This document shows, one piece after another, positions 1 through 64,000 of a stretch of 64,000 bases of DNA. A program made the translations under genes and the position numbers. Each line of letters begins with the position of its first letter. Within the stretch, counting starts at the first letter, position 1. The DNA lies in assembly GCF_055900595.2 (NCBI RefSeq), contig NZ_CM148325.1; one strand, 5' to 3'. The notes beneath the pieces were generated by a model that was given only the letters and a program-made list of their open reading frames with translations, was not told the DNA's origin and did no database searches.

Positions 1-1014
1 GATGACGACGCGGAGATGACCCACTCGGTGGCGGTAAACGTCTACCCGGCAACATCGCGGATGCCAAAGTTAACCATTGTGGTGGTGGATACCATTCCGG
101 TGGAGCTAAAAAGTTCCTATATGGTCTGGAGCTGGTTTATCTATGTGCTTTCAGCCAATCTGCTGTTAGTGATCCCGCTGCTGTGGGTAGCCGCCTGGTG
201 GAGTTTACGTCCCATCGAGGCCCTGGCAAAAGAAGTCCGCGAACTGGAAGAGCATAACCGCGAATTGCTCAATCCTGCCACAACACGAGAACTGACCAGT
301 CTGGTACGAAACCTGAACCGACTGTTAAAAAGTGAACGCGAACGTTACGACAAATACCGCACTACGCTCACCGACCTGACCCATAGTCTGAAAACGCCAC
401 TGGCGGTGCTGCAAAGTACGCTGCGTTCTCTGCGTAGTGAGAAGATGAGCGTCAGTGATGCAGAGCCGGTGATGCTGGAGCAAATCAGCCGCATTTCACA
501 GCAAATTGGCTACTACCTGCATCGTGCCAGTATGCGCGGAGGGACATTGCTTAGCCGCGAACTGCATCCGGTCGCCCCTCTGTTGGACAATCTCACCTCG
601 GCGCTGAACAAAGTGTATCAACGCAAAGGGGTCAATATCTCTCTCGATATTTCACCAGAGATCAGCTTTGTTGGTGAGCAGAACGATTTTGTCGAGGTGA
701 TGGGCAACGTGCTGGATAACGCCTGTAAATATTGCCTCGAGTTTGTCGAAATTTCTGCAAGGCAAACCGACGAGCATCTCTATATTGTGGTCGAGGATGA
801 TGGCCCCGGTATTCCATTAAGCAAGCGAGAGGTCATTTTCGACCGTGGTCAACGGGTTGATACTTTACGCCCTGGGCAAGGTGTAGGGCTGGCGGTAGCC
901 CGCGAAATCACCGAGCAGTATGAGGGTAAAATCGTCGCCGGAGAGAGCATGCTGGGCGGTGCGCGGATGGAGGTGATTTTTGGTCGCCAGCATTCTGCGC
1001 CGAAAGATGAATAA
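1..1014 (+). CDS. phoQ: Sensor histidine kinase PhoQ, C-terminal ~338 aa; 5' end lies outside the window
   Basis: Frame-1 translation from base 1 contains the membrane-proximal region, HAMP, phospho-acceptor and HATPase domains (...[17 protein letters not shown]...DDGPGIP...[12 protein letters not shown]...) and ends at stop 1012-1014; recognised as PhoQ from memory. Confidence 0.95.
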
Positions 1015-1089
1015 ATATGTCCATACTTCACGCATTACGTTAAGCATCCGTTATAATCGGTTGCAGATACCAGCCTGTGGATGCTTAAC

Positions 1090-2211
1090 ATGGAATACCA
1101 ACTCACTCTTAACTGGCCCGATTTTCTTGAACGTCACTGGCAGAAACGCCCGGTGGTGTTAAAACGCGGCTTTAATAATTTTATTGACCCGATCTCTCCA
1201 GACGAGTTGGCGGGTCTGGCGATGGAAAGCGAAGTCGACAGTCGACTGGTCAGTCACCAGGATGGCAAATGGCAGGTCAGCCACGGCCCGTTCGAAAGCT
1301 ACGATCATCTCGGTGAAACCAACTGGTCGTTACTGGTACAGGCAGTGAACCACTGGCATGAGCCGACCGCCGCACTGATGCGGCCGTTCCGTGAACTACC
1401 AGACTGGCGTATTGATGACCTGATGATCTCTTTTTCCGTACCTGGCGGCGGCGTCGGCCCACATCTCGATCAGTACGACGTGTTTATCATTCAGGGTACC
1501 GGACGTCGTCGCTGGCGAGTGGGCGAAAAGCTGCAAATGAAACAGCACTGCCCGCACCCGGATCTGTTACAGGTCGATCCGTTCGAAGCCATCATCGATG
1601 AAGAGCTGGAGCCTGGCGATATCCTTTATATTCCGCCAGGATTCCCGCATGAAGGCTACGCACTGGAAAATGCGATGAACTATTCCGTGGGTTTTCGCGC
1701 GCCAAATACGCGGGAACTGATTAGCGGATTTGCCGATTATGTGCTGCAACGTGAACTGGGCGGCAACTACTACAGCGATCCTGATGTTCCACCTCGCGCT
1801 CATCCTGCGGACGTTCTGCCGCAAGAGATGGATAAACTGCGTGAGATGATGCTCGAATTGATCAACCAGCCGGAACACTTTAAGCAATGGTTTGGCGAGT
1901 TTATATCCCAGTCACGTCATGAACTGGATATCGCGCCGCCAGAGCCGCCTTATCAGCCGGATGAAATCTACGATGCGCTGAAACAAGGTGATGTGCTGGT
2001 ACGCCTGGGGGGGCTGCGCGTATTGCGCATTGGCGACGACGTGTATGCCAATGGTGAGAAGATCGATTCCCCGCACCGTCCGGCACTGGATGCGCTCGCC
2101 AGCAACATTGCGCTGACCGCGGAGAATTTTGGTGATGCACTGGAAGATCCGTCATTTCTCGCGATGCTCGCAGCGCTGGTCAATAGCGGGTATTGGTTCT
2201 TCGAAGGGTAA
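1090..2211 (+). CDS. roxA: Ribosomal protein L16 arginine hydroxylase (JmjC/cupin 2-oxoglutarate oxygenase), YcfD/RoxA
   Basis: ORF 1081..2211; ATG at 1090 gives MEYQLTLNWPDF... (373 aa) as I recall for YcfD; position immediately downstream of phoQ. Confidence 0.9.
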   Translation: MEYQLTLNWPDFLERHWQKRPVVLKRGFNNFIDPISPDELAGLAMESEVDSRLVSHQDGKWQVSHGPFESYDHLGETNWSLLVQAVNHWHEPTAALMRPFRELPDWRIDDLMISFSVPGGGVGPHLDQYDVFIIQGTGRRRWRVGEKLQMKQHCPHPDLLQVDPFEAIIDEELEPGDILYIPPGFPHEGYALENAMNYSVGFRAPNTRELISGFADYVLQRELGGNYYSDPDVPPRAHPADVLPQEMDKLREMMLELINQPEHFKQWFGEFISQSRHELDIAPPEPPYQPDEIYDALKQGDVLVRLGGLRVLRIGDDVYANGEKIDSPHRPALDALASNIALTAENFGDALEDPSFLAMLAALVNSGYWFFEG

Positions 2212-2227
2212 GTTTGAAGTTAAGCTG

Positions 2228-2256
2228 GATGCGGCATCACATGCCGCATCCCTTTT
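2228..2256 (+). terminator. Hairpin (gatgcggcatcacatgccgcatc) followed by cttttc, between convergent roxA and pepT
   Basis: Inverted repeat plus T-rich tail read directly; sits between two convergent stops. Confidence 0.5.
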
Positions 2257-2258
2257 CG

Positions 2259-3485
2259 CTACTTCCGTTGCGCCGTTAACTCGGCAATACGGACGATCAC
2301 CTGCACCGCTTTTTCCATACCTTCCAGAGTCACAAATTCATGCTTACCATGGTAGTTGTAACCGCCAGTGAACAGGTTCGGGCACGGTAATCCCATAAAC
2401 GACAACTGCGCGCCGTCGGTACCGCCGCGGATCGGTTTCAGTTCCGGCTCAATATCGCAGTCACGCATCGCCTGCTGGGCGATATCGAGAATATGCGGAT
2501 GCTCAACCACTTTCTCGCGCATATTGTAGTAACTGTCTTCAATCACCAGTTCAATGTAGCAATCAGGATGTAACCCTTTGCCCACTTTTTTGGCGATCTC
2601 CATCATTTTACGTTTACGCGCTTCAAACTGTTTACGGTCGAAATCACGGATGATGTAGTGCATATCGGCCCGTTCAACGGTGCCTTTCATGCTCGCCAGG
2701 TGATAGAAACCTTCATAGCCTTCTGTCATTTCCGGGCTTTCATCCGCCGGAACTTCCGCATGAATACGTGCCGCCAGCGACAGCGCATTTACCATCACTC
2801 CTTTCGCCGTGCCCGGGTGAACATTGTTACCGACAATTTTGATATTGACCGACGCGGCGTTGAAGTTTTCAAACTCCAGTTCGCCGACGCCACCACCATC
2901 AACGGTGTAAGCCCAGCGGGCATCGAAGGCGTCAACATCAAAATGTTTCGCCCCTTTGCCCACTTCTTCATCCGGGGTAAAGGCGACGCGAATATCACCA
3001 TGCGGAATGTTTTTTTGTTGTAATACCGCCAGCGCGGTCATGATTTCTGCAACACCTGCTTTATCATCGGCACCTAACAAGGTTTTACCATCGGTGGTAA
3101 TCAGCGTCTGACCCAGTAGCTGATGCAGCACCGGGAACATAACCGGTGATAAAACTTCATCGCCGATACCCAGCGCAATATCGCCACCACGATAGTTTTC
3201 AACAATTTGCGGATTCACATTTTTGCCGCTGCAATCCGGTGAGGTATCCACATGAGAAATAAAGCCAATCGCCGGGATATCGCCAGGGACGTTAGCCGGT
3301 AACGTCGCCATCAAAGTGCCCTTCTCACTTAAGGTCACATTGATAAGCCCCATCTCTTCGAGCTGCTCTTTCAGCAGATGCAATAACTTCCATTGGCCTT
3401 CCGTGCTGGGAACCTGTCTCACCCCTGCCTTTGATTGGGTATCCAGAGACACGTAGTTCAAAAATCGCTCAAGTAGTTTATCCAT
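2259..3485 (-). CDS. pepT: Peptidase T (tripeptide aminopeptidase)
   Basis: ORF 2259..3527; internal ATG at 3485 preceded by gagggtgac RBS gives [18 protein letters not shown]... 408 aa. Confidence 0.95.
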
Positions 3486-3734
3486 GTAGTCACCCTCACT
3501 TTTTGTGACAACATTATTAAGAAGCAAGAAAAGACAAATATTGCGTCAGGTCACTTTTAGCCCTGCAAGCGGGAATATTTATCAGCATTACCTTAATGAA
3601 TATAAAGCTAAGCCAGTAATTCACAACAAAGATTGGCGATTCAAGCGGTTTGCCGTAGAATTACCGCCCTCATTAAGAGTCACCAAGGTGGTTAACCACA
3701 AACCCCGCATCGGTAAGCCATCCGTTGCGTTTAC

Positions 3735-4871
3735 ATGGGACAGAGTAAAAAATTGAATAAACAACCGAGTTCGCTTTCACCGCTGGTGCAATTGGCGGGA
3801 ATTCGCAAATGCTTTGATGGTAAAGAGGTCATTCCCCAGCTGGATCTGACTATCAACAATGGCGAGTTCCTCACGCTGCTTGGCCCTTCTGGCTGCGGTA
3901 AAACAACCGTTCTTCGCCTGATTGCAGGTCTGGAAACTGTTGATTCCGGACGCATCATGCTGGATAACGAGGACATCACCCTCGTTCCGGCGGAAAACCG
4001 CTATGTGAACACTGTTTTCCAAAGCTACGCACTTTTCCCCCACATGACCGTGTTCGAAAATGTGGCCTTTGGGTTGCGCATGCAAAAAACCCCCGCTGCT
4101 GAAATTACGCCCCGCGTGATGGAAGCCCTGCGGATGGTGCAGCTGGAAACCTTCGCTCAACGTAAACCGCATCAGCTTTCTGGTGGTCAACAGCAACGCG
4201 TCGCCATTGCTCGCGCGGTGGTTAACAAGCCTCGTCTGTTGTTGCTGGATGAGTCGCTCTCAGCGCTGGATTACAAACTGCGCAAGCAAATGCAGAACGA
4301 GCTGAAAGCGTTACAGCGTAAGCTTGGCATTACATTCGTGTTCGTAACTCACGACCAGGAAGAAGCACTCACCATGTCGGACAGGATTGTGGTGATGCGC
4401 GATGGTCGCATTGAGCAAGACGGCACGCCGCGTGAAATCTACGAAGAGCCGAAAAACCTGTTTGTTGCTGGGTTTATCGGTGAAATCAATATGTTTAATG
4501 CCACGGTCATCGAACGTCTCGACGAGCAGCGCGTACGCGCCAACGTTGAAGGCCGCGAGTGTAATATCTACGTTAACTTCGGCGTTGAACCGGGGCAAAA
4601 ACTGCATGTTCTGCTGCGCCCGGAAGACTTACGTGTTGAAGAGATTAACGACGACAACCACGCCGAAGGGCTGATTGGTTACGTTCGCGAGCGTAATTAC
4701 AAAGGCATGACGCTGGAGTCGGTTGTTGAGCTGGAAAATGGCAAGATGGTGATGGTCAGCGAATTCTTCAATGAAGACGATCCTGACTTTGACCACTCTC
4801 TCGACCAAAAAATGGCCATTAATTGGGTAGAAAGCTGGGAGGTCGTACTGGCTGATGAAGAACACAAGTAA
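3735..4871 (+). CDS. potA: Spermidine/putrescine ABC transporter ATP-binding protein
   Basis: 378 aa; Walker [13 protein letters not shown] signature LSGGQQQRV, Walker B LLLDE. Confidence 0.97.
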
Positions 4872-5712
4872 GTTCCAGAATGTAGTGATTGTCACTATCG
4901 TCGGTTGGCTTGTGTTGTTTGTCTTTCTGCCCAACCTGATGATCATTGGCACCAGCTTTTTGACCCGCGACGACGCCAGTTTCGTCAAAATGGTCTTTAC
5001 GCTGGATAACTACACGCGTCTGCTCGATCCGCTCTATTTTGAAGTGCTATTGCACTCGCTGAATATGGCGCTGATCGCCACCCTCGCCTGCCTGGTGCTG
5101 GGCTATCCCTTTGCCTGGTTTCTGGCGAAGCTGCCACACAAGGTGCGTCCGCTGCTGCTGTTTCTGCTGATTGTTCCGTTCTGGACCAACTCATTGATTC
5201 GTATCTACGGGCTGAAAATTTTCCTCAGCACCAAAGGCTATCTCAACGAGTTTTTGCTCTGGCTGGGCGTTATCGATACACCAATTCGCATTATGTTCAC
5301 ACCCAGTGCGGTGATTATCGGTCTGGTTTACATTCTGCTGCCGTTTATGGTGATGCCGCTGTACTCCAGTATCGAAAAACTGGATAAGCCGTTGCTGGAG
5401 GCGGCGCGCGATCTCGGTGCCAGCAAGTTGCAGACCTTTATCCGTATCATTATCCCACTGACGATGCCGGGGATTATTGCCGGATGTCTGCTGGTGATGC
5501 TGCCAGCGATGGGCCTGTTCTATGTGTCTGACCTGATGGGCGGTGCGAAAAACCTGCTGATTGGTAACGTCATCAAGGTCCAGTTCCTCAATATTCGTGA
5601 CTGGCCGTTTGGTGCTGCCACCAGCATTACGCTGACTATCGTAATGGGCCTGATGTTGCTGGTTTACTGGCGCGCTTCTCGTCTGCTGAATAAGAAGGTG
5701 GAACTCGAATGA
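4855..5712 (+). CDS. potB: Spermidine/putrescine ABC transporter permease
   Basis: Polytopic membrane ORF; ATG at 4855 overlaps potA by 17 nt; an in-frame GTG at 4885 would give the 275-aa form I recall for K-12, start not resolved. Confidence 0.92.
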
Positions 5713-6503
5713 TCGGTCGACTGCTTCGCGGCGGTTTTATGACCGCTATCTACGCGTACCTGTATATCCCAATCATTATTTTGATTGTGAACTCCTTTAA
5801 CAGCTCGCGCTTTGGCATCAACTGGCAGGGTTTTACCACCAAATGGTATAGCCTGCTGATGAACAACGACAGCCTGTTACAGGCAGCTCAGCATTCTCTG
5901 ACGATGGCGGTGTTTTCGGCGACGTTTGCTACGCTTATCGGTTCACTGACGGCAGTTGCGCTGTACCGTTATCGCTTTCGTGGTAAGCCGTTCGTTAGCG
6001 GAATGCTGTTTGTGGTGATGATGTCACCAGATATCGTAATGGCGATTTCGCTGCTGGTGCTGTTTATGCTGCTGGGTATTCAGCTTGGCTTCTGGTCGCT
6101 GCTGTTCTCGCATATCACCTTCTGCCTGCCGTTTGTGGTGGTGACGGTGTATTCGCGCCTGAAAGGTTTTGATGTGCGAATGCTGGAAGCGGCGAAAGAT
6201 CTCGGTGCCAGCGAATTTACCATTCTGCGAAAAATCATTCTGCCACTGGCAATGCCTGCGGTGGCGGCGGGCTGGGTGTTAAGCTTTACCCTGTCGATGG
6301 ACGATGTAGTAGTTTCTTCGTTCGTCACCGGACCAAGCTATGAAATTCTGCCGTTAAAAATTTATTCGATGGTCAAAGTCGGCGTATCGCCGGAAGTTAA
6401 CGCGCTGGCAACCATATTACTGGTGCTGTCGCTGGTGATGGTAATTGCCAGCCAGCTTATTGCTCGTGATAAAACGAAAGGTAACACAGGGGACGTTAAA
6501 TGA
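5709..6503 (+). CDS. potC: Spermidine/putrescine ABC transporter permease
   Basis: 264 aa membrane protein; 4-nt overlap with potB stop (translational coupling). Confidence 0.95.
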   Translation: MIGRLLRGGFMTAIYAYLYIPIIILIVNSFNSSRFGINWQGFTTKWYSLLMNNDSLLQAAQHSLTMAVFSATFATLIGSLTAVALYRYRFRGKPFVSGMLFVVMMSPDIVMAISLLVLFMLLGIQLGFWSLLFSHITFCLPFVVVTVYSRLKGFDVRMLEAAKDLGASEFTILRKIILPLAMPAVAAGWVLSFTLSMDDVVVSSFVTGPSYEILPLKIYSMVKVGVSPEVNALATILLVLSLVMVIASQLIARDKTKGNTGDVK

Positions 6504-7546
6504 AAAAATGGTCACGCCACCTGCTCGCGGCGGGTGCTCTGGCACTGGGCATGAGCGCCGCTCACGCCGATGACAACAACACGCTGTATTTCTACAACTG
6601 GACCGAGTACGTGCCGCCAGGACTGCTTGAACAGTTCACCAAAGAAACCGGTATTAAGGTTATCTATTCGACTTACGAGTCGAACGAAACCATGTACGCG
6701 AAGCTGAAAACGTACAAAGACGGTGCCTATGACCTGGTGGTTCCTTCAACCTATTACGTCGATAAAATGCGTAAAGAAGGGATGATCCAGAAGATCGATA
6801 AGTCGAAGTTAAGCAATTTCAGCAACCTCGATCCAGACATGCTCAACAAGCCGTTTGACCCGAATAACGACTATTCCATTCCGTATATCTGGGGTGCGAC
6901 GGCGATTGGCGTTAACGGTGATGCGGTGGATCCGAAATCTGTCACCAGCTGGGCCGATCTGTGGAAACCTGAGTACAAAGGCAGCCTGCTGCTGACCGAC
7001 GATGCCCGTGAAGTGTTCCAGATGGCGCTGCGCAAACTGGGCTACTCCGGTAACACCACCGATCCGAAAGAGATTGAAGCTGCGTATAACGAGCTGAAAA
7101 AACTGATGCCAAACGTAGCGGCGTTTAACTCCGATAACCCAGCTAACCCGTACATGGAAGGCGAAGTTAACCTCGGCATGATCTGGAACGGTTCCGCTTT
7201 CGTTGCACGCCAGGCGGGTACGCCAATTGACGTGGTATGGCCGAAAGAAGGCGGCATTTTCTGGATGGACAGCCTGGCGATCCCGGCAAATGCCAAAAAC
7301 AAAGAGGGCGCGCTGAAATTGATCAACTTCCTGCTGCGCCCGGATGTGGCAAAACAGGTTGCTGAAACTATCGGTTATCCAACGCCAAACCTCGCCGCGC
7401 GTAAGCTGTTAAGCCCGGAAATAGCGGACGACAAGACGCTCTACCCGGATGCTGAAACCATTAAAAATGGCGAATGGCAGAATGACGTTGGCGCAGCCAG
7501 CAGCATTTATGAAGAGTATTATCAGAAGCTGAAAGCAGGACGTTAA
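6500..7546 (+). CDS. potD: Spermidine/putrescine periplasmic binding protein
   Basis: 348 aa with N-terminal signal peptide (MKKWSRHLLAAGALALGMSAAHA); 4-nt overlap with potC. Confidence 0.96.
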   Translation: MKKWSRHLLAAGALALGMSAAHADDNNTLYFYNWTEYVPPGLLEQFTKETGIKVIYSTYESNETMYAKLKTYKDGAYDLVVPSTYYVDKMRKEGMIQKIDKSKLSNFSNLDPDMLNKPFDPNNDYSIPYIWGATAIGVNGDAVDPKSVTSWADLWKPEYKGSLLLTDDAREVFQMALRKLGYSGNTTDPKEIEAAYNELKKLMPNVAAFNSDNPANPYMEGEVNLGMIWNGSAFVARQAGTPIDVVWPKEGGIFWMDSLAIPANAKNKEGALKLINFLLRPDVAKQVAETIGYPTPNLAARKLLSPEIADDKTLYPDAETIKNGEWQNDVGAASSIYEEYYQKLKAGR

Positions 7547-7554
7547 TTCAGCAA

Positions 7555-7584
7555 GCGGGCGGTGGTATTACCGCCCGTTTTTTC
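7555..7584 (+). terminator. Rho-independent terminator of potABCD
   Basis: gcgggcgg-tggtatta-ccgcccg stem-loop followed by tttttt, 10 nt after the potD stop. Confidence 0.75.
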
Positions 7585-7650
7585 ATTTAGCAAGGATGTG
7601 GCTAATGTTGCTGTTATGGACGAGTAAACGCTAAAAGAGGCAGTAAATAT

Positions 7651-7747
7651 GCCAGATGCGGCGTCAACGCCTTCTCTGGTCTACGACACCCGCAAATTCA
7701 ATTCATTGCGCCCCATCGCAGGCCTGATAAGCGTAGCGCATCAGGCA
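7651..7747. repeat. REP/BIME-like palindromic units in the potD-cobB intergenic region
   Basis: gccagatgcggcgtcaacgcc... and gcaggcctgataagcgtagcgcatcaggc resemble enterobacterial REP sequences. Confidence 0.6.
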
Positions 7748-7759
7748 ATGCTTCCTGCT

Positions 7760-8581
7760 TTATAAGCCCTTCAGCAACTTTTCAACAAACTCTGGCACCA
7801 CCTGGCTTGCCGGGCCGTAATATTTCTCGGCAAATTCATTACCGACCTGACTCGGTTCAAGATTGAGTTCCACAGTGTGCGCACCATGCAGTTTCGCTTC
7901 GTGAACAAATCCAGCCGCCGGATAAACATGCCCGGAAGTACCAATGGCAATGAAAATATCGGCCATCGACAACGCCATATAAATTTCATCCATGCCGAGT
8001 GGCATTTCGCCAAACCACACTACGTGCGGGCGCAAGGGTGCCGGGAACTGGCAACAATGGCATTTATCTTCTGGCGTAACGTCTCCGGTCCAGTCGAGAA
8101 CCTGACCACTTTGCGAACAGCGAACTTTCAGCAGTTCCCCATGCATATGAATAACATTGGTATTACCTGCGCGTTCATGCAGGTTGTCGATATTCTGCGT
8201 CACCAGCAAAAAGCGATCGCCGAGAGCGTCTTGCAGTTTAGCTAGCGCAAGATGCGCGGCGTTAGGCTGAATTTCTGGCTGCTGTAGCTGTCGACGACGG
8301 GCGTTATAAAACGCTTGCACCAGTTCAGGATCGCGATCGAAACCTTCCGGCGTTGCCACATCTTCAACCCGATGTTCTTCCCACAGGCCATCTGCGGCGC
8401 GAAAGGTACGAATACCTGATTCCGCAGAAATCCCTGCCCCTGTCAGTACGAGTACTCTTGGTTTTTCCATTGCTTCCGGCACCACTTTATCTCTGAAAAA
8501 AATACGCTGACGCAAACGCTCGCGCAGGCGGCGTTTATTTTTACGAAAACGACTTAACCGATGACCCCGACGCGACAGCAT
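7760..8581 (-). CDS. cobB: NAD-dependent protein deacylase (sirtuin) CobB
   Basis: 273-aa [22 protein letters not shown]...[14 protein letters not shown]...; sirtuin Zn-binding Cys pairs present. Confidence 0.95.
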
Positions 8582-8596
8582 AGCAACCTCTGTTGT

Positions 8597-9508
8597 TTAA
8601 TCGGTTAGATGTAGGAAAGCCGCACCACGCATTCCTCCCGCATCACCGTGGCGCGCGCGTTCAATGCGCGGAACACGAGCTACAGGTAAGAGATGACGAG
8701 GCAGCCTGTCCGCCAGTTGCGTTGTGATTGCCGGGAAATTCGATAAGCCACCACCAATGACGACCAGGTCAGGGTCAACAATGGTCAGGATATTTCCCAT
8801 ACAAACCGCTAACAAATCCAGATAACGCTCAACGTGCGCCCTTGCCTGCTCATCGCCTTGATCATAAAGCGCAATAATTTCGGGAGCCTGCAACGGTTGA
8901 TGATAATAGTGTTGATACAGCCACGCAAAACCGCGACCAGACAGATAATTTTCAATGCAGCCATGCTGACCACAGCCGCAGCGGCGTAACGGGAAATCCA
9001 ACCCCATCATGGTTAACGCATCAACCGGCAGACGCATATGGCCAAACTCGCCGGTAATATAGCTTTTACCGGTAATTGGTTTACCGTTGAAAATCAGCCC
9101 GCCGCCAACGCCGGTGCCGAGAATCAACCCCATCACCAGTGGATATTGAGTAAATTCATCATCCCAGGCTTCTGAAAGGGCAAAACAGTTGGCATCGTTA
9201 TCAAGGCGGACATCGCGATCAAGACGTACGCTCAGGTCGGCACGCAGCGGTTTACCGCTGGCAGCGGGGACATTGGCAGCATACAGCGTACCATCTTCTG
9301 TTTCCGGCATTCCCGGAATACCGATGCCTACAGAACCTTTACAGCCAAAACGCTTATCGGCTTCAGCCACCAGCTCGCACACTGCATCTAAAAATGCGTC
9401 ATAGCTGTCACGCGGTGTCGGCACCCGCTTTTCCCACTGCAACTGCCGACCGCTATCAAACACGCCAAGCGCAATTTTTGTTCCACCAATATCAAACCCG
9501 TAATACAT
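8597..9508 (-). CDS. nagK: N-acetyl-D-glucosamine kinase (ROK family)
   Basis: ORF 8597..9568; ATG at 9508 with aggag RBS gives [18 protein letters not shown]... 303 aa. Confidence 0.95.
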
Positions 9509-9536
9509 TGCCGCTCCTTGTTTTAATGTACTGCCT

Positions 9537-12794
<3,258 letters not shown>

Positions 12795-12936
12795 CTAAAT
12801 TGCCATGTTTTATCATCAATCTTGCCGCCTGATCTTAATCTGAAAAATCATCCAATACAGACAGATACCCATTACACCTCGGGTCATAACCCGCAGGATC
12901 AACCGCATGTAAATTAAAAAAGAGCGTGTTGTCCTG

Positions 12937-14010
12937 ATGAAACAAAAAGAGCTATGGATTAACCAGATCAAAGGGTTATGTATTTGTCTTGTAGTGATTT
13001 ATCACTCGGTCATTACCTTTTATCCGCATCTGACCACTTTTCAGCATCCGTTATCGGAAGTCCTGAGCAAATGCTGGATCTATTTCAATCTTTACCTTGC
13101 CCCCTTTCGTATGCCGGTTTTTTTCTTTATTTCTGGCTATTTGATTCGCCGCTATATCGACAGCGTACCGTGGGGAAATTGTCTCAATAAACGCATCTGG
13201 AACATCTTCTGGGTGCTGGCGCTGTGGGGCGTGGTGCAGTGGCTGGCGTTAAGTGCGCTGAATCAGTGGCTGGCACCTGAGCGCGATTTAAGCAATGCCT
13301 CCAATGCCGCTTATGCCGATTCCACCGGTGAGTTCCTGCACGGGATGATCACCGCCAGCACCAGCTTGTGGTATCTGTATGCTTTAATTGTCTATTTCGT
13401 GATATGTAAACTTTTTAGCCGTCTGGCGCTGCCACTATTCGCCTTGTTTGTGCTGCTGAGTGTCTCTGTTAATTTCGTTCCCACGCCGTGGTGGGGAATG
13501 AACAGCGTGATCCGCAATTTGCCTTATTACAGTCTTGGCGCATGGTTTGGCGCAACATTAATAACCTGTGTTAAAGCGGTGCCGTTGCGCCGCCATCTGC
13601 TGATGGCTTCTTTGTTGGCCGTTCTGGCGGTCGGTGCCTGGTTGTTTAATATCTCGCTGCTGTTGTCGCTGGTATCGATTGTGGTGATCATGAAGCTGTT
13701 TTATCAGTACGAGCAACGCTTCGGTATGCGCTCCTCCAGCCTGCTGAATGTGATTGGCTCCAACACCATTGCTATCTATACCACCCATCGCATACTGGTA
13801 GAAATATTCAGCTTAAGCCTGATTCCGCAAATGAACGCGGCACGCTGGTCGCCGCAAGTCGAACTGACGCTCCTGCTGGTTTACCCCTTTGTCAGTTTGT
13901 TGATTTGTACTGTTGCGGGCTTGCTGGTAAGAAAACTTTCACAGCGCGCATTCAGCGATCTGTTGTTCTCCCCGCCTTCTCTGCCCGCTGCCGTCAGTTA
14001 CTCCCGCTAA
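12937..14010 (+). CDS. ycfT: Inner-membrane acyltransferase-family protein YcfT
   Basis: 357-aa polytopic membrane ORF at the position of ycfT between lolC and mfd. Confidence 0.88.
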   Translation: MKQKELWINQIKGLCICLVVIYHSVITFYPHLTTFQHPLSEVLSKCWIYFNLYLAPFRMPVFFFISGYLIRRYIDSVPWGNCLNKRIWNIFWVLALWGVVQWLALSALNQWLAPERDLSNASNAAYADSTGEFLHGMITASTSLWYLYALIVYFVICKLFSRLALPLFALFVLLSVSVNFVPTPWWGMNSVIRNLPYYSLGAWFGATLITCVKAVPLRRHLLMASLLAVLAVGAWLFNISLLLSLVSIVVIMKLFYQYEQRFGMRSSSLLNVIGSNTIAIYTTHRILVEIFSLSLIPQMNAARWSPQVELTLLLVYPFVSLLICTVAGLLVRKLSQRAFSDLLFSPPSLPAAVSYSR

Positions 14011-14137
14011 GCCATCGCCCCAGCCGGGGCGATTCAATTTGCTAAACCATGTCGATTACGGATAATGAACAGCATTGCTTATCAGAGATATGCCCCCATA
14101 TGTTGAGGCATATCCTAACGAGAATCTGACAACCGTT

Positions 14138-17100
14138 ATGCCTGAACAATATCGTTATACGCTGCCCGTCAAAGCGGGTGAGCAGCGTCTGCTGGGCGAG
14201 TTAACTGGCGCTGCCTGCGCGACGCTGGTAGCGGAAATTGCCGAACGTCACGCCGGTCCGGTGGTACTTATTGCACCAGATATGCAAAATGCCCTGCGTT
14301 TGCATGATGAAATCAGCCAGTTTACCGATCAGATGGTGATGAATCTGGCGGACTGGGAAACCCTTCCCTACGACAGTTTTTCGCCTCATCAGGACATTAT
14401 CTCCTCACGCCTTTCCACTCTTTACCAGCTACCAACGATGCAGCGTGGCGTACTGATTGTTCCGGTGAATACGCTTATGCAGCGCGTTTGCCCGCACAGT
14501 TTCCTCCACGGCCACGCGCTGATGATGAAAAAAGGTCAGCGGTTATCTCGTGATGCCTTGCGTACGCAACTGGACAGTGCCGGTTATCGCCATGTTGACC
14601 AGGTGATGGAGCACGGCGAATACGCCACGCGCGGCGCGTTGCTGGATCTTTTCCCGATGGGCAGCGACTTGCCTTATCGTCTTGATTTTTTTGATGATGA
14701 AATCGATAGCCTGCGCGTATTTGACGTTGACAGCCAGCGTACGCTGGAAGAAGTAGAAGCGATCAATCTGTTGCCCGCGCACGAATTTCCGACCGATAAA
14801 GCGGCGATTGAACTGTTCCGCAGCCAGTGGCGCGATACCTTCGAAGTGAAGCGCGACCCGGAACATATTTATCAGCAAGTGAGTAAAGGCACATTACCTG
14901 CCGGGATCGAGTACTGGCAGCCGCTATTCTTCAGCGAACCGCTGCCGCCACTGTTCAGTTATTTCCCTGCCAATACGCTATTGGTGAATACTGGCGATCT
15001 GGAAAACAGTGCCGAACGTTTCCAGGCTGACACGCTGGCGCGTTTTGAAAATCGCGGCGTCGATCCGATGCGTCCACTGTTGCCACCACAATCGCTCTGG
15101 CTGCGGGTAGACGAGCTCTTTTCAGAGCTAAAAAACTGGCCGCGTGTGCAGCTAAAAACTGAACATTTACCGACAAAAGCAGCGAATGCCAATTTAGGTT
15201 TCCAGAAGCTGCCAGACCTGGCCGTTCAGGCACAACAAAAAGCGCCGCTGGATGCGCTGCGTAAGTTCCTCGAGTCTTTCGACGGCCCGGTGGTGTTCTC
15301 GGTAGAAAGTGAAGGCCGCCGTGAAGCGCTGAGTGAGTTGCTCGCCCGAATCAAAATCGCCCCACAACGCATTATGCGTCTTGATGAAGCCAGCGACCGC
15401 GGGCGTTATCTGATGATTGGCGCTGCCGAACATGGCTTTATCGATACGGTACGTAATCTGGCGCTGATTTGCGAAAGCGATCTGCTCGGTGAACGTGTTG
15501 CTCGTCGCCGTCAGGACTCACGGCGCGCCATCAATCCTGACACGCTGATCCGTAACCTCGCGGAGCTGCATATTGGTCAGCCGGTGGTCCATCTGGAGCA
15601 CGGCGTCGGTCGCTATGCCGGAATGACCACGCTGGAAGCCGGCGGCATTACCGGCGAGTATTTGATGCTCACCTATGCCAACGACGCCAAATTGTATGTT
15701 CCGGTGTCGTCGCTGCATCTGATTAGCCGTTATGCAGGTGGCGCGGAAGAAAATGCCCCGCTGCATAAACTTGGCGGCGATGCGTGGTCACGCGCGCGGC
15801 AGAAAGCGGCGGAAAAAGTGCGTGATGTGGCGGCAGAATTGCTGGATATCTACGCACAACGCGCCGCCAAAGAGGGCTTCGCGTTTAAACACGACCGTGA
15901 GCAGTATCAGTTGTTCTGCGACAGCTTCCCGTTTGAAACCACGCCGGATCAGGCGCAGGCCATTAATGCGGTGCTTAGTGACATGTGTCAGCCGCTGGCA
16001 ATGGATCGTCTGGTGTGCGGCGATGTTGGCTTTGGGAAAACTGAAGTCGCGATGCGCGCCGCTTTCCTGGCGGTAGATAACCACAAGCAGGTGGCGGTGC
16101 TGGTGCCTACCACCCTTCTCGCGCAGCAGCATTACGACAACTTCCGCGACCGTTTCGCCAACTGGCCAGTACGCATCGAAATGATCTCCCGTTTCCGCAG
16201 CCCCAAAGAGCAGACGCAAATCCTTGCGGAAGTGGCAGAAGGGAAAATCGATATTCTGATCGGTACGCACAAACTGCTGCAAAATGACGTCAAGTTTAAA
16301 GATTTAGGCTTGCTGATTGTCGATGAAGAACACCGCTTCGGGGTGCGTCATAAAGAGCGCATTAAAGCGATGCGGGCGAACGTGGATATTCTGACACTTA
16401 CCGCAACGCCGATCCCACGTACGCTGAATATGGCAATGAGCGGAATGCGCGATCTGTCGATTATTGCCACGCCGCCAGCCCGTCGTCTGGCAGTTAAAAC
16501 CTTTGTTCGTGAGTACGATAGTCTGGTGGTACGGGAGGCGATCCTGCGCGAAATTCTGCGCGGGGGGCAGGTTTATTATCTCTACAATGATGTGGAAAAC
16601 ATTCAGAAAGCCGCCGAACGACTGGCAGAACTGGTACCAGAAGCGCGGATCGCCATCGGTCACGGGCAGATGCGCGAGCGCGAACTGGAACGGGTGATGA
16701 ATGATTTCCATCATCAACGTTTTAACGTGCTGGTTTGTACCACCATTATCGAAACCGGGATCGACATCCCTACCGCCAACACCATTATCATTGAACGCGC
16801 GGATCACTTCGGTCTGGCACAGCTGCACCAGTTGCGCGGTCGCGTCGGACGTTCGCATCATCAGGCATATGCATGGTTGCTGACGCCGCATCCAAAAGCG
16901 ATGACCACCGATGCGCAAAAACGTCTTGAAGCGATTGCCTCGCTGGAAGATCTCGGTGCAGGTTTTGCGCTGGCAACGCACGATCTGGAGATCCGCGGCG
17001 CAGGTGAACTGCTTGGCGAAGAACAAAGCGGCTCAATGGAAACCATCGGTTTCTCGCTGTATATGGAGTTGCTGGAAAACGCCGTCGATGCGCTGAAAGC

Positions 17101-17584
17101 CGGACGCGAGCCATCGCTGGAAGATCTCACCAGTCAGCAAACAGAAGTCGAGCTGCGGATGCCGTCGCTATTGCCAGATGATTTCATTCCTGACGTGAAT
17201 ACGCGTTTGTCGTTCTATAAACGTATTGCCAGCGCCAAAACGGAAAACGAACTGGAAGAGATCAAAGTTGAGCTTATCGATCGCTTCGGCCTGCTGCCGG
17301 ATCCGGCGCGTACCCTGCTGGATATTGCCCGTCTGCGCCAGCAAGCGCAGAAACTGGGGATCAGGAAGCTGGAAGGTAATGAGAAAGGTGGGGTGATCGA
17401 ATTTGCCGAGAAGAATCACGTTAATCCGGCCTGGTTGATTGGTTTGCTGCAAAAACAGCCACAGCATTACCGCCTTGATGGTCCGACGCGCCTGAAGTTT
17501 ATTCAGGATTTGAGCGAGCGGAAAACGCGTATCGAATGGATTCGCCAGTTTATGCGTGAACTGGAAGAGAACGCGATCGCTTAA
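14138..17584 (+). CDS. mfd: Transcription-repair coupling factor Mfd
   Basis: ORF 14075..17584 (TTG at 14075); ATG at 14138 gives MPEQYRYTLPVKAGEQR... 1148 aa; superfamily-2 helicase motifs (GDVGFGKTEVA, LIVDEEHRFG). Confidence 0.96.
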   Translation: MPEQYRYTLPVKAGEQRLLGELTGAACATLVAEIAERHAGPVVLIAPDMQNALRLHDEISQFTDQMVMNLADWETLPYDSFSPHQDIISSRLSTLYQLPTMQRGVLIVPVNTLMQRVCPHSFLHGHALMMKKGQRLSRDALRTQLDSAGYRHVDQVMEHGEYATRGALLDLFPMGSDLPYRLDFFDDEIDSLRVFDVDSQRTLEEVEAINLLPAHEFPTDKAAIELFRSQWRDTFEVKRDPEHIYQQVSKGTLPAGIEYWQPLFFSEPLPPLFSYFPANTLLVNTGDLENSAERFQADTLARFENRGVDPMRPLLPPQSLWLRVDELFSELKNWPRVQLKTEHLPTKAANANLGFQKLPDLAVQAQQKAPLDALRKFLESFDGPVVFSVESEGRREALSELLARIKIAPQRIMRLDEASDRGRYLMIGAAEHGFIDTVRNLALICESDLLGERVARRRQDSRRAINPDTLIRNLAELHIGQPVVHLEHGVGRYAGMTTLEAGGITGEYLMLTYANDAKLYVPVSSLHLISRYAGGAEENAPLHKLGGDAWSRARQKAAEKVRDVAAELLDIYAQRAAKEGFAFKHDREQYQLFCDSFPFETTPDQAQAINAVLSDMCQPLAMDRLVCGDVGFGKTEVAMRAAFLAVDNHKQVAVLVPTTLLAQQHYDNFRDRFANWPVRIEMISRFRSPKEQTQILAEVAEGKIDILIGTHKLLQNDVKFKDLGLLIVDEEHRFGVRHKERIKAMRANVDILTLTATPIPRTLNMAMSGMRDLSIIATPPARRLAVKTFVREYDSLVVREAILREILRGGQVYYLYNDVENIQKAAERLAELVPEARIAIGHGQMRERELERVMNDFHHQRFNVLVCTTIIETGIDIPTANTIIIERADHFGLAQLHQLRGRVGRSHHQAYAWLLTPHPKAMTTDAQKRLEAIASLEDLGAGFALATHDLEIRGAGELLGEEQSGSMETIGFSLYMELLENAVDALKAGREPSLEDLTSQQTEVELRMPSLLPDDFIPDVNTRLSFYKRIASAKTENELEEIKVELIDRFGLLPDPARTLLDIARLRQQAQKLGIRKLEGNEKGGVIEFAEKNHVNPAWLIGLLQKQPQHYRLDGPTRLKFIQDLSERKTRIEWIRQFMRELEENAIA

Positions 17585-17727
17585 TGGTAAATCGGGGGCG
17601 TTTCTGCGCCCCCATATCCAACATTTACAAATTATTTGCACTTCCCTGCACTATCCGACACTGTCACCATCCATAATTCAGGCTTATCTGTTTATTACAA
17701 TAACCTTATATTTATTATGGATTTTTG

Positions 17728-18690
17728 GTGATGATCAAAACGCGTTTTTCTCGCTGGCTAACGTTTTTTACGTTCGCCGCTGCCGTGGCGCTGGCGCTAC
17801 CGGTAAAAGCCAACACCTGGCCGCTGCCGCCAGCAGGCAGTCGTCTGGTTGGCGAAAACAAATTTCATGTGGTGGAAAATGACGGTGGTTCTCTGGAAGC
17901 CATCGCCAAAAAATATAATGTCGGCTTTCTCGCTTTGTTACAGGCTAACCCCGGCGTTGATCCTTACGTGCCGCGCGCGGGTAGCGTGTTAACGATCCCG
18001 TTGCAAACCCTACTTCCAGATGCGCCGCGCGAAGGCATTGTGATCAATATTGCGGAACTGCGTCTCTATTACTACCCGCCGGGTAAAAATTCGGTAACCG
18101 TGTATCCCATCGGCATTGGTCAGTTGGGTGGTGACACGCTGACACCAACAATGGTGACCACCGTTTCTGACAAGCGTGCAAACCCAACCTGGACGCCAAC
18201 GGCAAACATTCGCGCGCGGTATAAGGCACAGGGAATTGAGTTGCCTGCGGTAGTTCCGGCTGGACCGGATAACCCAATGGGCCATCATGCGATTCGTCTG
18301 GCGGCCTATGGCGGTGTTTATTTGCTTCACGGTACGAACGCCGATTTCGGCATTGGCATGCGGGTAAGTTCTGGCTGTATTCGTCTGCGGGATGACGATA
18401 TCAAAACACTCTTTAGCCAGGTCACCCCAGGTACCAAAGTGAATATCATCAACACCCCGATTAAAGTCTCTGCCGAACCAAACGGTGCGCGTCTGGTTGA
18501 AGTACATCAACCGCTGTCAGAGAAGATTGATGACGATCCGCAGCTGCTGCCAATTACACTGAATAGCGCAATGCAATCATTTAAAGATGCAGCGCAAACT
18601 GACGCTGAAGTGATGCAGCATGTGATGGATGTCCGTTCCGGGATGCCGGTGGATGTCCGCCGTCATCAAGTGAGCCCACAAACTTTGTAA
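17728..18690 (+). CDS. ldtC: L,D-transpeptidase LdtC (YcfS) with LysM domain
   Basis: ORF from TTG 17725; consecutive GTG/ATG candidates at 17728/17731; signal peptide, YkuD catalytic motif (HGTNADFGIGMRVSSGCIRL). Confidence 0.92.
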   Translation: MMIKTRFSRWLTFFTFAAAVALALPVKANTWPLPPAGSRLVGENKFHVVENDGGSLEAIAKKYNVGFLALLQANPGVDPYVPRAGSVLTIPLQTLLPDAPREGIVINIAELRLYYYPPGKNSVTVYPIGIGQLGGDTLTPTMVTTVSDKRANPTWTPTANIRARYKAQGIELPAVVPAGPDNPMGHHAIRLAAYGGVYLLHGTNADFGIGMRVSSGCIRLRDDDIKTLFSQVTPGTKVNIINTPIKVSAEPNGARLVEVHQPLSEKIDDDPQLLPITLNSAMQSFKDAAQTDAEVMQHVMDVRSGMPVDVRRHQVSPQTL

Positions 18691-18699
18691 ATCCTGAAT

Positions 18700-18739
18700 A
18701 AAAAAATCCCCGCGACACGGCATGTCGCGGGGAAAAAAA
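18700..18739. terminator. Bidirectional rho-independent terminator between convergent ldtC and bhsA
   Basis: aaaaaaa-tccccgcgacacggcatgtcgcgggg-aaaaaaa: GC stem flanked by A-tracts on both sides. Confidence 0.7.
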
Positions 18740-18772
18740 TCAGCAGTAGCAGGCATTAATGAGGGTTAATGC

Positions 18773-19030
18773 TTATTTATAAATTACTGCTGTTCCATGG
18801 AGGGTATTCGGACCGGTTACAGAAGTAATACGGAAAGATTTCGCGCCCATCTCATCCGCTTTTTGCGCCAGCTGCTCTTCCAGCGATCCCAGATTTGTCC
18901 CCGCGTTAGCACTGATAGTACCGACTTTTTGTTGGCCTTCTGGCGTTGACTGAACTTCGACAGCCGCAAAGCTGGCAAATGACATGGAGCTTAAAATCGC
19001 CGCAGCGATGAGGGTTTTTACGTTTTTCAT
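18773..19030 (-). CDS. bhsA: Stress/biofilm outer-membrane protein BhsA (YcfR), DUF1471
   Basis: 85 aa with signal peptide, MKNVKTLIAAAILSSMSFASFAAVEV... Confidence 0.93.
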   Translation of the reverse strand: MKNVKTLIAAAILSSMSFASFAAVEVQSTPEGQQKVGTISANAGTNLGSLEEQLAQKADEMGAKSFRITSVTGPNTLHGTAVIYK

Positions 19031-19096
19031 AATAGTGGCCTTATGCAGATGAATGACGTCGCAAGCAATTACTTAACGATCGATAACTAAATGATA

Positions 19097-19116
19097 GATG
19101 TGATCTGGATCACATA
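19097..19116. promoter_or_regulatory. Near-consensus CRP-type palindrome (TGTGA-N6-TCACA) in the bhsA-comR divergent promoter region
   Basis: agATGTGATCTGGATCACATac; half-sites 19099-19103 and 19110-19114 match the CRP consensus exactly. Confidence 0.45.
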
Positions 19117-19270
19117 CAAGATATTTTTTATAACAATCATTAATTAATTTAAAAATCTTTAAATTTCAGTTAAATAGAAAGCAATTATTTTTATGGTTTG
19201 TGGACTGGTGAACGGAGGTGATTATTTTTATAATAACCTTTCATTCACAGTCACCAGGTACAACGGCATC

Positions 19271-19903
19271 ATGGCAACTGACTCAACACAATGTGTAAAA
19301 AAAAGCCGTGGCCGCCCAAAAGTGTTCGACAGGGATGCCGCGCTTGATAAGGCCATGAAATTGTTCTGGCAGCACGGTTATGAAGCGACTTCTCTTGCGG
19401 ACCTCGTCGAAGCGACCGGAGCCAAAGCGCCCACGCTATACGCGGAATTTACCAACAAAGAGGGGTTATTCCGCGCCGTACTCGACCGCTATATCGATCG
19501 TTTTGCCGCTAAGCATGAAGCACAGCTGTTTTGTGAAGAGAAAAGCGTGGAGTCTGCGCTGGCTGACTATTTTGCTGCCATCGCCAACTGCTTTACCAGC
19601 AAAGACACCCCGGCTGGCTGCTTTATGATCAACAACTGCACCACCCTCTCCCCGGATTCCGGAGATATCGCCAATACGCTGAAATCACGCCATGCGATGC
19701 AAGAGCGCACTTTGCAGCAGTTTTTATGTCAACGACAAGCGCGCGGGGAAATCCCGACCCACTGTGATGTGACGCATCTGGCTGAATTCCTTAATTGTAT
19801 TATTCAGGGGATGTCGATCAGCGCACGCGAAGGTGCATCGCTGGAAAAACTGATGCAGATTGCCCGAATGACTTTGCGTTTATGGCCCGAACTGGTGAAA
19901 TAA
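19271..19903 (+). CDS. comR: TetR-family transcriptional repressor ComR (YcfQ)
   Basis: ORF 19193..19903; ATG at 19271 gives MATDSTQCVKKSRGRPKVFDRDAALDKAMKLFWQHGYEATSLADLV... 210 aa (TetR HTH). Confidence 0.93.
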   Translation: MATDSTQCVKKSRGRPKVFDRDAALDKAMKLFWQHGYEATSLADLVEATGAKAPTLYAEFTNKEGLFRAVLDRYIDRFAAKHEAQLFCEEKSVESALADYFAAIANCFTSKDTPAGCFMINNCTTLSPDSGDIANTLKSRHAMQERTLQQFLCQRQARGEIPTHCDVTHLAEFLNCIIQGMSISAREGASLEKLMQIARMTLRLWPELVK

Positions 19904-19904
19904 G

Positions 19905-19950
19905 GCGCAAAAAAAAGCCCCTCAGCCTGAGCGAATGGGGGGCTAAATTG
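19905..19950 (-). terminator. Probable rho-independent terminator downstream of ycfJ
   Basis: On the minus strand, stem agcccc...ggggct followed by a run of T (plus-strand aaaaaaaa at 19907-19914). Confidence 0.5.
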
Positions 19951-19965
19951 CAGAATACAGCCTTG

Positions 19966-20505
19966 TTATACTTTGTTATTCAAAATCAGTTGCCCGTTGC
20001 CATCTAACGGGATCTGCGTACCCGGATCGCGGTCCATGCGGATTTTGCCCTGCTGATCGCCAATCTTATAGGTCACATCATAACCGAGCATTTTTTCTGA
20101 CTTGTCATACACCGTTTTACAACGCTGTTGCGTAGTCGTGTAAGTATCGCTTTCCTGGAGAGAGCCCTGGATCTGGTTACCGGCATAGCCACCTCCCAGC
20201 GCCCCCACAACAGTGGCGACATCTTTACCGCGACCACCGCCAAACTGATGCCCTATCACGCCGCCAGCAACAGCGCCGAGCACCGACCCGGTAATGCGAT
20301 TTTCATCCTGCACCGGTCGACGATGGGTCACTGTGACGTTGCGACACTCCTGACGCGGTGTTTTAACCGTTTCCTTGATTGGGGTTGCAGAAACAACCTG
20401 AGCGTATTGCGGGCCACGTTCAAACACGTTCAGACTGGCCACTGCCGCTACGCCCAACGCAGCTGCGACACCAATCCCCATACCCGCCAACATTGATTTA
20501 TTCAC
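19966..20505 (-). CDS. ycfJ: Glycine-zipper (Rick_17kDa_Anti-like) outer-membrane lipoprotein YcfJ
   Basis: ORF 19966..20544 (TTG); GTG at 20505 preceded by aggagg RBS gives (M)NKSMLAGMGIGVAAALG... 179 aa. Confidence 0.9.
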   Translation of the reverse strand: MNKSMLAGMGIGVAAALGVAAVASLNVFERGPQYAQVVSATPIKETVKTPRQECRNVTVTHRRPVQDENRITGSVLGAVAGGVIGHQFGGGRGKDVATVVGALGGGYAGNQIQGSLQESDTYTTTQQRCKTVYDKSEKMLGYDVTYKIGDQQGKIRMDRDPGTQIPLDGNGQLILNNKV

Positions 20506-20629
20506 GGGAACACCTCCTTCTTTGCTGTTATGCCAATCATGCAAGTGAAGGAGAAAAGCAGCTATCAGACAGAAGATGAAAAGCGCGGGAATGGCTGGAA
20601 ATACTTAGGGATTCGGAGGAGTCTGAAGG

Positions 20630-20721
<92 letters not shown>

Positions 20722-20731
20722 TACAAGCCGA

Positions 20732-22036
20732 TTAATGCAACTTCAAACGTGGACGGATAACGCGGTTAATACTCCCCACCAGCATCATTAATCCGGTTTT
20801 AAAGTAACCATGCAGCGCAATCTGATGCATTCTGTATAGCGAGATGTATACAAAGCGCGCAATTCGTCCTTCAATCATCATTGAGCCGCGCGTCAGGTTA
20901 CCCATCAGGCTACCGACGGTGGAGAAGTTCGACAGCGATACCAGAGAACCGTGATCTTTATACTGATAATTTTTCAGCGGCTTACCGTTCATCTGCGCCA
21001 GAATGTTGTTCATTGCGCAGGTTGCCATCTGGTGTGCGGCCTGCGCACGCGGCGGAACAAAGCCCCCTTCCGGACGCGGGCATGACGCGCAGTCGCCAAT
21101 AGCGTATATGTCTGGATCGCGAGTGGTTTGCAGCGTCGGTTCCACCACCAGCTGGTTGATACGGTTGGTTTCAAGACCACCGATATCTTTCAGGAAGTCT
21201 GGCGCTTTGATCCCGGCTGCCCACACCATCAGATCAGCCTCAATATATTCACCATCTTTAGTGTGCAGGCCGCCTTCATCAGCGCTGGTGACCATGGTTT
21301 GCGTCAGCACGCGAACGCCAAGTTTCGTTAACTCATTATGGGCCGCAGCAGAGATACGTGGCGGTAATGCAGGCAAAATACGTTCGCCCGCTTCTACCAG
21401 CGTTACGTTCAGGGCTTCGTTGGTCAGGCCTTTGTAACCATAGCTGTGCAGTTGCTTGACCGCGTTGTGCAATTCTGCGGAGAGTTCTACACCCGTCGCG
21501 CCGCCGCCGACAATCGCAATGTTCACTTTACCATTCGCGCCCAGGTTGGCGGAGTATTTCAGGAACAGATTCAGCATCTCCTGGTGGAAACGACGCGCCT
21601 GATGCGGGTTATCGAGGAAAATGCAGTTCTCTTTGACTCCTGGCGTATTGAAATCGTTAGAGGTGCTGCCCAACGCCATTACCAGGGTGTCATAGGCGAT
21701 TTTACGTTCCGGAACCAGCAGTTCACCTTTCTCGTCGCGCAGTTCTGCAATAGTGATTGTTTTCGCTTCACGATCGATATCAATGACGGAACCCAGCTGG
21801 AACTGGAAACCATGATTGCGCGCATGGGCCAGATAGCTCAACGCATCGACGCCTTCATCAAGCGAGCCAGTCGCCACTTCGTGCAGCAGCGGTTTCCACA
21901 AGTGGCTGTGGTTACGATCGACCAGCGTAATTTTGGCTTTTTTCTTGCGTCCCAGCTTATGTCCCAGCTGTGTCGCCATTTCCAGCCCACCAGCACCGCC
22001 GCCGACAATCACAATTTTTTTCAATGGCGTAGTCAA
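20732..22036 (-). CDS. ndh: NADH dehydrogenase II (NDH-2, non-proton-pumping)
   Basis: ORF 20732..22063; the 434-aa form (M)[16 protein letters not shown]... needs a TTG start at 22036 (gggg RBS-like 8 nt upstream); Rossmann GxGxxG motifs. Confidence 0.93.
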
Positions 22037-22297
22037 CGTGACCCCCTTAAATTTATTAACCAATTGTTAACTAATAGTTATTAATATAGCTCTTAATTAA
22101 CAATAGGTTACAGCAATGAAAATGTTCTTCGTTATTGAGAATAACATGAATGGTGCATTGGTCATACCAAAATTGATGTTAATCAAGTTTTGTTGCTGAA
22201 AAGATAGTCTGATTTACCGGATGAGATCAAAAAATACAGCTTATTGTTTATTATTTAAACGAATTCAGGAGGGTGAGACGTATATGGAGGGCGTTTG

Positions 22298-22435
22298 GTA
22301 GGCCTGATAAGACGCGAGCGGCGTCGCATCAGGCACATTGCCAGTGTCGGATGCGGCGTGAACGCCCTATCCGACCTACAGAATTTACAGAATCTGGAAC
22401 GCATCAGGTATCAGCAAGGTTACCTGATGCGACGA
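22298..22435. repeat. Cluster of REP-like palindromes, ndh-ycfP intergenic
   Basis: gtaggcctgataagacgcgagcggcgtcgcatcaggc, tgtcggatgcggcgtgaacgccctatccgacctac, catcaggta...tacctgatg. Confidence 0.65.
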
Positions 22436-22441
22436 GGGCAT

Positions 22442-22984
22442 TTAACCGAGGGTTTTGAACGCTTTAATGCGCTGCAAATGCGGGGAGATATTCTTGAATT
22501 TGTGCGTCTGCTCTTCGTCCCAGACAATCTCGTAATAATGATGCAACTCTTCAGATGTCCGCTGGCTGTTAAGCGCTTCATCGTTACGCGACAAAATCAC
22601 CAGACAACGATCGCGATTCTTTTCGCGGAAGTTGGTCACACACTTAGTGGCAATATCGGCATACTCTTCCGGGCGATCAATCTTGCCTTCCATGTTCTCA
22701 TAAGGGAACAAATTAGGATTGAAGATCACCTGGCGGATATCGCAAAGAAAACCAATTCGCTCCGCCCAGTATCCGCCCAGACCAACGCCGCATATCAGCG
22801 GACGCTCATCGACGTTTAGTTGCAGCATTTTGTCCACTTCTTTGAGCAGATGCTGCATATCATGTTTCGGATGCCGCGTACTGTAGCTTATCAAGCGTAC
22901 ATCCGGGTCAATAAACTGCAATTGTAAGACTTTCTCGTGGTTACCCGGACTGTTAGAGTCAAAACCGTGTAAATAGATAATCAT
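22442..22984 (-). CDS. ycfP: Alpha/beta-hydrolase (UPF0227) protein YcfP
   Basis: ORF 22442..23041; ATG at 22984 with gaggaag RBS gives [19 protein letters not shown]... 180 aa. Confidence 0.92.
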
Positions 22985-23006
22985 CGCTTCCTCACATAAG
23001 CCAGGG

Positions 23007-24847
<1,841 letters not shown>

Positions 24848-24867
<20 letters not shown>

Positions 24868-25489
24868 CTTTACCTGACCAGATAATTTCGCCCGTCTGCA
24901 CCAGCATCAGCTGCATTTGTAGGGTCGGAGCGTTAACGTTGCCAGAGGCGCTGGAGTACAGCACGTAATGAGCGCCGACATTGCGGGCAATGCCTATGGC
25001 TTTACTACGGGTACCTAAACTGTCCTGCGGCGACAAACCTAACTGTTGCTTCGCCATCGACAGCTGCTGGGCGGAAACCAGGGTAAATTTACCGTTATTA
25101 GCCAGCGCATTTCGCAGCGTTTCGGTCGCTTCTGCGGCATTCAGCGAACCGTTAGTACGGTTGTTAACGCTATCAACCAGAAGGACGCTACCCGCAGTCA
25201 CCCCGTCAGCCCCAAGCATCTTACTGACCATCGGCTGCATTGCGCCATTCCAGTCATAATGGCGAATATGCGGTGCAGGCGGTGCAGTTTGATCTTCGTG
25301 CTCAATTGGGCCTGGCTGCTGCGGGATCGTCGGCACCGAGGGCACTGTGGGGACAGGCTGTTGTGGCTCGGCTGGTTGTTCCGGCGCTGGTTTCACTTCT
25401 TCTACCGGTGCAGGTTCACGTTGCCCCACACACCCGGCGAGAAACATCGCCAGCGCGGTAATCAAGGCGTAGCGACTCATTTTTGTCAT
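24848..25489 (-). CDS. lpoB: Penicillin-binding protein 1B activator lipoprotein LpoB (YcfM)
   Basis: ORF from TTG 25492; ATG 25489 gives [20 protein letters not shown] (lipobox) with Pro-rich linker; 213 aa. Confidence 0.93.
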
Positions 25490-25502
25490 CAAGATTCACC
25501 CC

Positions 25503-25880
25503 TTACAAATATAGATAAAGTCTGACTTTGTGCGCCCCCAGAAAATTGGCGCTGCCGTACAGCGTTACCGCCGAATGTGCGGGAATGGTAACGCTGCGTG
25601 GCCTTTCCAGAGGATGCATCTCCAGCCCTCTGGCGTCATACCAGTAAAAACGATAATGAACGGTAACGGGTTCTTGCCTTTCGTTATAAAGCGTTGAGGA
25701 TGCTGAAGGTTGAATATCAGACGTCGAAAGGACGGGCTTTTCTGCACTGATGCCCGCAGCCAATAAAGATGACTCCATCACCAGCGATTGCTCATCATTC
25801 ACCGGAATTTCCGGATGTGAACGACAGCCCACCAGCAGTAACAACGCCAGAGACACCAGCCCAAAGCATCCTTTTCTCAT
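25503..25880 (-). CDS. ycfL: Lipoprotein YcfL
   Basis: 125 aa, MRKGCFGLVSLALLLLVGC lipobox signal. Confidence 0.9.
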   Translation of the reverse strand: MRKGCFGLVSLALLLLVGCRSHPEIPVNDEQSLVMESSLLAAGISAEKPVLSTSDIQPSASSTLYNERQEPVTVHYRFYWYDARGLEMHPLERPRSVTIPAHSAVTLYGSANFLGAHKVRLYLYL

Positions 25881-25882
25881 CG

Positions 25883-26242
25883 TTACAGACCTTTATGCGC
25901 CAGCATGGGTCCCAGCGGACGGCCACCCAACAAGTGCATATGGATGTGGTAAACCTCTTGTCCGCCATGGCGGTTGGTGTTCATGATCAGACGATAGCCA
26001 TCTTCGGCAATACCTTCTTGCTCAGCAATTTTTGCCGCTACGGTGATCATGCGTCCCAGCGCCTGCTCATGCTCAGCTGACACGTCGTTCACAGTCGGAA
26101 TGAGGATATTCGGAATGATCAGAATATGCGTTGGCGCTTGCGGCGAAATATCGCGAAACGCCGTTACCAGATCATCCTGGTAGACGATATCAGAGGGGAT
26201 CTCACGACGAATAATTTTGCTGAATATAGTTTCTTCTGCCAC
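25883..26242 (-). CDS. hinT: Purine nucleoside phosphoramidase HinT (HIT family)
   Basis: ORF 25883..26260 (TTG); the 119-aa form (M)[15 protein letters not shown]... needs GTG at 26242; HIT motif HIHMHLLGG. Confidence 0.93.
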
Positions 26243-26439
26243 GACATTTTCCTTTTTCAAATAGCCATGCGTTGCGCCATGCTACGCCGCGCCACACTGC
26301 GAGTATAGAGTATGGTCGAGTTAAACCTGCTCTTTCAACCTTAACTAACGATTTCTTAAGCAAAAAATCGTTTTGCTGCCGTATATATCGCCATTATTCC
26401 CATTTCTGCCTGCGAATGCGCTGAAAAGACTTTCTCTGT

Positions 26440-26500
26440 TTGGTTTACACGTCAAATATGAATGCGTATATTTCTCATTTGCATTTACACACAAAATTAT
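26440..26500 (+). promoter_or_regulatory. Putative fhuE promoter with Fur-box-like AT-rich element
   Basis: aaatatgaatgcgtatatttctcatttgcattt upstream of fhuE resembles the Fur operator; fhuE is iron/Fur regulated in K-12 (established). Confidence 0.35.
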
Positions 26501-26575
26501 TCGCACACTAAATATAACCGCTCATCACCCTCCTCCGGCATGAGCCTGACGACAACATAAACCAAGAGATTTCAA

Positions 26576-28765
26576 ATGCTTTCAACACAATTTAACAGGG
26601 ATAATCAACATCAAACCACCTCCAAACCGTCACTGCTTGCCGCCTGCATAGCACTGGCACTCTTACCTTCCGCCGCTTTTGCTGCACCAGCCACTGAAGA
26701 AACGGTGATTGTTGAGGGTTCCGCCACTACTCCAGTTGATGACGAAAATGATTACAGCGTAACGTCTACCTCTGCGGGTACCAAAATGCAGATGACTCAA
26801 CGTGATATTCCTCAGTCGGTCACTATTGTTAGTCAGCAGCGGATGGAAGATCAGCAGTTACAAACGCTGGGCGAAGTGATGGAAAACACGCTGGGGATCA
26901 GCAAAAGTCAGGCGGATTCCGATCGTGCTCTTTATTATTCCCGCGGATTCCAGATCGATAACTATATGGTTGATGGTATCCCCACCTATTTTGAATCGCG
27001 CTGGAATCTGGGCGACGCACTTTCTGATATGGCACTGTTTGAACGCGTAGAAGTAGTGCGTGGCGCGACAGGACTCATGACCGGTACGGGTAATCCATCT
27101 GCGGCAATTAATATGGTTCGAAAACACGCGACCAGTCGTGAATTTAAAGGCGATGTCTCGGCAGAATACGGTAGCTGGAACAAAGAACGGTATGTGGCGG
27201 ATTTACAAAGTCCACTCACCGAAGATGGTAAAATCCGCGCGCGAATTGTCGGCGGCTACCAGAATAACGACTCATGGCTGGACCGCTACAACAGTGAAAA
27301 GACCTTCTTCTCCGGCATTGTTGATGCTGATTTAGGCGATCTTACGACGCTTTCAGCCGGTTACGAATATCAGCGCATTGATGTTAATAGCCCAACGTGG
27401 GGCGGTTTACCGCGCTGGAATACTGATGGCAGCAGCAACAGTTACGATCGCGCACGCAGTACCGCACCTGACTGGGCGTACAACGATAAAGAGATCAACA
27501 AGGTCTTTATGACCCTGAAGCAGCGGTTTGCTGATACCTGGCAAGCGACACTGAATGCCACCCACTCCGAAGTCGAATTTGACAGCAAAATGATGTATGT
27601 CGATGCCTATGTAAACAAAGCGGATGGTATGCTGGTTGGGCCATACAGTAATTATGGACCTGGCTTTGATTATGTCGGCGGCACCGGTTGGAACAGCGGC
27701 AAACGTAAAGTTGATGCGCTGGATTTGTTCGCTGACGGTAGTTATGAATTGTTTGGTCGTCAGCACAATCTCATGTTTGGTGGCAGTTACAGCAAACAAA
27801 ACAATCGTTACTTCAGTTCATGGGCCAACATCTTCCCGGATGAAATTGGCAGTTTCTACAACTTTAATGGCAATTTCCCACAAACCGACTGGTCACCACA
27901 GAATCTGGCGCAGGACGATACCACACATATGAAATCGTTATATGCTGCCACTCGTGTCACCCTTGCCGATCCGCTGCATCTGATCCTCGGCGCACGTTAT
28001 ACCAACTGGCGGGTTGATACGCTGACTTATAGCATGGAGAAAAACCACACCACGCCTTATGCTGGACTGGTGTTTGACATCAATGATAACTGGTCGACCT
28101 ACGCCAGCTATACCTCTATTTTCCAGCCGCAAAATGACCGTGACAGTTCAGGCAAATATCTGGCTCCAATCACCGGTAACAACTACGAGCTGGGTCTGAA
28201 ATCGGACTGGATGAATAGCCGTCTGACCACCACGTTAGCCATCTTCCGTATTGAGCAGGATAATGTCGCTCAGTCCACCGGTACACCTATCCCCGGCAGC
28301 AACGGCGAAACCGCCTATAAAGCGGTGGATGGGACAGTCAGTAAAGGTGTGGAATTTGAACTCAACGGCGCAATTACCGACAACTGGCAGCTGACGTTTG
28401 GCGCAACGCGCTATATTGCAGAAGATAACGAAGGAAACGCCGTTAATCCTAATCTGCCACGCACCACGGTTAAAATGTTCACCAGCTATCGGTTGCCTGT
28501 CATGGCAGAGTTGACGGTCGGCGGTGGTGTTAACTGGCAAAATCGCGTGTATACCGACACCGTGACACCGTATGGCACCTTCCGCGCCGAGCAAGGTAGC
28601 TACGCGCTGGTGGATCTCTTCACCCGCTACCAGGTGACGAAAAACTTCTCGTTACAGGGGAACGTCAATAACCTGTTCGACAAAACCTACGATACGAACG
28701 TGGAAGGTTCTATCGTCTACGGCGCACCGCGTAATTTCAGCATTACCGGCACGTATCAATTCTGA
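26576..28765 (+). CDS. fhuE: TonB-dependent outer-membrane receptor for coprogen/ferrioxamine B/rhodotorulic acid
   Basis: 729 aa; signal peptide, TonB box, terminal ...NFSITGTYQF aromatic C-terminus. Confidence 0.96.
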   Translation: MLSTQFNRDNQHQTTSKPSLLAACIALALLPSAAFAAPATEETVIVEGSATTPVDDENDYSVTSTSAGTKMQMTQRDIPQSVTIVSQQRMEDQQLQTLGEVMENTLGISKSQADSDRALYYSRGFQIDNYMVDGIPTYFESRWNLGDALSDMALFERVEVVRGATGLMTGTGNPSAAINMVRKHATSREFKGDVSAEYGSWNKERYVADLQSPLTEDGKIRARIVGGYQNNDSWLDRYNSEKTFFSGIVDADLGDLTTLSAGYEYQRIDVNSPTWGGLPRWNTDGSSNSYDRARSTAPDWAYNDKEINKVFMTLKQRFADTWQATLNATHSEVEFDSKMMYVDAYVNKADGMLVGPYSNYGPGFDYVGGTGWNSGKRKVDALDLFADGSYELFGRQHNLMFGGSYSKQNNRYFSSWANIFPDEIGSFYNFNGNFPQTDWSPQNLAQDDTTHMKSLYAATRVTLADPLHLILGARYTNWRVDTLTYSMEKNHTTPYAGLVFDINDNWSTYASYTSIFQPQNDRDSSGKYLAPITGNNYELGLKSDWMNSRLTTTLAIFRIEQDNVAQSTGTPIPGSNGETAYKAVDGTVSKGVEFELNGAITDNWQLTFGATRYIAEDNEGNAVNPNLPRTTVKMFTSYRLPVMAELTVGGGVNWQNRVYTDTVTPYGTFRAEQGSYALVDLFTRYQVTKNFSLQGNVNNLFDKTYDTNVEGSIVYGAPRNFSITGTYQF

Positions 28766-28785
28766 ATAACACCTGTAATAAATAT

Positions 28786-28809
28786 CCTCCGGCATAGCCG
28801 GAGGTTTTT
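28786..28809 (+). terminator. IS200 end hairpin with T-tract (cctccggc-ata-gccggagg-ttttt)
   Basis: Perfect 8-bp stem plus TTTTT inside the IS right end; would terminate fhuE read-through; copy B equivalent at 35617-35640. Confidence 0.5.
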
Positions 28810-28885
28810 CAAATGCGCCTGTAAGGCTCTGTTACCAGCCGCGCCCTAACAGGCGCATACGATCTGACATTTGCATTCAACTTCG

Positions 28886-29344
28886 TTACTTACGGCCCGT
28901 AAACGGGCTGCCCGGATATGGAATCGATAACTGCTCCCCCATTTTATCCTCTTCAAGCTGGTGCTTTATGTAGTCCTGTATCTTCGCCGTGTTCTTACCC
29001 ACCGTATCGACATAGTACCCTCGGCACCAGAACTCCCTGTTTCTGTATTTGAATTTCAAATCCCCAAACTGCTCGTAAAGCATCAGACTGCTTTTCCCTT
29101 TCAGATATCCCATAAAGCCGGATACGCTCATTTTGGGTGGGATTTCCACAAGCATATGGATATGATCTGCGCAGCACTCTGCTTCCAGAATCCGTACGCT
29201 TTTCCACTCACACAGCTTTCTCAAAATACTGCCTATCGCCCTACGCTTCTCTCCGTAAAACGCCAGTCTTCGGTATTTCGGCGCAAAAACTATGTGATAT
29301 TTACAGTTCCAGCGGGTGTGCGCTAAGCTCTTTTCGTCCCCCAT
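28886..29344 (-). CDS. tnpA: IS200 transposase TnpA (Y1 HUH family)
   Basis: ORF 28886..29395; ATG at 29344 gives MGDEKSLAHTRWNCKYHIVFAPKYRR...HIHMLV (HUH)...CRGYYVDTVG (catalytic Tyr), ~152 aa. Confidence 0.92.
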   Translation of the reverse strand: MGDEKSLAHTRWNCKYHIVFAPKYRRLAFYGEKRRAIGSILRKLCEWKSVRILEAECCADHIHMLVEIPPKMSVSGFMGYLKGKSSLMLYEQFGDLKFKYRNREFWCRGYYVDTVGKNTAKIQDYIKHQLEEDKMGEQLSIPYPGSPFTGRK

Positions 29345-29420
29345 TGGGACCCCCTTTTGATTTCTTGTTTGACACTTGCAGTTGCCAGACCGCAAGGTGT
29401 TTTAACAAATCAAAAGGGGT
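29345..29420 (-). promoter_or_regulatory. IS200 tnpA 5' leader stem-loop that occludes the ribosome-binding site
   Basis: In tnpA sense, ccccuuuugauu pairs with aaucaaaagggg, which covers the SD immediately upstream of the ATG; described for Salmonella IS200. Confidence 0.55.
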
Positions 29421-29456
29421 TTTAATAACTGGCTCAAAGCTGAAAGCTTTCCGGAA

Positions 29457-29480
29457 CCCCCAGCCTAGCTGGGGGTTTTC
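29457..29480. terminator. IS200 left-end perfect hairpin (ccccc-agcctagct-ggggg)
   Basis: Perfect palindrome followed by tttt on the plus strand; IS200 ends carry hairpins that block impinging transcription. Confidence 0.5.
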
Positions 29481-29489
29481 TGTGCACAA

Positions 29490-29512
29490 AAAAGGCAGCC
29501 ATCTGGCTGCCT
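29490..29512 (-). terminator. ptsG rho-independent terminator
   Basis: In ptsG sense, ggcagccagatggctgcc followed by a T-run, then the IS200 end. Confidence 0.7.
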
Positions 29513-29535
29513 TAGTCTCCCCAACGTCTTACGGA

Positions 29536-30969
29536 TTAGTGGTTACGGATGTACTCATCCATCTCGGTTTTCAGGTTATCGGATTTAGTACCGAAAATCG
29601 CCTGAACACCAGAACCAGCAACCACTACGCCCGCTGCGCCCAGTTTCTTCAGGCCAGCCTGATCCACTTTAGACACATCAGCAACGCTGACGCGCAGACG
29701 GGTAATACATGCGTCGAGGTTAGTGATGTTTTCTTTACCACCAAACGCAGCAACCAGAGCCGGTGCCATTTCGCTGGTACCTGTCGCTTTTGCATCATCA
29801 GTCGCGTCTTCACGACCCGGCGTTTTCAGATCCAGTGCTTTAATCAGCACGCGGAAGATGGTGTAGTAAACAATTGCATAACCGATACCGACGATCGGGA
29901 ACAGCCACAGTTTGCTGCTGTTACCAGACAGAACGATGAAGTCGATCAGACCGTGCGAGAACGACGTACCGTCACGCATCCCCAGAAGAATACAGATTGG
30001 GAATGCCAGGCCTGCCAGAATCGCGTGGATGATGTACAGGATAGGCGCAACGAACATGAAGGAGAACTCGATCGGCTCGGTGATACCGGTCAGGAACGAG
30101 GTCAGCGCCGCGGAGATCATGATACCGCCCACTTTCGCGCGGTTTTCCGGTTTAGCAGAGTGCCAGATAGCAATTGCGGCAGCTGGCAGACCGTACATTT
30201 TGAACAGGAAGCCGCCAGACAGTTTACCCGCAGTCGGGTCACCCGCCATATAACGCGGAATGTCGCCGTGGAAAACCTGACCTGCAGCGTTGGTGTATTC
30301 ACCAATCTGCATCTGGAAAGGTACGTTCCAGATGTGGTGCAGACCAAACGGTACCAGGCAACGTTCGATGAAACCGTAAATGCCAAACGCAACTACCGGG
30401 TTCTGGTAAGCAGCCCACTGAGAGAAGGTCTGGATTGCAGAACCAATAGGCGGCCAAATGAAGGACAGCACAACGCCAGTAAATATGGCAGCCAGGCCTG
30501 AAATGATCGGCACAAAGCGTTTACCGGCAAAGAAGCCAAGATACTCAGGCAGCTTAATACGGTAGAAACGGTTAAACATGTACGCTGCGATCGCACCGGA
30601 GATGATCCCCCCGAGTACGCCAGTATCCGCCAGGTGTTTAGAGGCGATTTCTTCAGCAGGTAAATGCAGTACCAGTGGCGCAACCACGGCCATGGTTTTA
30701 ACCATGATGCCATAGGCAACAACTGCGGCCAGCGCGGATACGCCATCGTTATTGGTAAAGCCGAGGGCGACACCGATCGCAAAAATCAGTGGCATGTTTG
30801 CAAAGACGGAACCGCCTGCTTCTGCCATAACATGCGATACAACGGCGGGCAGCCAGCTGAAATTCGCGGAACCGACGCCCAGCAGAATACCTGCGATAGG
30901 CAGTACGGATACCGGCAGCATCAGCGATTTACCGACCTTTTGCAGGTTAGCAAATGCATTCTTAAACAT
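29536..30969 (-). CDS. ptsG: Glucose-specific PTS enzyme IICB
   Basis: 477 aa, [33 protein letters not shown]...; EIIB Cys motif in the C-terminal domain. Confidence 0.97.
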
Positions 30970-31130
30970 AATTGAGAGTGCTCCTGAGTATGGGTGCTTT
31001 TTTTACGTTCTCACGCGTGGCAAGGGGGGAGAGCCTCGCCGTGTACAGGGCATCTAAGCGCCCTTTATTTATTACACAGAGTAAAATAATTCAGTGCCGA
31101 TTTGTTTGACGGCTATCACGTTTCAACTTC
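30970..31130 (-). promoter_or_regulatory. ptsG promoter and 5' UTR (Mlc/CRP-controlled; SgrS target around the RBS)
   Basis: Established K-12 regulation; AT-rich region with TGTGA-like motifs upstream of the ptsG ATG; exact sites not mapped here. Confidence 0.4.
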
Positions 31131-31263
31131 AGATCATTGGAGAAGTTGCACATTTTGACAAAACATATGTCACAATATTTCAAACGTGGTTATTCACCGC
31201 CCAATTTTCGGCGGTGAACTTTACTCGTTTTAGCCATTAATTACGAGCTTTAAAAAAACTCAT

Positions 31264-32061
31264 TCAACGGATGGATTGAAGGCGGGAAGCGTCGATGTGA
31301 AACAGACGGGCGAAGTTATCGGTGGTTACCTGCGCCAGTTCTTCAACGGCAACACCTTTCAACACAGCCATGTATTCTGCAACGTCACGAACCATCGCAG
31401 GTTGATTCTCTTTTCCTCGATGCGGAACCGGTGCAAGGTAAGGTGAGTCAGTTTCTACCAGTAACCGATCGAGGGGGACATAACGCGCGGCATCGCGCAG
31501 TTGCTCCGCATTACGGAAAGTCACAATGCCGGAAAAGGAGATGTAAAATCCGAGATCCAGTAATTTACCCGCCGTTTCTCTGTCCTCTGTAAAACAGTGT
31601 AGTACGCCACCGCAATCCGTCACTTTTTCTTCGCGCAGAATTGCCAGCGTATCGGCGCGGGCGTCACGGGTGTGGACGATAACCGGCTTGTTCAGTTCAC
31701 GACCAATCTGGATATGATGGATGAAGGACTCTTGCTGCCGTACTTTAGTTTCCGGCGTGTAATAATAATCCAACCCGGTTTCACCCAGCGCAACAACGCC
31801 CTCTTCTGCCGCCAGACGGCGTAAATCTTCTACATCGTAGGGATCATTCTGGTTGAGTGGATGCACGCCACAAGAAAATACGACGTTGTCACGTTCGCCT
31901 ACCAGATCCCGCATGTGTAAATAACCCGGTAATGTTGTGGCGACTGCCAGACAAAATTTCACATCGCGTGCGGCGGCTTTCGCCAGAACGTCATCCACGT
32001 CCTTATGCAAAGATTCATAATCCAGACCATCGAGATGGCAGTGTGAGTCGACTAAAAACAT
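31264..32061 (-). CDS. ycfH: TatD-family metal-dependent deoxyribonuclease YcfH
   Basis: ORF 31264..32121; ATG at 32061 gives [11 protein letters not shown]... 265 aa. Confidence 0.93.
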
Positions 32062-32071
32062 GATGTCTCTC

Positions 32072-33076
32072 TTAAAGATGAGGAACCGGTAGCACAACGC
32101 CCGGTTGCAGGTAATGCTCAATACGCAGTAAAAGATCGGTGATGAGAAGCTCTCGGTTAATACCTGTGACAGACATTAACTGTTCACGAATGTGGCAAAC
32201 ATCCCCCAGTATAGCCTGCAGACGCGAGGGAGAAAGATGGTTTGCCAGTTCGACGACCAGGCCCGGCACATCAACATTGGTAACCTGCGCAGCGCCATGA
32301 TGGCGTTTTAGCGCATCCATCAGCAACGTTGCCAGCCAGTGTAAACGCGCCGGAGCTTGTTCATGATTAAGGGCCGCTAGCAGCGAATACCAGTCGCCCG
32401 ATTGCACGCTATATGCCAGCGCCTGACACAATGTTTCACGAGCCTGCCAGATATCTCCCTGAAACAACGCCAGTGCCGCACCAGGCGAACCGGCGCTTAA
32501 GCGCAATGCGGCAAGTAATGCATCCTGTGACATTGTCACTTCGCGTGAAAGCCAGGTCACGGCGTACTGTTCCGGCGGCGGCGCAAGGTAATGTAACCGA
32601 CAACGACTACGTAATGTTGCCAGTAAACGTTCAGGCTCGCGGGTAGCAAGGAAAAACCAGGTTTCTGCTGGCGGCTCTTCAAGCGTTTTCAGCAATGCGT
32701 TAGCCGCGGCGTCAGTCAGTAAGGCAGCATCGGTTACCCAGACAACTTTCGCACCACCTAAGCGTGCGTGCTCATTTAACTTTTCGGTGACTTCACGTAC
32801 CGCATCAATGCCCAGCGCATTTTTCCCTTTTTCGGGAGCCAGGGTGTAATAATCGGGATGCGTGCCAGCCTGCATCAACTGACATCCACGACAGTGACCG
32901 CAACTTTTGTGGCCCTGCGGTTGTTGGCAGAGTAAATAACGGCTCAGGGCGTAGATTAAAGCATCCTCGCCCATACCCGGTAACGCCTGAATGAGTAGCG
33001 CATGGTGACCTCTTCCGGCCTGATAGCTGGCTACCAGTTTTTCGAAATCAGGTCGTAACCATGGATACCATCTCAT
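32072..33076 (-). CDS. holB: DNA polymerase III delta-prime subunit
   Basis: ORF to 33097; ATG at 33076 gives [15 protein letters not shown]... 334 aa; Zn-module Cys cluster CGHCRGC. Confidence 0.95.
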
Positions 33077-33714
33077 GCGTCCAACTCCTTCACCCAATTG
33101 GTCACGGTAGTGCGGATTGCATCCATCACGGACTCCAGCGGCTGGGTGGCATCAATGGTATGAATGCTTTTATCTTGTGCTGCCACTTCCAGATAGCGGG
33201 CGCGGGTGCGATTAAAGAAATCGAAAGACTCTTGCTCAATACGATCCAGCTCGCCGCGCGCACGCGCGCGTTTTAAGCCAACTTCCGGGGTAACATCGAG
33301 ATAGAGCGTTAAGTCGGGGCGAAAATCCCCGAGAACAGCATCACGCAATGTTGCCAGCATATGTTGGTCAATACCACGTCCGCCGCCCTGATACGCCTGA
33401 GTGGAGAGATCGTGGCGATCGCCAATCACCCAGGTGCCGTTAGTCAGCGCAGGTTTGATGACCGTTTCTACCAGTTGAACGCGCGCGGCATAAAACATCA
33501 GAACTTCGGCTTTATCGGTAATGACTTCATCGCCTACCGATTTGATATCCAGCACCAGGCTTCTTAACTTTTCGGCAAGTTGCGTACCGCCAGGTTCCCG
33601 AGTGAAAACCATGTCGCGGATACCCAGTTGCTCGAGCGTCTCAACCACCACGTTACGCGCGGTAGTTTTGCCTGCGCCTTCCAGCCCCTCAATGACGATA
33701 TACTTACTGCGCAT
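33073..33714 (-). CDS. tmk: Thymidylate kinase
   Basis: 213 aa, [18 protein letters not shown] (P-loop); stop overlaps holB start by 4 nt. Confidence 0.96.
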
Positions 33715-34726
33715 TTTTTTCCTTAAGCACTTTCAGATAATCCTGCACAGACTTGTTATGACTGGCAAGATTGGTATTAAACGTGTGACCACCTTTACCA
33801 TCGGCCACAAAATAGAGATACGGCGTTTTTGCCGGATGCGCAGCAGCCTTCAGCGAATCCGCCCCCGGCGTCGCTATCGCACCTGGCGGCAAACCGGTAA
33901 TGGTATAGGTGTTATACGCTGTCGGCGTTTCCAGGTCTGCACGAGAAAGTTTGCCATTATAACGCTCTCCCATCCCGTAAATCACGGTCGGGTCGGTCTG
34001 CAGGCGCATACCAATGCGTAAACGGTTGATAAATACCGAGGCAACCTGATCGCGTTCGCTGGAAACGGCGGTTTCTTTTTCGATAATTGATGCCATCGTC
34101 ACCAACTGGTTTTTATCTTTATAAGGCAGACCGTCAGCACGCCCTTCCCAGGCGCTATCGACCGCTTTCACCATTTTCTTGTGTGCACGCTTGAGTAACG
34201 CGACATCTGTGGTATTAGCGGTATACATCCAGGTGTCTGGCCAGAACCAACCTTCAATCCACTCCGGGTTTTCCAGTTCAAGTGCCTGCGCTACGGTGGC
34301 GTACTTATCGTCGCTCAGCGTGTGCTTGATATACGGGGCCTCACGCAATTGCTTGAGGTAATCGCTCAAACGCATCCCTTCTACCAGTCGCAGAGGGAAC
34401 TGTGCTTCTTTACCGCTTTCCAGCAATTTCAGCATCTCACGTACGGTCATCTGCGGTGTAAAGCGGTAAGTCCCGGCTTTAAAGTGAGAAAGATCCGGTT
34501 CGATACGCAGCAGCCATTGAAAAACCCGTGGGCGATTGATGATCTTATCGGCGTAAAGCTGTTCACCGAGCGCCAGACGTCCGGTCCCTGGCTTCAGGGT
34601 AAATATCGTCTCTTCTTTGATAAGCAATTTGCTGTCGGCAAGATGGCGAACCTTCCAGACGCCCACACCAGCGGCGATACCCAGTACCACCAGCAATAAC
34701 AAGATAATCAATAACACTTTTTTCAT
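33704..34726 (-). CDS. mltG: Endolytic murein transglycosylase MltG (YceG)
   Basis: 340 aa with N-terminal TM helix ([24 protein letters not shown]). Confidence 0.94.
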
Positions 34727-34728
34727 GA

Positions 34729-35538
34729 CTAATTCGGGCGCTCACAAAGTGGGGCTAAATATTCATATAACGTTGCTGACGAAAAGGAGACATCGCCACA
34801 GGCACGTACGGGCATCACTGGCATTAACGCATTACAAATAACCATCTCATCTGCCTGCAACGCCTCTTCCAGAGTGGCTTGCACTTCGACAAGCTGATAA
34901 GAGGATTGTGCCAGTAAACGGATACAGAATTGTCGCATAATGCCGTTAACACCTGCCTGCTCTAGTCGCGGCGTATAAACTACATTGCCCTTCCGCCAGA
35001 ACAAATTAGCCGCACAGCATTCCGTAACCCACCCTTCGCTGTCAAGGACCAGCGCCTCATCAGCGTTTGTCTGCTCAAGATGAGAGCGGATCAATACTTG
35101 TTCAAGCCGATTAAGATGTTTAATACCTGCAAGATGAGGATTGCGCCCCAGCCGCACCGGGCTTAGCGCCAACATCATCCCCTCGTTACGCAAACGATCG
35201 TAATGTGCAGGATAAGCCGTAACGGAGAGAATCCGCGTTGCCGGTCCGCTGTTCAATGTGCTGTACCCTCGCCCGCCACTACCGCGACTGATCACGACCT
35301 TCAGCACACCATTCTGCTGTTCTGCTGCCAGCGTTTTCATCTCTTGTTCAAGCTGAGGCCAGAAGTCACAGGAAATCATCAACCGCTGACAAGCATCCTG
35401 TAGTCGCTGGATATGTGCCGATAACAAACTGACTTTACCGTCGATAACTCTGGCGGTGGTAAAACAACCATCACCAAACTGCGTTGCTCGATCGCTTACT
35501 GCCAGCGATTCCTGCTTATGACCGTTAATTAAGAACAT
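34729..35538 (-). CDS. pabC: Aminodeoxychorismate lyase
   Basis: 269 aa, [31 protein letters not shown]...; PLP fold-type IV. Confidence 0.95.
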
Positions 35539-35606
35539 ACCGGCTCCTTATCAGAGAATTGTTAGTGTGGCAGCATGTTCACTACAGAACAAGTCGGAAT
35601 AAAAGC

Positions 35607-36320
35607 TAATAAATATCCTCCGGCATAGCCGGAGGTTTTTCAAATGCGCCTGTAAGGCTCTGTTACCAGCCGCGCCCTAACAGGCGCATACGATCTGACA
35701 TTTGCATTCAACTTCGTTACTTACGGCCCGTAAACGGGCTGCCCGGATATGGAATCGATAACTGCTCCCCCATTTTATCCTCTTCAAGCTGGTGCTTTAT
35801 GTAGTCCTGTATCTTCGCCGTGTTCTTACCCACCGTATCGACATAGTACCCTCGGCACCAGAACTCCCTGTTTCTGTATTTGAATTTCAAATCCCCAAAC
35901 TGCTCGTAAAGCATCAGACTGCTTTTCCCTTTCAGATATCCCATAAAGCCGGATACGCTCATTTTGGGTGGGATTTCCACAAGCATATGGATATGATCTG
36001 CGCAGCACTCTGCTTCCAGAATCCGTACGCTTTTCCACTCACACAGCTTTCTCAAAATACTGCCTATCGCCCTACGCTTCTCTCCGTAAAACGCCAGTCT
36101 TCGGTATTTCGGCGCAAAAACTATGTGATATTTACAGTTCCAGCGGGTGTGCGCTAAGCTCTTTTCGTCCCCCATTGGGACCCCCTTTTGATTTCTTGTT
36201 TGACACTTGCAGTTGCCAGACCGCAAGGTGTTTTAACAAATCAAAAGGGGTTTTAATAACTGGCTCAAAGCTGAAAGCTTTCCGGAACCCCCAGCCTAGC
36301 TGGGGGTTTTCTGTGCACAA
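35607..36320 (-). mobile_element. IS200-family insertion sequence, copy B (714 bp), same orientation as copy A
   Basis: Matches 28776-29489; flanks diverge at 35606/28775 and 36321/29490. Confidence 0.9.
35717..36175 (-). CDS. tnpA: IS200 transposase TnpA (Y1 HUH family), copy B
   Basis: Protein identical to copy A; same RBS-occluding stem-loop at 36176-36251. Confidence 0.92.
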   Translation of the reverse strand: MGDEKSLAHTRWNCKYHIVFAPKYRRLAFYGEKRRAIGSILRKLCEWKSVRILEAECCADHIHMLVEIPPKMSVSGFMGYLKGKSSLMLYEQFGDLKFKYRNREFWCRGYYVDTVGKNTAKIQDYIKHQLEEDKMGEQLSIPYPGSPFTGRK

Positions 36321-36347
36321 GAAAAAAGGCCCGCAAGCGGACCTTTT
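36321..36347 (-). terminator. fabF rho-independent terminator
   Basis: In fabF sense, ggtccgc-ttgc-gggcc followed by ttttttc, then IS200 copy B. Confidence 0.65.
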
Positions 36348-36368
36348 ATAAGGGTGGGAAATGACAAC

Positions 36369-37640
<1,272 letters not shown>

Positions 37641-37647
37641 CTAGTGG

Positions 37648-37686
37648 GACAAAAAGATAAAACTCAGGCGGTCGAACGACCGCCTG
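37648..37686 (-). terminator. Stem-loop downstream of acpP (partial terminator/attenuator before fabF)
   Basis: caggcggtcgttcgaccgcctg stem followed by T-rich tract in acpP sense. Confidence 0.5.
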
Positions 37687-37697
37687 GAGATGTTCAC

Positions 37698-37934
37698 TTA
37701 CGCCTGGTGGCCGTTGATGTAATCAATGGCAGCCTGAACGGTGGTGATTTTCTCAGCTTCTTCGTCCGGAATCTCAGTATCAAACTCTTCTTCCAGAGCC
37801 ATTACCAGCTCAACGGTGTCAAGAGAATCCGCGCCCAGGTCTTCAACGAAAGAAGCATTGTTGGTAACTTCTTCCTGCTTAACGCCCAGCTGTTCGCCGA
37901 TAATTTTCTTAACGCGTTCTTCGATAGTGCTCAT
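37698..37934 (-). CDS. acpP: Acyl carrier protein
   Basis: 78 aa, [51 protein letters not shown]... (phosphopantetheine site DSL). Confidence 0.98.
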
Positions 37935-38144
37935 ACTCTTAAATTTCCTATCAAAACTCGCTTTCGCGATGGTTTTCGTAGTGTATAAAATGTTGAAAAA
38001 TTTGCAACTAAATCCCGGCAGGTCTTACCACGATTTTACGTTATTTTGAGGCCTTACCCCCCAATAACGCAAATCATTTTGCACTAATTATTACTCATAA
38101 CCACGCAGACTGCGCGCAACATGAGCATTTTGTGCAAATCGCGG

Positions 38145-38879
38145 TCAGACCATGTACATCCCGCCGTTCACATGCAAAGTTTCACCCGTGATGTAAGCTG
38201 CTTCGTCGGATGCCAGGAATGCAACCGCGTTGGCGATTTCCTGTGCACCGCCGAGGCGACCCGCAGGAACCTGCGCCAGGATACCCGCACGCTGGTCATC
38301 GCTCAGCGCACGTGTCATGTCCGTTTCAATAAAGCCCGGAGCAACAACGTTTACAGTAATACCGCGTGACGCAACTTCGCGCGCCAGTGATTTACTGAAG
38401 CCGATCAAGCCCGCTTTCGCCGCAGCGTAGTTGGCCTGACCGCCATTTCCCATGGTACCAACCACAGAACCGATAGTGATAATACGACCATGACGCTTTT
38501 TCATCATAGCGCGCATTACCGCTTTTGACAGACGGAAAACAGATGAAAGGTTAGTTTCGATAATATCGTTCCACTCTTCATCTTTCATTCGCATTAACAG
38601 GTTATCACGAGTGATACCGGCATTATTGACCAGGATATCCACTTCACCAAATTCTGCGCGAATTTTTTCCAGAACAGATTCGATAGATGCTGGATCGGTC
38701 ACATTCAACATCAGACCTTTACCGTTAGCACCTAAATAATCGCTGATCGCCTGAGCGCCGTTTTCACTGGTCGCAGTGCCAATAACTTTCGCGCCACGGG
38801 CTGCGAGCGTTTCAGCAATTGCGCGGCCAATTCCGCGGCTTGCACCGGTTACCAGTGCGATTTTTCCTTCAAAATTCAT
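38145..38879 (-). CDS. fabG: 3-oxoacyl-ACP reductase
   Basis: 244 aa SDR, MNFEGKIALVTGASRGIGRAIA... Confidence 0.97.
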   Translation of the reverse strand: MNFEGKIALVTGASRGIGRAIAETLAARGAKVIGTATSENGAQAISDYLGANGKGLMLNVTDPASIESVLEKIRAEFGEVDILVNNAGITRDNLLMRMKDEEWNDIIETNLSSVFRLSKAVMRAMMKKRHGRIITIGSVVGTMGNGGQANYAAAKAGLIGFSKSLAREVASRGITVNVVAPGFIETDMTRALSDDQRAGILAQVPAGRLGGAQEIANAVAFLASDEAAYITGETLHVNGGMYMV

Positions 38880-38891
38880 GATTTTCCTCTT

Positions 38892-39821
38892 TTATAGCTC
38901 GAGCGCCGCTGCCATCGCTGAAGGTTCGTTCAGCGCCGAGGCGGTCAGGGTGTCGACAATGCGTTTCGTCAGGCCAGTAAGCACTTTGCCCGGGCCGACT
39001 TCATAAAGATGTTCTATGCCTTGCGCTGCCATGTATTCAACAGACTTCGTCCACTGAACCGGGTTATACAACTGACGTACCAGTGCGTCACGGATGGCAT
39101 CACCATTGGTTTCGCATTTCACATCAACGTTATTCACAACAGGTACTGTTGGTGCGTTAAAGGTGATTTTTGCTAATTCTACTGCCAGTTTGTCGGCTGC
39201 CGGTTTCATCAGCGCACAGTGAGACGGTACGCTCACTGGCAACGGCAGCGCGCGTTTTGCGCCTGCAGCTTTACAGGCAGCGCCAGCACGCTCAACGGCT
39301 TCTTTATGTCCCGCAATTACCACCTGGCCTGGAGAGTTGAAGTTTACCGGAGAAACCACCTGACCTTCTGCAGCTTCTTCACACGCTTTCGCAATAGACG
39401 CATCATCCAGACCGATGATTGCCGCCATAGCGCCCGTTCCTTCCGGTACGGCTTCTTGCATGAACTTACCGCGCATCTCAACCAGACGCACCGCATCAGC
39501 GAAATCAATCACACCAGCGCAAACCAGCGCAGAGTATTCCCCGAGGCTGTGACCGGCCATCATCGCTGGTGCTTTACCGCCCTGCTGCTGCCATACGCGG
39601 TACAGCGCAACTGATGCAGTCAACAGCGCTGGCTGAGTTTGCCAGGTTTTATTAAGTTCTTCGGCTGGTCCCTGCTGAGTCAGCGCCCACAGGTCATAAC
39701 CCAGCGCCGCAGAAGCTTCAGCAAACGTTTCTTCGACAATGGGATAGCTCGCCGCCATATCAGCCAGCATTCCAACGGTTTGAGAACCCTGTCCAGGGAA
39801 CACAAATGCAAATTGCGTCAT
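38892..39821 (-). CDS. fabD: Malonyl-CoA:ACP transacylase
   Basis: 309 aa, MTQFAFVFPGQGSQTVGM...GHSLGEY (active-site Ser). Confidence 0.97.
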   Translation of the reverse strand: MTQFAFVFPGQGSQTVGMLADMAASYPIVEETFAEASAALGYDLWALTQQGPAEELNKTWQTQPALLTASVALYRVWQQQGGKAPAMMAGHSLGEYSALVCAGVIDFADAVRLVEMRGKFMQEAVPEGTGAMAAIIGLDDASIAKACEEAAEGQVVSPVNFNSPGQVVIAGHKEAVERAGAACKAAGAKRALPLPVSVPSHCALMKPAADKLAVELAKITFNAPTVPVVNNVDVKCETNGDAIRDALVRQLYNPVQWTKSVEYMAAQGIEHLYEVGPGKVLTGLTKRIVDTLTASALNEPSAMAAALEL

Positions 39822-39836
39822 GTTTTAATCCTTATC

Positions 39837-40790
39837 CTAGAAACGAACCAGCGCGGAGCCCCAGGTGAATCCACCGCCAAAGGCTTCAAGCAGAACCAAC
39901 TGCCCCGGCTTAATGCGCCCGTCACGTACAGCTTCATCCAGCGCGCACGGGACAGAGGCCGCAGAGGTATTACCGTGGCGATCCAGCGTCACCACGACAT
40001 TGTCCATCGACATGCCGAGTTTTTTCGCCGTTGCACTGATAATACGCAGGTTAGCCTGATGCGGCACCAGCCAGTCCAGTTGAGAACGGTCAAGATTATT
40101 CGCCGCCAGCGTCTCATCAACGATGTGCGCCAGTTCCGTTACCGCAACCTTGAAGACTTCGTTGCCCGCCATCGTCAGATGAATTGAATTCTCTGGATTC
40201 ACACGGTCAGCATTAGGTAGCGTCAGCAATTCACCATAGCTACCATCAGCGTGCAGATGGGTAGAGATGATTCCCGGCTCTTCAGAGGCAGCCAACACCG
40301 CAGCGCCCGCGCCATCGCCAAAAATAATAATAGTCCCGCGATCTGTTGGATCACAGGTGCGCGCCAGTACATCGGAACCGACGACCAGAGCATACTTCAC
40401 CGCCCCAGATTTCACGTATTGATCGGCTACGCTTAACGCGTAGGTGAAACCTGCGCAGGCTGCTGCAACGTCAAATGCCGGGCAACCTTTAATACCCAAC
40501 ATGCTTTGAATCTGACATGCTGCGCTCGGGAAAGCGTGCGTAGCAGAAGTTGTTGCCACAACGATCAGGCCAATCTGGTCTTTCTCAATGCCCGCCATCT
40601 CAATTGCGCGTGTCGCCGCTTCAAAGCCCATGGTTGAAACGGTTTCGTTTGGCGCGGCAATGTGGCGTTCGCGGATACCGGTACGAGTGACAATCCACTC
40701 GTCAGAGGTGTCCACCATTTTTTCCAAATCGGCGTTTGTCCGCACTTGTTCGGGCAGATAGCTGCCAGTACCAATAATCTTCGTATACAT
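39837..40790 (-). CDS. fabH: 3-oxoacyl-ACP synthase III (KAS III)
   Basis: 317 aa, [33 protein letters not shown]... Confidence 0.97.
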
Positions 40791-40857
40791 GTACGCTCAG
40801 TCACTTTTCGGTTATATACCGTCACTTGCAAACTGCGAGTTCGCTGGCAGCGTCCTG

Positions 40858-41928
40858 CTACCGCAGAGTTCCGCTTTTGCCACCGTCCAGCAGCTCAAAA
40901 CCAGCTGGGTATACAGATTCCAGGCGAGCGGCAATTCGCTGAGGAACTTGTCGCTGCACCGCCTGCACTGCCTGTTCAATCGCGACCGCAAAAGCTCGCT
41001 GATTGGCCGCACCATGACTTTTTATCACCGTGCCGCGCAATCCTAACAGACAGGCGCCGTTATACTGGTCGGGGTTGAGGTGACTGAATCGCCTCGTCAG
41101 GCTCTTTTGTAGCCAACGCTTTAATAACAGTAGCCACCACGACCGTTTTTTCCCTTCACCCTGAGATTTCAGCAGAGAAAGGAACATCCTGACAACACCT
41201 TCCATCGTCTTTAATGTGACATTTCCTGTAAAGCCGTCACAAACCAGCACATCTGTCTTGCCAGTTAACAACTCATTGGCTTCAAGATAGCCGATATAAT
41301 TGATAGAAGGGATTGTTTTAAGCACTGCTGAGGCATCCCGAATACTGTCGAGACCCTTTACTTCTTCTTCACCAATATTGAGCAACGCCACGCGAGGATT
41401 GGGAATTTCCACCACCTCTTCAGCCAGAACTGAGCCCATAATGGCAAATTGCACCAACATTGTACTGTCACAATCGACGTTGGCCCCTAAATCGAGGACC
41501 ACCGTTTTGCCCTTTTGCTGATGCGGTAATACCGTCACCAGCGCCGGACGCTCAATCCCCTCCAGGGGCTTGAGTAATAATTTTGCCAGCCCCATCAGCG
41601 CCCCGGTATTACCAGCACTGACACAGGCTTGCGCTCGACCTTCTTTCACCAGCTCAAGGGCCACGCGCATTGAACTACCACGACTGGCGCGGATAGCTTG
41701 CGAAGGCCGGGCATCACTGGCGATAACTGACTGCGCAGGAATAATCTGCAGACGCGAACGTTGTTCAAAGTCAGCTTTAGCAAGTAATGGCGTGATGGCG
41801 TCGGGATTGCCGACTAAAAGAAGAGTGAGTTGCGAATTAGAATTCAGTGCCTGCAATGCTGCAGGCACTGTCACGGAAGGGCCAAAATCCCCTCCCATGA
41901 CATCTAACGCCAGGGTTAGACGTGTCAA
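40858..41928 (-). CDS. plsX: Phosphate acyltransferase PlsX
   Basis: 356 aa, [25 protein letters not shown]... Confidence 0.95.
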
Positions 41929-42008
41929 GGTATCGTCGCCGCCCGGTTTGGTCTTTCCCCAGTTGCCTGGGGAAAATCCTCACTAAGCTTCATCACGCAG
42001 ACGCGTGA

Positions 42009-42194
<186 letters not shown>

Positions 42195-42233
42195 TCAATT
42201 ACGGTTTATCCCCGATCCAACGGGGAGCACCAA

Positions 42234-42767
<534 letters not shown>

Positions 42768-42795
42768 TTAACTTTGTAACGTCATAGAGTCAAAG

Positions 42796-42950
42796 AAAAA
42801 GGCAGCCTGTGGTTGCCTTTTGCCAATAATTCGCACACATTGCGGGTTACTGCTTTATTTTCGTTCAGTGCTGATAACGAACATCAACCTGCAAAACGAA
42901 GCGCATAGTTTAAAATGGCTATCATCAATACGCTATATCTGTTGGAAAAA
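42796..42950 (-). ncRNA. sraB: Candidate small RNA SraB in the yceD-yceF intergenic region
   Basis: K-12 has sRNA SraB between yceF and yceD, codirectional with yceD (recalled). A terminator-like hairpin with T-tract on the minus strand (42796-42821) lies ~40 nt upstream of the yceD ATG; the 5' end is not determined from sequence. Confidence 0.35.
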
Positions 42951-42953
42951 AAT

Positions 42954-43538
42954 ATGCCTAAACTTATTTTAGCCTCCACCTCGCCCTGGCGTCGCGCTCT
43001 TCTGGAAAAACTGCAAATCTCTTTTGAATGTGCAGCACCCGAGGTCGACGAAACCCCACGCAGTGACGAATCACCGCGACAGTTGGTGCTTCGACTGGCG
43101 CAGGAAAAAGCGCAATCTCTGGCGTCACGTTATCCGGATCATTTAATTATTGGTTCAGACCAGGTATGTGTTCTTGATGGCGAAATCACCGGTAAACCGT
43201 TAACGGAAGAAAATGCCCGTCTGCAATTACGCAAAGCCAGCGGCAATATCGTCACCTTCTATACTGGCCTGGCGTTGTTTAATTCGGCGAATGGGCATCT
43301 GCAAACAGAAGTGGAGCCTTTTGACGTCCATTTCCGTCACCTGAGCGAGGCGGAGATTGATAATTACGTGCGTAAGGAGCATCCCCTGCACTGTGCGGGT
43401 AGCTTTAAGAGTGAAGGATTTGGCATTACGCTGTTTGAGCGTTTAGAAGGGCGTGACCCTAACACGCTGGTTGGTTTACCGCTAATCGCGCTGTGTCAGA
43501 TGTTACGTCGGGAAGGGAAAAATCCGCTGATGGGATAG
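42954..43538 (+). CDS. yceF: Maf-like nucleoside triphosphate pyrophosphatase YceF
   Basis: ORF 42915..43538; ATG at 42954 gives [20 protein letters not shown]... 194 aa (Maf family). Confidence 0.92.
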
Positions 43539-43544
43539 TTTTTT

Positions 43545-43625
43545 ACGCCGGATGCAGGTATGCCGCATCCGGCAATCGGTGCTGGCTGCCTGATGCGGCG
43601 TAAACGCCTTATCAGGCCTACCGCC
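43545..43625. repeat. REP/BIME palindromic units, yceF-rluC intergenic
   Basis: tacgccggatgcaggtatgccgcatccggc and gcctgatgcggcgtaaacgccttatcaggcctac. Confidence 0.65.
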
Positions 43626-43649
43626 CATTATCAGGTTTATATGCTTGTA

Positions 43650-44609
43650 TTAGCGCGCGTTACGCAGTTTCTGCAAACAACGCTTCAACCCCTCATCCAT
43701 CGGTGCTTCGATACGCATCACCTCACCGGTTCCCGGATGGGTAAACTTCAACGCTGCGGCGTGCAGGAACAGACGATTTAATCCCGTGCCTGCTTCAGTG
43801 AGCTGTCTGTCAAATTCACGGTCACCGTAGCGATCGTCAAAGGCAATCGGATGACCCGCATACTGTGTATGCACACGGATCTGATGAGTACGCCCAGTTA
43901 CCGGGCTACAACGCACCAGGGTGGCAAATGCATAGCGTTCTTCCACTTTAAAGCGTGTTTCCGACGGTTTACCTTCCTGACTCACACGCACGATACGTTC
44001 GCCACTTTGCAGAATATTTTTCAGCAACGGCGCTTGTACGCTCTTCACATGCGACTGCCACTGACCGCGCACCAGCGCCAGGTAATCTTTTTGCATCCCT
44101 TTTTCACGTAATTGCTCATGCAGAGAACGCAACGCCGAGCGTTTTTTCGCTACCAGCAACACACCGGAAGTGTCCCGGTCGAGACGATGTACCAGTTCAA
44201 GGAACCGCGCTTCCGGGCGCAACGCCCGTAAACCTTCGATAACGCCGAAGCTTAAACCACTGCCGCCATGTACTGCCGTACCGGAAGGTTTATTCAGCAC
44301 CAGGATATGCTCATCTTCATATAAGATGACGTCCGCCAGCGCCGCCACCTTTTGCAGATGTGGCGAAACCGCCTCCTCTTCACGTTCAGCAACGCGAACC
44401 GGTGGAATACGCACCTCATCACCTGCTTCGAGTTTATATTCAGGCTTAATACGTTTTTTGTTCACCCGCACTTCGCCTTTACGCAAAATACGGTAAATCA
44501 TACTTTTAGGTACGCCTTTCAATTGGGTACGCAAAAAGTTGTCGATACGTTGCCCCGCTTCGTCCGCGGTGATAGCAACAATTTTTACGGATGGAGTCTC
44601 TGTTTTCAT
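43650..44609 (-). CDS. rluC: 23S rRNA pseudouridine(955/2504/2580) synthase RluC
   Basis: 319 aa with S4 domain and RluA-family catalytic motif HRLDRDTSG. Confidence 0.95.
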   Translation of the reverse strand: MKTETPSVKIVAITADEAGQRIDNFLRTQLKGVPKSMIYRILRKGEVRVNKKRIKPEYKLEAGDEVRIPPVRVAEREEEAVSPHLQKVAALADVILYEDEHILVLNKPSGTAVHGGSGLSFGVIEGLRALRPEARFLELVHRLDRDTSGVLLVAKKRSALRSLHEQLREKGMQKDYLALVRGQWQSHVKSVQAPLLKNILQSGERIVRVSQEGKPSETRFKVEERYAFATLVRCSPVTGRTHQIRVHTQYAGHPIAFDDRYGDREFDRQLTEAGTGLNRLFLHAAALKFTHPGTGEVMRIEAPMDEGLKRCLQKLRNAR

Positions 44610-44820
44610 GGTGGGCGATTCTAATTAGCCAACAGGATTCGCGCCACTCATTTTTCTATGCTTATATTTAGTTTTGCACCTTATTACTTCACTACGTCAT
44701 CACTTTATTGATGGTTATTAAACCAATCACCATTAAGAAGTGAAAAAACTGTGAGTAAGCGGGTGATAAATGGTAAAAGTCATCTTGCTATAACAAGGCT
44801 TGCAGTGGAATAATGAGAAC

Positions 44821-45181
44821 GTTTCCGTGTCCATCCTTGTTAAAACAAGAAATTTTACGGAATAACCCATTTTGCCCGACCGATCATCCACGCAGCAATG
44901 GCGTAAGACGTATTGATCTTTCAGGCAGTTAGCGGGCTGCGGGTTGCAGTCCTTACCGGTAGATGGAAATATTTCTGGAGAGTAATACCCAGTCTGTTTC
45001 TTTGATAATTGCGCTGTTTTTCCGCATGAAAAACGGGCAACCGACACTCTGCGCCTCTTTGAGCTGACGATAACCGTGAGGTTGGCGACGCGACTAGACA
45101 CGAGGCCATCGGTTCACACCCGGAAAGGCGTTACTTTGCCCGCAGCTTAGTCGTCAATGTAAGAATAATGAGTAAGTTACG
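44821..45181 (+). promoter_or_regulatory. rne promoter and long 5' UTR (RNase E autoregulation region); boundaries approximate
   Basis: Established: the K-12 rne mRNA has a ~361-nt leader containing hairpins that mediate autoregulation; 5' boundary here is by analogy only. Confidence 0.5.
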
Positions 45182-48100
45182 ATGAAAAGAATGTTAATCA
45201 ACGCAACTCAGCAGGAAGAGTTGCGCGTTGCCCTTGTAGATGGGCAGCGTCTGTATGACCTGGATATCGAAAGTCCAGGGCACGAACAGAAAAAGGCAAA
45301 CATCTACAAAGGTAAAATCACCCGCATTGAACCGAGTCTGGAAGCTGCTTTTGTTGATTACGGCGCTGAACGTCACGGTTTCCTCCCACTTAAAGAAATT
45401 GCCCGCGAATATTTCCCTGCTAACTACAGTGCTCATGGCCGTCCCAACATTAAAGATGTGTTGCGTGAAGGTCAGGAAGTTATTGTTCAGATTGATAAAG
45501 AAGAGCGCGGTAACAAAGGCGCAGCACTGACCACCTTTATCAGCCTGGCAGGTAGCTATCTGGTTCTGATGCCGAACAACCCGCGCGCGGGTGGTATTTC
45601 TCGCCGTATTGAAGGCGACGACCGTACCGAATTAAAAGAAGCACTGGCAAGCCTTGAACTGCCGGAAGGCATGGGGCTTATCGTGCGCACCGCTGGCGTC
45701 GGCAAATCTGCTGAGGCGCTGCAATGGGATTTAAGCTTCCGCCTGAAACACTGGGAAGCTATTAAAAAAGCCGCTGAAAGCCGCCCTGCCCCGTTCCTGA
45801 TCCATCAGGAGAGCAACGTCATCGTTCGCGCATTCCGCGATTACTTACGTCAGGACATCGGCGAAATCCTTATCGATAACCCGAAAGTGCTCGAACTGGC
45901 GCGTCAGCATATCGCTGCATTAGGTCGCCCGGATTTCAGCAGCAAAATCAAGCTGTACACTGGTGAAATTCCGCTGTTCAGCCACTACCAGATCGAGTCG
46001 CAGATCGAGTCCGCCTTCCAGCGTGAAGTCCGTCTGCCGTCTGGTGGTTCTATTGTTATCGACAGCACTGAAGCGTTAACTGCCATTGATATCAACTCCG
46101 CACGCGCAACCCGCGGCGGCGATATCGAAGAAACCGCGTTTAACACCAACCTCGAAGCTGCCGATGAGATTGCTCGTCAGCTGCGCCTGCGTGACCTCGG
46201 CGGCCTGATTGTTATCGACTTCATTGACATGACGCCAGTCCGCCACCAGCGTGCGGTAGAAAACCGTCTGCGTGAAGCGGTGCGTCAGGACCGTGCACGT
46301 ATTCAAATCAGCCATATTTCTCGCTTTGGTCTGCTGGAAATGTCGCGTCAGCGCCTGAGTCCATCGCTGGGTGAGTCCAGCCATCACGTCTGCCCGCGCT
46401 GCTCTGGTACCGGCACCGTGCGTGACAACGAATCCCTGTCGCTCTCTATTCTGCGTCTGATTGAAGAAGAAGCGCTGAAAGAGAACACCCAGGAAGTCCA
46501 TGCCATTGTTCCTGTGCCAATCGCTTCTTACCTGCTGAACGAAAAACGCTCTGCGGTAAATGCCATTGAAACTCGTCAGGACGGCGTGCGCTGTGTGATT
46601 GTGCCAAACGATCAGATGGAAACCCCGCACTACCATGTGCTGCGCGTACGCAAAGGGGAAGAAACCCCAACGTTAAGCTACATGCTGCCGAAACTGCATG
46701 AAGAAGCGATGGCGCTGCCGTCTGAAGAAGAGTTCGCTGAACGTAAGCGTCCGGAACAGCCTGCGCTGGCAACCTTTGCCATGCCGGATGTGCCGCCAGC
46801 GCCAACCCCGGCTGAACCTGCCGCGCCTGTCGTAGCCCCAACGCCTAAAGCAACACCGGCAACACCAGCAGCTTCTGCACAACCGGGGCTGTTGAGTCGC
46901 TTCTTCAGCGCACTGAAAGCGCTTTTCAGCGGTGGTGAAGAAACCAAACCGACCGAGCAACCGGCACCGAAAACTGAAACGAAACCGGAACGTCAACAGG
47001 ACCGCCGTAAGCCACGTCAGAACAACCGTCGTGACCGTAATGAACGCCGCGACACACGTAGCGAACGTAATGAAGGCAGCGATAATCGCGAAGAAAACCG
47101 CCGTAATCGTCGCCAGGCACAGCAGCAGACTGCCGAGACACGTGAAAGCCGTCAGCAGGCTGAGGTAACGGAAAAAGCGCGTACCACCGACGAGCAGCAA
47201 GCGCCGCGTCGTGAACGTAGCCGCCGCCGTAATGATGATAAACGTCAGGCGCAACAAGAAGCGAAAGCGCTGAATGTTGAAGAGCAATCTGTTCAGGAAA
47301 CCGAACAGGAAGAACGTGTACGTCCGGTTCAGCCGCGTCGTAAACAGCGCCAGCTGAATCAGAAGGTGCGTTACGAGCAAAGCGTAGCCGAAGAAACGGT
47401 AGCCGCACCAGTGGTGGAAGAAACTGCCGCTGCCGAAACCATCGTTCAGGAAGTGCCTGCTCCGCGTACAGAACTGGCGAAAGTCCCGCTGCCAGTCGTA
47501 GCGCAAACTGCGCCGGAACAGCAGGAAGAGAACAATGCTGATAACCGTGATAACGGTGGCATGCCGCGTCGCTCTCGCCGCTCGCCTCGTCACCTGCGCG
47601 TAAGTGGTCAGCGTCGTCGTCGCTATCGTGACGAGCGTTACCCGACCCAGTCGCCAATGCCGTTAACCGTAGCGTGCGCGTCTCCGGAACTGGCCTCTGG
47701 CAAAGTCTGGATCCGCTATCCGATTGTACGTCCGCAAGATGTACAGGTTGAAGAGCAGCGCGAACAGGAAGAAGTACAAGTGCAACCGATGGTGACTGAG
47801 GTCCCTGTCGCCGCCGCTGTCGAACCGGTTGTTAGCGCACCGATTGTTGAAGAAGTGGCTGAAGTCGTAGAAGCCCCCGTTCAGGTTACCGAACCGCAAC
47901 CGGAAGTGGTTGAAACGACGCATCCTGAAGTGATTGCCGCCGCGGTAACTGAACAGCCGCAGGTGATTACCGAGTCTGATGTTGCCGTAGCCCAGGAAGT
48001 TGCAGAACACGCAGAACCGGTGGTTGAACCGCAGGAAGAGACGGCTGATATTGAAGAAGTTGCCGAAACTGCTGAGGTTGTGGTTGCTGAGCCTGAAGTT

Positions 48101-48367
48101 GTTGCTCAACCTGCCGCGCCAGTCGTCGCTGAAGTCGCAGCAGAAGTTGAAACGGTAGCTGCGGTTGAACCTGAGGTCACCGTTGAGCATAACCACGCTA
48201 CCGCGCCAATGACGCGTGCTCCGGCTCCGGCATATGTTCCGGAGGCACCGCGTCACAGTGACTGGCAGCGCCCTGCTTTTACCTTCGAAGGTAAAGGTGC
48301 CGCAGGTGGTCATACGGCAACGCATCATGCATCTGCCGCTCCTGCGCGTCCGCAACCTGTTGAGTAA
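45182..48367 (+). CDS. rne: Ribonuclease E
   Basis: 1061 aa; [30 protein letters not shown]... S1 and catalytic domain followed by Arg-rich and acidic/Pro-rich low-complexity scaffold. Confidence 0.97.
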
Positions 48368-48387
48368 TAATTAGCTCAAGTAATCAA

Positions 48388-48414
48388 GCCCTGGTAACTG
48401 CCAGGGCTTTTTTA
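48388..48414 (+). terminator. rne rho-independent terminator
   Basis: gccctgg-taactg-ccagggc followed by tttttt, 20 nt after the rne stop. Confidence 0.75.
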
Positions 48415-48473
48415 TTTCATCTTTGAATCAACATATTAAATGGCATCCTTGCTAACCAACAATACAAAATAGG

Positions 48474-48510
48474 CAAAAAAATGCCCGCCCCGGCGATCCC
48501 AGAGCGGGCA
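48474..48510 (-). terminator. Probable flgL terminator
   Basis: In flgL sense, gcccgc...gcgggc stem followed by a T-run (plus-strand aaaaaaa 48475-48481). Confidence 0.5.
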
Positions 48511-48551
48511 GACAAAACATACCCAGTTTCATGATATGTTTTAAAGCGAGC

Positions 48552-49505
48552 TTATTTGTTGAGCTGGAACAGCGACAATCCCTGCATATCTGTAAATGCT
48601 TTATACGATGCCTGCAATGCCGTTTGCTGCATGATGTAAGATGAAATAGTTGCATTCCAGTCCACATCAACCAGATCGCTCATCTGCTGCGTTTGCCCTA
48701 AAGCGCGATCGCTACCTAATGAATCCAGCGACTCCAGTTCGTTCAGCTGCGTGCCTAATTCCGCGCGAACGGTCAGCACATTGTTCAGCGAGTTTTTCAG
48801 TCCGCGGTTGGTTTTATCCAGTGCCGCAGCGGCGGTTTCTTTATCCGCTTCGCTTTCCGCGACCGGCGTTTTCAGGGCTGCGATGGCGCTATCCAGCATG
48901 GCAAAAAGATTGGTTTCAGAAGCGCTACCGTCTGGTTCCGCTACCGCGTTGCTGGTAATACTGTCGAAAATTTTGTCACCCGTGTGCCCTATCACCATCG
49001 AACGCGAAGCATCGACCTGTTGTTTAATACTTTCTGCTCCGCCAACATATTCGCCGTCTGCCTCACTAAACGGCGCAGTTTCTGTTTTATAACCGGCAAA
49101 AATGTAGCGCCCGTTACCATCCGTAGTGTTCGCCAGATTCAGCAACTGGTCACGAATACCCTGGATATCGGTTGCCAACGACGCCCGGTCATCATCACTC
49201 AAGGTGCCATTGCTGGCGTAGACAATTTTTTCCTGAGCATTCTGGATAGCAGTGGTGACCTGGCTAAGCACACTCTCTTCCAGTGACACTTTTTGAGTGG
49301 CGAAAGTACGCGCCAGCGTGTACTGGCTGTTTTGCGCCTGTGCCTGGGAGAGAACAACAGCTTGTGATGCAGCAATGGGATCATCTGAAGGGTTAACGAC
49401 TCGCTTACCCGTCGACATCTGTTCGCCGTACTTCATCCATTCGGCCTGAGAATTGGTGATGCCACGCATGTTTTGCTGGTACATCATCTGGGTACTGAAA
49501 CGCAT
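48552..49505 (-). CDS. flgL: Flagellar hook-filament junction protein 3 (HAP3)
   Basis: 317 aa, MRFSTQMMYQQNMRGITNSQAEW... Confidence 0.95.
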   Translation of the reverse strand: MRFSTQMMYQQNMRGITNSQAEWMKYGEQMSTGKRVVNPSDDPIAASQAVVLSQAQAQNSQYTLARTFATQKVSLEESVLSQVTTAIQNAQEKIVYASNGTLSDDDRASLATDIQGIRDQLLNLANTTDGNGRYIFAGYKTETAPFSEADGEYVGGAESIKQQVDASRSMVIGHTGDKIFDSITSNAVAEPDGSASETNLFAMLDSAIAALKTPVAESEADKETAAAALDKTNRGLKNSLNNVLTVRAELGTQLNELESLDSLGSDRALGQTQQMSDLVDVDWNATISSYIMQQTALQASYKAFTDMQGLSLFQLNK

Positions 49506-49516
49506 TTTATCTCCCC

Positions 49517-51160
49517 TTAGCGAATGTTAATCAGCGCATCAAAAATCGCGTTTGCCGTCTGCAGAACCTGCGCATTCGCGAGGTAATACTGCTGAAAACG
49601 TTGCAGATTTCCGTACTCCTCGTCGAGATTGACACCAGAAATCGACTGCTGCTGATTGGAAAGCTGCGTCACCACATTACCTTGCGTGGTGCTACTGGTT
49701 TTCAACGTCGCGGTTTTATTACCGATATCACTCACTAACGAGGCATAAGCGTCGTTAAAGGATTTCGCACCGCCCACCGTTTTACTGTTACTTTGCAGAT
49801 CCAGCAGGGCCTGCCCGTTGCGGTTGTCGCTATCACCCGCATCTTCTTCGCTCGCCATGGCGATTTTCGCTTCGTCAGTGATTAATACATCCATGTTGAC
49901 GATGGCGTCACTTACCGGTTTCAGCGTGAAGCTGTCGTTAGCGGCAGGCGTGCCTGTAAACGTCAACTCCAGACCATCAAATACAACTTTACCGTTGTTA
50001 TCCGGCGTCACCGTAAAAGTGGTGTTGCTGGCAAGGCGGGTGACCTGCCACTGATTATTGTCGAACGAAATTTTGTAATCTGTCGCCAGTACCGCGGAGG
50101 CATCAGTTACCGTTGCACCGATCGAAACGTCACCTTTGTTTTTCGTGTTTTGCAGAACCGCGGGCTTACCGATAGCAAAGAAATCTTCACCGGCATCGCC
50201 GTTAGCATCAAATCCGGCTTTGTGTTGGGTGTTGAAAGCCTCGGCAAATGCCAGCGCCAGTTGTCCGAGCGTATTACGCGTCTGGTCCAGATCCTGAGAA
50301 CGGAATGTCAGAATGCCGCCCAGCGACCCGGTATTCAGTAATTTCTCCGGGATCTCAATATTGCCTGCCGTCCCATCAACATAAGCGACAGTCGTACGAG
50401 AAGGGTCGGCGCTGGAAGGAACTGCCGCAAGTTGCCGCGCCGTACTTCCCTGAACCAGTGAGTAGCCATTGGCCATCGTGATGTTATAAGTGCCACCATC
50501 CTGAACGCTGACTTCTACGCCAACAATCTGGTTTAATTCGCTCACCAGTTGATCGCGTTGATCCAGCAGATTGTTAGGTGACGCCCCTGCCCCCACGCCT
50601 GTCAGGCGGGAGATCTGATCGTTCAGGCTGGCGATTTGTTTAGCGTAATTGTTGATCTGATCAACGCTGGCACCTATCGCGATATTGACCTGTTTGTCCT
50701 GGTCGCGCAGATATTGATCGGTGGTTTTAAACTGATTCACCAACCCTTCTGATTTCCCAATCAGCGCCTGGCGTGCTGCCGGGTCTTCCGCGTTACTTAC
50801 CAGCGTTTGCAGGCTTGTGAAGAAATCCTGCATCTGTGTTGCCAGCGAAGAGGTACTGGTGGAGAGCATATTGTCGATTTTCGACATCTGCTCATAGCGG
50901 GCAGTCAGGCCGCTACTTTGCGTCTGCGCCGCACGTAACTGGTTGGTAATAAAAGCATCATACTCACGCTGCACACCGGAAACGTAGACACCATTGCCAA
51001 CCCAGCCACCCGCGCCCAACGTGCTGTTGGCCTGCGCCATAATAGTGGTTTGGCGGGTATATCCGGCAACGTTATAGCTGGAGATATTATTACTTGCCGT
51101 ATTTAACGCCGCCTGAGCCGCGTTCAGTCCGCTCATGGCGTTATTGATCAAGCTGGACAT
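49517..51160 (-). CDS. flgK: Flagellar hook-filament junction protein 1 (HAP1)
   Basis: 547 aa, MSSLINNAMSGLNAAQAALNTASNNISSYN... Confidence 0.95.
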   Translation of the reverse strand: MSSLINNAMSGLNAAQAALNTASNNISSYNVAGYTRQTTIMAQANSTLGAGGWVGNGVYVSGVQREYDAFITNQLRAAQTQSSGLTARYEQMSKIDNMLSTSTSSLATQMQDFFTSLQTLVSNAEDPAARQALIGKSEGLVNQFKTTDQYLRDQDKQVNIAIGASVDQINNYAKQIASLNDQISRLTGVGAGASPNNLLDQRDQLVSELNQIVGVEVSVQDGGTYNITMANGYSLVQGSTARQLAAVPSSADPSRTTVAYVDGTAGNIEIPEKLLNTGSLGGILTFRSQDLDQTRNTLGQLALAFAEAFNTQHKAGFDANGDAGEDFFAIGKPAVLQNTKNKGDVSIGATVTDASAVLATDYKISFDNNQWQVTRLASNTTFTVTPDNNGKVVFDGLELTFTGTPAANDSFTLKPVSDAIVNMDVLITDEAKIAMASEEDAGDSDNRNGQALLDLQSNSKTVGGAKSFNDAYASLVSDIGNKTATLKTSSTTQGNVVTQLSNQQQSISGVNLDEEYGNLQRFQQYYLANAQVLQTANAIFDALINIR

Positions 51161-51193
51161 GGAGGTTCCTTATAAGCCTTCAATTACAGAGTA

Positions 51194-51220
51194 TTATCGG
51201 CAGCGACACGCCGGACTTGA
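51194..51220 (-). promoter_or_regulatory. Candidate sigma-28 (FliA) class-3 promoter for flgKL
   Basis: In flgK sense, TCAA-N15-GCCGATAA, 34 nt upstream of the flgK ATG; consensus is TAAA-N15-GCCGATAA. Confidence 0.5.
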
Positions 51221-51225
51221 GTTAT

Positions 51226-52167
51226 TCAGAACAGATTATCAATGTTCATGCTGTAGGTTTTGCTCACCTTGTCGCTTATCGATTTCATCTGCTGAATCAT
51301 GTTGGTGAGTTTTCGGGCATAGTGAGGATCGGTAGCATAGCCCGCGTCCTGTAGGGCCTGCGCCCCCTGCTCCGCACTCGCGGCGGTCGTCACGGCAGCG
51401 TAGCGCGGGTTACGTGTTAATAGCCCAACGTAATCCGACAATGCTTCCAGATACGAGCTGTAGACCCGAAACTTCGCTTTTACTTTCTTCGCTTCGCCAT
51501 TTTCATATTCAGTCGTGGTGATTTCAGTGACTGGCCCTTTCCAGTTGCCAGAGGCTTTGACGCCAAACAGGTTATAGCTCGGCTCGCCGTTTTCACGGCG
51601 GATTTGCCGTTGCCCCCAGCCAGACTCCAGCGCCGCCTGAGCGAGGATCAAATGGTGTGGCACACCACTTTGCTGGCTTGCCAGTTGGGCGGGCAGTGAG
51701 AGTTGCGCGAGGAATGCTTTACTGTCACCTGGCAGCGAATCATCGTAGTTGCGTGGTACGGCCTTTTGCACCAGCTGCGAAAGCGTCTGATTTTGATAAC
51801 GCATCACGGTTTCGAGCGGGAATTTCATCGGTGCTGCTGGCGTGGACTCATCTGGCAACGGTTGTTCTGGCGTCATCTGTTTAACCATCATCTCTGCCAG
51901 CCCCAGGCCTTTGCCCGCCGTCATCTGTTGGGCAATCTGCTGGTCATACATACTGGTGTAGAGGCGAGTGTGCTCGCTGCTGAACAGGCCATCTTTTGGC
52001 AAAGCGTCGCGCATGCTTTTCAGCATCATCTGCACGAACATCCCTTCTACCTGACGGGCCACTGGACGGATATTTGCCGCTGGATCTTCGCCCGCTTTCG
52101 CCTTCAGTTCGTTGAGCGATTGCGCATCCCAGGCCGCACTCGCCAGTAGTTTGCTGTCGCTGATCAT
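51226..52167 (-). CDS. flgJ: Flagellar rod assembly protein / peptidoglycan hydrolase FlgJ
   Basis: ORF to 52197; ATG at 52167 gives [18 protein letters not shown]... 313 aa; start overlaps the flgI stop by 1 nt. Confidence 0.93.
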   Translation of the reverse strand: MISDSKLLASAAWDAQSLNELKAKAGEDPAANIRPVARQVEGMFVQMMLKSMRDALPKDGLFSSEHTRLYTSMYDQQIAQQMTAGKGLGLAEMMVKQMTPEQPLPDESTPAAPMKFPLETVMRYQNQTLSQLVQKAVPRNYDDSLPGDSKAFLAQLSLPAQLASQQSGVPHHLILAQAALESGWGQRQIRRENGEPSYNLFGVKASGNWKGPVTEITTTEYENGEAKKVKAKFRVYSSYLEALSDYVGLLTRNPRYAAVTTAASAEQGAQALQDAGYATDPHYARKLTNMIQQMKSISDKVSKTYSMNIDNLF

Positions 52168-53264
52168 CAGATAATTTCCAGTTTTGCCCGCAGACATCCC
52201 GCACTTTGCATTGATTGCAAAATAGACATCAGATCCATCGGCGTAGCACCCAGCGCATTGAGCGCGCGCACCACGTTATTGAGGCTGGCACTGGAGCGTA
52301 CGCTTTGCAGCGAACCGCCGCTCTGGCGTAAGTCGATCTGTGTTTGTGGAGTAACCACAGTCTGCCCACCACCAAACGGTGTATCTGGCTGGCTGACATT
52401 GGCCTGGCGATTAACTGTTACTGAGAGATTCCCCTGCGCTACCGCGCAGCTGTCGAGGGTCACTTCGCGATTCATCACCACCGAACCAGTGCGCGAGTTA
52501 ATCACTACTTTAGCGTCCTGCGGGGTGACATTAACCTGCATATTCTGGATATCGGCAAGGAAACGGACCTGGGAACTGTTGCCACTCGGTACGCGCACCT
52601 GAATAGTCCGCGCATCTAACGCGGTGGCGCTGCCATATCCACGCACGCGGTTGATGGTGTCAGCGATTTGCTGCGCCATACTGAAATCTTCGTCGTTAAG
52701 TTGCAAATTAAGGGTATTCCCGACGCCAAATTGGCTGGGCAATTCACGTTCAATAACCGCACCATTGGTGATCCGTCCACCGTTCAGTTGGTTCACCTGA
52801 ACACTGCTACCGCCAGCGGAGGCCCCTGCGCCGCCAACCAGAATATTGCCCTGTGCCAGCGCATACACCTGACTGTCAACGCCCTTAAGCGGTGTCATCA
52901 ATAACGTACCGCCACGCAGACTTTTGGCATTTCCCATGGAAGAAACCACCACGTCAATGGTTTGCCCCTGACGTCCAAACGGTGGAAGTGACGCCGTCAC
53001 CATTACCGCAGCGACGTTTTTTAGCTGCATATTAGTGCCCGTCGGAACGGTAATTCCCAGCTGTGAGAGCATGTTATTAAGCGTTTGTGTGGTAAACGGC
53101 GTCTGAGTTGTCTGGTCACCGGTGCCATCCAGCCCCACCACCAGGCCATAGCCAATCAGTGAGTTTTGCCTTACCCCCTGAACACTGGTGAGATCGCGAA
53201 TACGCTCAGCCTGAGCTGCCGTGATAACCAGTAGAAGAATTAATGCAGAGAGAAATTTAATCAC
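52167..53264 (-). CDS. flgI: Flagellar P-ring protein
   Basis: ORF from GTG 53267; second GTG at 53264 gives (M)[18 protein letters not shown]... 365 aa with signal peptide. Confidence 0.94.
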
Positions 53265-53275
53265 CACAGCCTCAC

Positions 53276-53974
53276 TTACATTGGCGACAGGTTAAGGAAG
53301 AAACGCTGCAACCAGCCCATATTTTGCGCTTCGTTAATGTAGCCATTGCCTACGTATTCAATGCGCGCATCCGCCACCTGAGTAGACGGTACGGTATTAC
53401 TGCCGCTGATGGTGCGAGGATTAACTACACCAGAGAAGCGAATAAATTCGGTACCCTGATTAATGGCGATCTGTTTTTCACCCACCACATGCAGGTTGCC
53501 GTTGACCAGTACCTGGTCAACCGTCACCGTCAACGTGCCGCTAAAGGTATTGCTGGCATTGGCCCCACCTTTTCCGTTGAACGTGTTGCCACCAGAGGCT
53601 TCGACATCGGCACGAGCGTTACCAAACAGCCCCTGCAAATAGCGCGGCACAGTATCAAAGCCAAAATTAGTTTTACCGTCACGGCTGGCATTCGCAGAGG
53701 AGCTTTTGCTGGCGCTGACGTTCTCCTGCAACACGATGGTCAGCGTATCGCCAATATTGCGTGGTCGACGATCTTCAAACAGCGGTTGATAGCCATAGTT
53801 AATCGGCTGAGCAGACTGGAAAATAGAACCGTTGGCGACGGGCGTCGGACCGGGAACCGGTTGTGCACTGGTCGCCCCCTGTACCAGCGGCGTGGAGGGT
53901 ATCCAGGCGCAGCCGGTTAGTGAAAGCACCAACAAGCTGGAAATGGCATAAGTATGCGCAGCGTTTTTTTGCAT
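53276..53974 (-). CDS. flgH: Flagellar L-ring lipoprotein
   Basis: ORF to 53989; ATG at 53974 gives [22 protein letters not shown] (lipobox) 232 aa. Confidence 0.94.
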
Positions 53975-54026
53975 GGCTATCATCTTCAAAAATCAGTAAA
54001 CCGGTGAATCTGCCACCGGTTATGCC

Positions 54027-54827
<801 letters not shown>

Positions 54828-54852
54828 TTATTGACAAAATGCATATGTCTTC

Positions 54853-54888
<36 letters not shown>

Positions 54889-54980
54889 AAGAGCTCGCGA
54901 AATCAATAAATTGCGATTGCCCCCATAGACCCGATAAACTTGCGCATCGGGCAACTTATTCTTGTCATGTATCCGTTCAA

Positions 54981-55736
54981 TTAACTCATCGACAGCAGTT
55001 GGTTGGCACGGCCTGCGTTATCATCGACGCTGCTGATCACCTTCATCTGCATTTCAAAACGCCGCGCGCTGGCAATCATGTCGCTCATTGCCGCAACGGC
55101 ATTGACGTTACTGCCTTCCAGAACCCCCGACATCACACGTAAGGTTGGATCTGCCTGCAGTACCGGCCCACGCGTAGCCTGGCTTTCTGCGCTTAAACGA
55201 AAAATGCCGTCGTCACCGCGCTGCACTTCGCTGCCCGTGGCTTTCACCAGCTTCAGACGCCCCACTGGCGCGACAGTATTTGCCGGATCGCCAGAATTCA
55301 GCGCCGAGATTGTGCCATCGGCAGCAACAGTGATTTCCGCCCCTTCCGGCACAGCAATTGGCCCCGCCTCGCCGATCACCGGATGCCCCTGAATTGTCAG
55401 TTGCCCGGTGGGATCAACCTGAATGCTGCCATTACGCGTATATCCTTCGCTGCCGTCAGCGGTCTGCACGGCCAGCCAGCCGTCCTGCTGCAACGCGACG
55501 TCCAGCGGGCGCGAGGTGTAATCCATCTTACCGGGCGTCATGTCAGCACCCGGTGTTGACGCCGTAACCAGCGTGCGCGTGGGTAGTGAAAGCCCTTCCA
55601 CCGGCACTGCACGCAAGGCGTTTAACTGTGCGCGAAAACCGGGCGTAGAGGCATTGGCCAGATTACTGGCGGTCACCGCCTGTTGATTCAGCGTCTGGCT
55701 GGCTGCCCCCATCGCGGTATAAATTGCGTGATCCAT
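54981..55736 (-). CDS. flgF: Flagellar proximal rod protein
   Basis: 251 aa, MDHAIYTAMGAASQTLNQQAVTASNLANAST... Confidence 0.95.
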   Translation of the reverse strand: MDHAIYTAMGAASQTLNQQAVTASNLANASTPGFRAQLNALRAVPVEGLSLPTRTLVTASTPGADMTPGKMDYTSRPLDVALQQDGWLAVQTADGSEGYTRNGSIQVDPTGQLTIQGHPVIGEAGPIAVPEGAEITVAADGTISALNSGDPANTVAPVGRLKLVKATGSEVQRGDDGIFRLSAESQATRGPVLQADPTLRVMSGVLEGSNVNAVAAMSDMIASARRFEMQMKVISSVDDNAGRANQLLSMS

Positions 55737-55755
55737 TGAGCTATCCCGTCAGCGA

Positions 55756-56961
55756 TTAGCGTAAGTTAACCAGCGTGTTGAGGATCTGGTCCTGGGTTTT
55801 GATGGTCTGGGCGTTAGACTGATAGTTACGCTGGGCAACGATCATATTGACCAGTTCTTTGCTGAGATCGACATTGGACGCTTCCAGCGCACCGTTGGTC
55901 AGGGTGCCAAAGTTGCCCGTCCCGGCTGTCCCCAACAGCGCCACGCCAGAAGATTGCGTCGCAGACCAGACGTTGTCGCCTTCGGATGCCAGACCTTCGT
56001 TGTTGGCAAAGTTCGCCAGTACAATCTGCCCCAGCAGTTGGGTTTGTTCGTTGGAATAGTTGCCGACAACCGTACCGTCATCATTGATTTGATAACTCAC
56101 CAGATCGCCCGGTTTATAGCCGTTCTGGGTGGTTGCCACAATGTTGTTAGCACCGGTATTTTGCTGCATGGAGTTGAGGAAGCTCAGGCTAAACGTGGCG
56201 GGATCTGCGCCGTTAATTGCGCCGGTGGTAATATCCTTTGTTGGATCTGAGGTCAGAACGCCATTGGCATTAAACACCAGCGTCGTTGCAGGGTTAGCTG
56301 TGCCTTTTGGATCACTGCTATCCAGGGTGTAAACATCCCAGTTATTATCCCCGGTCTTCACAAAATAAACGCTCATATCATGAGCATTACCCTGACTATC
56401 GAAAACAGTCACCGAACCTTTTTTGTTATAGCTATCCGCATTGCTGGCATCGAATCCTTTAACAGAGGGAAGCGGATCACTGGAATTCAGGTTGATCTGC
56501 ATCGACGCCGTGGTGGTAGTTTTCGCTGCCATCAGGGTATTCGGGATCGAAATATTGGTCGGATTCGCCCCTTGTTGAATAGTCGGCGGCGTACCGGTTG
56601 CCGGATACCCCGTCAGCTGTAATCCTTGCATATTCACCAGGTTACGATTTTCATCGAGCTTAAATTGTCCATTACGGCTGTAAAAAACCGAACCATTGCT
56701 GTCTACCAGACGGAAAAAACCATTCTGGCTGATAGCAACGTCCAGACCTCGCCCGGTGTTGGTGGTCGTGCCATCGGTAAAGTCCTGAGTGATACCGGCA
56801 ACTTTTACCCCCAGTCCCACTTTCGAACCGGCAAACATATCGGCAAAAGAGGCCGTGCCTGATTTAAAGCCGTAGGTGGCGGAGTTGGCGATATTGTTGC
56901 CAATAACATCGAGGTTGGTGGCGGCAGCGTTTAATCCGCTAACCGCTTGAGAAAAGGCCAT
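55756..56961 (-). CDS. flgE: Flagellar hook protein
   Basis: 401-aa ORF, MAFSQAVSGLNAAATNLDVIGNNIANSATYGFK... Confidence 0.95.
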   Translation of the reverse strand: MAFSQAVSGLNAAATNLDVIGNNIANSATYGFKSGTASFADMFAGSKVGLGVKVAGITQDFTDGTTTNTGRGLDVAISQNGFFRLVDSNGSVFYSRNGQFKLDENRNLVNMQGLQLTGYPATGTPPTIQQGANPTNISIPNTLMAAKTTTTASMQINLNSSDPLPSVKGFDASNADSYNKKGSVTVFDSQGNAHDMSVYFVKTGDNNWDVYTLDSSDPKGTANPATTLVFNANGVLTSDPTKDITTGAINGADPATFSLSFLNSMQQNTGANNIVATTQNGYKPGDLVSYQINDDGTVVGNYSNEQTQLLGQIVLANFANNEGLASEGDNVWSATQSSGVALLGTAGTGNFGTLTNGALEASNVDLSKELVNMIVAQRNYQSNAQTIKTQDQILNTLVNLR

Positions 56962-56986
56962 GACTGACTCCTGAAATTTGAGGGCT

Positions 56987-57682
56987 TTAAATTATCTGCC
57001 GTACTTCGTCGAGGGTGGTGGTGCCGTAAGTGCCGAGATCCAGCGTATTACCGTTGTTGCCGCGGATCACCCCCTGCACCAGAGCAAACTGCAGCGGCTG
57101 GGCAACCAGTTGTGTACCACCGTTACTGGCGCTAATCGCTACATTGTAAGAACCGTTCGGCGCAGTGCTGCCGTCAGTCAACGTACCGTCCCAGGTGAAA
57201 CTGTGGACTCCGGCAGTCAGTTCACCGATATCAATGGTACGGACAACCGCGCCGTTTTTATCGGTGATGGTGGCCGTAACTTTGTCTGCCGCCTGCTGCA
57301 ACTCAACACCAAACGGCGTGGTCGTGGTCACAGCCCCTTCCTCACTGCCGGTTCCGGCAAGAACTGTGGTGCCGGGGATCATCACACCGTGACCGATCAG
57401 GTTACTGGCCTGTAGCGACTGGCTGTTATCAATCTGTCCGGAAATAGATCCGAGTGTAGTATTGAGTTTTTCTATCCCGCTGACCGTGCTGATTTGCGCC
57501 AATTGCGACGTCAGCTCGTTGTTTTCCATTGGATTGGTCGGGTCCTGGTTTTTCAGCTGCGCCACCAGCAAAGTCAGAAAACTGCTTTGTAAATCTGCGG
57601 CGTTGCTACCCGTGAGCGAGCTACTGCTGGTGGTGCTAACGCCGGTATTTGTCGGATCGGTGGTGGTTACCGCAATGGACAT
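56987..57682 (-). CDS. flgD: Flagellar hook capping/scaffold protein
   Basis: 231 aa, MSIAVTTTDPTNTGVSTTSSSSLTGSNAADLQ... Confidence 0.95.
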   Translation of the reverse strand: MSIAVTTTDPTNTGVSTTSSSSLTGSNAADLQSSFLTLLVAQLKNQDPTNPMENNELTSQLAQISTVSGIEKLNTTLGSISGQIDNSQSLQASNLIGHGVMIPGTTVLAGTGSEEGAVTTTTPFGVELQQAADKVTATITDKNGAVVRTIDIGELTAGVHSFTWDGTLTDGSTAPNGSYNVAISASNGGTQLVAQPLQFALVQGVIRGNNGNTLDLGTYGTTTLDEVRQII

Positions 57683-57693
57683 AGATTTCTCCT

Positions 57694-58098
57694 TTATTGA
57701 CCAAGCGTAAGGGTTTTCAGCATCATGCTTTTCACCGTGTTGAGCACTTCAACATTGGCCTGATAGCTGCGTGATGCTGACATGGTGTTAACCATCTCGC
57801 CGACAACATCAACGTTTGGCATTTTCACGTAGCCCTTTGCATCCGCCAGCGGATTACCCGGTTCATAAACCAGTTTGTCCGGAGCCTGACTTTCTATAAC
57901 ATCGGCAACCTTTACGCCGCCTGTCGCAGCGCCTGGCGCAGCGTTCACCTGGAATACCACCTGTTTTGCCCGATATGGCTGTCCATCGGGACCGGTCACG
58001 CTATCAGCATTCGCCAGATTACTGGCCGCCACATTCAGGCGCTGGGACTGGGCAGTTAACGCCGACCCGGCGATATCAAAAATGTTCAGCAGTGCCAT
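57694..58098 (-). CDS. flgC: Flagellar proximal rod protein
   Basis: 134 aa, [33 protein letters not shown]... Confidence 0.96.
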
Positions 58099-58101
58099 CC
58101 G

Positions 58102-58518
58102 TTAATTTCCGCTCTGTAAAACGTTCATCATGCCTTTGATTTGCCCGCTCAACGCGCTAAGGCTCATCTGGTATTGCAGGCTGTTATCGGCAAACTGAGT
58201 GCGTTCGCGATCCATATCGACGGTATTACCGTCCAGCGAAGGCTGGTCCGGAATACGGTATTGCAGTTCTGCGGTAGGAGGCGTCAGCGCCTGCGCCGGA
58301 ATGTGTTGCGTTGAGGTCATCGTCAGCGCAACCATGCTGGTTTCATCCCGTCCACGCTGCATGACCTTTTTAAGTTCACTGGCAAAATCGATATCGCGTG
58401 CCTGATAACCAGGGGTATCGGCATTGGCGATGTTTGCTGCCAGCACTTCCTGACGCTGGGCGCGCAGATTGAGCGCCTCTTGTTGAAAACGTAAGGCGGC
58501 GTCGAGCTTATCGAGCAT
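58102..58518 (-). CDS. flgB: Flagellar proximal rod protein
   Basis: 138 aa, [42 protein letters not shown]... Confidence 0.96.
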
Positions 58519-58672
58519 ATCTCCTCCGCAAGTATCAAAATTCTGCCATCAGCTTAAATGCCTTTACGCGCGCGTTATCGGCGGAATAAACGCAAAATGG
58601 GTCGCTATTTATGCCGTTGATGGTCATTGCGTACAGGTACAATTCACGTTGTAGAAATGGCTGGGAGCGAAA
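58519..58672. promoter_or_regulatory. Divergent flgB / flgA class-2 flagellar promoter region (FlhD4C2-dependent in K-12)
   Basis: 154-bp intergenic region between divergent flgB and flgA operons; assignment by established regulon knowledge, individual boxes not mapped. Confidence 0.5.
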
Positions 58673-59332
58673 ATGCTGACAATAAAACGTAGCGTGGCGA
58701 TCATTGCGATACTGTTCAGTCCGTTAAGTACGGCGAGCAATCTCACATCGCAGTTACAAACCTTTTTTAGCGCCCAGCTCGCGGGAGTAAGTGATGAGGT
58801 TCGTGTTTCTATTCGTACATCGCCCCATCTACTTCCGCCGTGCGAGCAACCACTGCTTTCGATAAGCAATAATTCCCGCCTGTGGGGAAATGTGAATGTG
58901 CTGGCACGCTGCGGTAACGACAAACGATATTTGCAAGTCAATGTACAGGCCACAGGAAATTATGTGGTTGCCGCGATGCCCATTGTGCGGGGAGGAAAGC
59001 TGGAAGCTGGCAATGTAAAACTGAAACGCGGCAGGCTGGATACCTTGCCGCCGCGTACTGTGTTGGATATCAATCAACTTATTGATGCCGTTAGCCTGCG
59101 CGATCTATCACCCGAACAACCTATCCAATTAACCCAGTTGCGCCAGGCCTGGCGTGTAAAAGCGGGACAACGCGTCAACGTGATCGCCAGTGGTGATGGG
59201 TTTAGCGCCAACGCTGAAGGTCAGGCGCTGAACAATGCTGCCGTCGCACAGAATGCGCGGGTGCGCATGGTATCGGGACAGGTGGTCAGCGGCGTTGTCG
59301 ATGCAGATGGGAATATTCTTATAAACCTGTAA
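58673..59332 (+). CDS. flgA: Flagellar P-ring assembly chaperone
   Basis: 219 aa with signal peptide, MLTIKRSVAIIAILFSPLSTASNLTSQ... Confidence 0.94.
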   Translation: MLTIKRSVAIIAILFSPLSTASNLTSQLQTFFSAQLAGVSDEVRVSIRTSPHLLPPCEQPLLSISNNSRLWGNVNVLARCGNDKRYLQVNVQATGNYVVAAMPIVRGGKLEAGNVKLKRGRLDTLPPRTVLDINQLIDAVSLRDLSPEQPIQLTQLRQAWRVKAGQRVNVIASGDGFSANAEGQALNNAAVAQNARVRMVSGQVVSGVVDADGNILINL

Positions 59333-59337
59333 CCTGT

Positions 59338-59364
59338 TAAAGATTACCCGACCCATGCCGATAA
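59338..59364 (+). promoter_or_regulatory. Sigma-28 (FliA) class-3 promoter for flgMN
   Basis: Exact consensus TAAA-N15-GCCGATAA: TAAA 59338-59341, spacer 15 nt, GCCGATAA 59357-59364; 44 nt upstream of the flgM ATG. Confidence 0.8.
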
Positions 59365-59407
59365 ATAAGCAACACATGATAAAAGCGCCCTCAATGAGGA
59401 ATAAACC

Positions 59408-59701
59408 ATGAGTATTGACCGCACTTCACCTCTGAAGCCCGTAAGCACCGTTCAACCGCGTGAAACCACTGACGCGCCGGTAACGAATACCCGGGCGGCA
59501 AAAACAACCGCCGCCACCAGCACCAGTGTGACGTTAAGCGACGCGCAAGCAAAACTAATGCAACCCGGCAGCAGTGATATCAATCTTGAACGTGTCGAAG
59601 CGTTAAAACTGGCGATTCGTAACGGTGAACTAAAAATGGACACCGGCAAAATTGCCGATGCGCTAATCAACGAAGCGCAGCAAGACTTGCAGAGTAACTG
59701 A
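59408..59701 (+). CDS. flgM: Anti-sigma-28 factor
   Basis: 97 aa, [38 protein letters not shown]... Confidence 0.96.
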
Positions 59702-59705
59702 TCGT

Positions 59706-60122
59706 ATGACGCGTCTTGCAGAGATCCTCGACCAGATGTCCGCAGTGCTTAACGATCTCAAAACGGTAATGGATCAAGAGCAGCAACATCTCTCAATGGG
59801 GCAGATCAACGGCAGCCAGTTGCAATGGATTACAGAACAAAAAAGCTCACTGCTGGCGACGTTGGATTACCTCGAACAGTTACGCAGAAAAGAACCCAAT
59901 GCAGAAAATAGCGTTGATATTAGTCAACGTTGGCAGGAAATTACGGTGCAAACTCAGCAACTACGTCAAATGAATCAACATAATGGCTGGTTACTGGAAG
60001 GACAGATTGAGCGCAATCAACAGGCGCTGGAAATGTTAAAACCGCATCAGGAACCGACGCTGTACGGGGCGAACGGTCAGACATCAATACCCCATCGCGG
60101 CAGTAAAAAGATTTCGATCTGA
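59706..60122 (+). CDS. flgN: Flagellar export chaperone for FlgK/FlgL
   Basis: 138 aa, MTRLAEILDQMSAVLNDLKTVMDQEQQHLS... Confidence 0.95.
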   Translation: MTRLAEILDQMSAVLNDLKTVMDQEQQHLSMGQINGSQLQWITEQKSSLLATLDYLEQLRRKEPNAENSVDISQRWQEITVQTQQLRQMNQHNGWLLEGQIERNQQALEMLKPHQEPTLYGANGQTSIPHRGSKKISI

Positions 60123-60161
60123 AGATTATCTCCGGCCTGCAGTGCAGGCCGGAATGCATTG

Positions 60162-61784
<1,623 letters not shown>

Positions 61785-61806
61785 CTACCGCCAGATGTTA
61801 CAGGGT

Positions 61807-62730
61807 TTATTCACTCATCGCATCGCGCCAGATCTTGTCAACGATACGTTGCGCCAGCACGGCCTGTTCTCCGGCAGTTTGTGGAACTGTCTGATTTTGC
61901 ACGCAATCAATGAAGTGACGCGCACAGCCAACAAATCCACGTTGCTCAAGAGTACTCTGCCAACCTGGAATAGGTTTATGCACCACGCCCTGCCCGCGCT
62001 CCTCACACCATTCGCGCATATCTATAATGTCGATGAGCGCACCGTCAGTCACGGCCTGCACGGCTTCACGCTGACTTCCGGCACGGCGATGCATACAGGT
62101 GGTAATCTGCAAAGGACCGGCCGAAAAATGGTGCTCGGCAAACAGCATTTCGCCCACGTCGTTAGTCAGTAGCATACCGCCATCCAGAGAGGCTTTGCCG
62201 CTCGACAACCACAGCGCGGTATCCACCACATGCAGATAATCATCCAGCAACGTGAAATAAAGGTCGTGTGGCCCGACGCTATTACTACGATGTTTATCCA
62301 TTCTTAGCGAGGCTGCGGTGGCAAGTTGCGTTTTTAACTCACCGTAGAGTGGTGCGAAACGACGGTTAAAACCGACCATCAACGTCAGTTTTTTCCGCGC
62401 CGCCAGTTCAACCAGCCGTTCAGCATCGCGCAGATTTTCTGCCAGCGGTTTATCGACGCAGACATGTACCCCCGCATTGAGTAACGCACTGACCACGTCA
62501 AAGTGGCTGGCGGTGCTGGAATGCACAAAAACAGCGTCACAACAGGCAGCAAGGCTGGATAACGAATCGGCATAAGGAATGCGCCAGCTTTCACAAATTG
62601 GCAGAGCTTTCGCGCGCGTTGGCGACCACGCACCTTGTAACGTCCAGTCAGACGCTGCCGCCAGCACCGGTAACCACGCCTTTTGCGCGATGCCGCCTAA
62701 CCCCACTACGCCGATACGTAATTTTTTCAC
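61807..62730 (-). CDS. yceM: Gfo/Idh/MocA-family oxidoreductase YceM (MviM)
   Basis: ORF to 62763; GTG at 62730 with gggag RBS gives (M)KKLRIGVVGLGGIAQKAWLP... 307 aa. Confidence 0.92.
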   Translation of the reverse strand: MKKLRIGVVGLGGIAQKAWLPVLAAASDWTLQGAWSPTRAKALPICESWRIPYADSLSSLAACCDAVFVHSSTASHFDVVSALLNAGVHVCVDKPLAENLRDAERLVELAARKKLTLMVGFNRRFAPLYGELKTQLATAASLRMDKHRSNSVGPHDLYFTLLDDYLHVVDTALWLSSGKASLDGGMLLTNDVGEMLFAEHHFSAGPLQITTCMHRRAGSQREAVQAVTDGALIDIIDMREWCEERGQGVVHKPIPGWQSTLEQRGFVGCARHFIDCVQNQTVPQTAGEQAVLAQRIVDKIWRDAMSE

Positions 62731-62731
62731 T

Positions 62732-63974
<1,243 letters not shown>

Positions 63975-64000
63975 TCTATACCTACTCCTTCCCGTAACGT

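Follow-up and report, generated by a model that had tools for sequence, protein, structure and literature searches.

Background

In the peel-and-paste mechanism of IS608 and ISDra2, the element is excised and inserted as single-stranded DNA, no target duplication is formed, and the top strand is the lagging-strand template. IS608 inserts 3' of the tetranucleotide TTAC, and ISDra2 inserts 3' of TTGAT. For IS200 the published architecture comprises a bidirectional terminator at nt 12-34, a tnpA start at about nt 40, a weak promoter and a stem-loop in which the Shine-Dalgarno sequence is hidden (PMC4513863). The left-end hairpin is the bidirectional terminator, and it stops about 85% of impinging transcripts (PMC5435999, PMC4513863); the tnpA promoter is intrinsically weak, and tnpA is heavily repressed (PMC4513863).

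Terminator-like sequences were found to be statistically over-represented just upstream of IS200/IS605 elements in a preprint of 2025-26, where they were read as limiting transposase expression (10.1101/2025.07.22.666184). This statistical preprint was the only relevant hit of our literature search, which did not cover the older IS200/IS1541 papers and returned no explicit target-recognition model for IS200 at terminators. The closest analogue for terminator-directed insertion is the group IIC introns, which insert at gene 3' ends, after intrinsic terminators or attC stem-loops (PMC7923331); in contrast to an HUH DNA transposon, they are retroelements, and the target is read by a ribonucleoprotein through IBS/EBS pairing.

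The element described here, IS200 copy B, lies between fabF and pabC. In our reading, to which we assign a probability of about 0.75, it is an intact and recent copy that inserted at the end of the fabF terminator, left the pabC promoter in place, is close to neutral for the neighboring genes, and reflects a targeting of terminators. Otherwise copy B is an ordinary IS200; the interesting part is the targeting rule, together with a recurrent hot spot of a single nucleotide.

Layout of the locus

The window, i.e. the whole stretch of DNA that was analysed, comprises 64,000 nucleotides of contig NZ_CM148325.1 (assembly GCF_055900595.2). It is E. coli of an uncommon lineage: identity over pabC-ycfH was at least 99% in only 17 of 5,426 complete genomes, and among the matches listed eight E. 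coli genomes were 100.0% identical over this region. Gene names were taken from RefSeq-annotated E. coli genomes that are sequence-identical at the locus, and from Pfam. All features of the fabF-IS200-pabC locus are on the - strand, in the order fabF, fabF terminator, IS200 copy B, pabC, mltG, tmk, holB, ycfH, ptsG and IS200 copy A. The gene upstream of the insertion is fabF (36369-37610), an open reading frame annotated as beta-ketoacyl-ACP synthase II in the sequence-identical genomes. Downstream follow pabC (aminodeoxychorismate lyase, 34729-35538; PF01063, 177 bits), with the Shine-Dalgarno sequence AAGGAG at 35549-35544, and the block mltG-tmk-holB-ycfH (31264-34726), whose reading frames were named from the E. 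coli annotation: mltG (33704-34726), tmk (33073-33714), holB (32072-33076) and ycfH (31264-32061). The ptsG gene is located at 29536-30969.

The intrinsic terminator of fabF (36319-36347), detected by terminator scan and hairpin folding, consists of the GC-rich hairpin AAAAGGTCCG-CTTG-CGGGCCTTTT (stem at 36347-36324) and the T-tract TTCTT; RNA 3' ends have been mapped at the equivalent position in K-12. The consensus terminator scan called this terminator in the window and missed it in K-12 (L002 5200-5232). In the window the tail that the scan evaluates gains T's from the IS tip TTGTG, thus the different outcome is an artefact of the scanner's tail criterion and does not indicate a biological difference.

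Structure of IS200 copy B

Comparison of the filled and the empty site defined copy B as a 711-bp insert (GTGCACAG...ATATTTATT) at 35608-36318 or, equivalently, at 35610-36320, on the - strand. The 714-bp stretch 35607-36320 is 100% identical to the stretch 28776-29489 containing copy A, and copy B is 100% identical to annotated IS200 copies of other E. coli genomes. The tnpA gene (35717-36175, co-oriented with pabC) is intact and encodes a 152-aa Y1 (HUH) transposase. Its product matched Pfam PF01797 (Y1_Tnp) with 126.5 bits (cut-off 23) over profile positions 2-121 of 121. It retains the HIH motif as well as the tyrosine of RGYYVD, and the frame has zero stops.

In the left part of the element, the hairpin AACCCCCAGC-TAG-GCTGGGGGTT at 36286-36308 corresponds to IS nt 12-34, that is to the published bidirectional rho-independent terminator. 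It is followed by a long 5'UTR stem-loop (36182-36250, fold z = -4.28), which buries the Shine-Dalgarno sequence and lies in the art200/STnc490 region; the Rfam model STnc490/art200 (RF01405) matched 36185-36308 with 146.4 bits (gathering score 56) over model positions 1-124 of 124. The right-end structures (35617-35689, fold z = -4.65) are terminator-like on both strands and comprise an imperfect palindrome at about 35644-35689 and the terminal hairpin CCTCCGGC-TAT-GCCGGAGG at 35617-35635, after which comes ATATTTATT. The left-end (36286-36308) and the right-end (35617-35635) hairpins are unrelated in sequence. Copy B has different subterminal hairpins at its two ends and no terminal inverted repeats, and no inverted repeat of at least 100 nt was reported within the window.

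Copy B is an intact IS200, a member of the IS200 group of the IS200/IS605 family with a Y1/HUH transposase. It shares with the IS200 of Salmonella and E. coli the single 152-aa Y1 transposase, the left-end terminator hairpin, the 5'UTR stem-loop sequestering the Shine-Dalgarno sequence, the art200/STnc490 region, the right-end hairpins and the lack of inverted repeats; a length of 707 bp is quoted for the Salmonella element, in contrast to the 711-bp insert found here. A chance match was ruled out by the Y1_Tnp score of 126.5 bits, the STnc490 score of 146 bits and the 100% identity to annotated copies.

Insertion point at the end of the fabF terminator

The insertion point was set by aligning the filled site with the empty sites of K-12 and of the nearest relatives. 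In K-12 the empty site reads ...GGGCCTTTTTTCTT up to the insertion point and AGC... after it (in longer view, ...GGTCCGCTTGCGGGCCTTTTTTCTTAGCTTTTATTCCG...), and in the window copy B begins immediately after the TTCTT of the fabF terminator. The original prediction was right in placing an IS200 co-oriented with pabC between the fabF terminator and pabC, but the 68 bp that it gave for the remaining native spacer had to be corrected to 69-71 bp (35539-35609, zero differences from the empty-site relatives). Likewise, upstream sequences were displaced by 711 bp and not, as it had stated, by 714 bp: the three shared bases are flank that matches by chance at both copies. The placement of the insert is ambiguous by one TT dinucleotide. 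There is no repeated flank, i.e. no target-site duplication, as in the peel-and-paste mechanism of IS608 and ISDra2. In contrast to the TTAC of IS608 and the TTGAT of ISDra2, the target was a GC hairpin with a T-tract ending in TT, and no fixed tetranucleotide was seen.

In K-12 the acpP-fabF transcripts end at 1153228/1153229 (PMC6131387 supplement), which leaves 0-3 nt between copy B and the 3' end mapped at the fabF terminator. It appears that copy B entered the T-tract of this intrinsic terminator at its very last bases, and the insertion point would coincide with the 3' end of the transcription unit upstream. Because of this coincidence neither a gene nor the core promoter of pabC would be split.

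Association of IS200-type left ends with terminators

Copy A (28777-29487, - strand), recognized by its identity to copy B, lies 6.8 kb from it, between ptsG and fhuE, directly after the ptsG terminator (GGCAGCCAGATGGCTGCC + T6, 29488-29513) and co-oriented with ptsG. It is common to both nearest relatives, is absent from K-12 and SCU-313, and is a possible donor of copy B. In E. coli CFSAN061763 (L127 1460-1510) a 100%-identical IS200 was found directly after the fdnI terminator, ATGGCGCTT-TAAG-AAGCGCCAT and a T-run; this copy is co-oriented with fdnGHI and adjoins yddM. Thus, at each of the three E. coli sites examined for this IS variant (fabF, ptsG and fdnI), the element directly follows the hairpin and T-run of the terminator of a co-oriented gene.

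The association was studied more widely with a scan in which each species was represented by one genome and the 26-nt left-end motif GAAAACCCCCAGCTAGGCTGGGGGTT was sought; it yielded at least 120 stretches. Among the matches listed, the motif occurred in exact form in very distant taxa (Yersinia pestis, Vibrio, Mailhella/Desulfovibrio, Oxalobacter, and Bacillota, Peptococcaceae and Elusimicrobia MAGs), and stretches from Brenneria and Edwardsiella were also among them. Many of the matches were about 90-130 nt from contig ends, where assemblies break inside the IS.

We compared 119 distinct left flanks, 60 of them from a single Y. pestis genome, with about 1.6 million control positions. A strict terminator criterion was satisfied by 92 of the 119 flanks (77%) and by 1.6% of the controls. 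A hairpin with its end 0-12 nt in front of the 9-nt IS tip was present in 91 flanks (76%; control 3.7%), and a hairpin combined with a T-run in 49 (41%; control 0.13%). Flank positions -1 to -6 were overwhelmingly T, and the distance between the outermost G:C pair and the cleavage point peaked at 6-9 nt, the value for the fabF site being 9 nt. As read from the sequence, the right-end hairpin of IS200 is likewise separated from the IS end by 9 nt (ATATTTATT). A minority of the left flanks had no clear hairpin or T-run (for example ...GCCGCCTGCTTGTATGAA); such flanks could define the minimal target requirement.

IS1541 of Yersinia pestis has the identical 26-nt left-end hairpin motif, and most of its approximately 60 sites have a hairpin and a T-run. 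It differs in the tip (GTGCCCA vs GTGCACA), in its high copy number and in the occurrence of tandem dimers. Head-to-tail tandem IS1541 copies with a spacing of 710 nt were seen in Y. pestis NCTC5923 (L066 2661-3396 and L068 12605-13340, with two further flanks). In two Y. pestis copies the left tip directly follows the right-end hairpin and ATATTTATT of another copy, an arrangement consistent with the right end being a look-alike of the target.

The GC skew of the + strand was negative in seven of eight bins, giving the - strand a leading-strand composition, which argues that the top strand of the IS is the lagging-strand template. This agrees with the rule of the family, in which the active top strand is on the lagging-strand template (PMC5371812). 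Copy B would have been inserted into this template as single-stranded DNA. There the right end of the element, a hairpin followed by ATATTTATT, would be mimicked by a GC hairpin with a T-rich tract of 6-9 nt behind it that ends in TT. We tentatively suggest, with a confidence somewhat short of even, that IS200-group transposases may select intrinsic terminators as integration sites by such mimicry of the right end. If true, this would explain the independent hits at the same fabF nucleotide in different E. coli lineages, the tandem IS1541 dimers, the rarity of mutations caused by IS200, and the terminator signal near IS200/IS605 elements in the preprint of 2025-26.

The association with terminators might also come from purifying selection or from a simple preference for T-runs, with the hairpin not being recognized at all, and the enrichment could partly reflect the survival of harmless insertions rather than the choice of target. 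A preference for T-runs would fit the overwhelmingly T-rich positions -1 to -6, but where a T-run was present, an adjacent hairpin was found at 80% of the IS sites as compared to 3% of the control T-runs, and the distance from hairpin to cleavage point was sharply peaked at 6-9 nt. Selection would favor intergenic 3' ends as safe places, and in the preprint the pattern is interpreted in terms of niche or regulation (10.1101/2025.07.22.666184), whereas the same nucleotide was hit twice independently and some insertions are located after the right-end hairpin of another copy. Taking these observations together, we consider it unlikely that selection or T-runs account for the association.

At a hairpin plus T-tract, IS200-type elements seem to find the precise 3' ends of transcription units and would therefore be intrinsically low in damage, which could explain the notorious "silence" of IS200. 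The homing rule predicts the sites and the strand of new IS200 copies.

Transcription of the genes downstream of copy B

In strict sigma-70 scans of the junction in the window and of the K-12 intergenic region no promoter-like site was detected, therefore the position of the promoter was taken from published start maps. All transcript starts and ends in the window were transferred from K-12, and from these we infer the effect on transcription in this strain. Full-length transcripts of K-12, mapped by SMRT-Cappable-seq, place the start of pabC-mltG-tmk at 1153280, 20 nt before the pabC ATG (PMC6131387 supplement). Mapped onto the window this start is at about 35558, and it points to a sigma-70 promoter at 35557-35592 (- strand), with putative hexamers TTGTTC (-35, 35592-35587) and CACACT (-10, 35569-35564) and a 17-nt spacer that ends in TGC, as in an extended -10 element. 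The promoter region is identical to K-12 at 55 of 56 positions and lies wholly within the retained spacer. It is weak by sequence (6 of 12 hexamer matches plus TGn) and escaped the strict scanner. Two further K-12 starts, 1153829 in pabC and 1154889 in mltG, serve mltG-tmk and tmk-holB-ycfH (PMC6131387 supplement). The corresponding positions on the - strand of the window are 35009, with the elements TTGACA-18-AATGCT, and 33949, with the perfect -10 hexamer TATAAT; both promoters are near consensus and 100% conserved relative to K-12 (56 of 56 positions each).

The original prediction had raised the concern that native promoter elements of pabC were displaced by the IS. This is largely unsupported, as the K-12 start and the -35 and -10 elements assigned to it are all inside the retained 69-71 bp. 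Its suggestion that tmk and holB could be expressed from internal promoters agrees well with the two conserved starts, and its view of the IS end hairpins as terminators with the published termination of about 85% at the left end (PMC5435999, PMC4513863). By its own account it would give way to transcript maps placing all pabC-holB promoters within the retained segment or inside downstream genes; the maps do place the pabC start in the spacer and the other starts inside genes, but they are data on K-12 and not on this strain.

Copy B is predicted to leave intact the fabF terminator as well as the pabC promoter (-35 to +1), which would be 17-19 bp downstream of the right end of the IS, and not to touch the internal promoters of mltG-tmk and tmk-holB-ycfH. 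In the UP-element region of the pabC promoter one A/T-rich sequence would be swapped for another. The only expected effect on transcription is an additional insulation of pabC-mltG from transcription of the fab cluster, because any residual read-through from acpP/fabF would also have to get through the terminator at the left end, the 711-bp IS and the hairpins at the right end. As the left end of IS200 is a published terminator, it is the minor acpP/fabF read-through into pabC-mltG seen in K-12 that would most plausibly be removed, or at least curtailed. Copy B is thus probably nearly neutral, and not a rewiring of essential-gene expression. The locus itself is of little consequence, as tmk and holB (both essential), pabC and mltG should keep promoters of their own, and entire lineages of E. 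coli have an IS at this very position.

The promoter of acpP is very strong, and a few percent of read-through from it could be a sizeable share of the pabC-mltG mRNA, the loss of which might matter. The IS could then be a significant insulator: were acpP/fabF read-through a major source of pabC-mltG transcripts, blocking it would measurably lower PabC and MltG and could have a mild fitness cost or be a selected change. Read-through variants of the operon containing b1094, b1095 and b1096, with or without b1097, i.e. acpP-fabF-pabC(-mltG), do occur in K-12 (PMC6131387 supplement), but the fabF terminator already stops most acpP/fabF transcripts. The termination of about 85% of impinging transcription at the left end and the weak sequence of the pabC promoter would add to the effect, whereas tmk and holB have near-consensus promoters of their own, and the retention of an IS at this point in about 220 genomes with at least two divergent haplotypes indicates tolerance. 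A substantial role as insulator therefore seems improbable. For measuring terminator read-through into pabC-mltG, this strain and either Z0117EC0005 or E200086, with 4,079 bp of identical flanks, form a natural pair with and without the IS.

It is very improbable that the IS cut pabC-holB off from the native promoter and that these genes are now expressed by read-through of tnpA or from an outward promoter, both of which the original prediction had named as possible contributors. The IS is co-oriented with pabC at a distance of only 69-71 bp, but no promoter-like site was found by the strict scan in its right end, in the junction or in the retained segment, tnpA has a weak promoter under heavy repression, and on the - strand the terminal hairpin of the right end, with AUAUUUAUUA after it, resembles a terminator; expression driven by the IS is unlikely on these grounds. 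One K-12 data set (Kim 2012) puts a pabC start at 1152219 (.2 coordinates) within fabF, which is upstream of the IS and qualifies our preferred reading of a retained pabC promoter; the SMRT-Cappable-seq start, in contrast, is 20 nt before the ATG in the retained segment, and no compensatory change has arisen in this segment, which equals that of the empty-site relatives (zero differences). In the region of the fabF-internal start (about 36553-36565, - strand), the -10 hexamer is TAGAAT in K-12 and TAGAGT in the lineage of the window. A transcript begun there would likewise meet the left-end terminator, the body of the IS and the right-end hairpins before reaching pabC. A literature search on the promoters of pabC, fabF and holB, on IS200 with pabC and on pabC/yceG/tmk starts returned nothing useful, and the Cappable-seq supplement had no matching coordinates for the locus.

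Age of the insertion and recurrence at the site

In Z0117EC0005 and E200086, the two nearest relatives examined, the flanks were identical to those of the window (0 mismatches in 4,079 positions) and copy A was present, whereas the fabF-pabC site was empty. None of the 5,426 E. coli genomes had a full-length match to the filled site above 96.9%, which shows that the copy B allele is specific to this strain. Copy B is recent and specific to this strain, and comes from transposition of its own IS200 variant. A new copy that is identical to copy A and that the nearest relatives lack bears indirectly on transposition through a single-stranded circular intermediate, as in the IS200/IS605 family.

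An IS200C element, IS200C being the annotation of E. coli variants of IS200, was found at the identical nucleotide and in identical orientation in 220-221 of the 5,426 genomes. These elements differ from the IS of the window at 26-29 of 711 bases (3.7-4.1%), and their flanks are about 1.8% different. Taking into account the roughly 4% divergence of the elements, the 1.8% divergence of the flanks and the relatives that have empty sites with identical flanks, the fabF-pabC site has been hit at least two times independently. That copy B shares the site with the approximately 220 genomes through common ancestry or horizontal transfer of an IS-bearing segment, as the identical junctions and orientation and the similar divergence of IS and flanks within the IS200C group might suggest, is hardly credible and was rejected, because the flanks in the window equal those of the empty-site relatives at 4,079 of 4,079 positions and are about 1.8% from those of IS200C-bearing genomes, and the IS is 100% identical to the strain's own copy A.

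The IS200C group itself contains two flank haplotypes, the SCU-313 type and the WCHEC96200 type. Over about 711 bases the IS of the two types differs by 5 mismatches and a single 1-base gap, and their flanks are about 1.1% different. This similar divergence of IS and flanks suggests that the two haplotypes may descend from one old insertion, which, if so, would argue for long-term tolerance of an IS at this site.

Follow-up and report, generated by a model that had tools for sequence, protein, structure and literature searches.

The rne locus and its compositionally biased scaffold half

The window, by which we mean the whole 64,000-nt stretch of DNA analysed here, carries rne on the plus strand at 45182..48367, identified by ORF listing, Pfam and the RefSeq annotation of every sampled match as the gene for ribonuclease E (RNase E; 1,061 aa). 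It is flanked by rluC upstream and by flgL and flgK downstream, in the K-12 order. The regulatory element of the rne 5′ UTR (Rfam rne5, RF00040) lies at 44821..45157 on the same strand (260 bits, with a gathering threshold of 180; E = 1.1e-81), and a consensus scan marked a terminator-like hairpin and T-run just 3′ of the stop codon (48386..48409, plus strand; a 10-pair stem, then TTTTATTT). The protein matched three Pfam families over their curated cut-offs: S1 (PF00575; residues 36–117, E = 9.6e-13), RNase_E_G (PF10150; residues 121–391, E = 1.1e-98) and RNase_E_G_Thio, the small (thioredoxin-like) domain (PF20833; residues 403–488, E = 1.9e-31). The Zn-link motif CPxCxGxG, placed between the catalytic and small domains in PMC4435900, can be read in the translation as CPRCSGTG at residues 404–411.

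The catalytic N-terminal half (codons 1–529; 45182..46768, plus strand) is 100% identical in amino acid sequence to that of K-12 and has a column identity of 0.95 across 80 Enterobacterales sequences. The region that follows, codons 530–1061 (46769..48364, plus strand), corresponds to the known scaffold portion of E. coli RNase E, which is non-catalytic and is here called the CTD; its composition is biased and its column identity across species is 0.50. With residue coordinates from PMC4435900, we located six plus-strand microdomains in the CTD, each at its K-12 residue numbers: the membrane-targeting sequence (MTS; codons 565–582, 46874..46927; column identity 0.61), the R/Q/N/E/D-rich first Arg-rich RNA-binding segment (AR1; codons 604–644, 46991..47113; 0.62), the RhlB helicase-binding site (HBS; codons 719–731, 47336..47374; 0.80), the second Arg-rich segment (AR2; codons 796–814, 47567..47623; 1.00 in the 80 sequences), the enolase-binding site (EBS; codons 834–850, 47681..47731; 0.78) and the PNPase-binding site (codons 1021–1061, 48242..48364), which also matched PNPase_C (PF12111; residues 1022–1058, E = 4.6e-17). 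AR2, HBS and EBS thus stand out as islands of conservation against linkers at 0.41, and among seven E. coli the HBS had no variable residue and the EBS was unchanged. An acidic, A/E/P/V-rich low-complexity segment occupies approximately codons 861–1000 (47762..48181, plus strand), with a 40-residue entropy of 2.26–2.97 bits and a gapped alignment of 0.23–0.45 column identity.

The locus closely resembles rne of E. coli K-12 (b1084) in protein length, Pfam architecture, rluC–rne–flgL order and possession of the rne5 element. It differs by a synonymous divergence of approximately 0.18 and by 24 amino acid substitutions, which are confined to the CTD and fall chiefly in its linkers. The catalytic half carries 62 synonymous differences from K-12 (dS 0.185, dN 0, dN/dS 0.00), and dN/dS in the CTD is 0.12. 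The allele itself is rare: of 5,426 complete E. coli genomes, only that of strain N96 matches it at 99.9% identity.

The initial annotation described the C-terminal half as strongly low-complexity, and composition measurements bore this out. Shannon entropy was 3.70 bits for residues 530–1061 compared with 4.05 bits for residues 1–529, the lowest 40-residue window reached 2.26 bits (residues 961–1000), and seven residue types (A, E, V, P, R, Q and T) made up 77% of the CTD. Leucine fell from 54 residues in the catalytic half to 11 in the CTD, which has 20 serines. We set aside DNA-level repeats in favour of compositional bias, as Tandem Repeats Finder returned two marginal 9-nt arrays only (scores 33–37) and repeated 11-mers were mildly enriched (9 versus 2.3 ± 2.0 after codon shuffling). 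The CTD, probably disordered, as PMC4435900 describes the C-terminal region, is a biased polypeptide in which short conserved motifs alternate with fast-evolving R/N/Q-rich and A/E/P/V-rich linkers.

The RNase E tail is nearly constant in length within E. coli

The same region had been said to vary in length between strains, a view that found no support within E. coli when the C-terminal regions were aligned. In 60 genomes taken evenly down the identity ranking, 58 had an identical 1,599-nt span; the exceptions, HS4 (−12 nt) and GN4738 (−609 nt), lay at its lower end. Of the 5,425 matching E. coli genomes, 5,424 cover 80% or more of the CTD. The HS4 deletion lies in the A/E/P/V-rich segment at 47762..48181, where the GN4738 deletion also has its distal end. 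Ten genomes with 80–90% CTD identity were considered as indel variants and set aside, as flgK and rluC also have outliers, ten in number; the ten genomes most likely represent divergent lineages.

Between species the picture is different. RNase E ranges from 1,040 to 1,251 aa, and of the 5,969 residues that the interspecies alignment inserts with respect to the window protein, 5,967 fall after residue 529, with codons 861–1000 or so a main site of insertion. Between its motifs, the CTD shows fast substitution, its dN/dS exceeding that of the catalytic half, and indels across species, with near-invariant length within E. coli.

Long antisense ORFs opposite rne follow from sense codon content

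ORF listing returned, exactly as in the initial annotation, three minus-strand ORFs of 230–306 aa opposite the CTD. Two lie in the codon-aligned antisense frame, as306 (46673..47593; GTG start, 306 aa) and as230 (47663..48355; TTG start, 230 aa), and the third, as243 (46926..47657; TTG start, 243 aa), occupies an offset frame. A 186-aa shadow ORF (46076..46636, minus strand) lies in the codon-aligned frame opposite the catalytic half, and a 131-aa antisense ORF (46446..46841, minus strand) is found further upstream in rne. Other genes in the same window also face long antisense ORFs, of 454 aa for ptsG and 240 aa for a 1,169-aa ORF at 14075..17584. We consider it highly probable (approximately 95%) that all three ORFs opposite the CTD represent non-coding shadow ORFs produced by the codon content of the sense strand, as243 being specific to this allele.

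In the codon-aligned antisense frame, stops can occur only opposite TTA, CTA or TCA in the sense strand, and the frame stays open where these codons are rare; the CTD has 1, 0 and 0 of them, one such codon in 532. Its 11 leucines and 20 serines are encoded almost wholly by other codons, which leaves a single codon-aligned stop, and this lone TTA, at Leu828, divides the frame into as306 and as230. Permutation of CTD codons still gave a longest antisense ORF of 379 ± 80 aa, so composition alone predicts both codon-aligned ORFs. When codons were resampled synonymously with the gene's own usage, the probability of being open was 0.20–0.33 for as306 and 0.88–0.91 for as230.

In the as243 frame, a stop arises only when a sense codon with TT, TC or CT as its last two letters precedes one whose first letter is A. 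Between residues 582 and 826, R, Q, E, N, D and K are abundant, and only 7.8% of codons there end in TT, TC or CT, so that the number of stops expected over 244 codons falls from approximately 13 at the scaled catalytic-half rate to approximately 4 locally. Local codon permutation predicted 3.9 stops, with none seen (P(0) = 0.011), and synonymous resampling gave P(open) = 0.016–0.03. Only as243 thus modestly exceeds the expectation from composition, and the weight of its 1–3% chance of openness is lessened by its having been chosen after the fact and by the stop that interrupts it in typical E. coli. We rejected as a signal the apparent rarity of having three ORFs of 200 aa or more opposite the CTD (whole-CTD permutation P = 0.0005); on our reading, the codon-aligned frame is counted twice there, its one stop being mid-region, and as243 is the sole excess ORF once the double counting is removed.

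The initial annotation had put the ORFs down to low-complexity composition. Indeed, antisense stops are scarcer opposite the CTD than opposite the catalytic half, whichever of the three frames is taken (1/19/9 versus 7/24/24), and the drop in leucine together with an approximately threefold cut in expected offset-frame stops along the hydrophilic stretch points the same way. That low complexity or repetitiveness of the CTD is both necessary and sufficient is nevertheless doubtful. The catalytic half, of normal complexity, yields the 186-aa ORF here and, in 34 of 79 Enterobacterales, faces antisense ORFs of 200 aa or more, ptsG faces a longer one in the same window, and the DNA lacks substantial tandem repeats. 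Across species, moreover, the CTD uses TTA, CTA and TCA above the level predicted from the catalytic half: with the codon choice of the catalytic half as baseline, the CTDs of the 79 Enterobacterales should hold 234 codon-aligned antisense stops but hold 390 (Wilcoxon p = 2e-9), a pattern contrary to any avoidance of stops. In 51 of these 79 CTDs the codon-aligned antisense frame held an ORF of 200 aa or longer, and both stop counts and the longest open antisense stretches varied widely between species. Low complexity is a contributor to the antisense ORFs, and as their sole cause it is refuted.

The antisense frames lack the marks of overlapping genes

A different reading of the same ORFs is that at least one is a genuine overlapping gene within rne, the best candidate being the codon-aligned frame. 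In this window as230 is terminated opposite the TTA codon of Leu828. Typical E. coli encode this residue with TTG, and the terminating stop was missing in 5/5 of them, so the frame continues, reaching 564 codons in K-12. Such lengths, the chance of openness calculated for as243 and the overlapping antisense genes claimed in E. coli all speak for a gene, as does the as230 span, which was open in 7/7 full-length E. coli alleles examined. However, codon usage alone predicts the as230 frame to be open with P = 0.88, and the other two ORFs did not stay open across related strains. Five of five typical E. coli (K-12, O157:H7, ST95-32, TKEC21-17 and 1943) have a stop at as243 codon 101, arising from a synonymous CTG/CTC change at sense Leu725, and two of the five (ST95-32 and TKEC21-17) have internal stops in as306. 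Natural alleles carry antisense stops, through CTC at Leu725 and TTA at Leu828, and the excess of antisense stops across the 79 species likewise argues against a gene.

Selection gave a similar result. Nei–Gojobori comparisons of the window with K-12, O157 and ST95 yielded antisense dN/dS values of 0.99–1.18 for as306, 2.9–3.6 for as243 and 0.42–0.99 for as230, compared with 0.08–0.25 in the sense frame of the corresponding stretches. Across these three strains, purifying selection on the antisense frames was not evident. The values of 0.42–0.50 for as230 against O157 and ST95 would favour a gene, but a dN/dS below 1 can be explained by overlap with the constrained sense frame.

Codon-usage log-likelihood ratios (LLRs, in bits per codon) were +0.51 for the CTD sense frame, close to the mean of +0.50 for real genes, and −0.50, −0.53 and −0.29 for as306, as230 and as243, respectively, with −0.33 for the 186-aa ORF opposite the catalytic half. 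Set against the model for its own antisense frame, the codon usage of each of the three ORFs is indistinguishable from that of antisense frames of real genes. Their products had no Pfam match at E ≤ 0.1, no Shine–Dalgarno motif was evident by eye in the 25 nt upstream of their starts, and a consensus scan for sigma-70-type promoters found no such site on either strand between 46400 and 48700. A literature search returned no antisense gene embedded in rne, and the accessible text and supplements of two E. coli screens for antisense overlapping genes do not name rne. We regard an overlapping gene as extremely improbable.

Antisense transcription is pervasive in E. coli, and the strand opposite the 3′ half of rne might instead give rise to a non-coding antisense RNA that modulates rne, with the ORFs incidental to it. 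Indirect support comes from terminator-like hairpins, of which the two strands hold 10, against 3.3 ± 2.1 in shuffled sequence, several of them on the minus strand. We do not take this minus-strand excess as a signal, as an A-rich sense strand (AT skew up to +0.45) is expected to produce such hits through the T-runs that face it. Given also the negative promoter scan on both strands, and with rne5 as the only Rfam family found in 44000–49000, an antisense RNA is very unlikely. There is likewise only the slimmest chance that the codon-aligned antisense frame is transcribed at a low level and translated into a young, fast-evolving, F/R/L-rich protein; such a product would escape conservation tests because the sense frame dominates selection.

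Together, frame arithmetic, codon usage, dN/dS, stops in strains and species, and the promoter and Pfam negatives agree that the antisense ORFs are artefacts, as the initial annotation held, and we infer that no antisense product is made. The shadow ORFs opposite rne are real but ordinary, an already known phenomenon. They resemble shadow ORFs in general in that two of the three lie in the codon-aligned frame, and in their absence of homologs, antisense-type codon usage and lack of conservation. They differ in that the Leu/Ser-poor, hydrophilic CTD strengthens the effect, with three ORFs of at least 230 aa, one of them in an offset frame, overlapping 1.6 kb. Like ano and laoB of E. coli O157:H7 and two long genes of Pseudomonas aeruginosa, they are long ORFs antisense within an annotated gene. 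As reported, however, those cases rest on RNA-seq and ribosome profiling, with purifying selection as a further basis for the Pseudomonas genes, whereas the ORFs opposite rne, known here from their sequence, fail tests of selection and conservation.

Broken assemblies convert shadow ORFs into miscalls

The region had also been called a common site of annotation errors. This holds only in part: 90/90 sampled RefSeq rows give rne alone, and the miscalls occur in broken assemblies. In a large protein collection, 11 clusters comprising approximately 300 sequences matched the antisense ORF; the query, as306, also reaches as230 calls, the two frames being fused in typical E. coli. In all seven inspected loci with an antisense ORF called, rne was interrupted, either by a scaffold gap of 100 N or by frameshifts, the setting being gapped metagenome scaffolds and frameshifted assemblies. 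When a gap or frameshift interrupts rne, gene calling defaults to the shadow ORF. Five ENA metagenome scaffolds from different samples, with similarly formatted names, break directly after rne codon 942.

These results imply no new biology, and their value is mainly in quality control: ORF length alone, here 230–560 codons, is no evidence for a gene. Frame arithmetic explains long antisense ORFs opposite Leu/Ser-poor, hydrophilic, compositionally biased coding regions. The analysis also corrects a plausible assumption about RNase E, the tail of which is almost length-invariant in more than 5,400 E. coli and indel-rich between genera.

The rne locus and the composition of its scaffold half

The rne gene (45182..48367, plus strand) encodes a protein of 1,061 aa with S1, RNase E/G, thioredoxin-like and PNPase-binding Pfam domains, and lies in the order rluC, rne, flgL, flgK, as in E. 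coli K-12, with rluC placed at 43650..44609 on the minus strand in the ORF listing. Its rne5 leader (Rfam) maps to 44821-45157. The non-catalytic scaffold half of the product (CTD, residues 530-1061) has the biased composition claimed in the initial annotation: its entropy is 3.70 bits, compared with 4.05 bits for the catalytic half (residues 1-529), falling to 2.26 bits in the lowest of its forty-residue windows, and A, E, V, P, R, Q and T together make up 77% of its residues. At the DNA level this is compositional bias and not repetition, because Tandem Repeats Finder yields just two marginal 9-nt arrays in the CTD.

A strong minus-strand terminator hairpin lies at 48510-48482. In K-12 the small RNA FlgO is annotated at the 3′ end of flgL, adjoining the rne terminator, which corresponds to window ~48470..48552; Rfam at its gathering threshold reported no family over that interval.

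The antisense ORFs opposite rne do not behave as genes

Three minus-strand ORFs, named here by their length in amino acids, are present exactly where they had been claimed: as306 (46673..47593; 306 aa), as243 (46926..47657; 243 aa) and as230 (47663..48355; 230 aa). Both as306 and as230 are in the codon-aligned antisense frame, in register with the sense codons, and as243 is in an offset antisense frame. That they are artefacts, as the initial annotation held, is supported by codon usage, dN/dS, stops in strains and species, and the lack of Pfam matches and promoter-like sites. Under a codon model trained on the 47 other ORFs of the window, the sense frame of the CTD scored +0.51 bits per codon (real-gene mean +0.50). 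The antisense ORFs did not score as gene-like: as306 (−0.50) and as230 (−0.53) were at the level of the antisense frames of real genes, and as243 scored −0.29 against its own-frame model. In comparisons with K-12, O157:H7 and ST95, dN/dS measured in the sense frame over the same spans was 0.08-0.25, and the antisense values were 0.99-1.18 for as306, 2.9-3.6 for as243 and 0.42-0.99 for as230.

Conservation of the ORFs, checked in five typical E. coli (K-12, O157:H7, ST95-32, TKEC21-17 and 1943), did not hold: as243 is interrupted at codon 101 in all five, where sense Leu725 differs synonymously (CTG/CTC), and as306 is interrupted in two. The as230 stop is absent from all five, and therefore in K-12 the codon-aligned antisense frame is open for 564 codons. 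Opposite the CTDs of 79 Enterobacterales species, a codon-aligned open stretch of at least 200 aa occurs in 51, with lengths and stop counts that vary widely. Codon choice as in the catalytic half predicts 234 codon-aligned antisense stops for these CTDs, and 390 are present (p = 2e-9), an excess that is the reverse of stop avoidance. None of the three products matched a Pfam family, a scan of both strands across 46400-48700 returned no sigma-70-like promoter, and no Shine-Dalgarno motif was evident upstream of the three starts. The two E. coli antisense-gene screens compared do not name rne in their text or in the supplements examined. The antisense ORFs opposite rne are a known kind of thing.

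A further ORF of 122 aa (44733..45101, minus strand), 98% identical to K-12 YceQ (b1085, annotated as a DUF2655 protein), overlaps the rne5 5′ UTR element (44821-45157) on the opposite strand. It had no match in current Pfam and may be a further questionable ORF opposite functional rne sequence.

Why the antisense frames stay open

The biased composition had been proposed as the cause of these ORFs, and it does lower the number of antisense stops. Placing stops by sense codon phase, we found that a codon-aligned antisense stop requires an opposing sense TTA, CTA or TCA. With 11 Leu and 20 Ser, the CTD uses TTA once and CTA and TCA not at all, and its codon-aligned antisense frame therefore has one stop in 532 codons; this sole stop, opposite the TTA of Leu828, divides as230 from as306. 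Permutation of the CTD codons leaves a longest antisense ORF of 379 ± 80 aa, and in synonymous resamplings with the gene's own codon usage as230 remains open in 88-91% and as306 in 20-33%.

For as243, a stop arises only where a sense codon with TT, TC or CT at its end precedes one that begins with A. Residues 582-826 are rich in R, Q, E, N, D and K, and only 7.8% of their codons have such endings (catalytic half, 21.6%), which leaves about 3.9 expected stops in this frame, where the composition of the catalytic half would predict about 13. This allele has none (P = 0.011; P = 0.016-0.03 under synonymous resampling), so that the openness of as243 is a mild chance event added to the composition effect.

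Low complexity is nonetheless not required for long antisense ORFs, because the catalytic half and ptsG have them too. The catalytic half carries one of 186 aa in the window and one of at least 200 aa in 34 of the 79 species. Opposite ptsG (29536..30969, minus strand), a gene of ordinary complexity, a 454-aa ORF (29137..30501, plus strand) without a Pfam match spans about two-thirds of the gene and exceeds every rne antisense ORF in length.

Inspected miscalls lie in broken assemblies

The initial annotation also described the region as a common site of annotation errors. Miscalls do exist, but RefSeq annotation beneath the match gave rne alone in all 90 sampled rows. Querying a large protein collection with as306 returned 11 clusters, with about 300 sequences in all, and we inspected seven antisense-ORF loci, five on ENA metagenome scaffolds and two in NCBI assemblies. 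All five scaffolds, from different samples, have a 100-N gap directly after rne codon 942 and list no full-length rne call, a 416-aa antisense ORF being called in its place; on one, only a 134-aa fragment is called on the rne strand, and one resumes past the gap at residue 926, a 17-codon overlap. Assembly thus appears to fail systematically at this point of the A/E/P/V-rich segment. In the two NCBI assemblies rne is heavily frameshifted. Antisense miscalls thus do occur, but they go together with broken assemblies. Two RefSeq entries named 'hypothetical protein, partial [Pseudomonas aeruginosa]' (WP_241365695.1 and WP_343171840.1), lie on contigs 289-345 nt long and group with the antisense-rne ORF of E. 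coli at ≥90% identity; the probable explanation is contamination by E. coli DNA, subsequently mis-annotated.

A rare rne allele in a divergent segment

Relative to typical E. coli, the window's rne allele is ~4% divergent over its catalytic half and ~5.3% over the CTD, and direct comparison with six typical alleles gave ~94-96% identity. All 62 catalytic-half differences from K-12 are synonymous (dS about 0.18); the CTD has 24 amino-acid changes relative to typical E. coli. Among 5,426 complete genomes, only E. coli N96, from a Tibetan pig, reaches 99.9% identity to this rne. More than 1,000 genomes match ptsG, which lies 15 kb from rne, at 99-100% identity. Left of ~43.5 kb the window differs from K-12 by ~1-2%; the figure climbs to ~3-6% at rluC and remains high across the flg cluster, the divergent segment extending over about 43500..63500. 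The 500-nt block most divergent from K-12 (56000..56499; 88.6% identity) falls inside flgE by coordinate mapping. This step suggests a mosaic, probably of recombinational origin, or alternatively an imported segment. Elsewhere, between fabF and pabC, an insertion of ~700 nt relative to K-12 (about 35614..36318) contains an IS200-like Y1 transposase ORF (35717..36226, minus strand; PF01797, E = 1e-36).

Length variation of the scaffold half

The CTD had been said to vary in length between strains. Such variation is found between genera but hardly among E. coli: at least 80% of the CTD is covered in 5,424 of 5,425 matching complete E. coli genomes, and of 60 genomes sampled at regular intervals along the match ranking, 58 have an identical 1,599-nt span. 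The two exceptions, HS4 and GN4738, rank lowest. In HS4, 12 nt (codons 980-984) are deleted in frame within the A/E/P/V-rich segment. The clinical isolate GN4738 has a 609-nt in-frame deletion (codons 742-945; window 47405..48016), yielding an 858-aa protein that has lost the Arg-rich RNA-binding segment AR2 and the enolase-binding site. K-12 has two copies of ACCGGTGGTTGAA flanking the segment deleted in GN4738, and the window retains only the distal copy, at 48016. HS4 also carries, between rne and flgL, a DUF1778 and GNAT gene pair that is in neither the window nor K-12 and whose pairing suggests a toxin–antitoxin module.

Between species, the rne protein ranges from 1,040 to 1,251 aa, and of the 5,969 residues that the alignment shows as insertions against the window's protein, 5,967 lie beyond residue 529, mainly in the R/N/Q-rich and A/E/P/V-rich segments. 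Conservation in the alignment is 100% for AR2 and about 80% for the RhlB and enolase sites, a pattern of conservation and insertion that agrees with the microdomain picture of RNase E (PMC4435900).

Follow-up and report, generated by a model that had tools for sequence, protein, structure and literature searches.

Conserved sigma-28-type promoter elements ahead of flgMN and flgKL in flagellar region I of an Escherichia coli chromosome

In E. coli K-12, the late flagellar genes flgM and flgN are transcribed within the overlapping operons flgAMN and flgMN, and flgKL is transcribed also by read-through from flgB-J (PMC4183435). Binding of sigma-28 (FliA) ahead of both gene pairs has been documented in vivo and in vitro: FliA ChIP-seq gave peaks 48 (flgMN) and 47 (flgKL) fold above threshold, the assigned motifs being TAAAGATTACCCGTCCCTTGCCGATAAA and TCAAGTCCGGCGGGTCGCTGCCGATAAT, respectively (PMC4183435); the sigma-28 ChIP-chip regions SigF_9 and SigF_10 cover both K-12 sites (PMC3923258 supplement); and in genomic SELEX, carried out in vitro with the RpoF holoenzyme alone, the flgA/flgM spacer reached 15.0 and the flgJ/flgK spacer 27.2 (PMC5493296). 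As far as expression is concerned, overexpression of fliA in an flhD deletion strain brings flgM and flgK back to wild-type levels or above, and in liquid culture loss of fliA reduces the steady-state RNA of flgM (451 to 318) and of flgK (318 to 138), without either change being marked significant (PMC4183435); the modest size of this drop can be ascribed to class-2 read-through, which would supply most of the transcript under those conditions. The promoters of tar, tsr, yhjH and fliC have in common with the two promoters considered here the two-octamer architecture and the consensus TAAAGTTT-N11-GCCGATAA; expression of these four genes is near 0 without fliA, whereas flgMN and flgKL are fed by class-2 operons too. 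A further product of the flgKL unit is FlgO, a small RNA processed from the flgL 3' UTR, which is fliA-dependent in K-12 and falls strongly in a fliA deletion (PMC10578931).

The DNA analysed here, a stretch of 64,000 nucleotides hereafter called the window, is part of an E. coli chromosome, and the region is matched in 5425 of 5426 complete E. coli genomes. Based on the annotation of K-12 and the closest genome, the genes follow one another as rne, flgL to flgB (minus strand), flgA-flgM-flgN (plus strand) and murJ, so that flagellar region I is oriented in reverse relative to K-12. A first-pass annotation, made from the letters of the window, had described the flgN-flgL gene set as complete; indeed all 14 open reading frames are present and intact, free of internal stops and equal in length to those of K-12, with the sole exception of flgE (401 against 402 amino acids). 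The last gene before PflgM is flgA (58673-59332, plus strand; stop codon TAA at 59330-59332), followed by the two genes that PflgM serves, flgM (59408-59701, plus) and flgN (59706-60122, plus), both intact and with amino-acid identities to K-12 of 98.0% and 95.7%, respectively; the genes served by PflgK, flgK (49517-51160, minus) and flgL (48552-49505, minus), are likewise intact. Over the whole of flagellar region I (48049-60536) nucleotide identity to K-12 is 96.1%, falling to 93.8% in flgA and flgE, and in the class-2 intergenic region between flgB and flgA (58519-58672), from which a transcript would read through PflgM into flgMN, 3 of 154 positions are not shared with K-12. Matches of at least 99% to flagellar region I occur in merely 12-15 of the 5426 complete genomes, and the closest of these genomes is identical to the window over flgA-flgN (100%) and 98.7% identical over the whole flg region; such a pattern of divergence suggests a rare lineage or recombinant alleles.

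Comparison with that closest complete genome (NZ_CP098223.1) brought out some further features of the window. Two IS200/IS605 copies are present, at 35590-36325 and at about 28880-29480, each containing an Rfam match to STnc490 (36185-36308 and 29354-29477, respectively), and the copy lying between fabF and pabC is missing from NZ_CP098223.1. At the potB/potC junction (window position 5687) the closest genome has a lambdoid prophage, with integrase, excisionase and dicB, beside potC; in the window the phoQ-roxA-pepT-potABCD arrangement is uninterrupted. Rfam matches in their expected places are the RNase E 5' UTR element rne5 (44821-45157, plus), the small RNA SraB (42792-42960, minus) and naRNA4 (22301-22376, minus).

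The element ahead of flgMN, TAAA-N15-GCCGATAA, occupies positions 59338-59364 of the plus strand, starting 6 nt past the flgA stop and ending 43 nt before the flgM ATG, which confirms both the coordinates and the spacing given in the first-pass annotation. Downstream of the flgA stop the sequence reads CCTGT, then TAAAGATT-ACCCGACCCAT-GCCGATAA, and the flgM ATG at 59408 is preceded by a GAGG Shine-Dalgarno sequence. The -35 octamer TAAAGATT (59338-59345) is that of the K-12 FliA ChIP-seq site; it is separated by the 11-nt spacer ACCCGACCCAT (59346-59356) from the -10 octamer GCCGATAA (59357-59364). The element had been called an exact consensus match, and this holds for the short consensus (12 of 12 bases), whereas the long 16-base consensus TAAAGTTT-N11-GCCGATAA is matched at 15 of 16 positions, as it is in K-12. 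Its identification as the established class-3 promoter of flgMN agrees with a base-for-base alignment to the K-12 FliA site: the position 6 nt past the flgA stop, both octamers (identical to those of the published motif; PMC4183435), the 11-nt spacing, the leader and the Shine-Dalgarno sequence are all shared, and the differences within the element are two spacer substitutions, with A in place of T at both 59351 and 59355. These two, together with one substitution just past the flgA stop, make up the 3 differences from K-12 in the whole flgA-flgM interval. The exact allele of the window is found in merely 13 of 5426 complete genomes; its score against the weight matrix described below is 27.0, compared to 27.2 for the K-12 promoter, so that a functional difference is not expected. 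A search for a regulatory structure in the flgM leader gave a fold indistinguishable from shuffles (z = -0.79), and a scan for sigma-70 and terminator patterns around flgAMN returned counts close to chance.

The counterpart ahead of flgKL, TCAA-N15-GCCGATAA, lies on the minus strand at 51194-51220, in the interval that separates flgJ from flgK, at the position and with the single mismatch previously noted. Read along this strand, the flgJ stop TGA (51228-51226) is followed by ATAAC, by TCAAGTCC-GGCGTGTCGCT-GCCGATAA (51220-51194) and by the flgK ATG at 51160. The -35 octamer TCAAGTCC (51213-51220) equals that of the K-12 FliA site; after an 11-nt spacer comes the -10 octamer GCCGATAA (51194-51201), whose end is 33 nt away from the flgK ATG, on the coding strand of that gene. 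The short consensus is matched at 11 of 12 positions, the mismatch being the second base of the -35 element, which is C in place of A. The K-12 promoter shares with the window the position 6 nt past the flgJ stop, the arrangement TCAAGTCC-N11-GCCGATAA and the leader, and its published FliA motif has identical octamers (PMC4183435); the only difference in the entire flgJ-flgK interval is a single spacer base, G to T at 51208, so that the class-3 assignment of this element likewise stands, as the orthologue of the K-12 FliA site. At the other end of the unit, FlgO and the intrinsic terminator of the operon, aligning to K-12 flgO (b4826), are found at 48475-48552 on the minus strand, and their fold comprises two stable hairpins with a U-run behind them (z = -3.97); two bases of the terminator stem, T in K-12, are C in the window, and three more differences lie just past the flgL stop. 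The flgKL transcription unit ends with FlgO. Where flgN and murJ converge, a G+C-rich inverted repeat, CTCCGGCCTGCAGTGCAGGCCGGA, is present at 60131-60153; no clear T-run accompanies it on the flgN strand, and it is probably a hairpin shared by the 3' ends of both genes.

How distinctive the two elements are within the window was assessed by a pattern search and by a weight matrix. The search for TAAA-N15-GCCGATAA with up to one mismatch over the whole 64 kb, using 100 dinucleotide-preserving shuffles as control, returned one exact match (59338-59364) and two one-mismatch sites, 51194-51220 on the minus strand and 56190-56216 on the plus strand; the shuffles contained on average 0.35 matches at up to one mismatch, with 2 of 100 reaching 3, and by chance some 0.008 exact matches to all 12 bases would be expected per window (2 x 64000 / 4^12). 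The weight matrix, a check which the first-pass annotation had suggested, was built from the 23 strongest K-12 FliA ChIP-seq sites (PMC4183435), flgM and flgK being left out. It ranks the flgM element at the top of the window with 27.0 bits, a score reached by none of 300 shuffles (maximum 20.3 bits), and the flgK element fifth with 16.4 bits. Since shuffled windows yield 0.21 matches at the latter score, the flgK element is not distinctive by score alone; in any given 100-nt upstream region, on one strand, about 0.0002 matches of at least 16.4 bits are expected, and it is the placement, rather than the score, that makes this element significant.

The look-alike sites of the window illustrate the same point. 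Three other sites score 17.4-19.0 bits, and all were rejected as FliA promoters: the sequence at 57257-57284 (minus), on the sense strand inside flgD, is identical in K-12 and has no ChIP peak there; that at 24073-24100 (minus), at the 3' end of thiK upstream of nagZ, differs by 1 base in K-12, again with no ChIP peak; and in the site at 34923-34950 (plus), antisense in pabC, CGT replaces CGA. The remaining one-mismatch site of the pattern search, 56190-56216 (plus), antisense in flgE, was also discarded, its -10 octamer GCCGTTAA carrying CGT and not the critical CGA, with a score of 10.8 bits. A score of about 16-19 bits is therefore insufficient alone, given that 2 of 3 such sites, checked in K-12, are without a listed FliA ChIP peak; position and conservation are what set the real flgK promoter apart from its look-alikes.

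Conservation was examined at two depths. Within the species, both 101-nt promoter regions are found at 90% identity or more in nearly every complete E. coli genome (5425 and 5424 of 5426), and the most divergent genome sampled retains both octamer pairs. Beyond it, loci from 80 Enterobacterales species were collected by anchoring on FlgB and extending 10 kb to either side, flgM and flgK being located by tblastn, and the best coding-strand matrix match within 200 nt upstream was scored per locus against a threshold of 15 bits; the genera included are Escherichia, Citrobacter, Salmonella, Enterobacter, Dickeya, Pectobacterium, Edwardsiella, Serratia, Yersinia, Hafnia, Pantoea, Erwinia and Rahnella. 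A site of at least 15 bits precedes flgM in 78 of 79 loci (median 23.3) and flgK in 63 of 69 (median 19.1); the upstream regions of flgB, flgA, flgJ, flgL and flgN, taken as controls through the same procedure, reached this threshold in 0 loci. Among 70 distinct versions of the flgM promoter TAAAG and CCGAT are invariant, as are T-AAG and CCGAT among 60 distinct versions of the flgK promoter, while spacer positions vary freely between species, with 30-60% identity among versions. Invariant -35 and -10 elements flanking a drifting spacer are the footprint expected of two functional elements whose spacer is under constraint for its length alone. The promoter starts about 5-13 nt from the upstream stop codon in many genera; in Serratia, Edwardsiella and Hafnia it is far more distant, which shows that the conservation is not explained by overlap with the upstream coding sequence.

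Taken together with the published K-12 data, these observations indicate that the two elements are almost certainly the class-3 (late) flagellar promoters PflgM and PflgK; binding of sigma-28 and FliA-driven expression at the sites of this strain would be expected by extension from the work on K-12 and Salmonella. That the motifs are chance matches devoid of promoter function is vanishingly improbable. Such a view could appeal to the flgK element, whose 16.4 bits are equalled 0.21 times per shuffled window, and to the apparently unbound sites of 17-19 bits; it is contradicted by the flgM score, which no shuffle attained, by the location of both elements at exactly the K-12 positions bound by sigma-28 in vivo and in vitro, and by their persistence across the Enterobacterales with variable spacers, the control upstream regions having none. 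Conservation and the published binding data thus effectively refute it. A different question is how much the two promoters contribute. It is conceivable, although on balance we lean somewhat against it, that they are real sigma-28 promoters of minor importance, read-through dominating the expression of flgMN and flgKL and the class-3 promoters acting as a backup, for example in filament repair or swarming. K-12 RNA-seq, in which deletion of fliA has modest effects on flgM and flgK and deletion of flhDC abolishes their expression, RT-PCR products spanning the flgJ-flgK junction, and the repair or swarming role proposed for Salmonella (all PMC4183435) speak in favour of this backup role; the strict, order-wide conservation of both promoters argues instead for an importance to fitness, the overexpression of fliA alone restores wild-type or higher expression (PMC4183435), and the strong fall of FlgO in a fliA deletion strain (PMC10578931) points in the same direction.

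Transcription start sites provide a further comparison, also suggested by the first-pass annotation, and here the published record is divided. Primer extension on the aer promoter places the CGA of the -10 element at -11 to -9 (PMC2859248), a geometry that predicts +1 at 59370 for flgM and at 51188 for flgK. A flgM::gfp construct containing +1 to 105 with 23 codons (PMC7549644) implies a 36-nt leader and a +1 at window position 59372, 8 nt past GCCGATAA. The predicted class-3 starts are accordingly 59370-59372 (plus) for flgMN and, assuming the same geometry as for flgM, 51185-51188 (minus) for flgKL. The genome-wide table of Kim 2012 and Cho 2014 (PMC3923258 for the latter) lists instead a flgM 5' end at NC_000913.2 1129417 (-), 66 nt before the ATG, which is weak (14-21 reads, in three conditions) and assigned to sigma-70, and has no entry for a flgK start; entries for flgM and flgK are absent from the searched text of the Ettwiller 2016 and Mendoza-Vargas 2009 supplements, and a preprint on the conservation of intragenic FliA sites makes no mention of the start sites of PflgM and PflgK. 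The comparison with published starts is therefore mixed, the 36-nt leader fitting 59372 and the table giving -66 for flgM and nothing for flgK. The -66 end maps to window position 59342, the G of TAAAG, and being located within the -35 element it could not be produced by the sigma-28 promoter at 59338-59364; we take it to be either a weak start for sigma-70 or an end left by processing of the class-2 flgAMN transcript, and both are compatible with a sigma-28 start.

If 59342 were the true flgM-proximal 5' end, set by a weak sigma-70 promoter in the 3' end of flgA or by processing of flgAMN, the TAAA-N15-GCCGATAA element would have no part in setting it; we regard this as improbable. The cleavage motif of RNase E is RN/WUU, which the G/AUU found at that end resembles, and in K-12 a -10-like TAAGCT is present at -12 to -7 of the same end. 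The end is, moreover, listed in both Kim 2012 and Cho 2014, with the 14-21 reads and three conditions already cited and the sigma-70 assignment, and RNase E sites in the flgM and flgK leaders of Salmonella have been mentioned (PMC12399333). Against it stand the low read count, the presence of TAACCT in the window where K-12 has TAAGCT, the ChIP-chip data of the Cho 2014 group itself, which place sigma-28 there (PMC3923258), and the adoption of the 36-nt leader as +1 in later work (PMC7549644); an additional 5' end upstream is in any case compatible with a sigma-28 start.

Taking PflgM and PflgK as sigma-28 promoters, their working in this strain can be outlined by analogy with the described systems. 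Upon completion of the hook-basal body, the anti-sigma factor FlgM would be exported and FliA freed; RNA polymerase carrying FliA would then bind PflgM and PflgK and transcribe flgMN and flgKL-FlgO, presumably starting some 6-8 nt past the -10 octamer. A class-2 operon ends directly ahead of each promoter, at the stop codon of its last gene, and flgMN and flgKL would thus be under dual control: in the early phase, transcripts begun at the FlhDC-dependent promoters of flgA and flgB would read through into them, and later they would be transcribed from their own promoters. Expression of flgM from PflgM would close a negative feedback loop on FliA, and that of flgN, flgK and flgL would provide the hook-filament junction proteins, together with their chaperone, with no need of FlhDC. 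The first-pass annotation had gone on to conclude that region I is intact and under normal class-3 control; the cis elements and the 14 genes are indeed intact, but normal control cannot be read from the window alone, as it depends on fliA, flhDC and the export apparatus, which are encoded elsewhere.

A more particular aspect concerns the -35 element of PflgK. Of the 60 distinct versions collected from 68 Enterobacterales species, 59 carry TCAAG, TTAAG being confined to Edwardsiella; the corresponding TAAAG of PflgM is found in 70 of 70 distinct versions, and the adjoining spacer bases are saturated with change. The matrix favours A at the second position of the -35 element, hence the C of PflgK is not produced by the way in which sites were selected. 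Moreover, the TCAA site of K-12 is not bound more weakly than the flgM site, either by ChIP (47 compared to 48; PMC4183435) or by SELEX (27.2 compared to 15.0; PMC5493296), so that the C may set something besides occupancy; it may tune promoter escape, the timing of class-3 expression, or the interplay with read-through from flgJ. Tentatively, and with somewhat less than even confidence, the pattern of substitutions can be read as pointing to a promoter-specific state under selection, and not to decay, as the origin of this apparent mismatch. No statement of a selected TCAAG state was found in the literature searched, the scope of which excluded the promoter-mutagenesis work on Salmonella.

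The identification of the two elements is correct, already known, and ordinary for E. coli genomes, and beyond correct annotation it carries little weight: the strain possesses the intact cis elements of flagellar region I, including both late promoters. On the practical side, the window can serve as a clean positive control when scanning for sigma-28 promoters. The conserved TCAAG of PflgK represents a small question for studies of how sigma-28 promoters are tuned.
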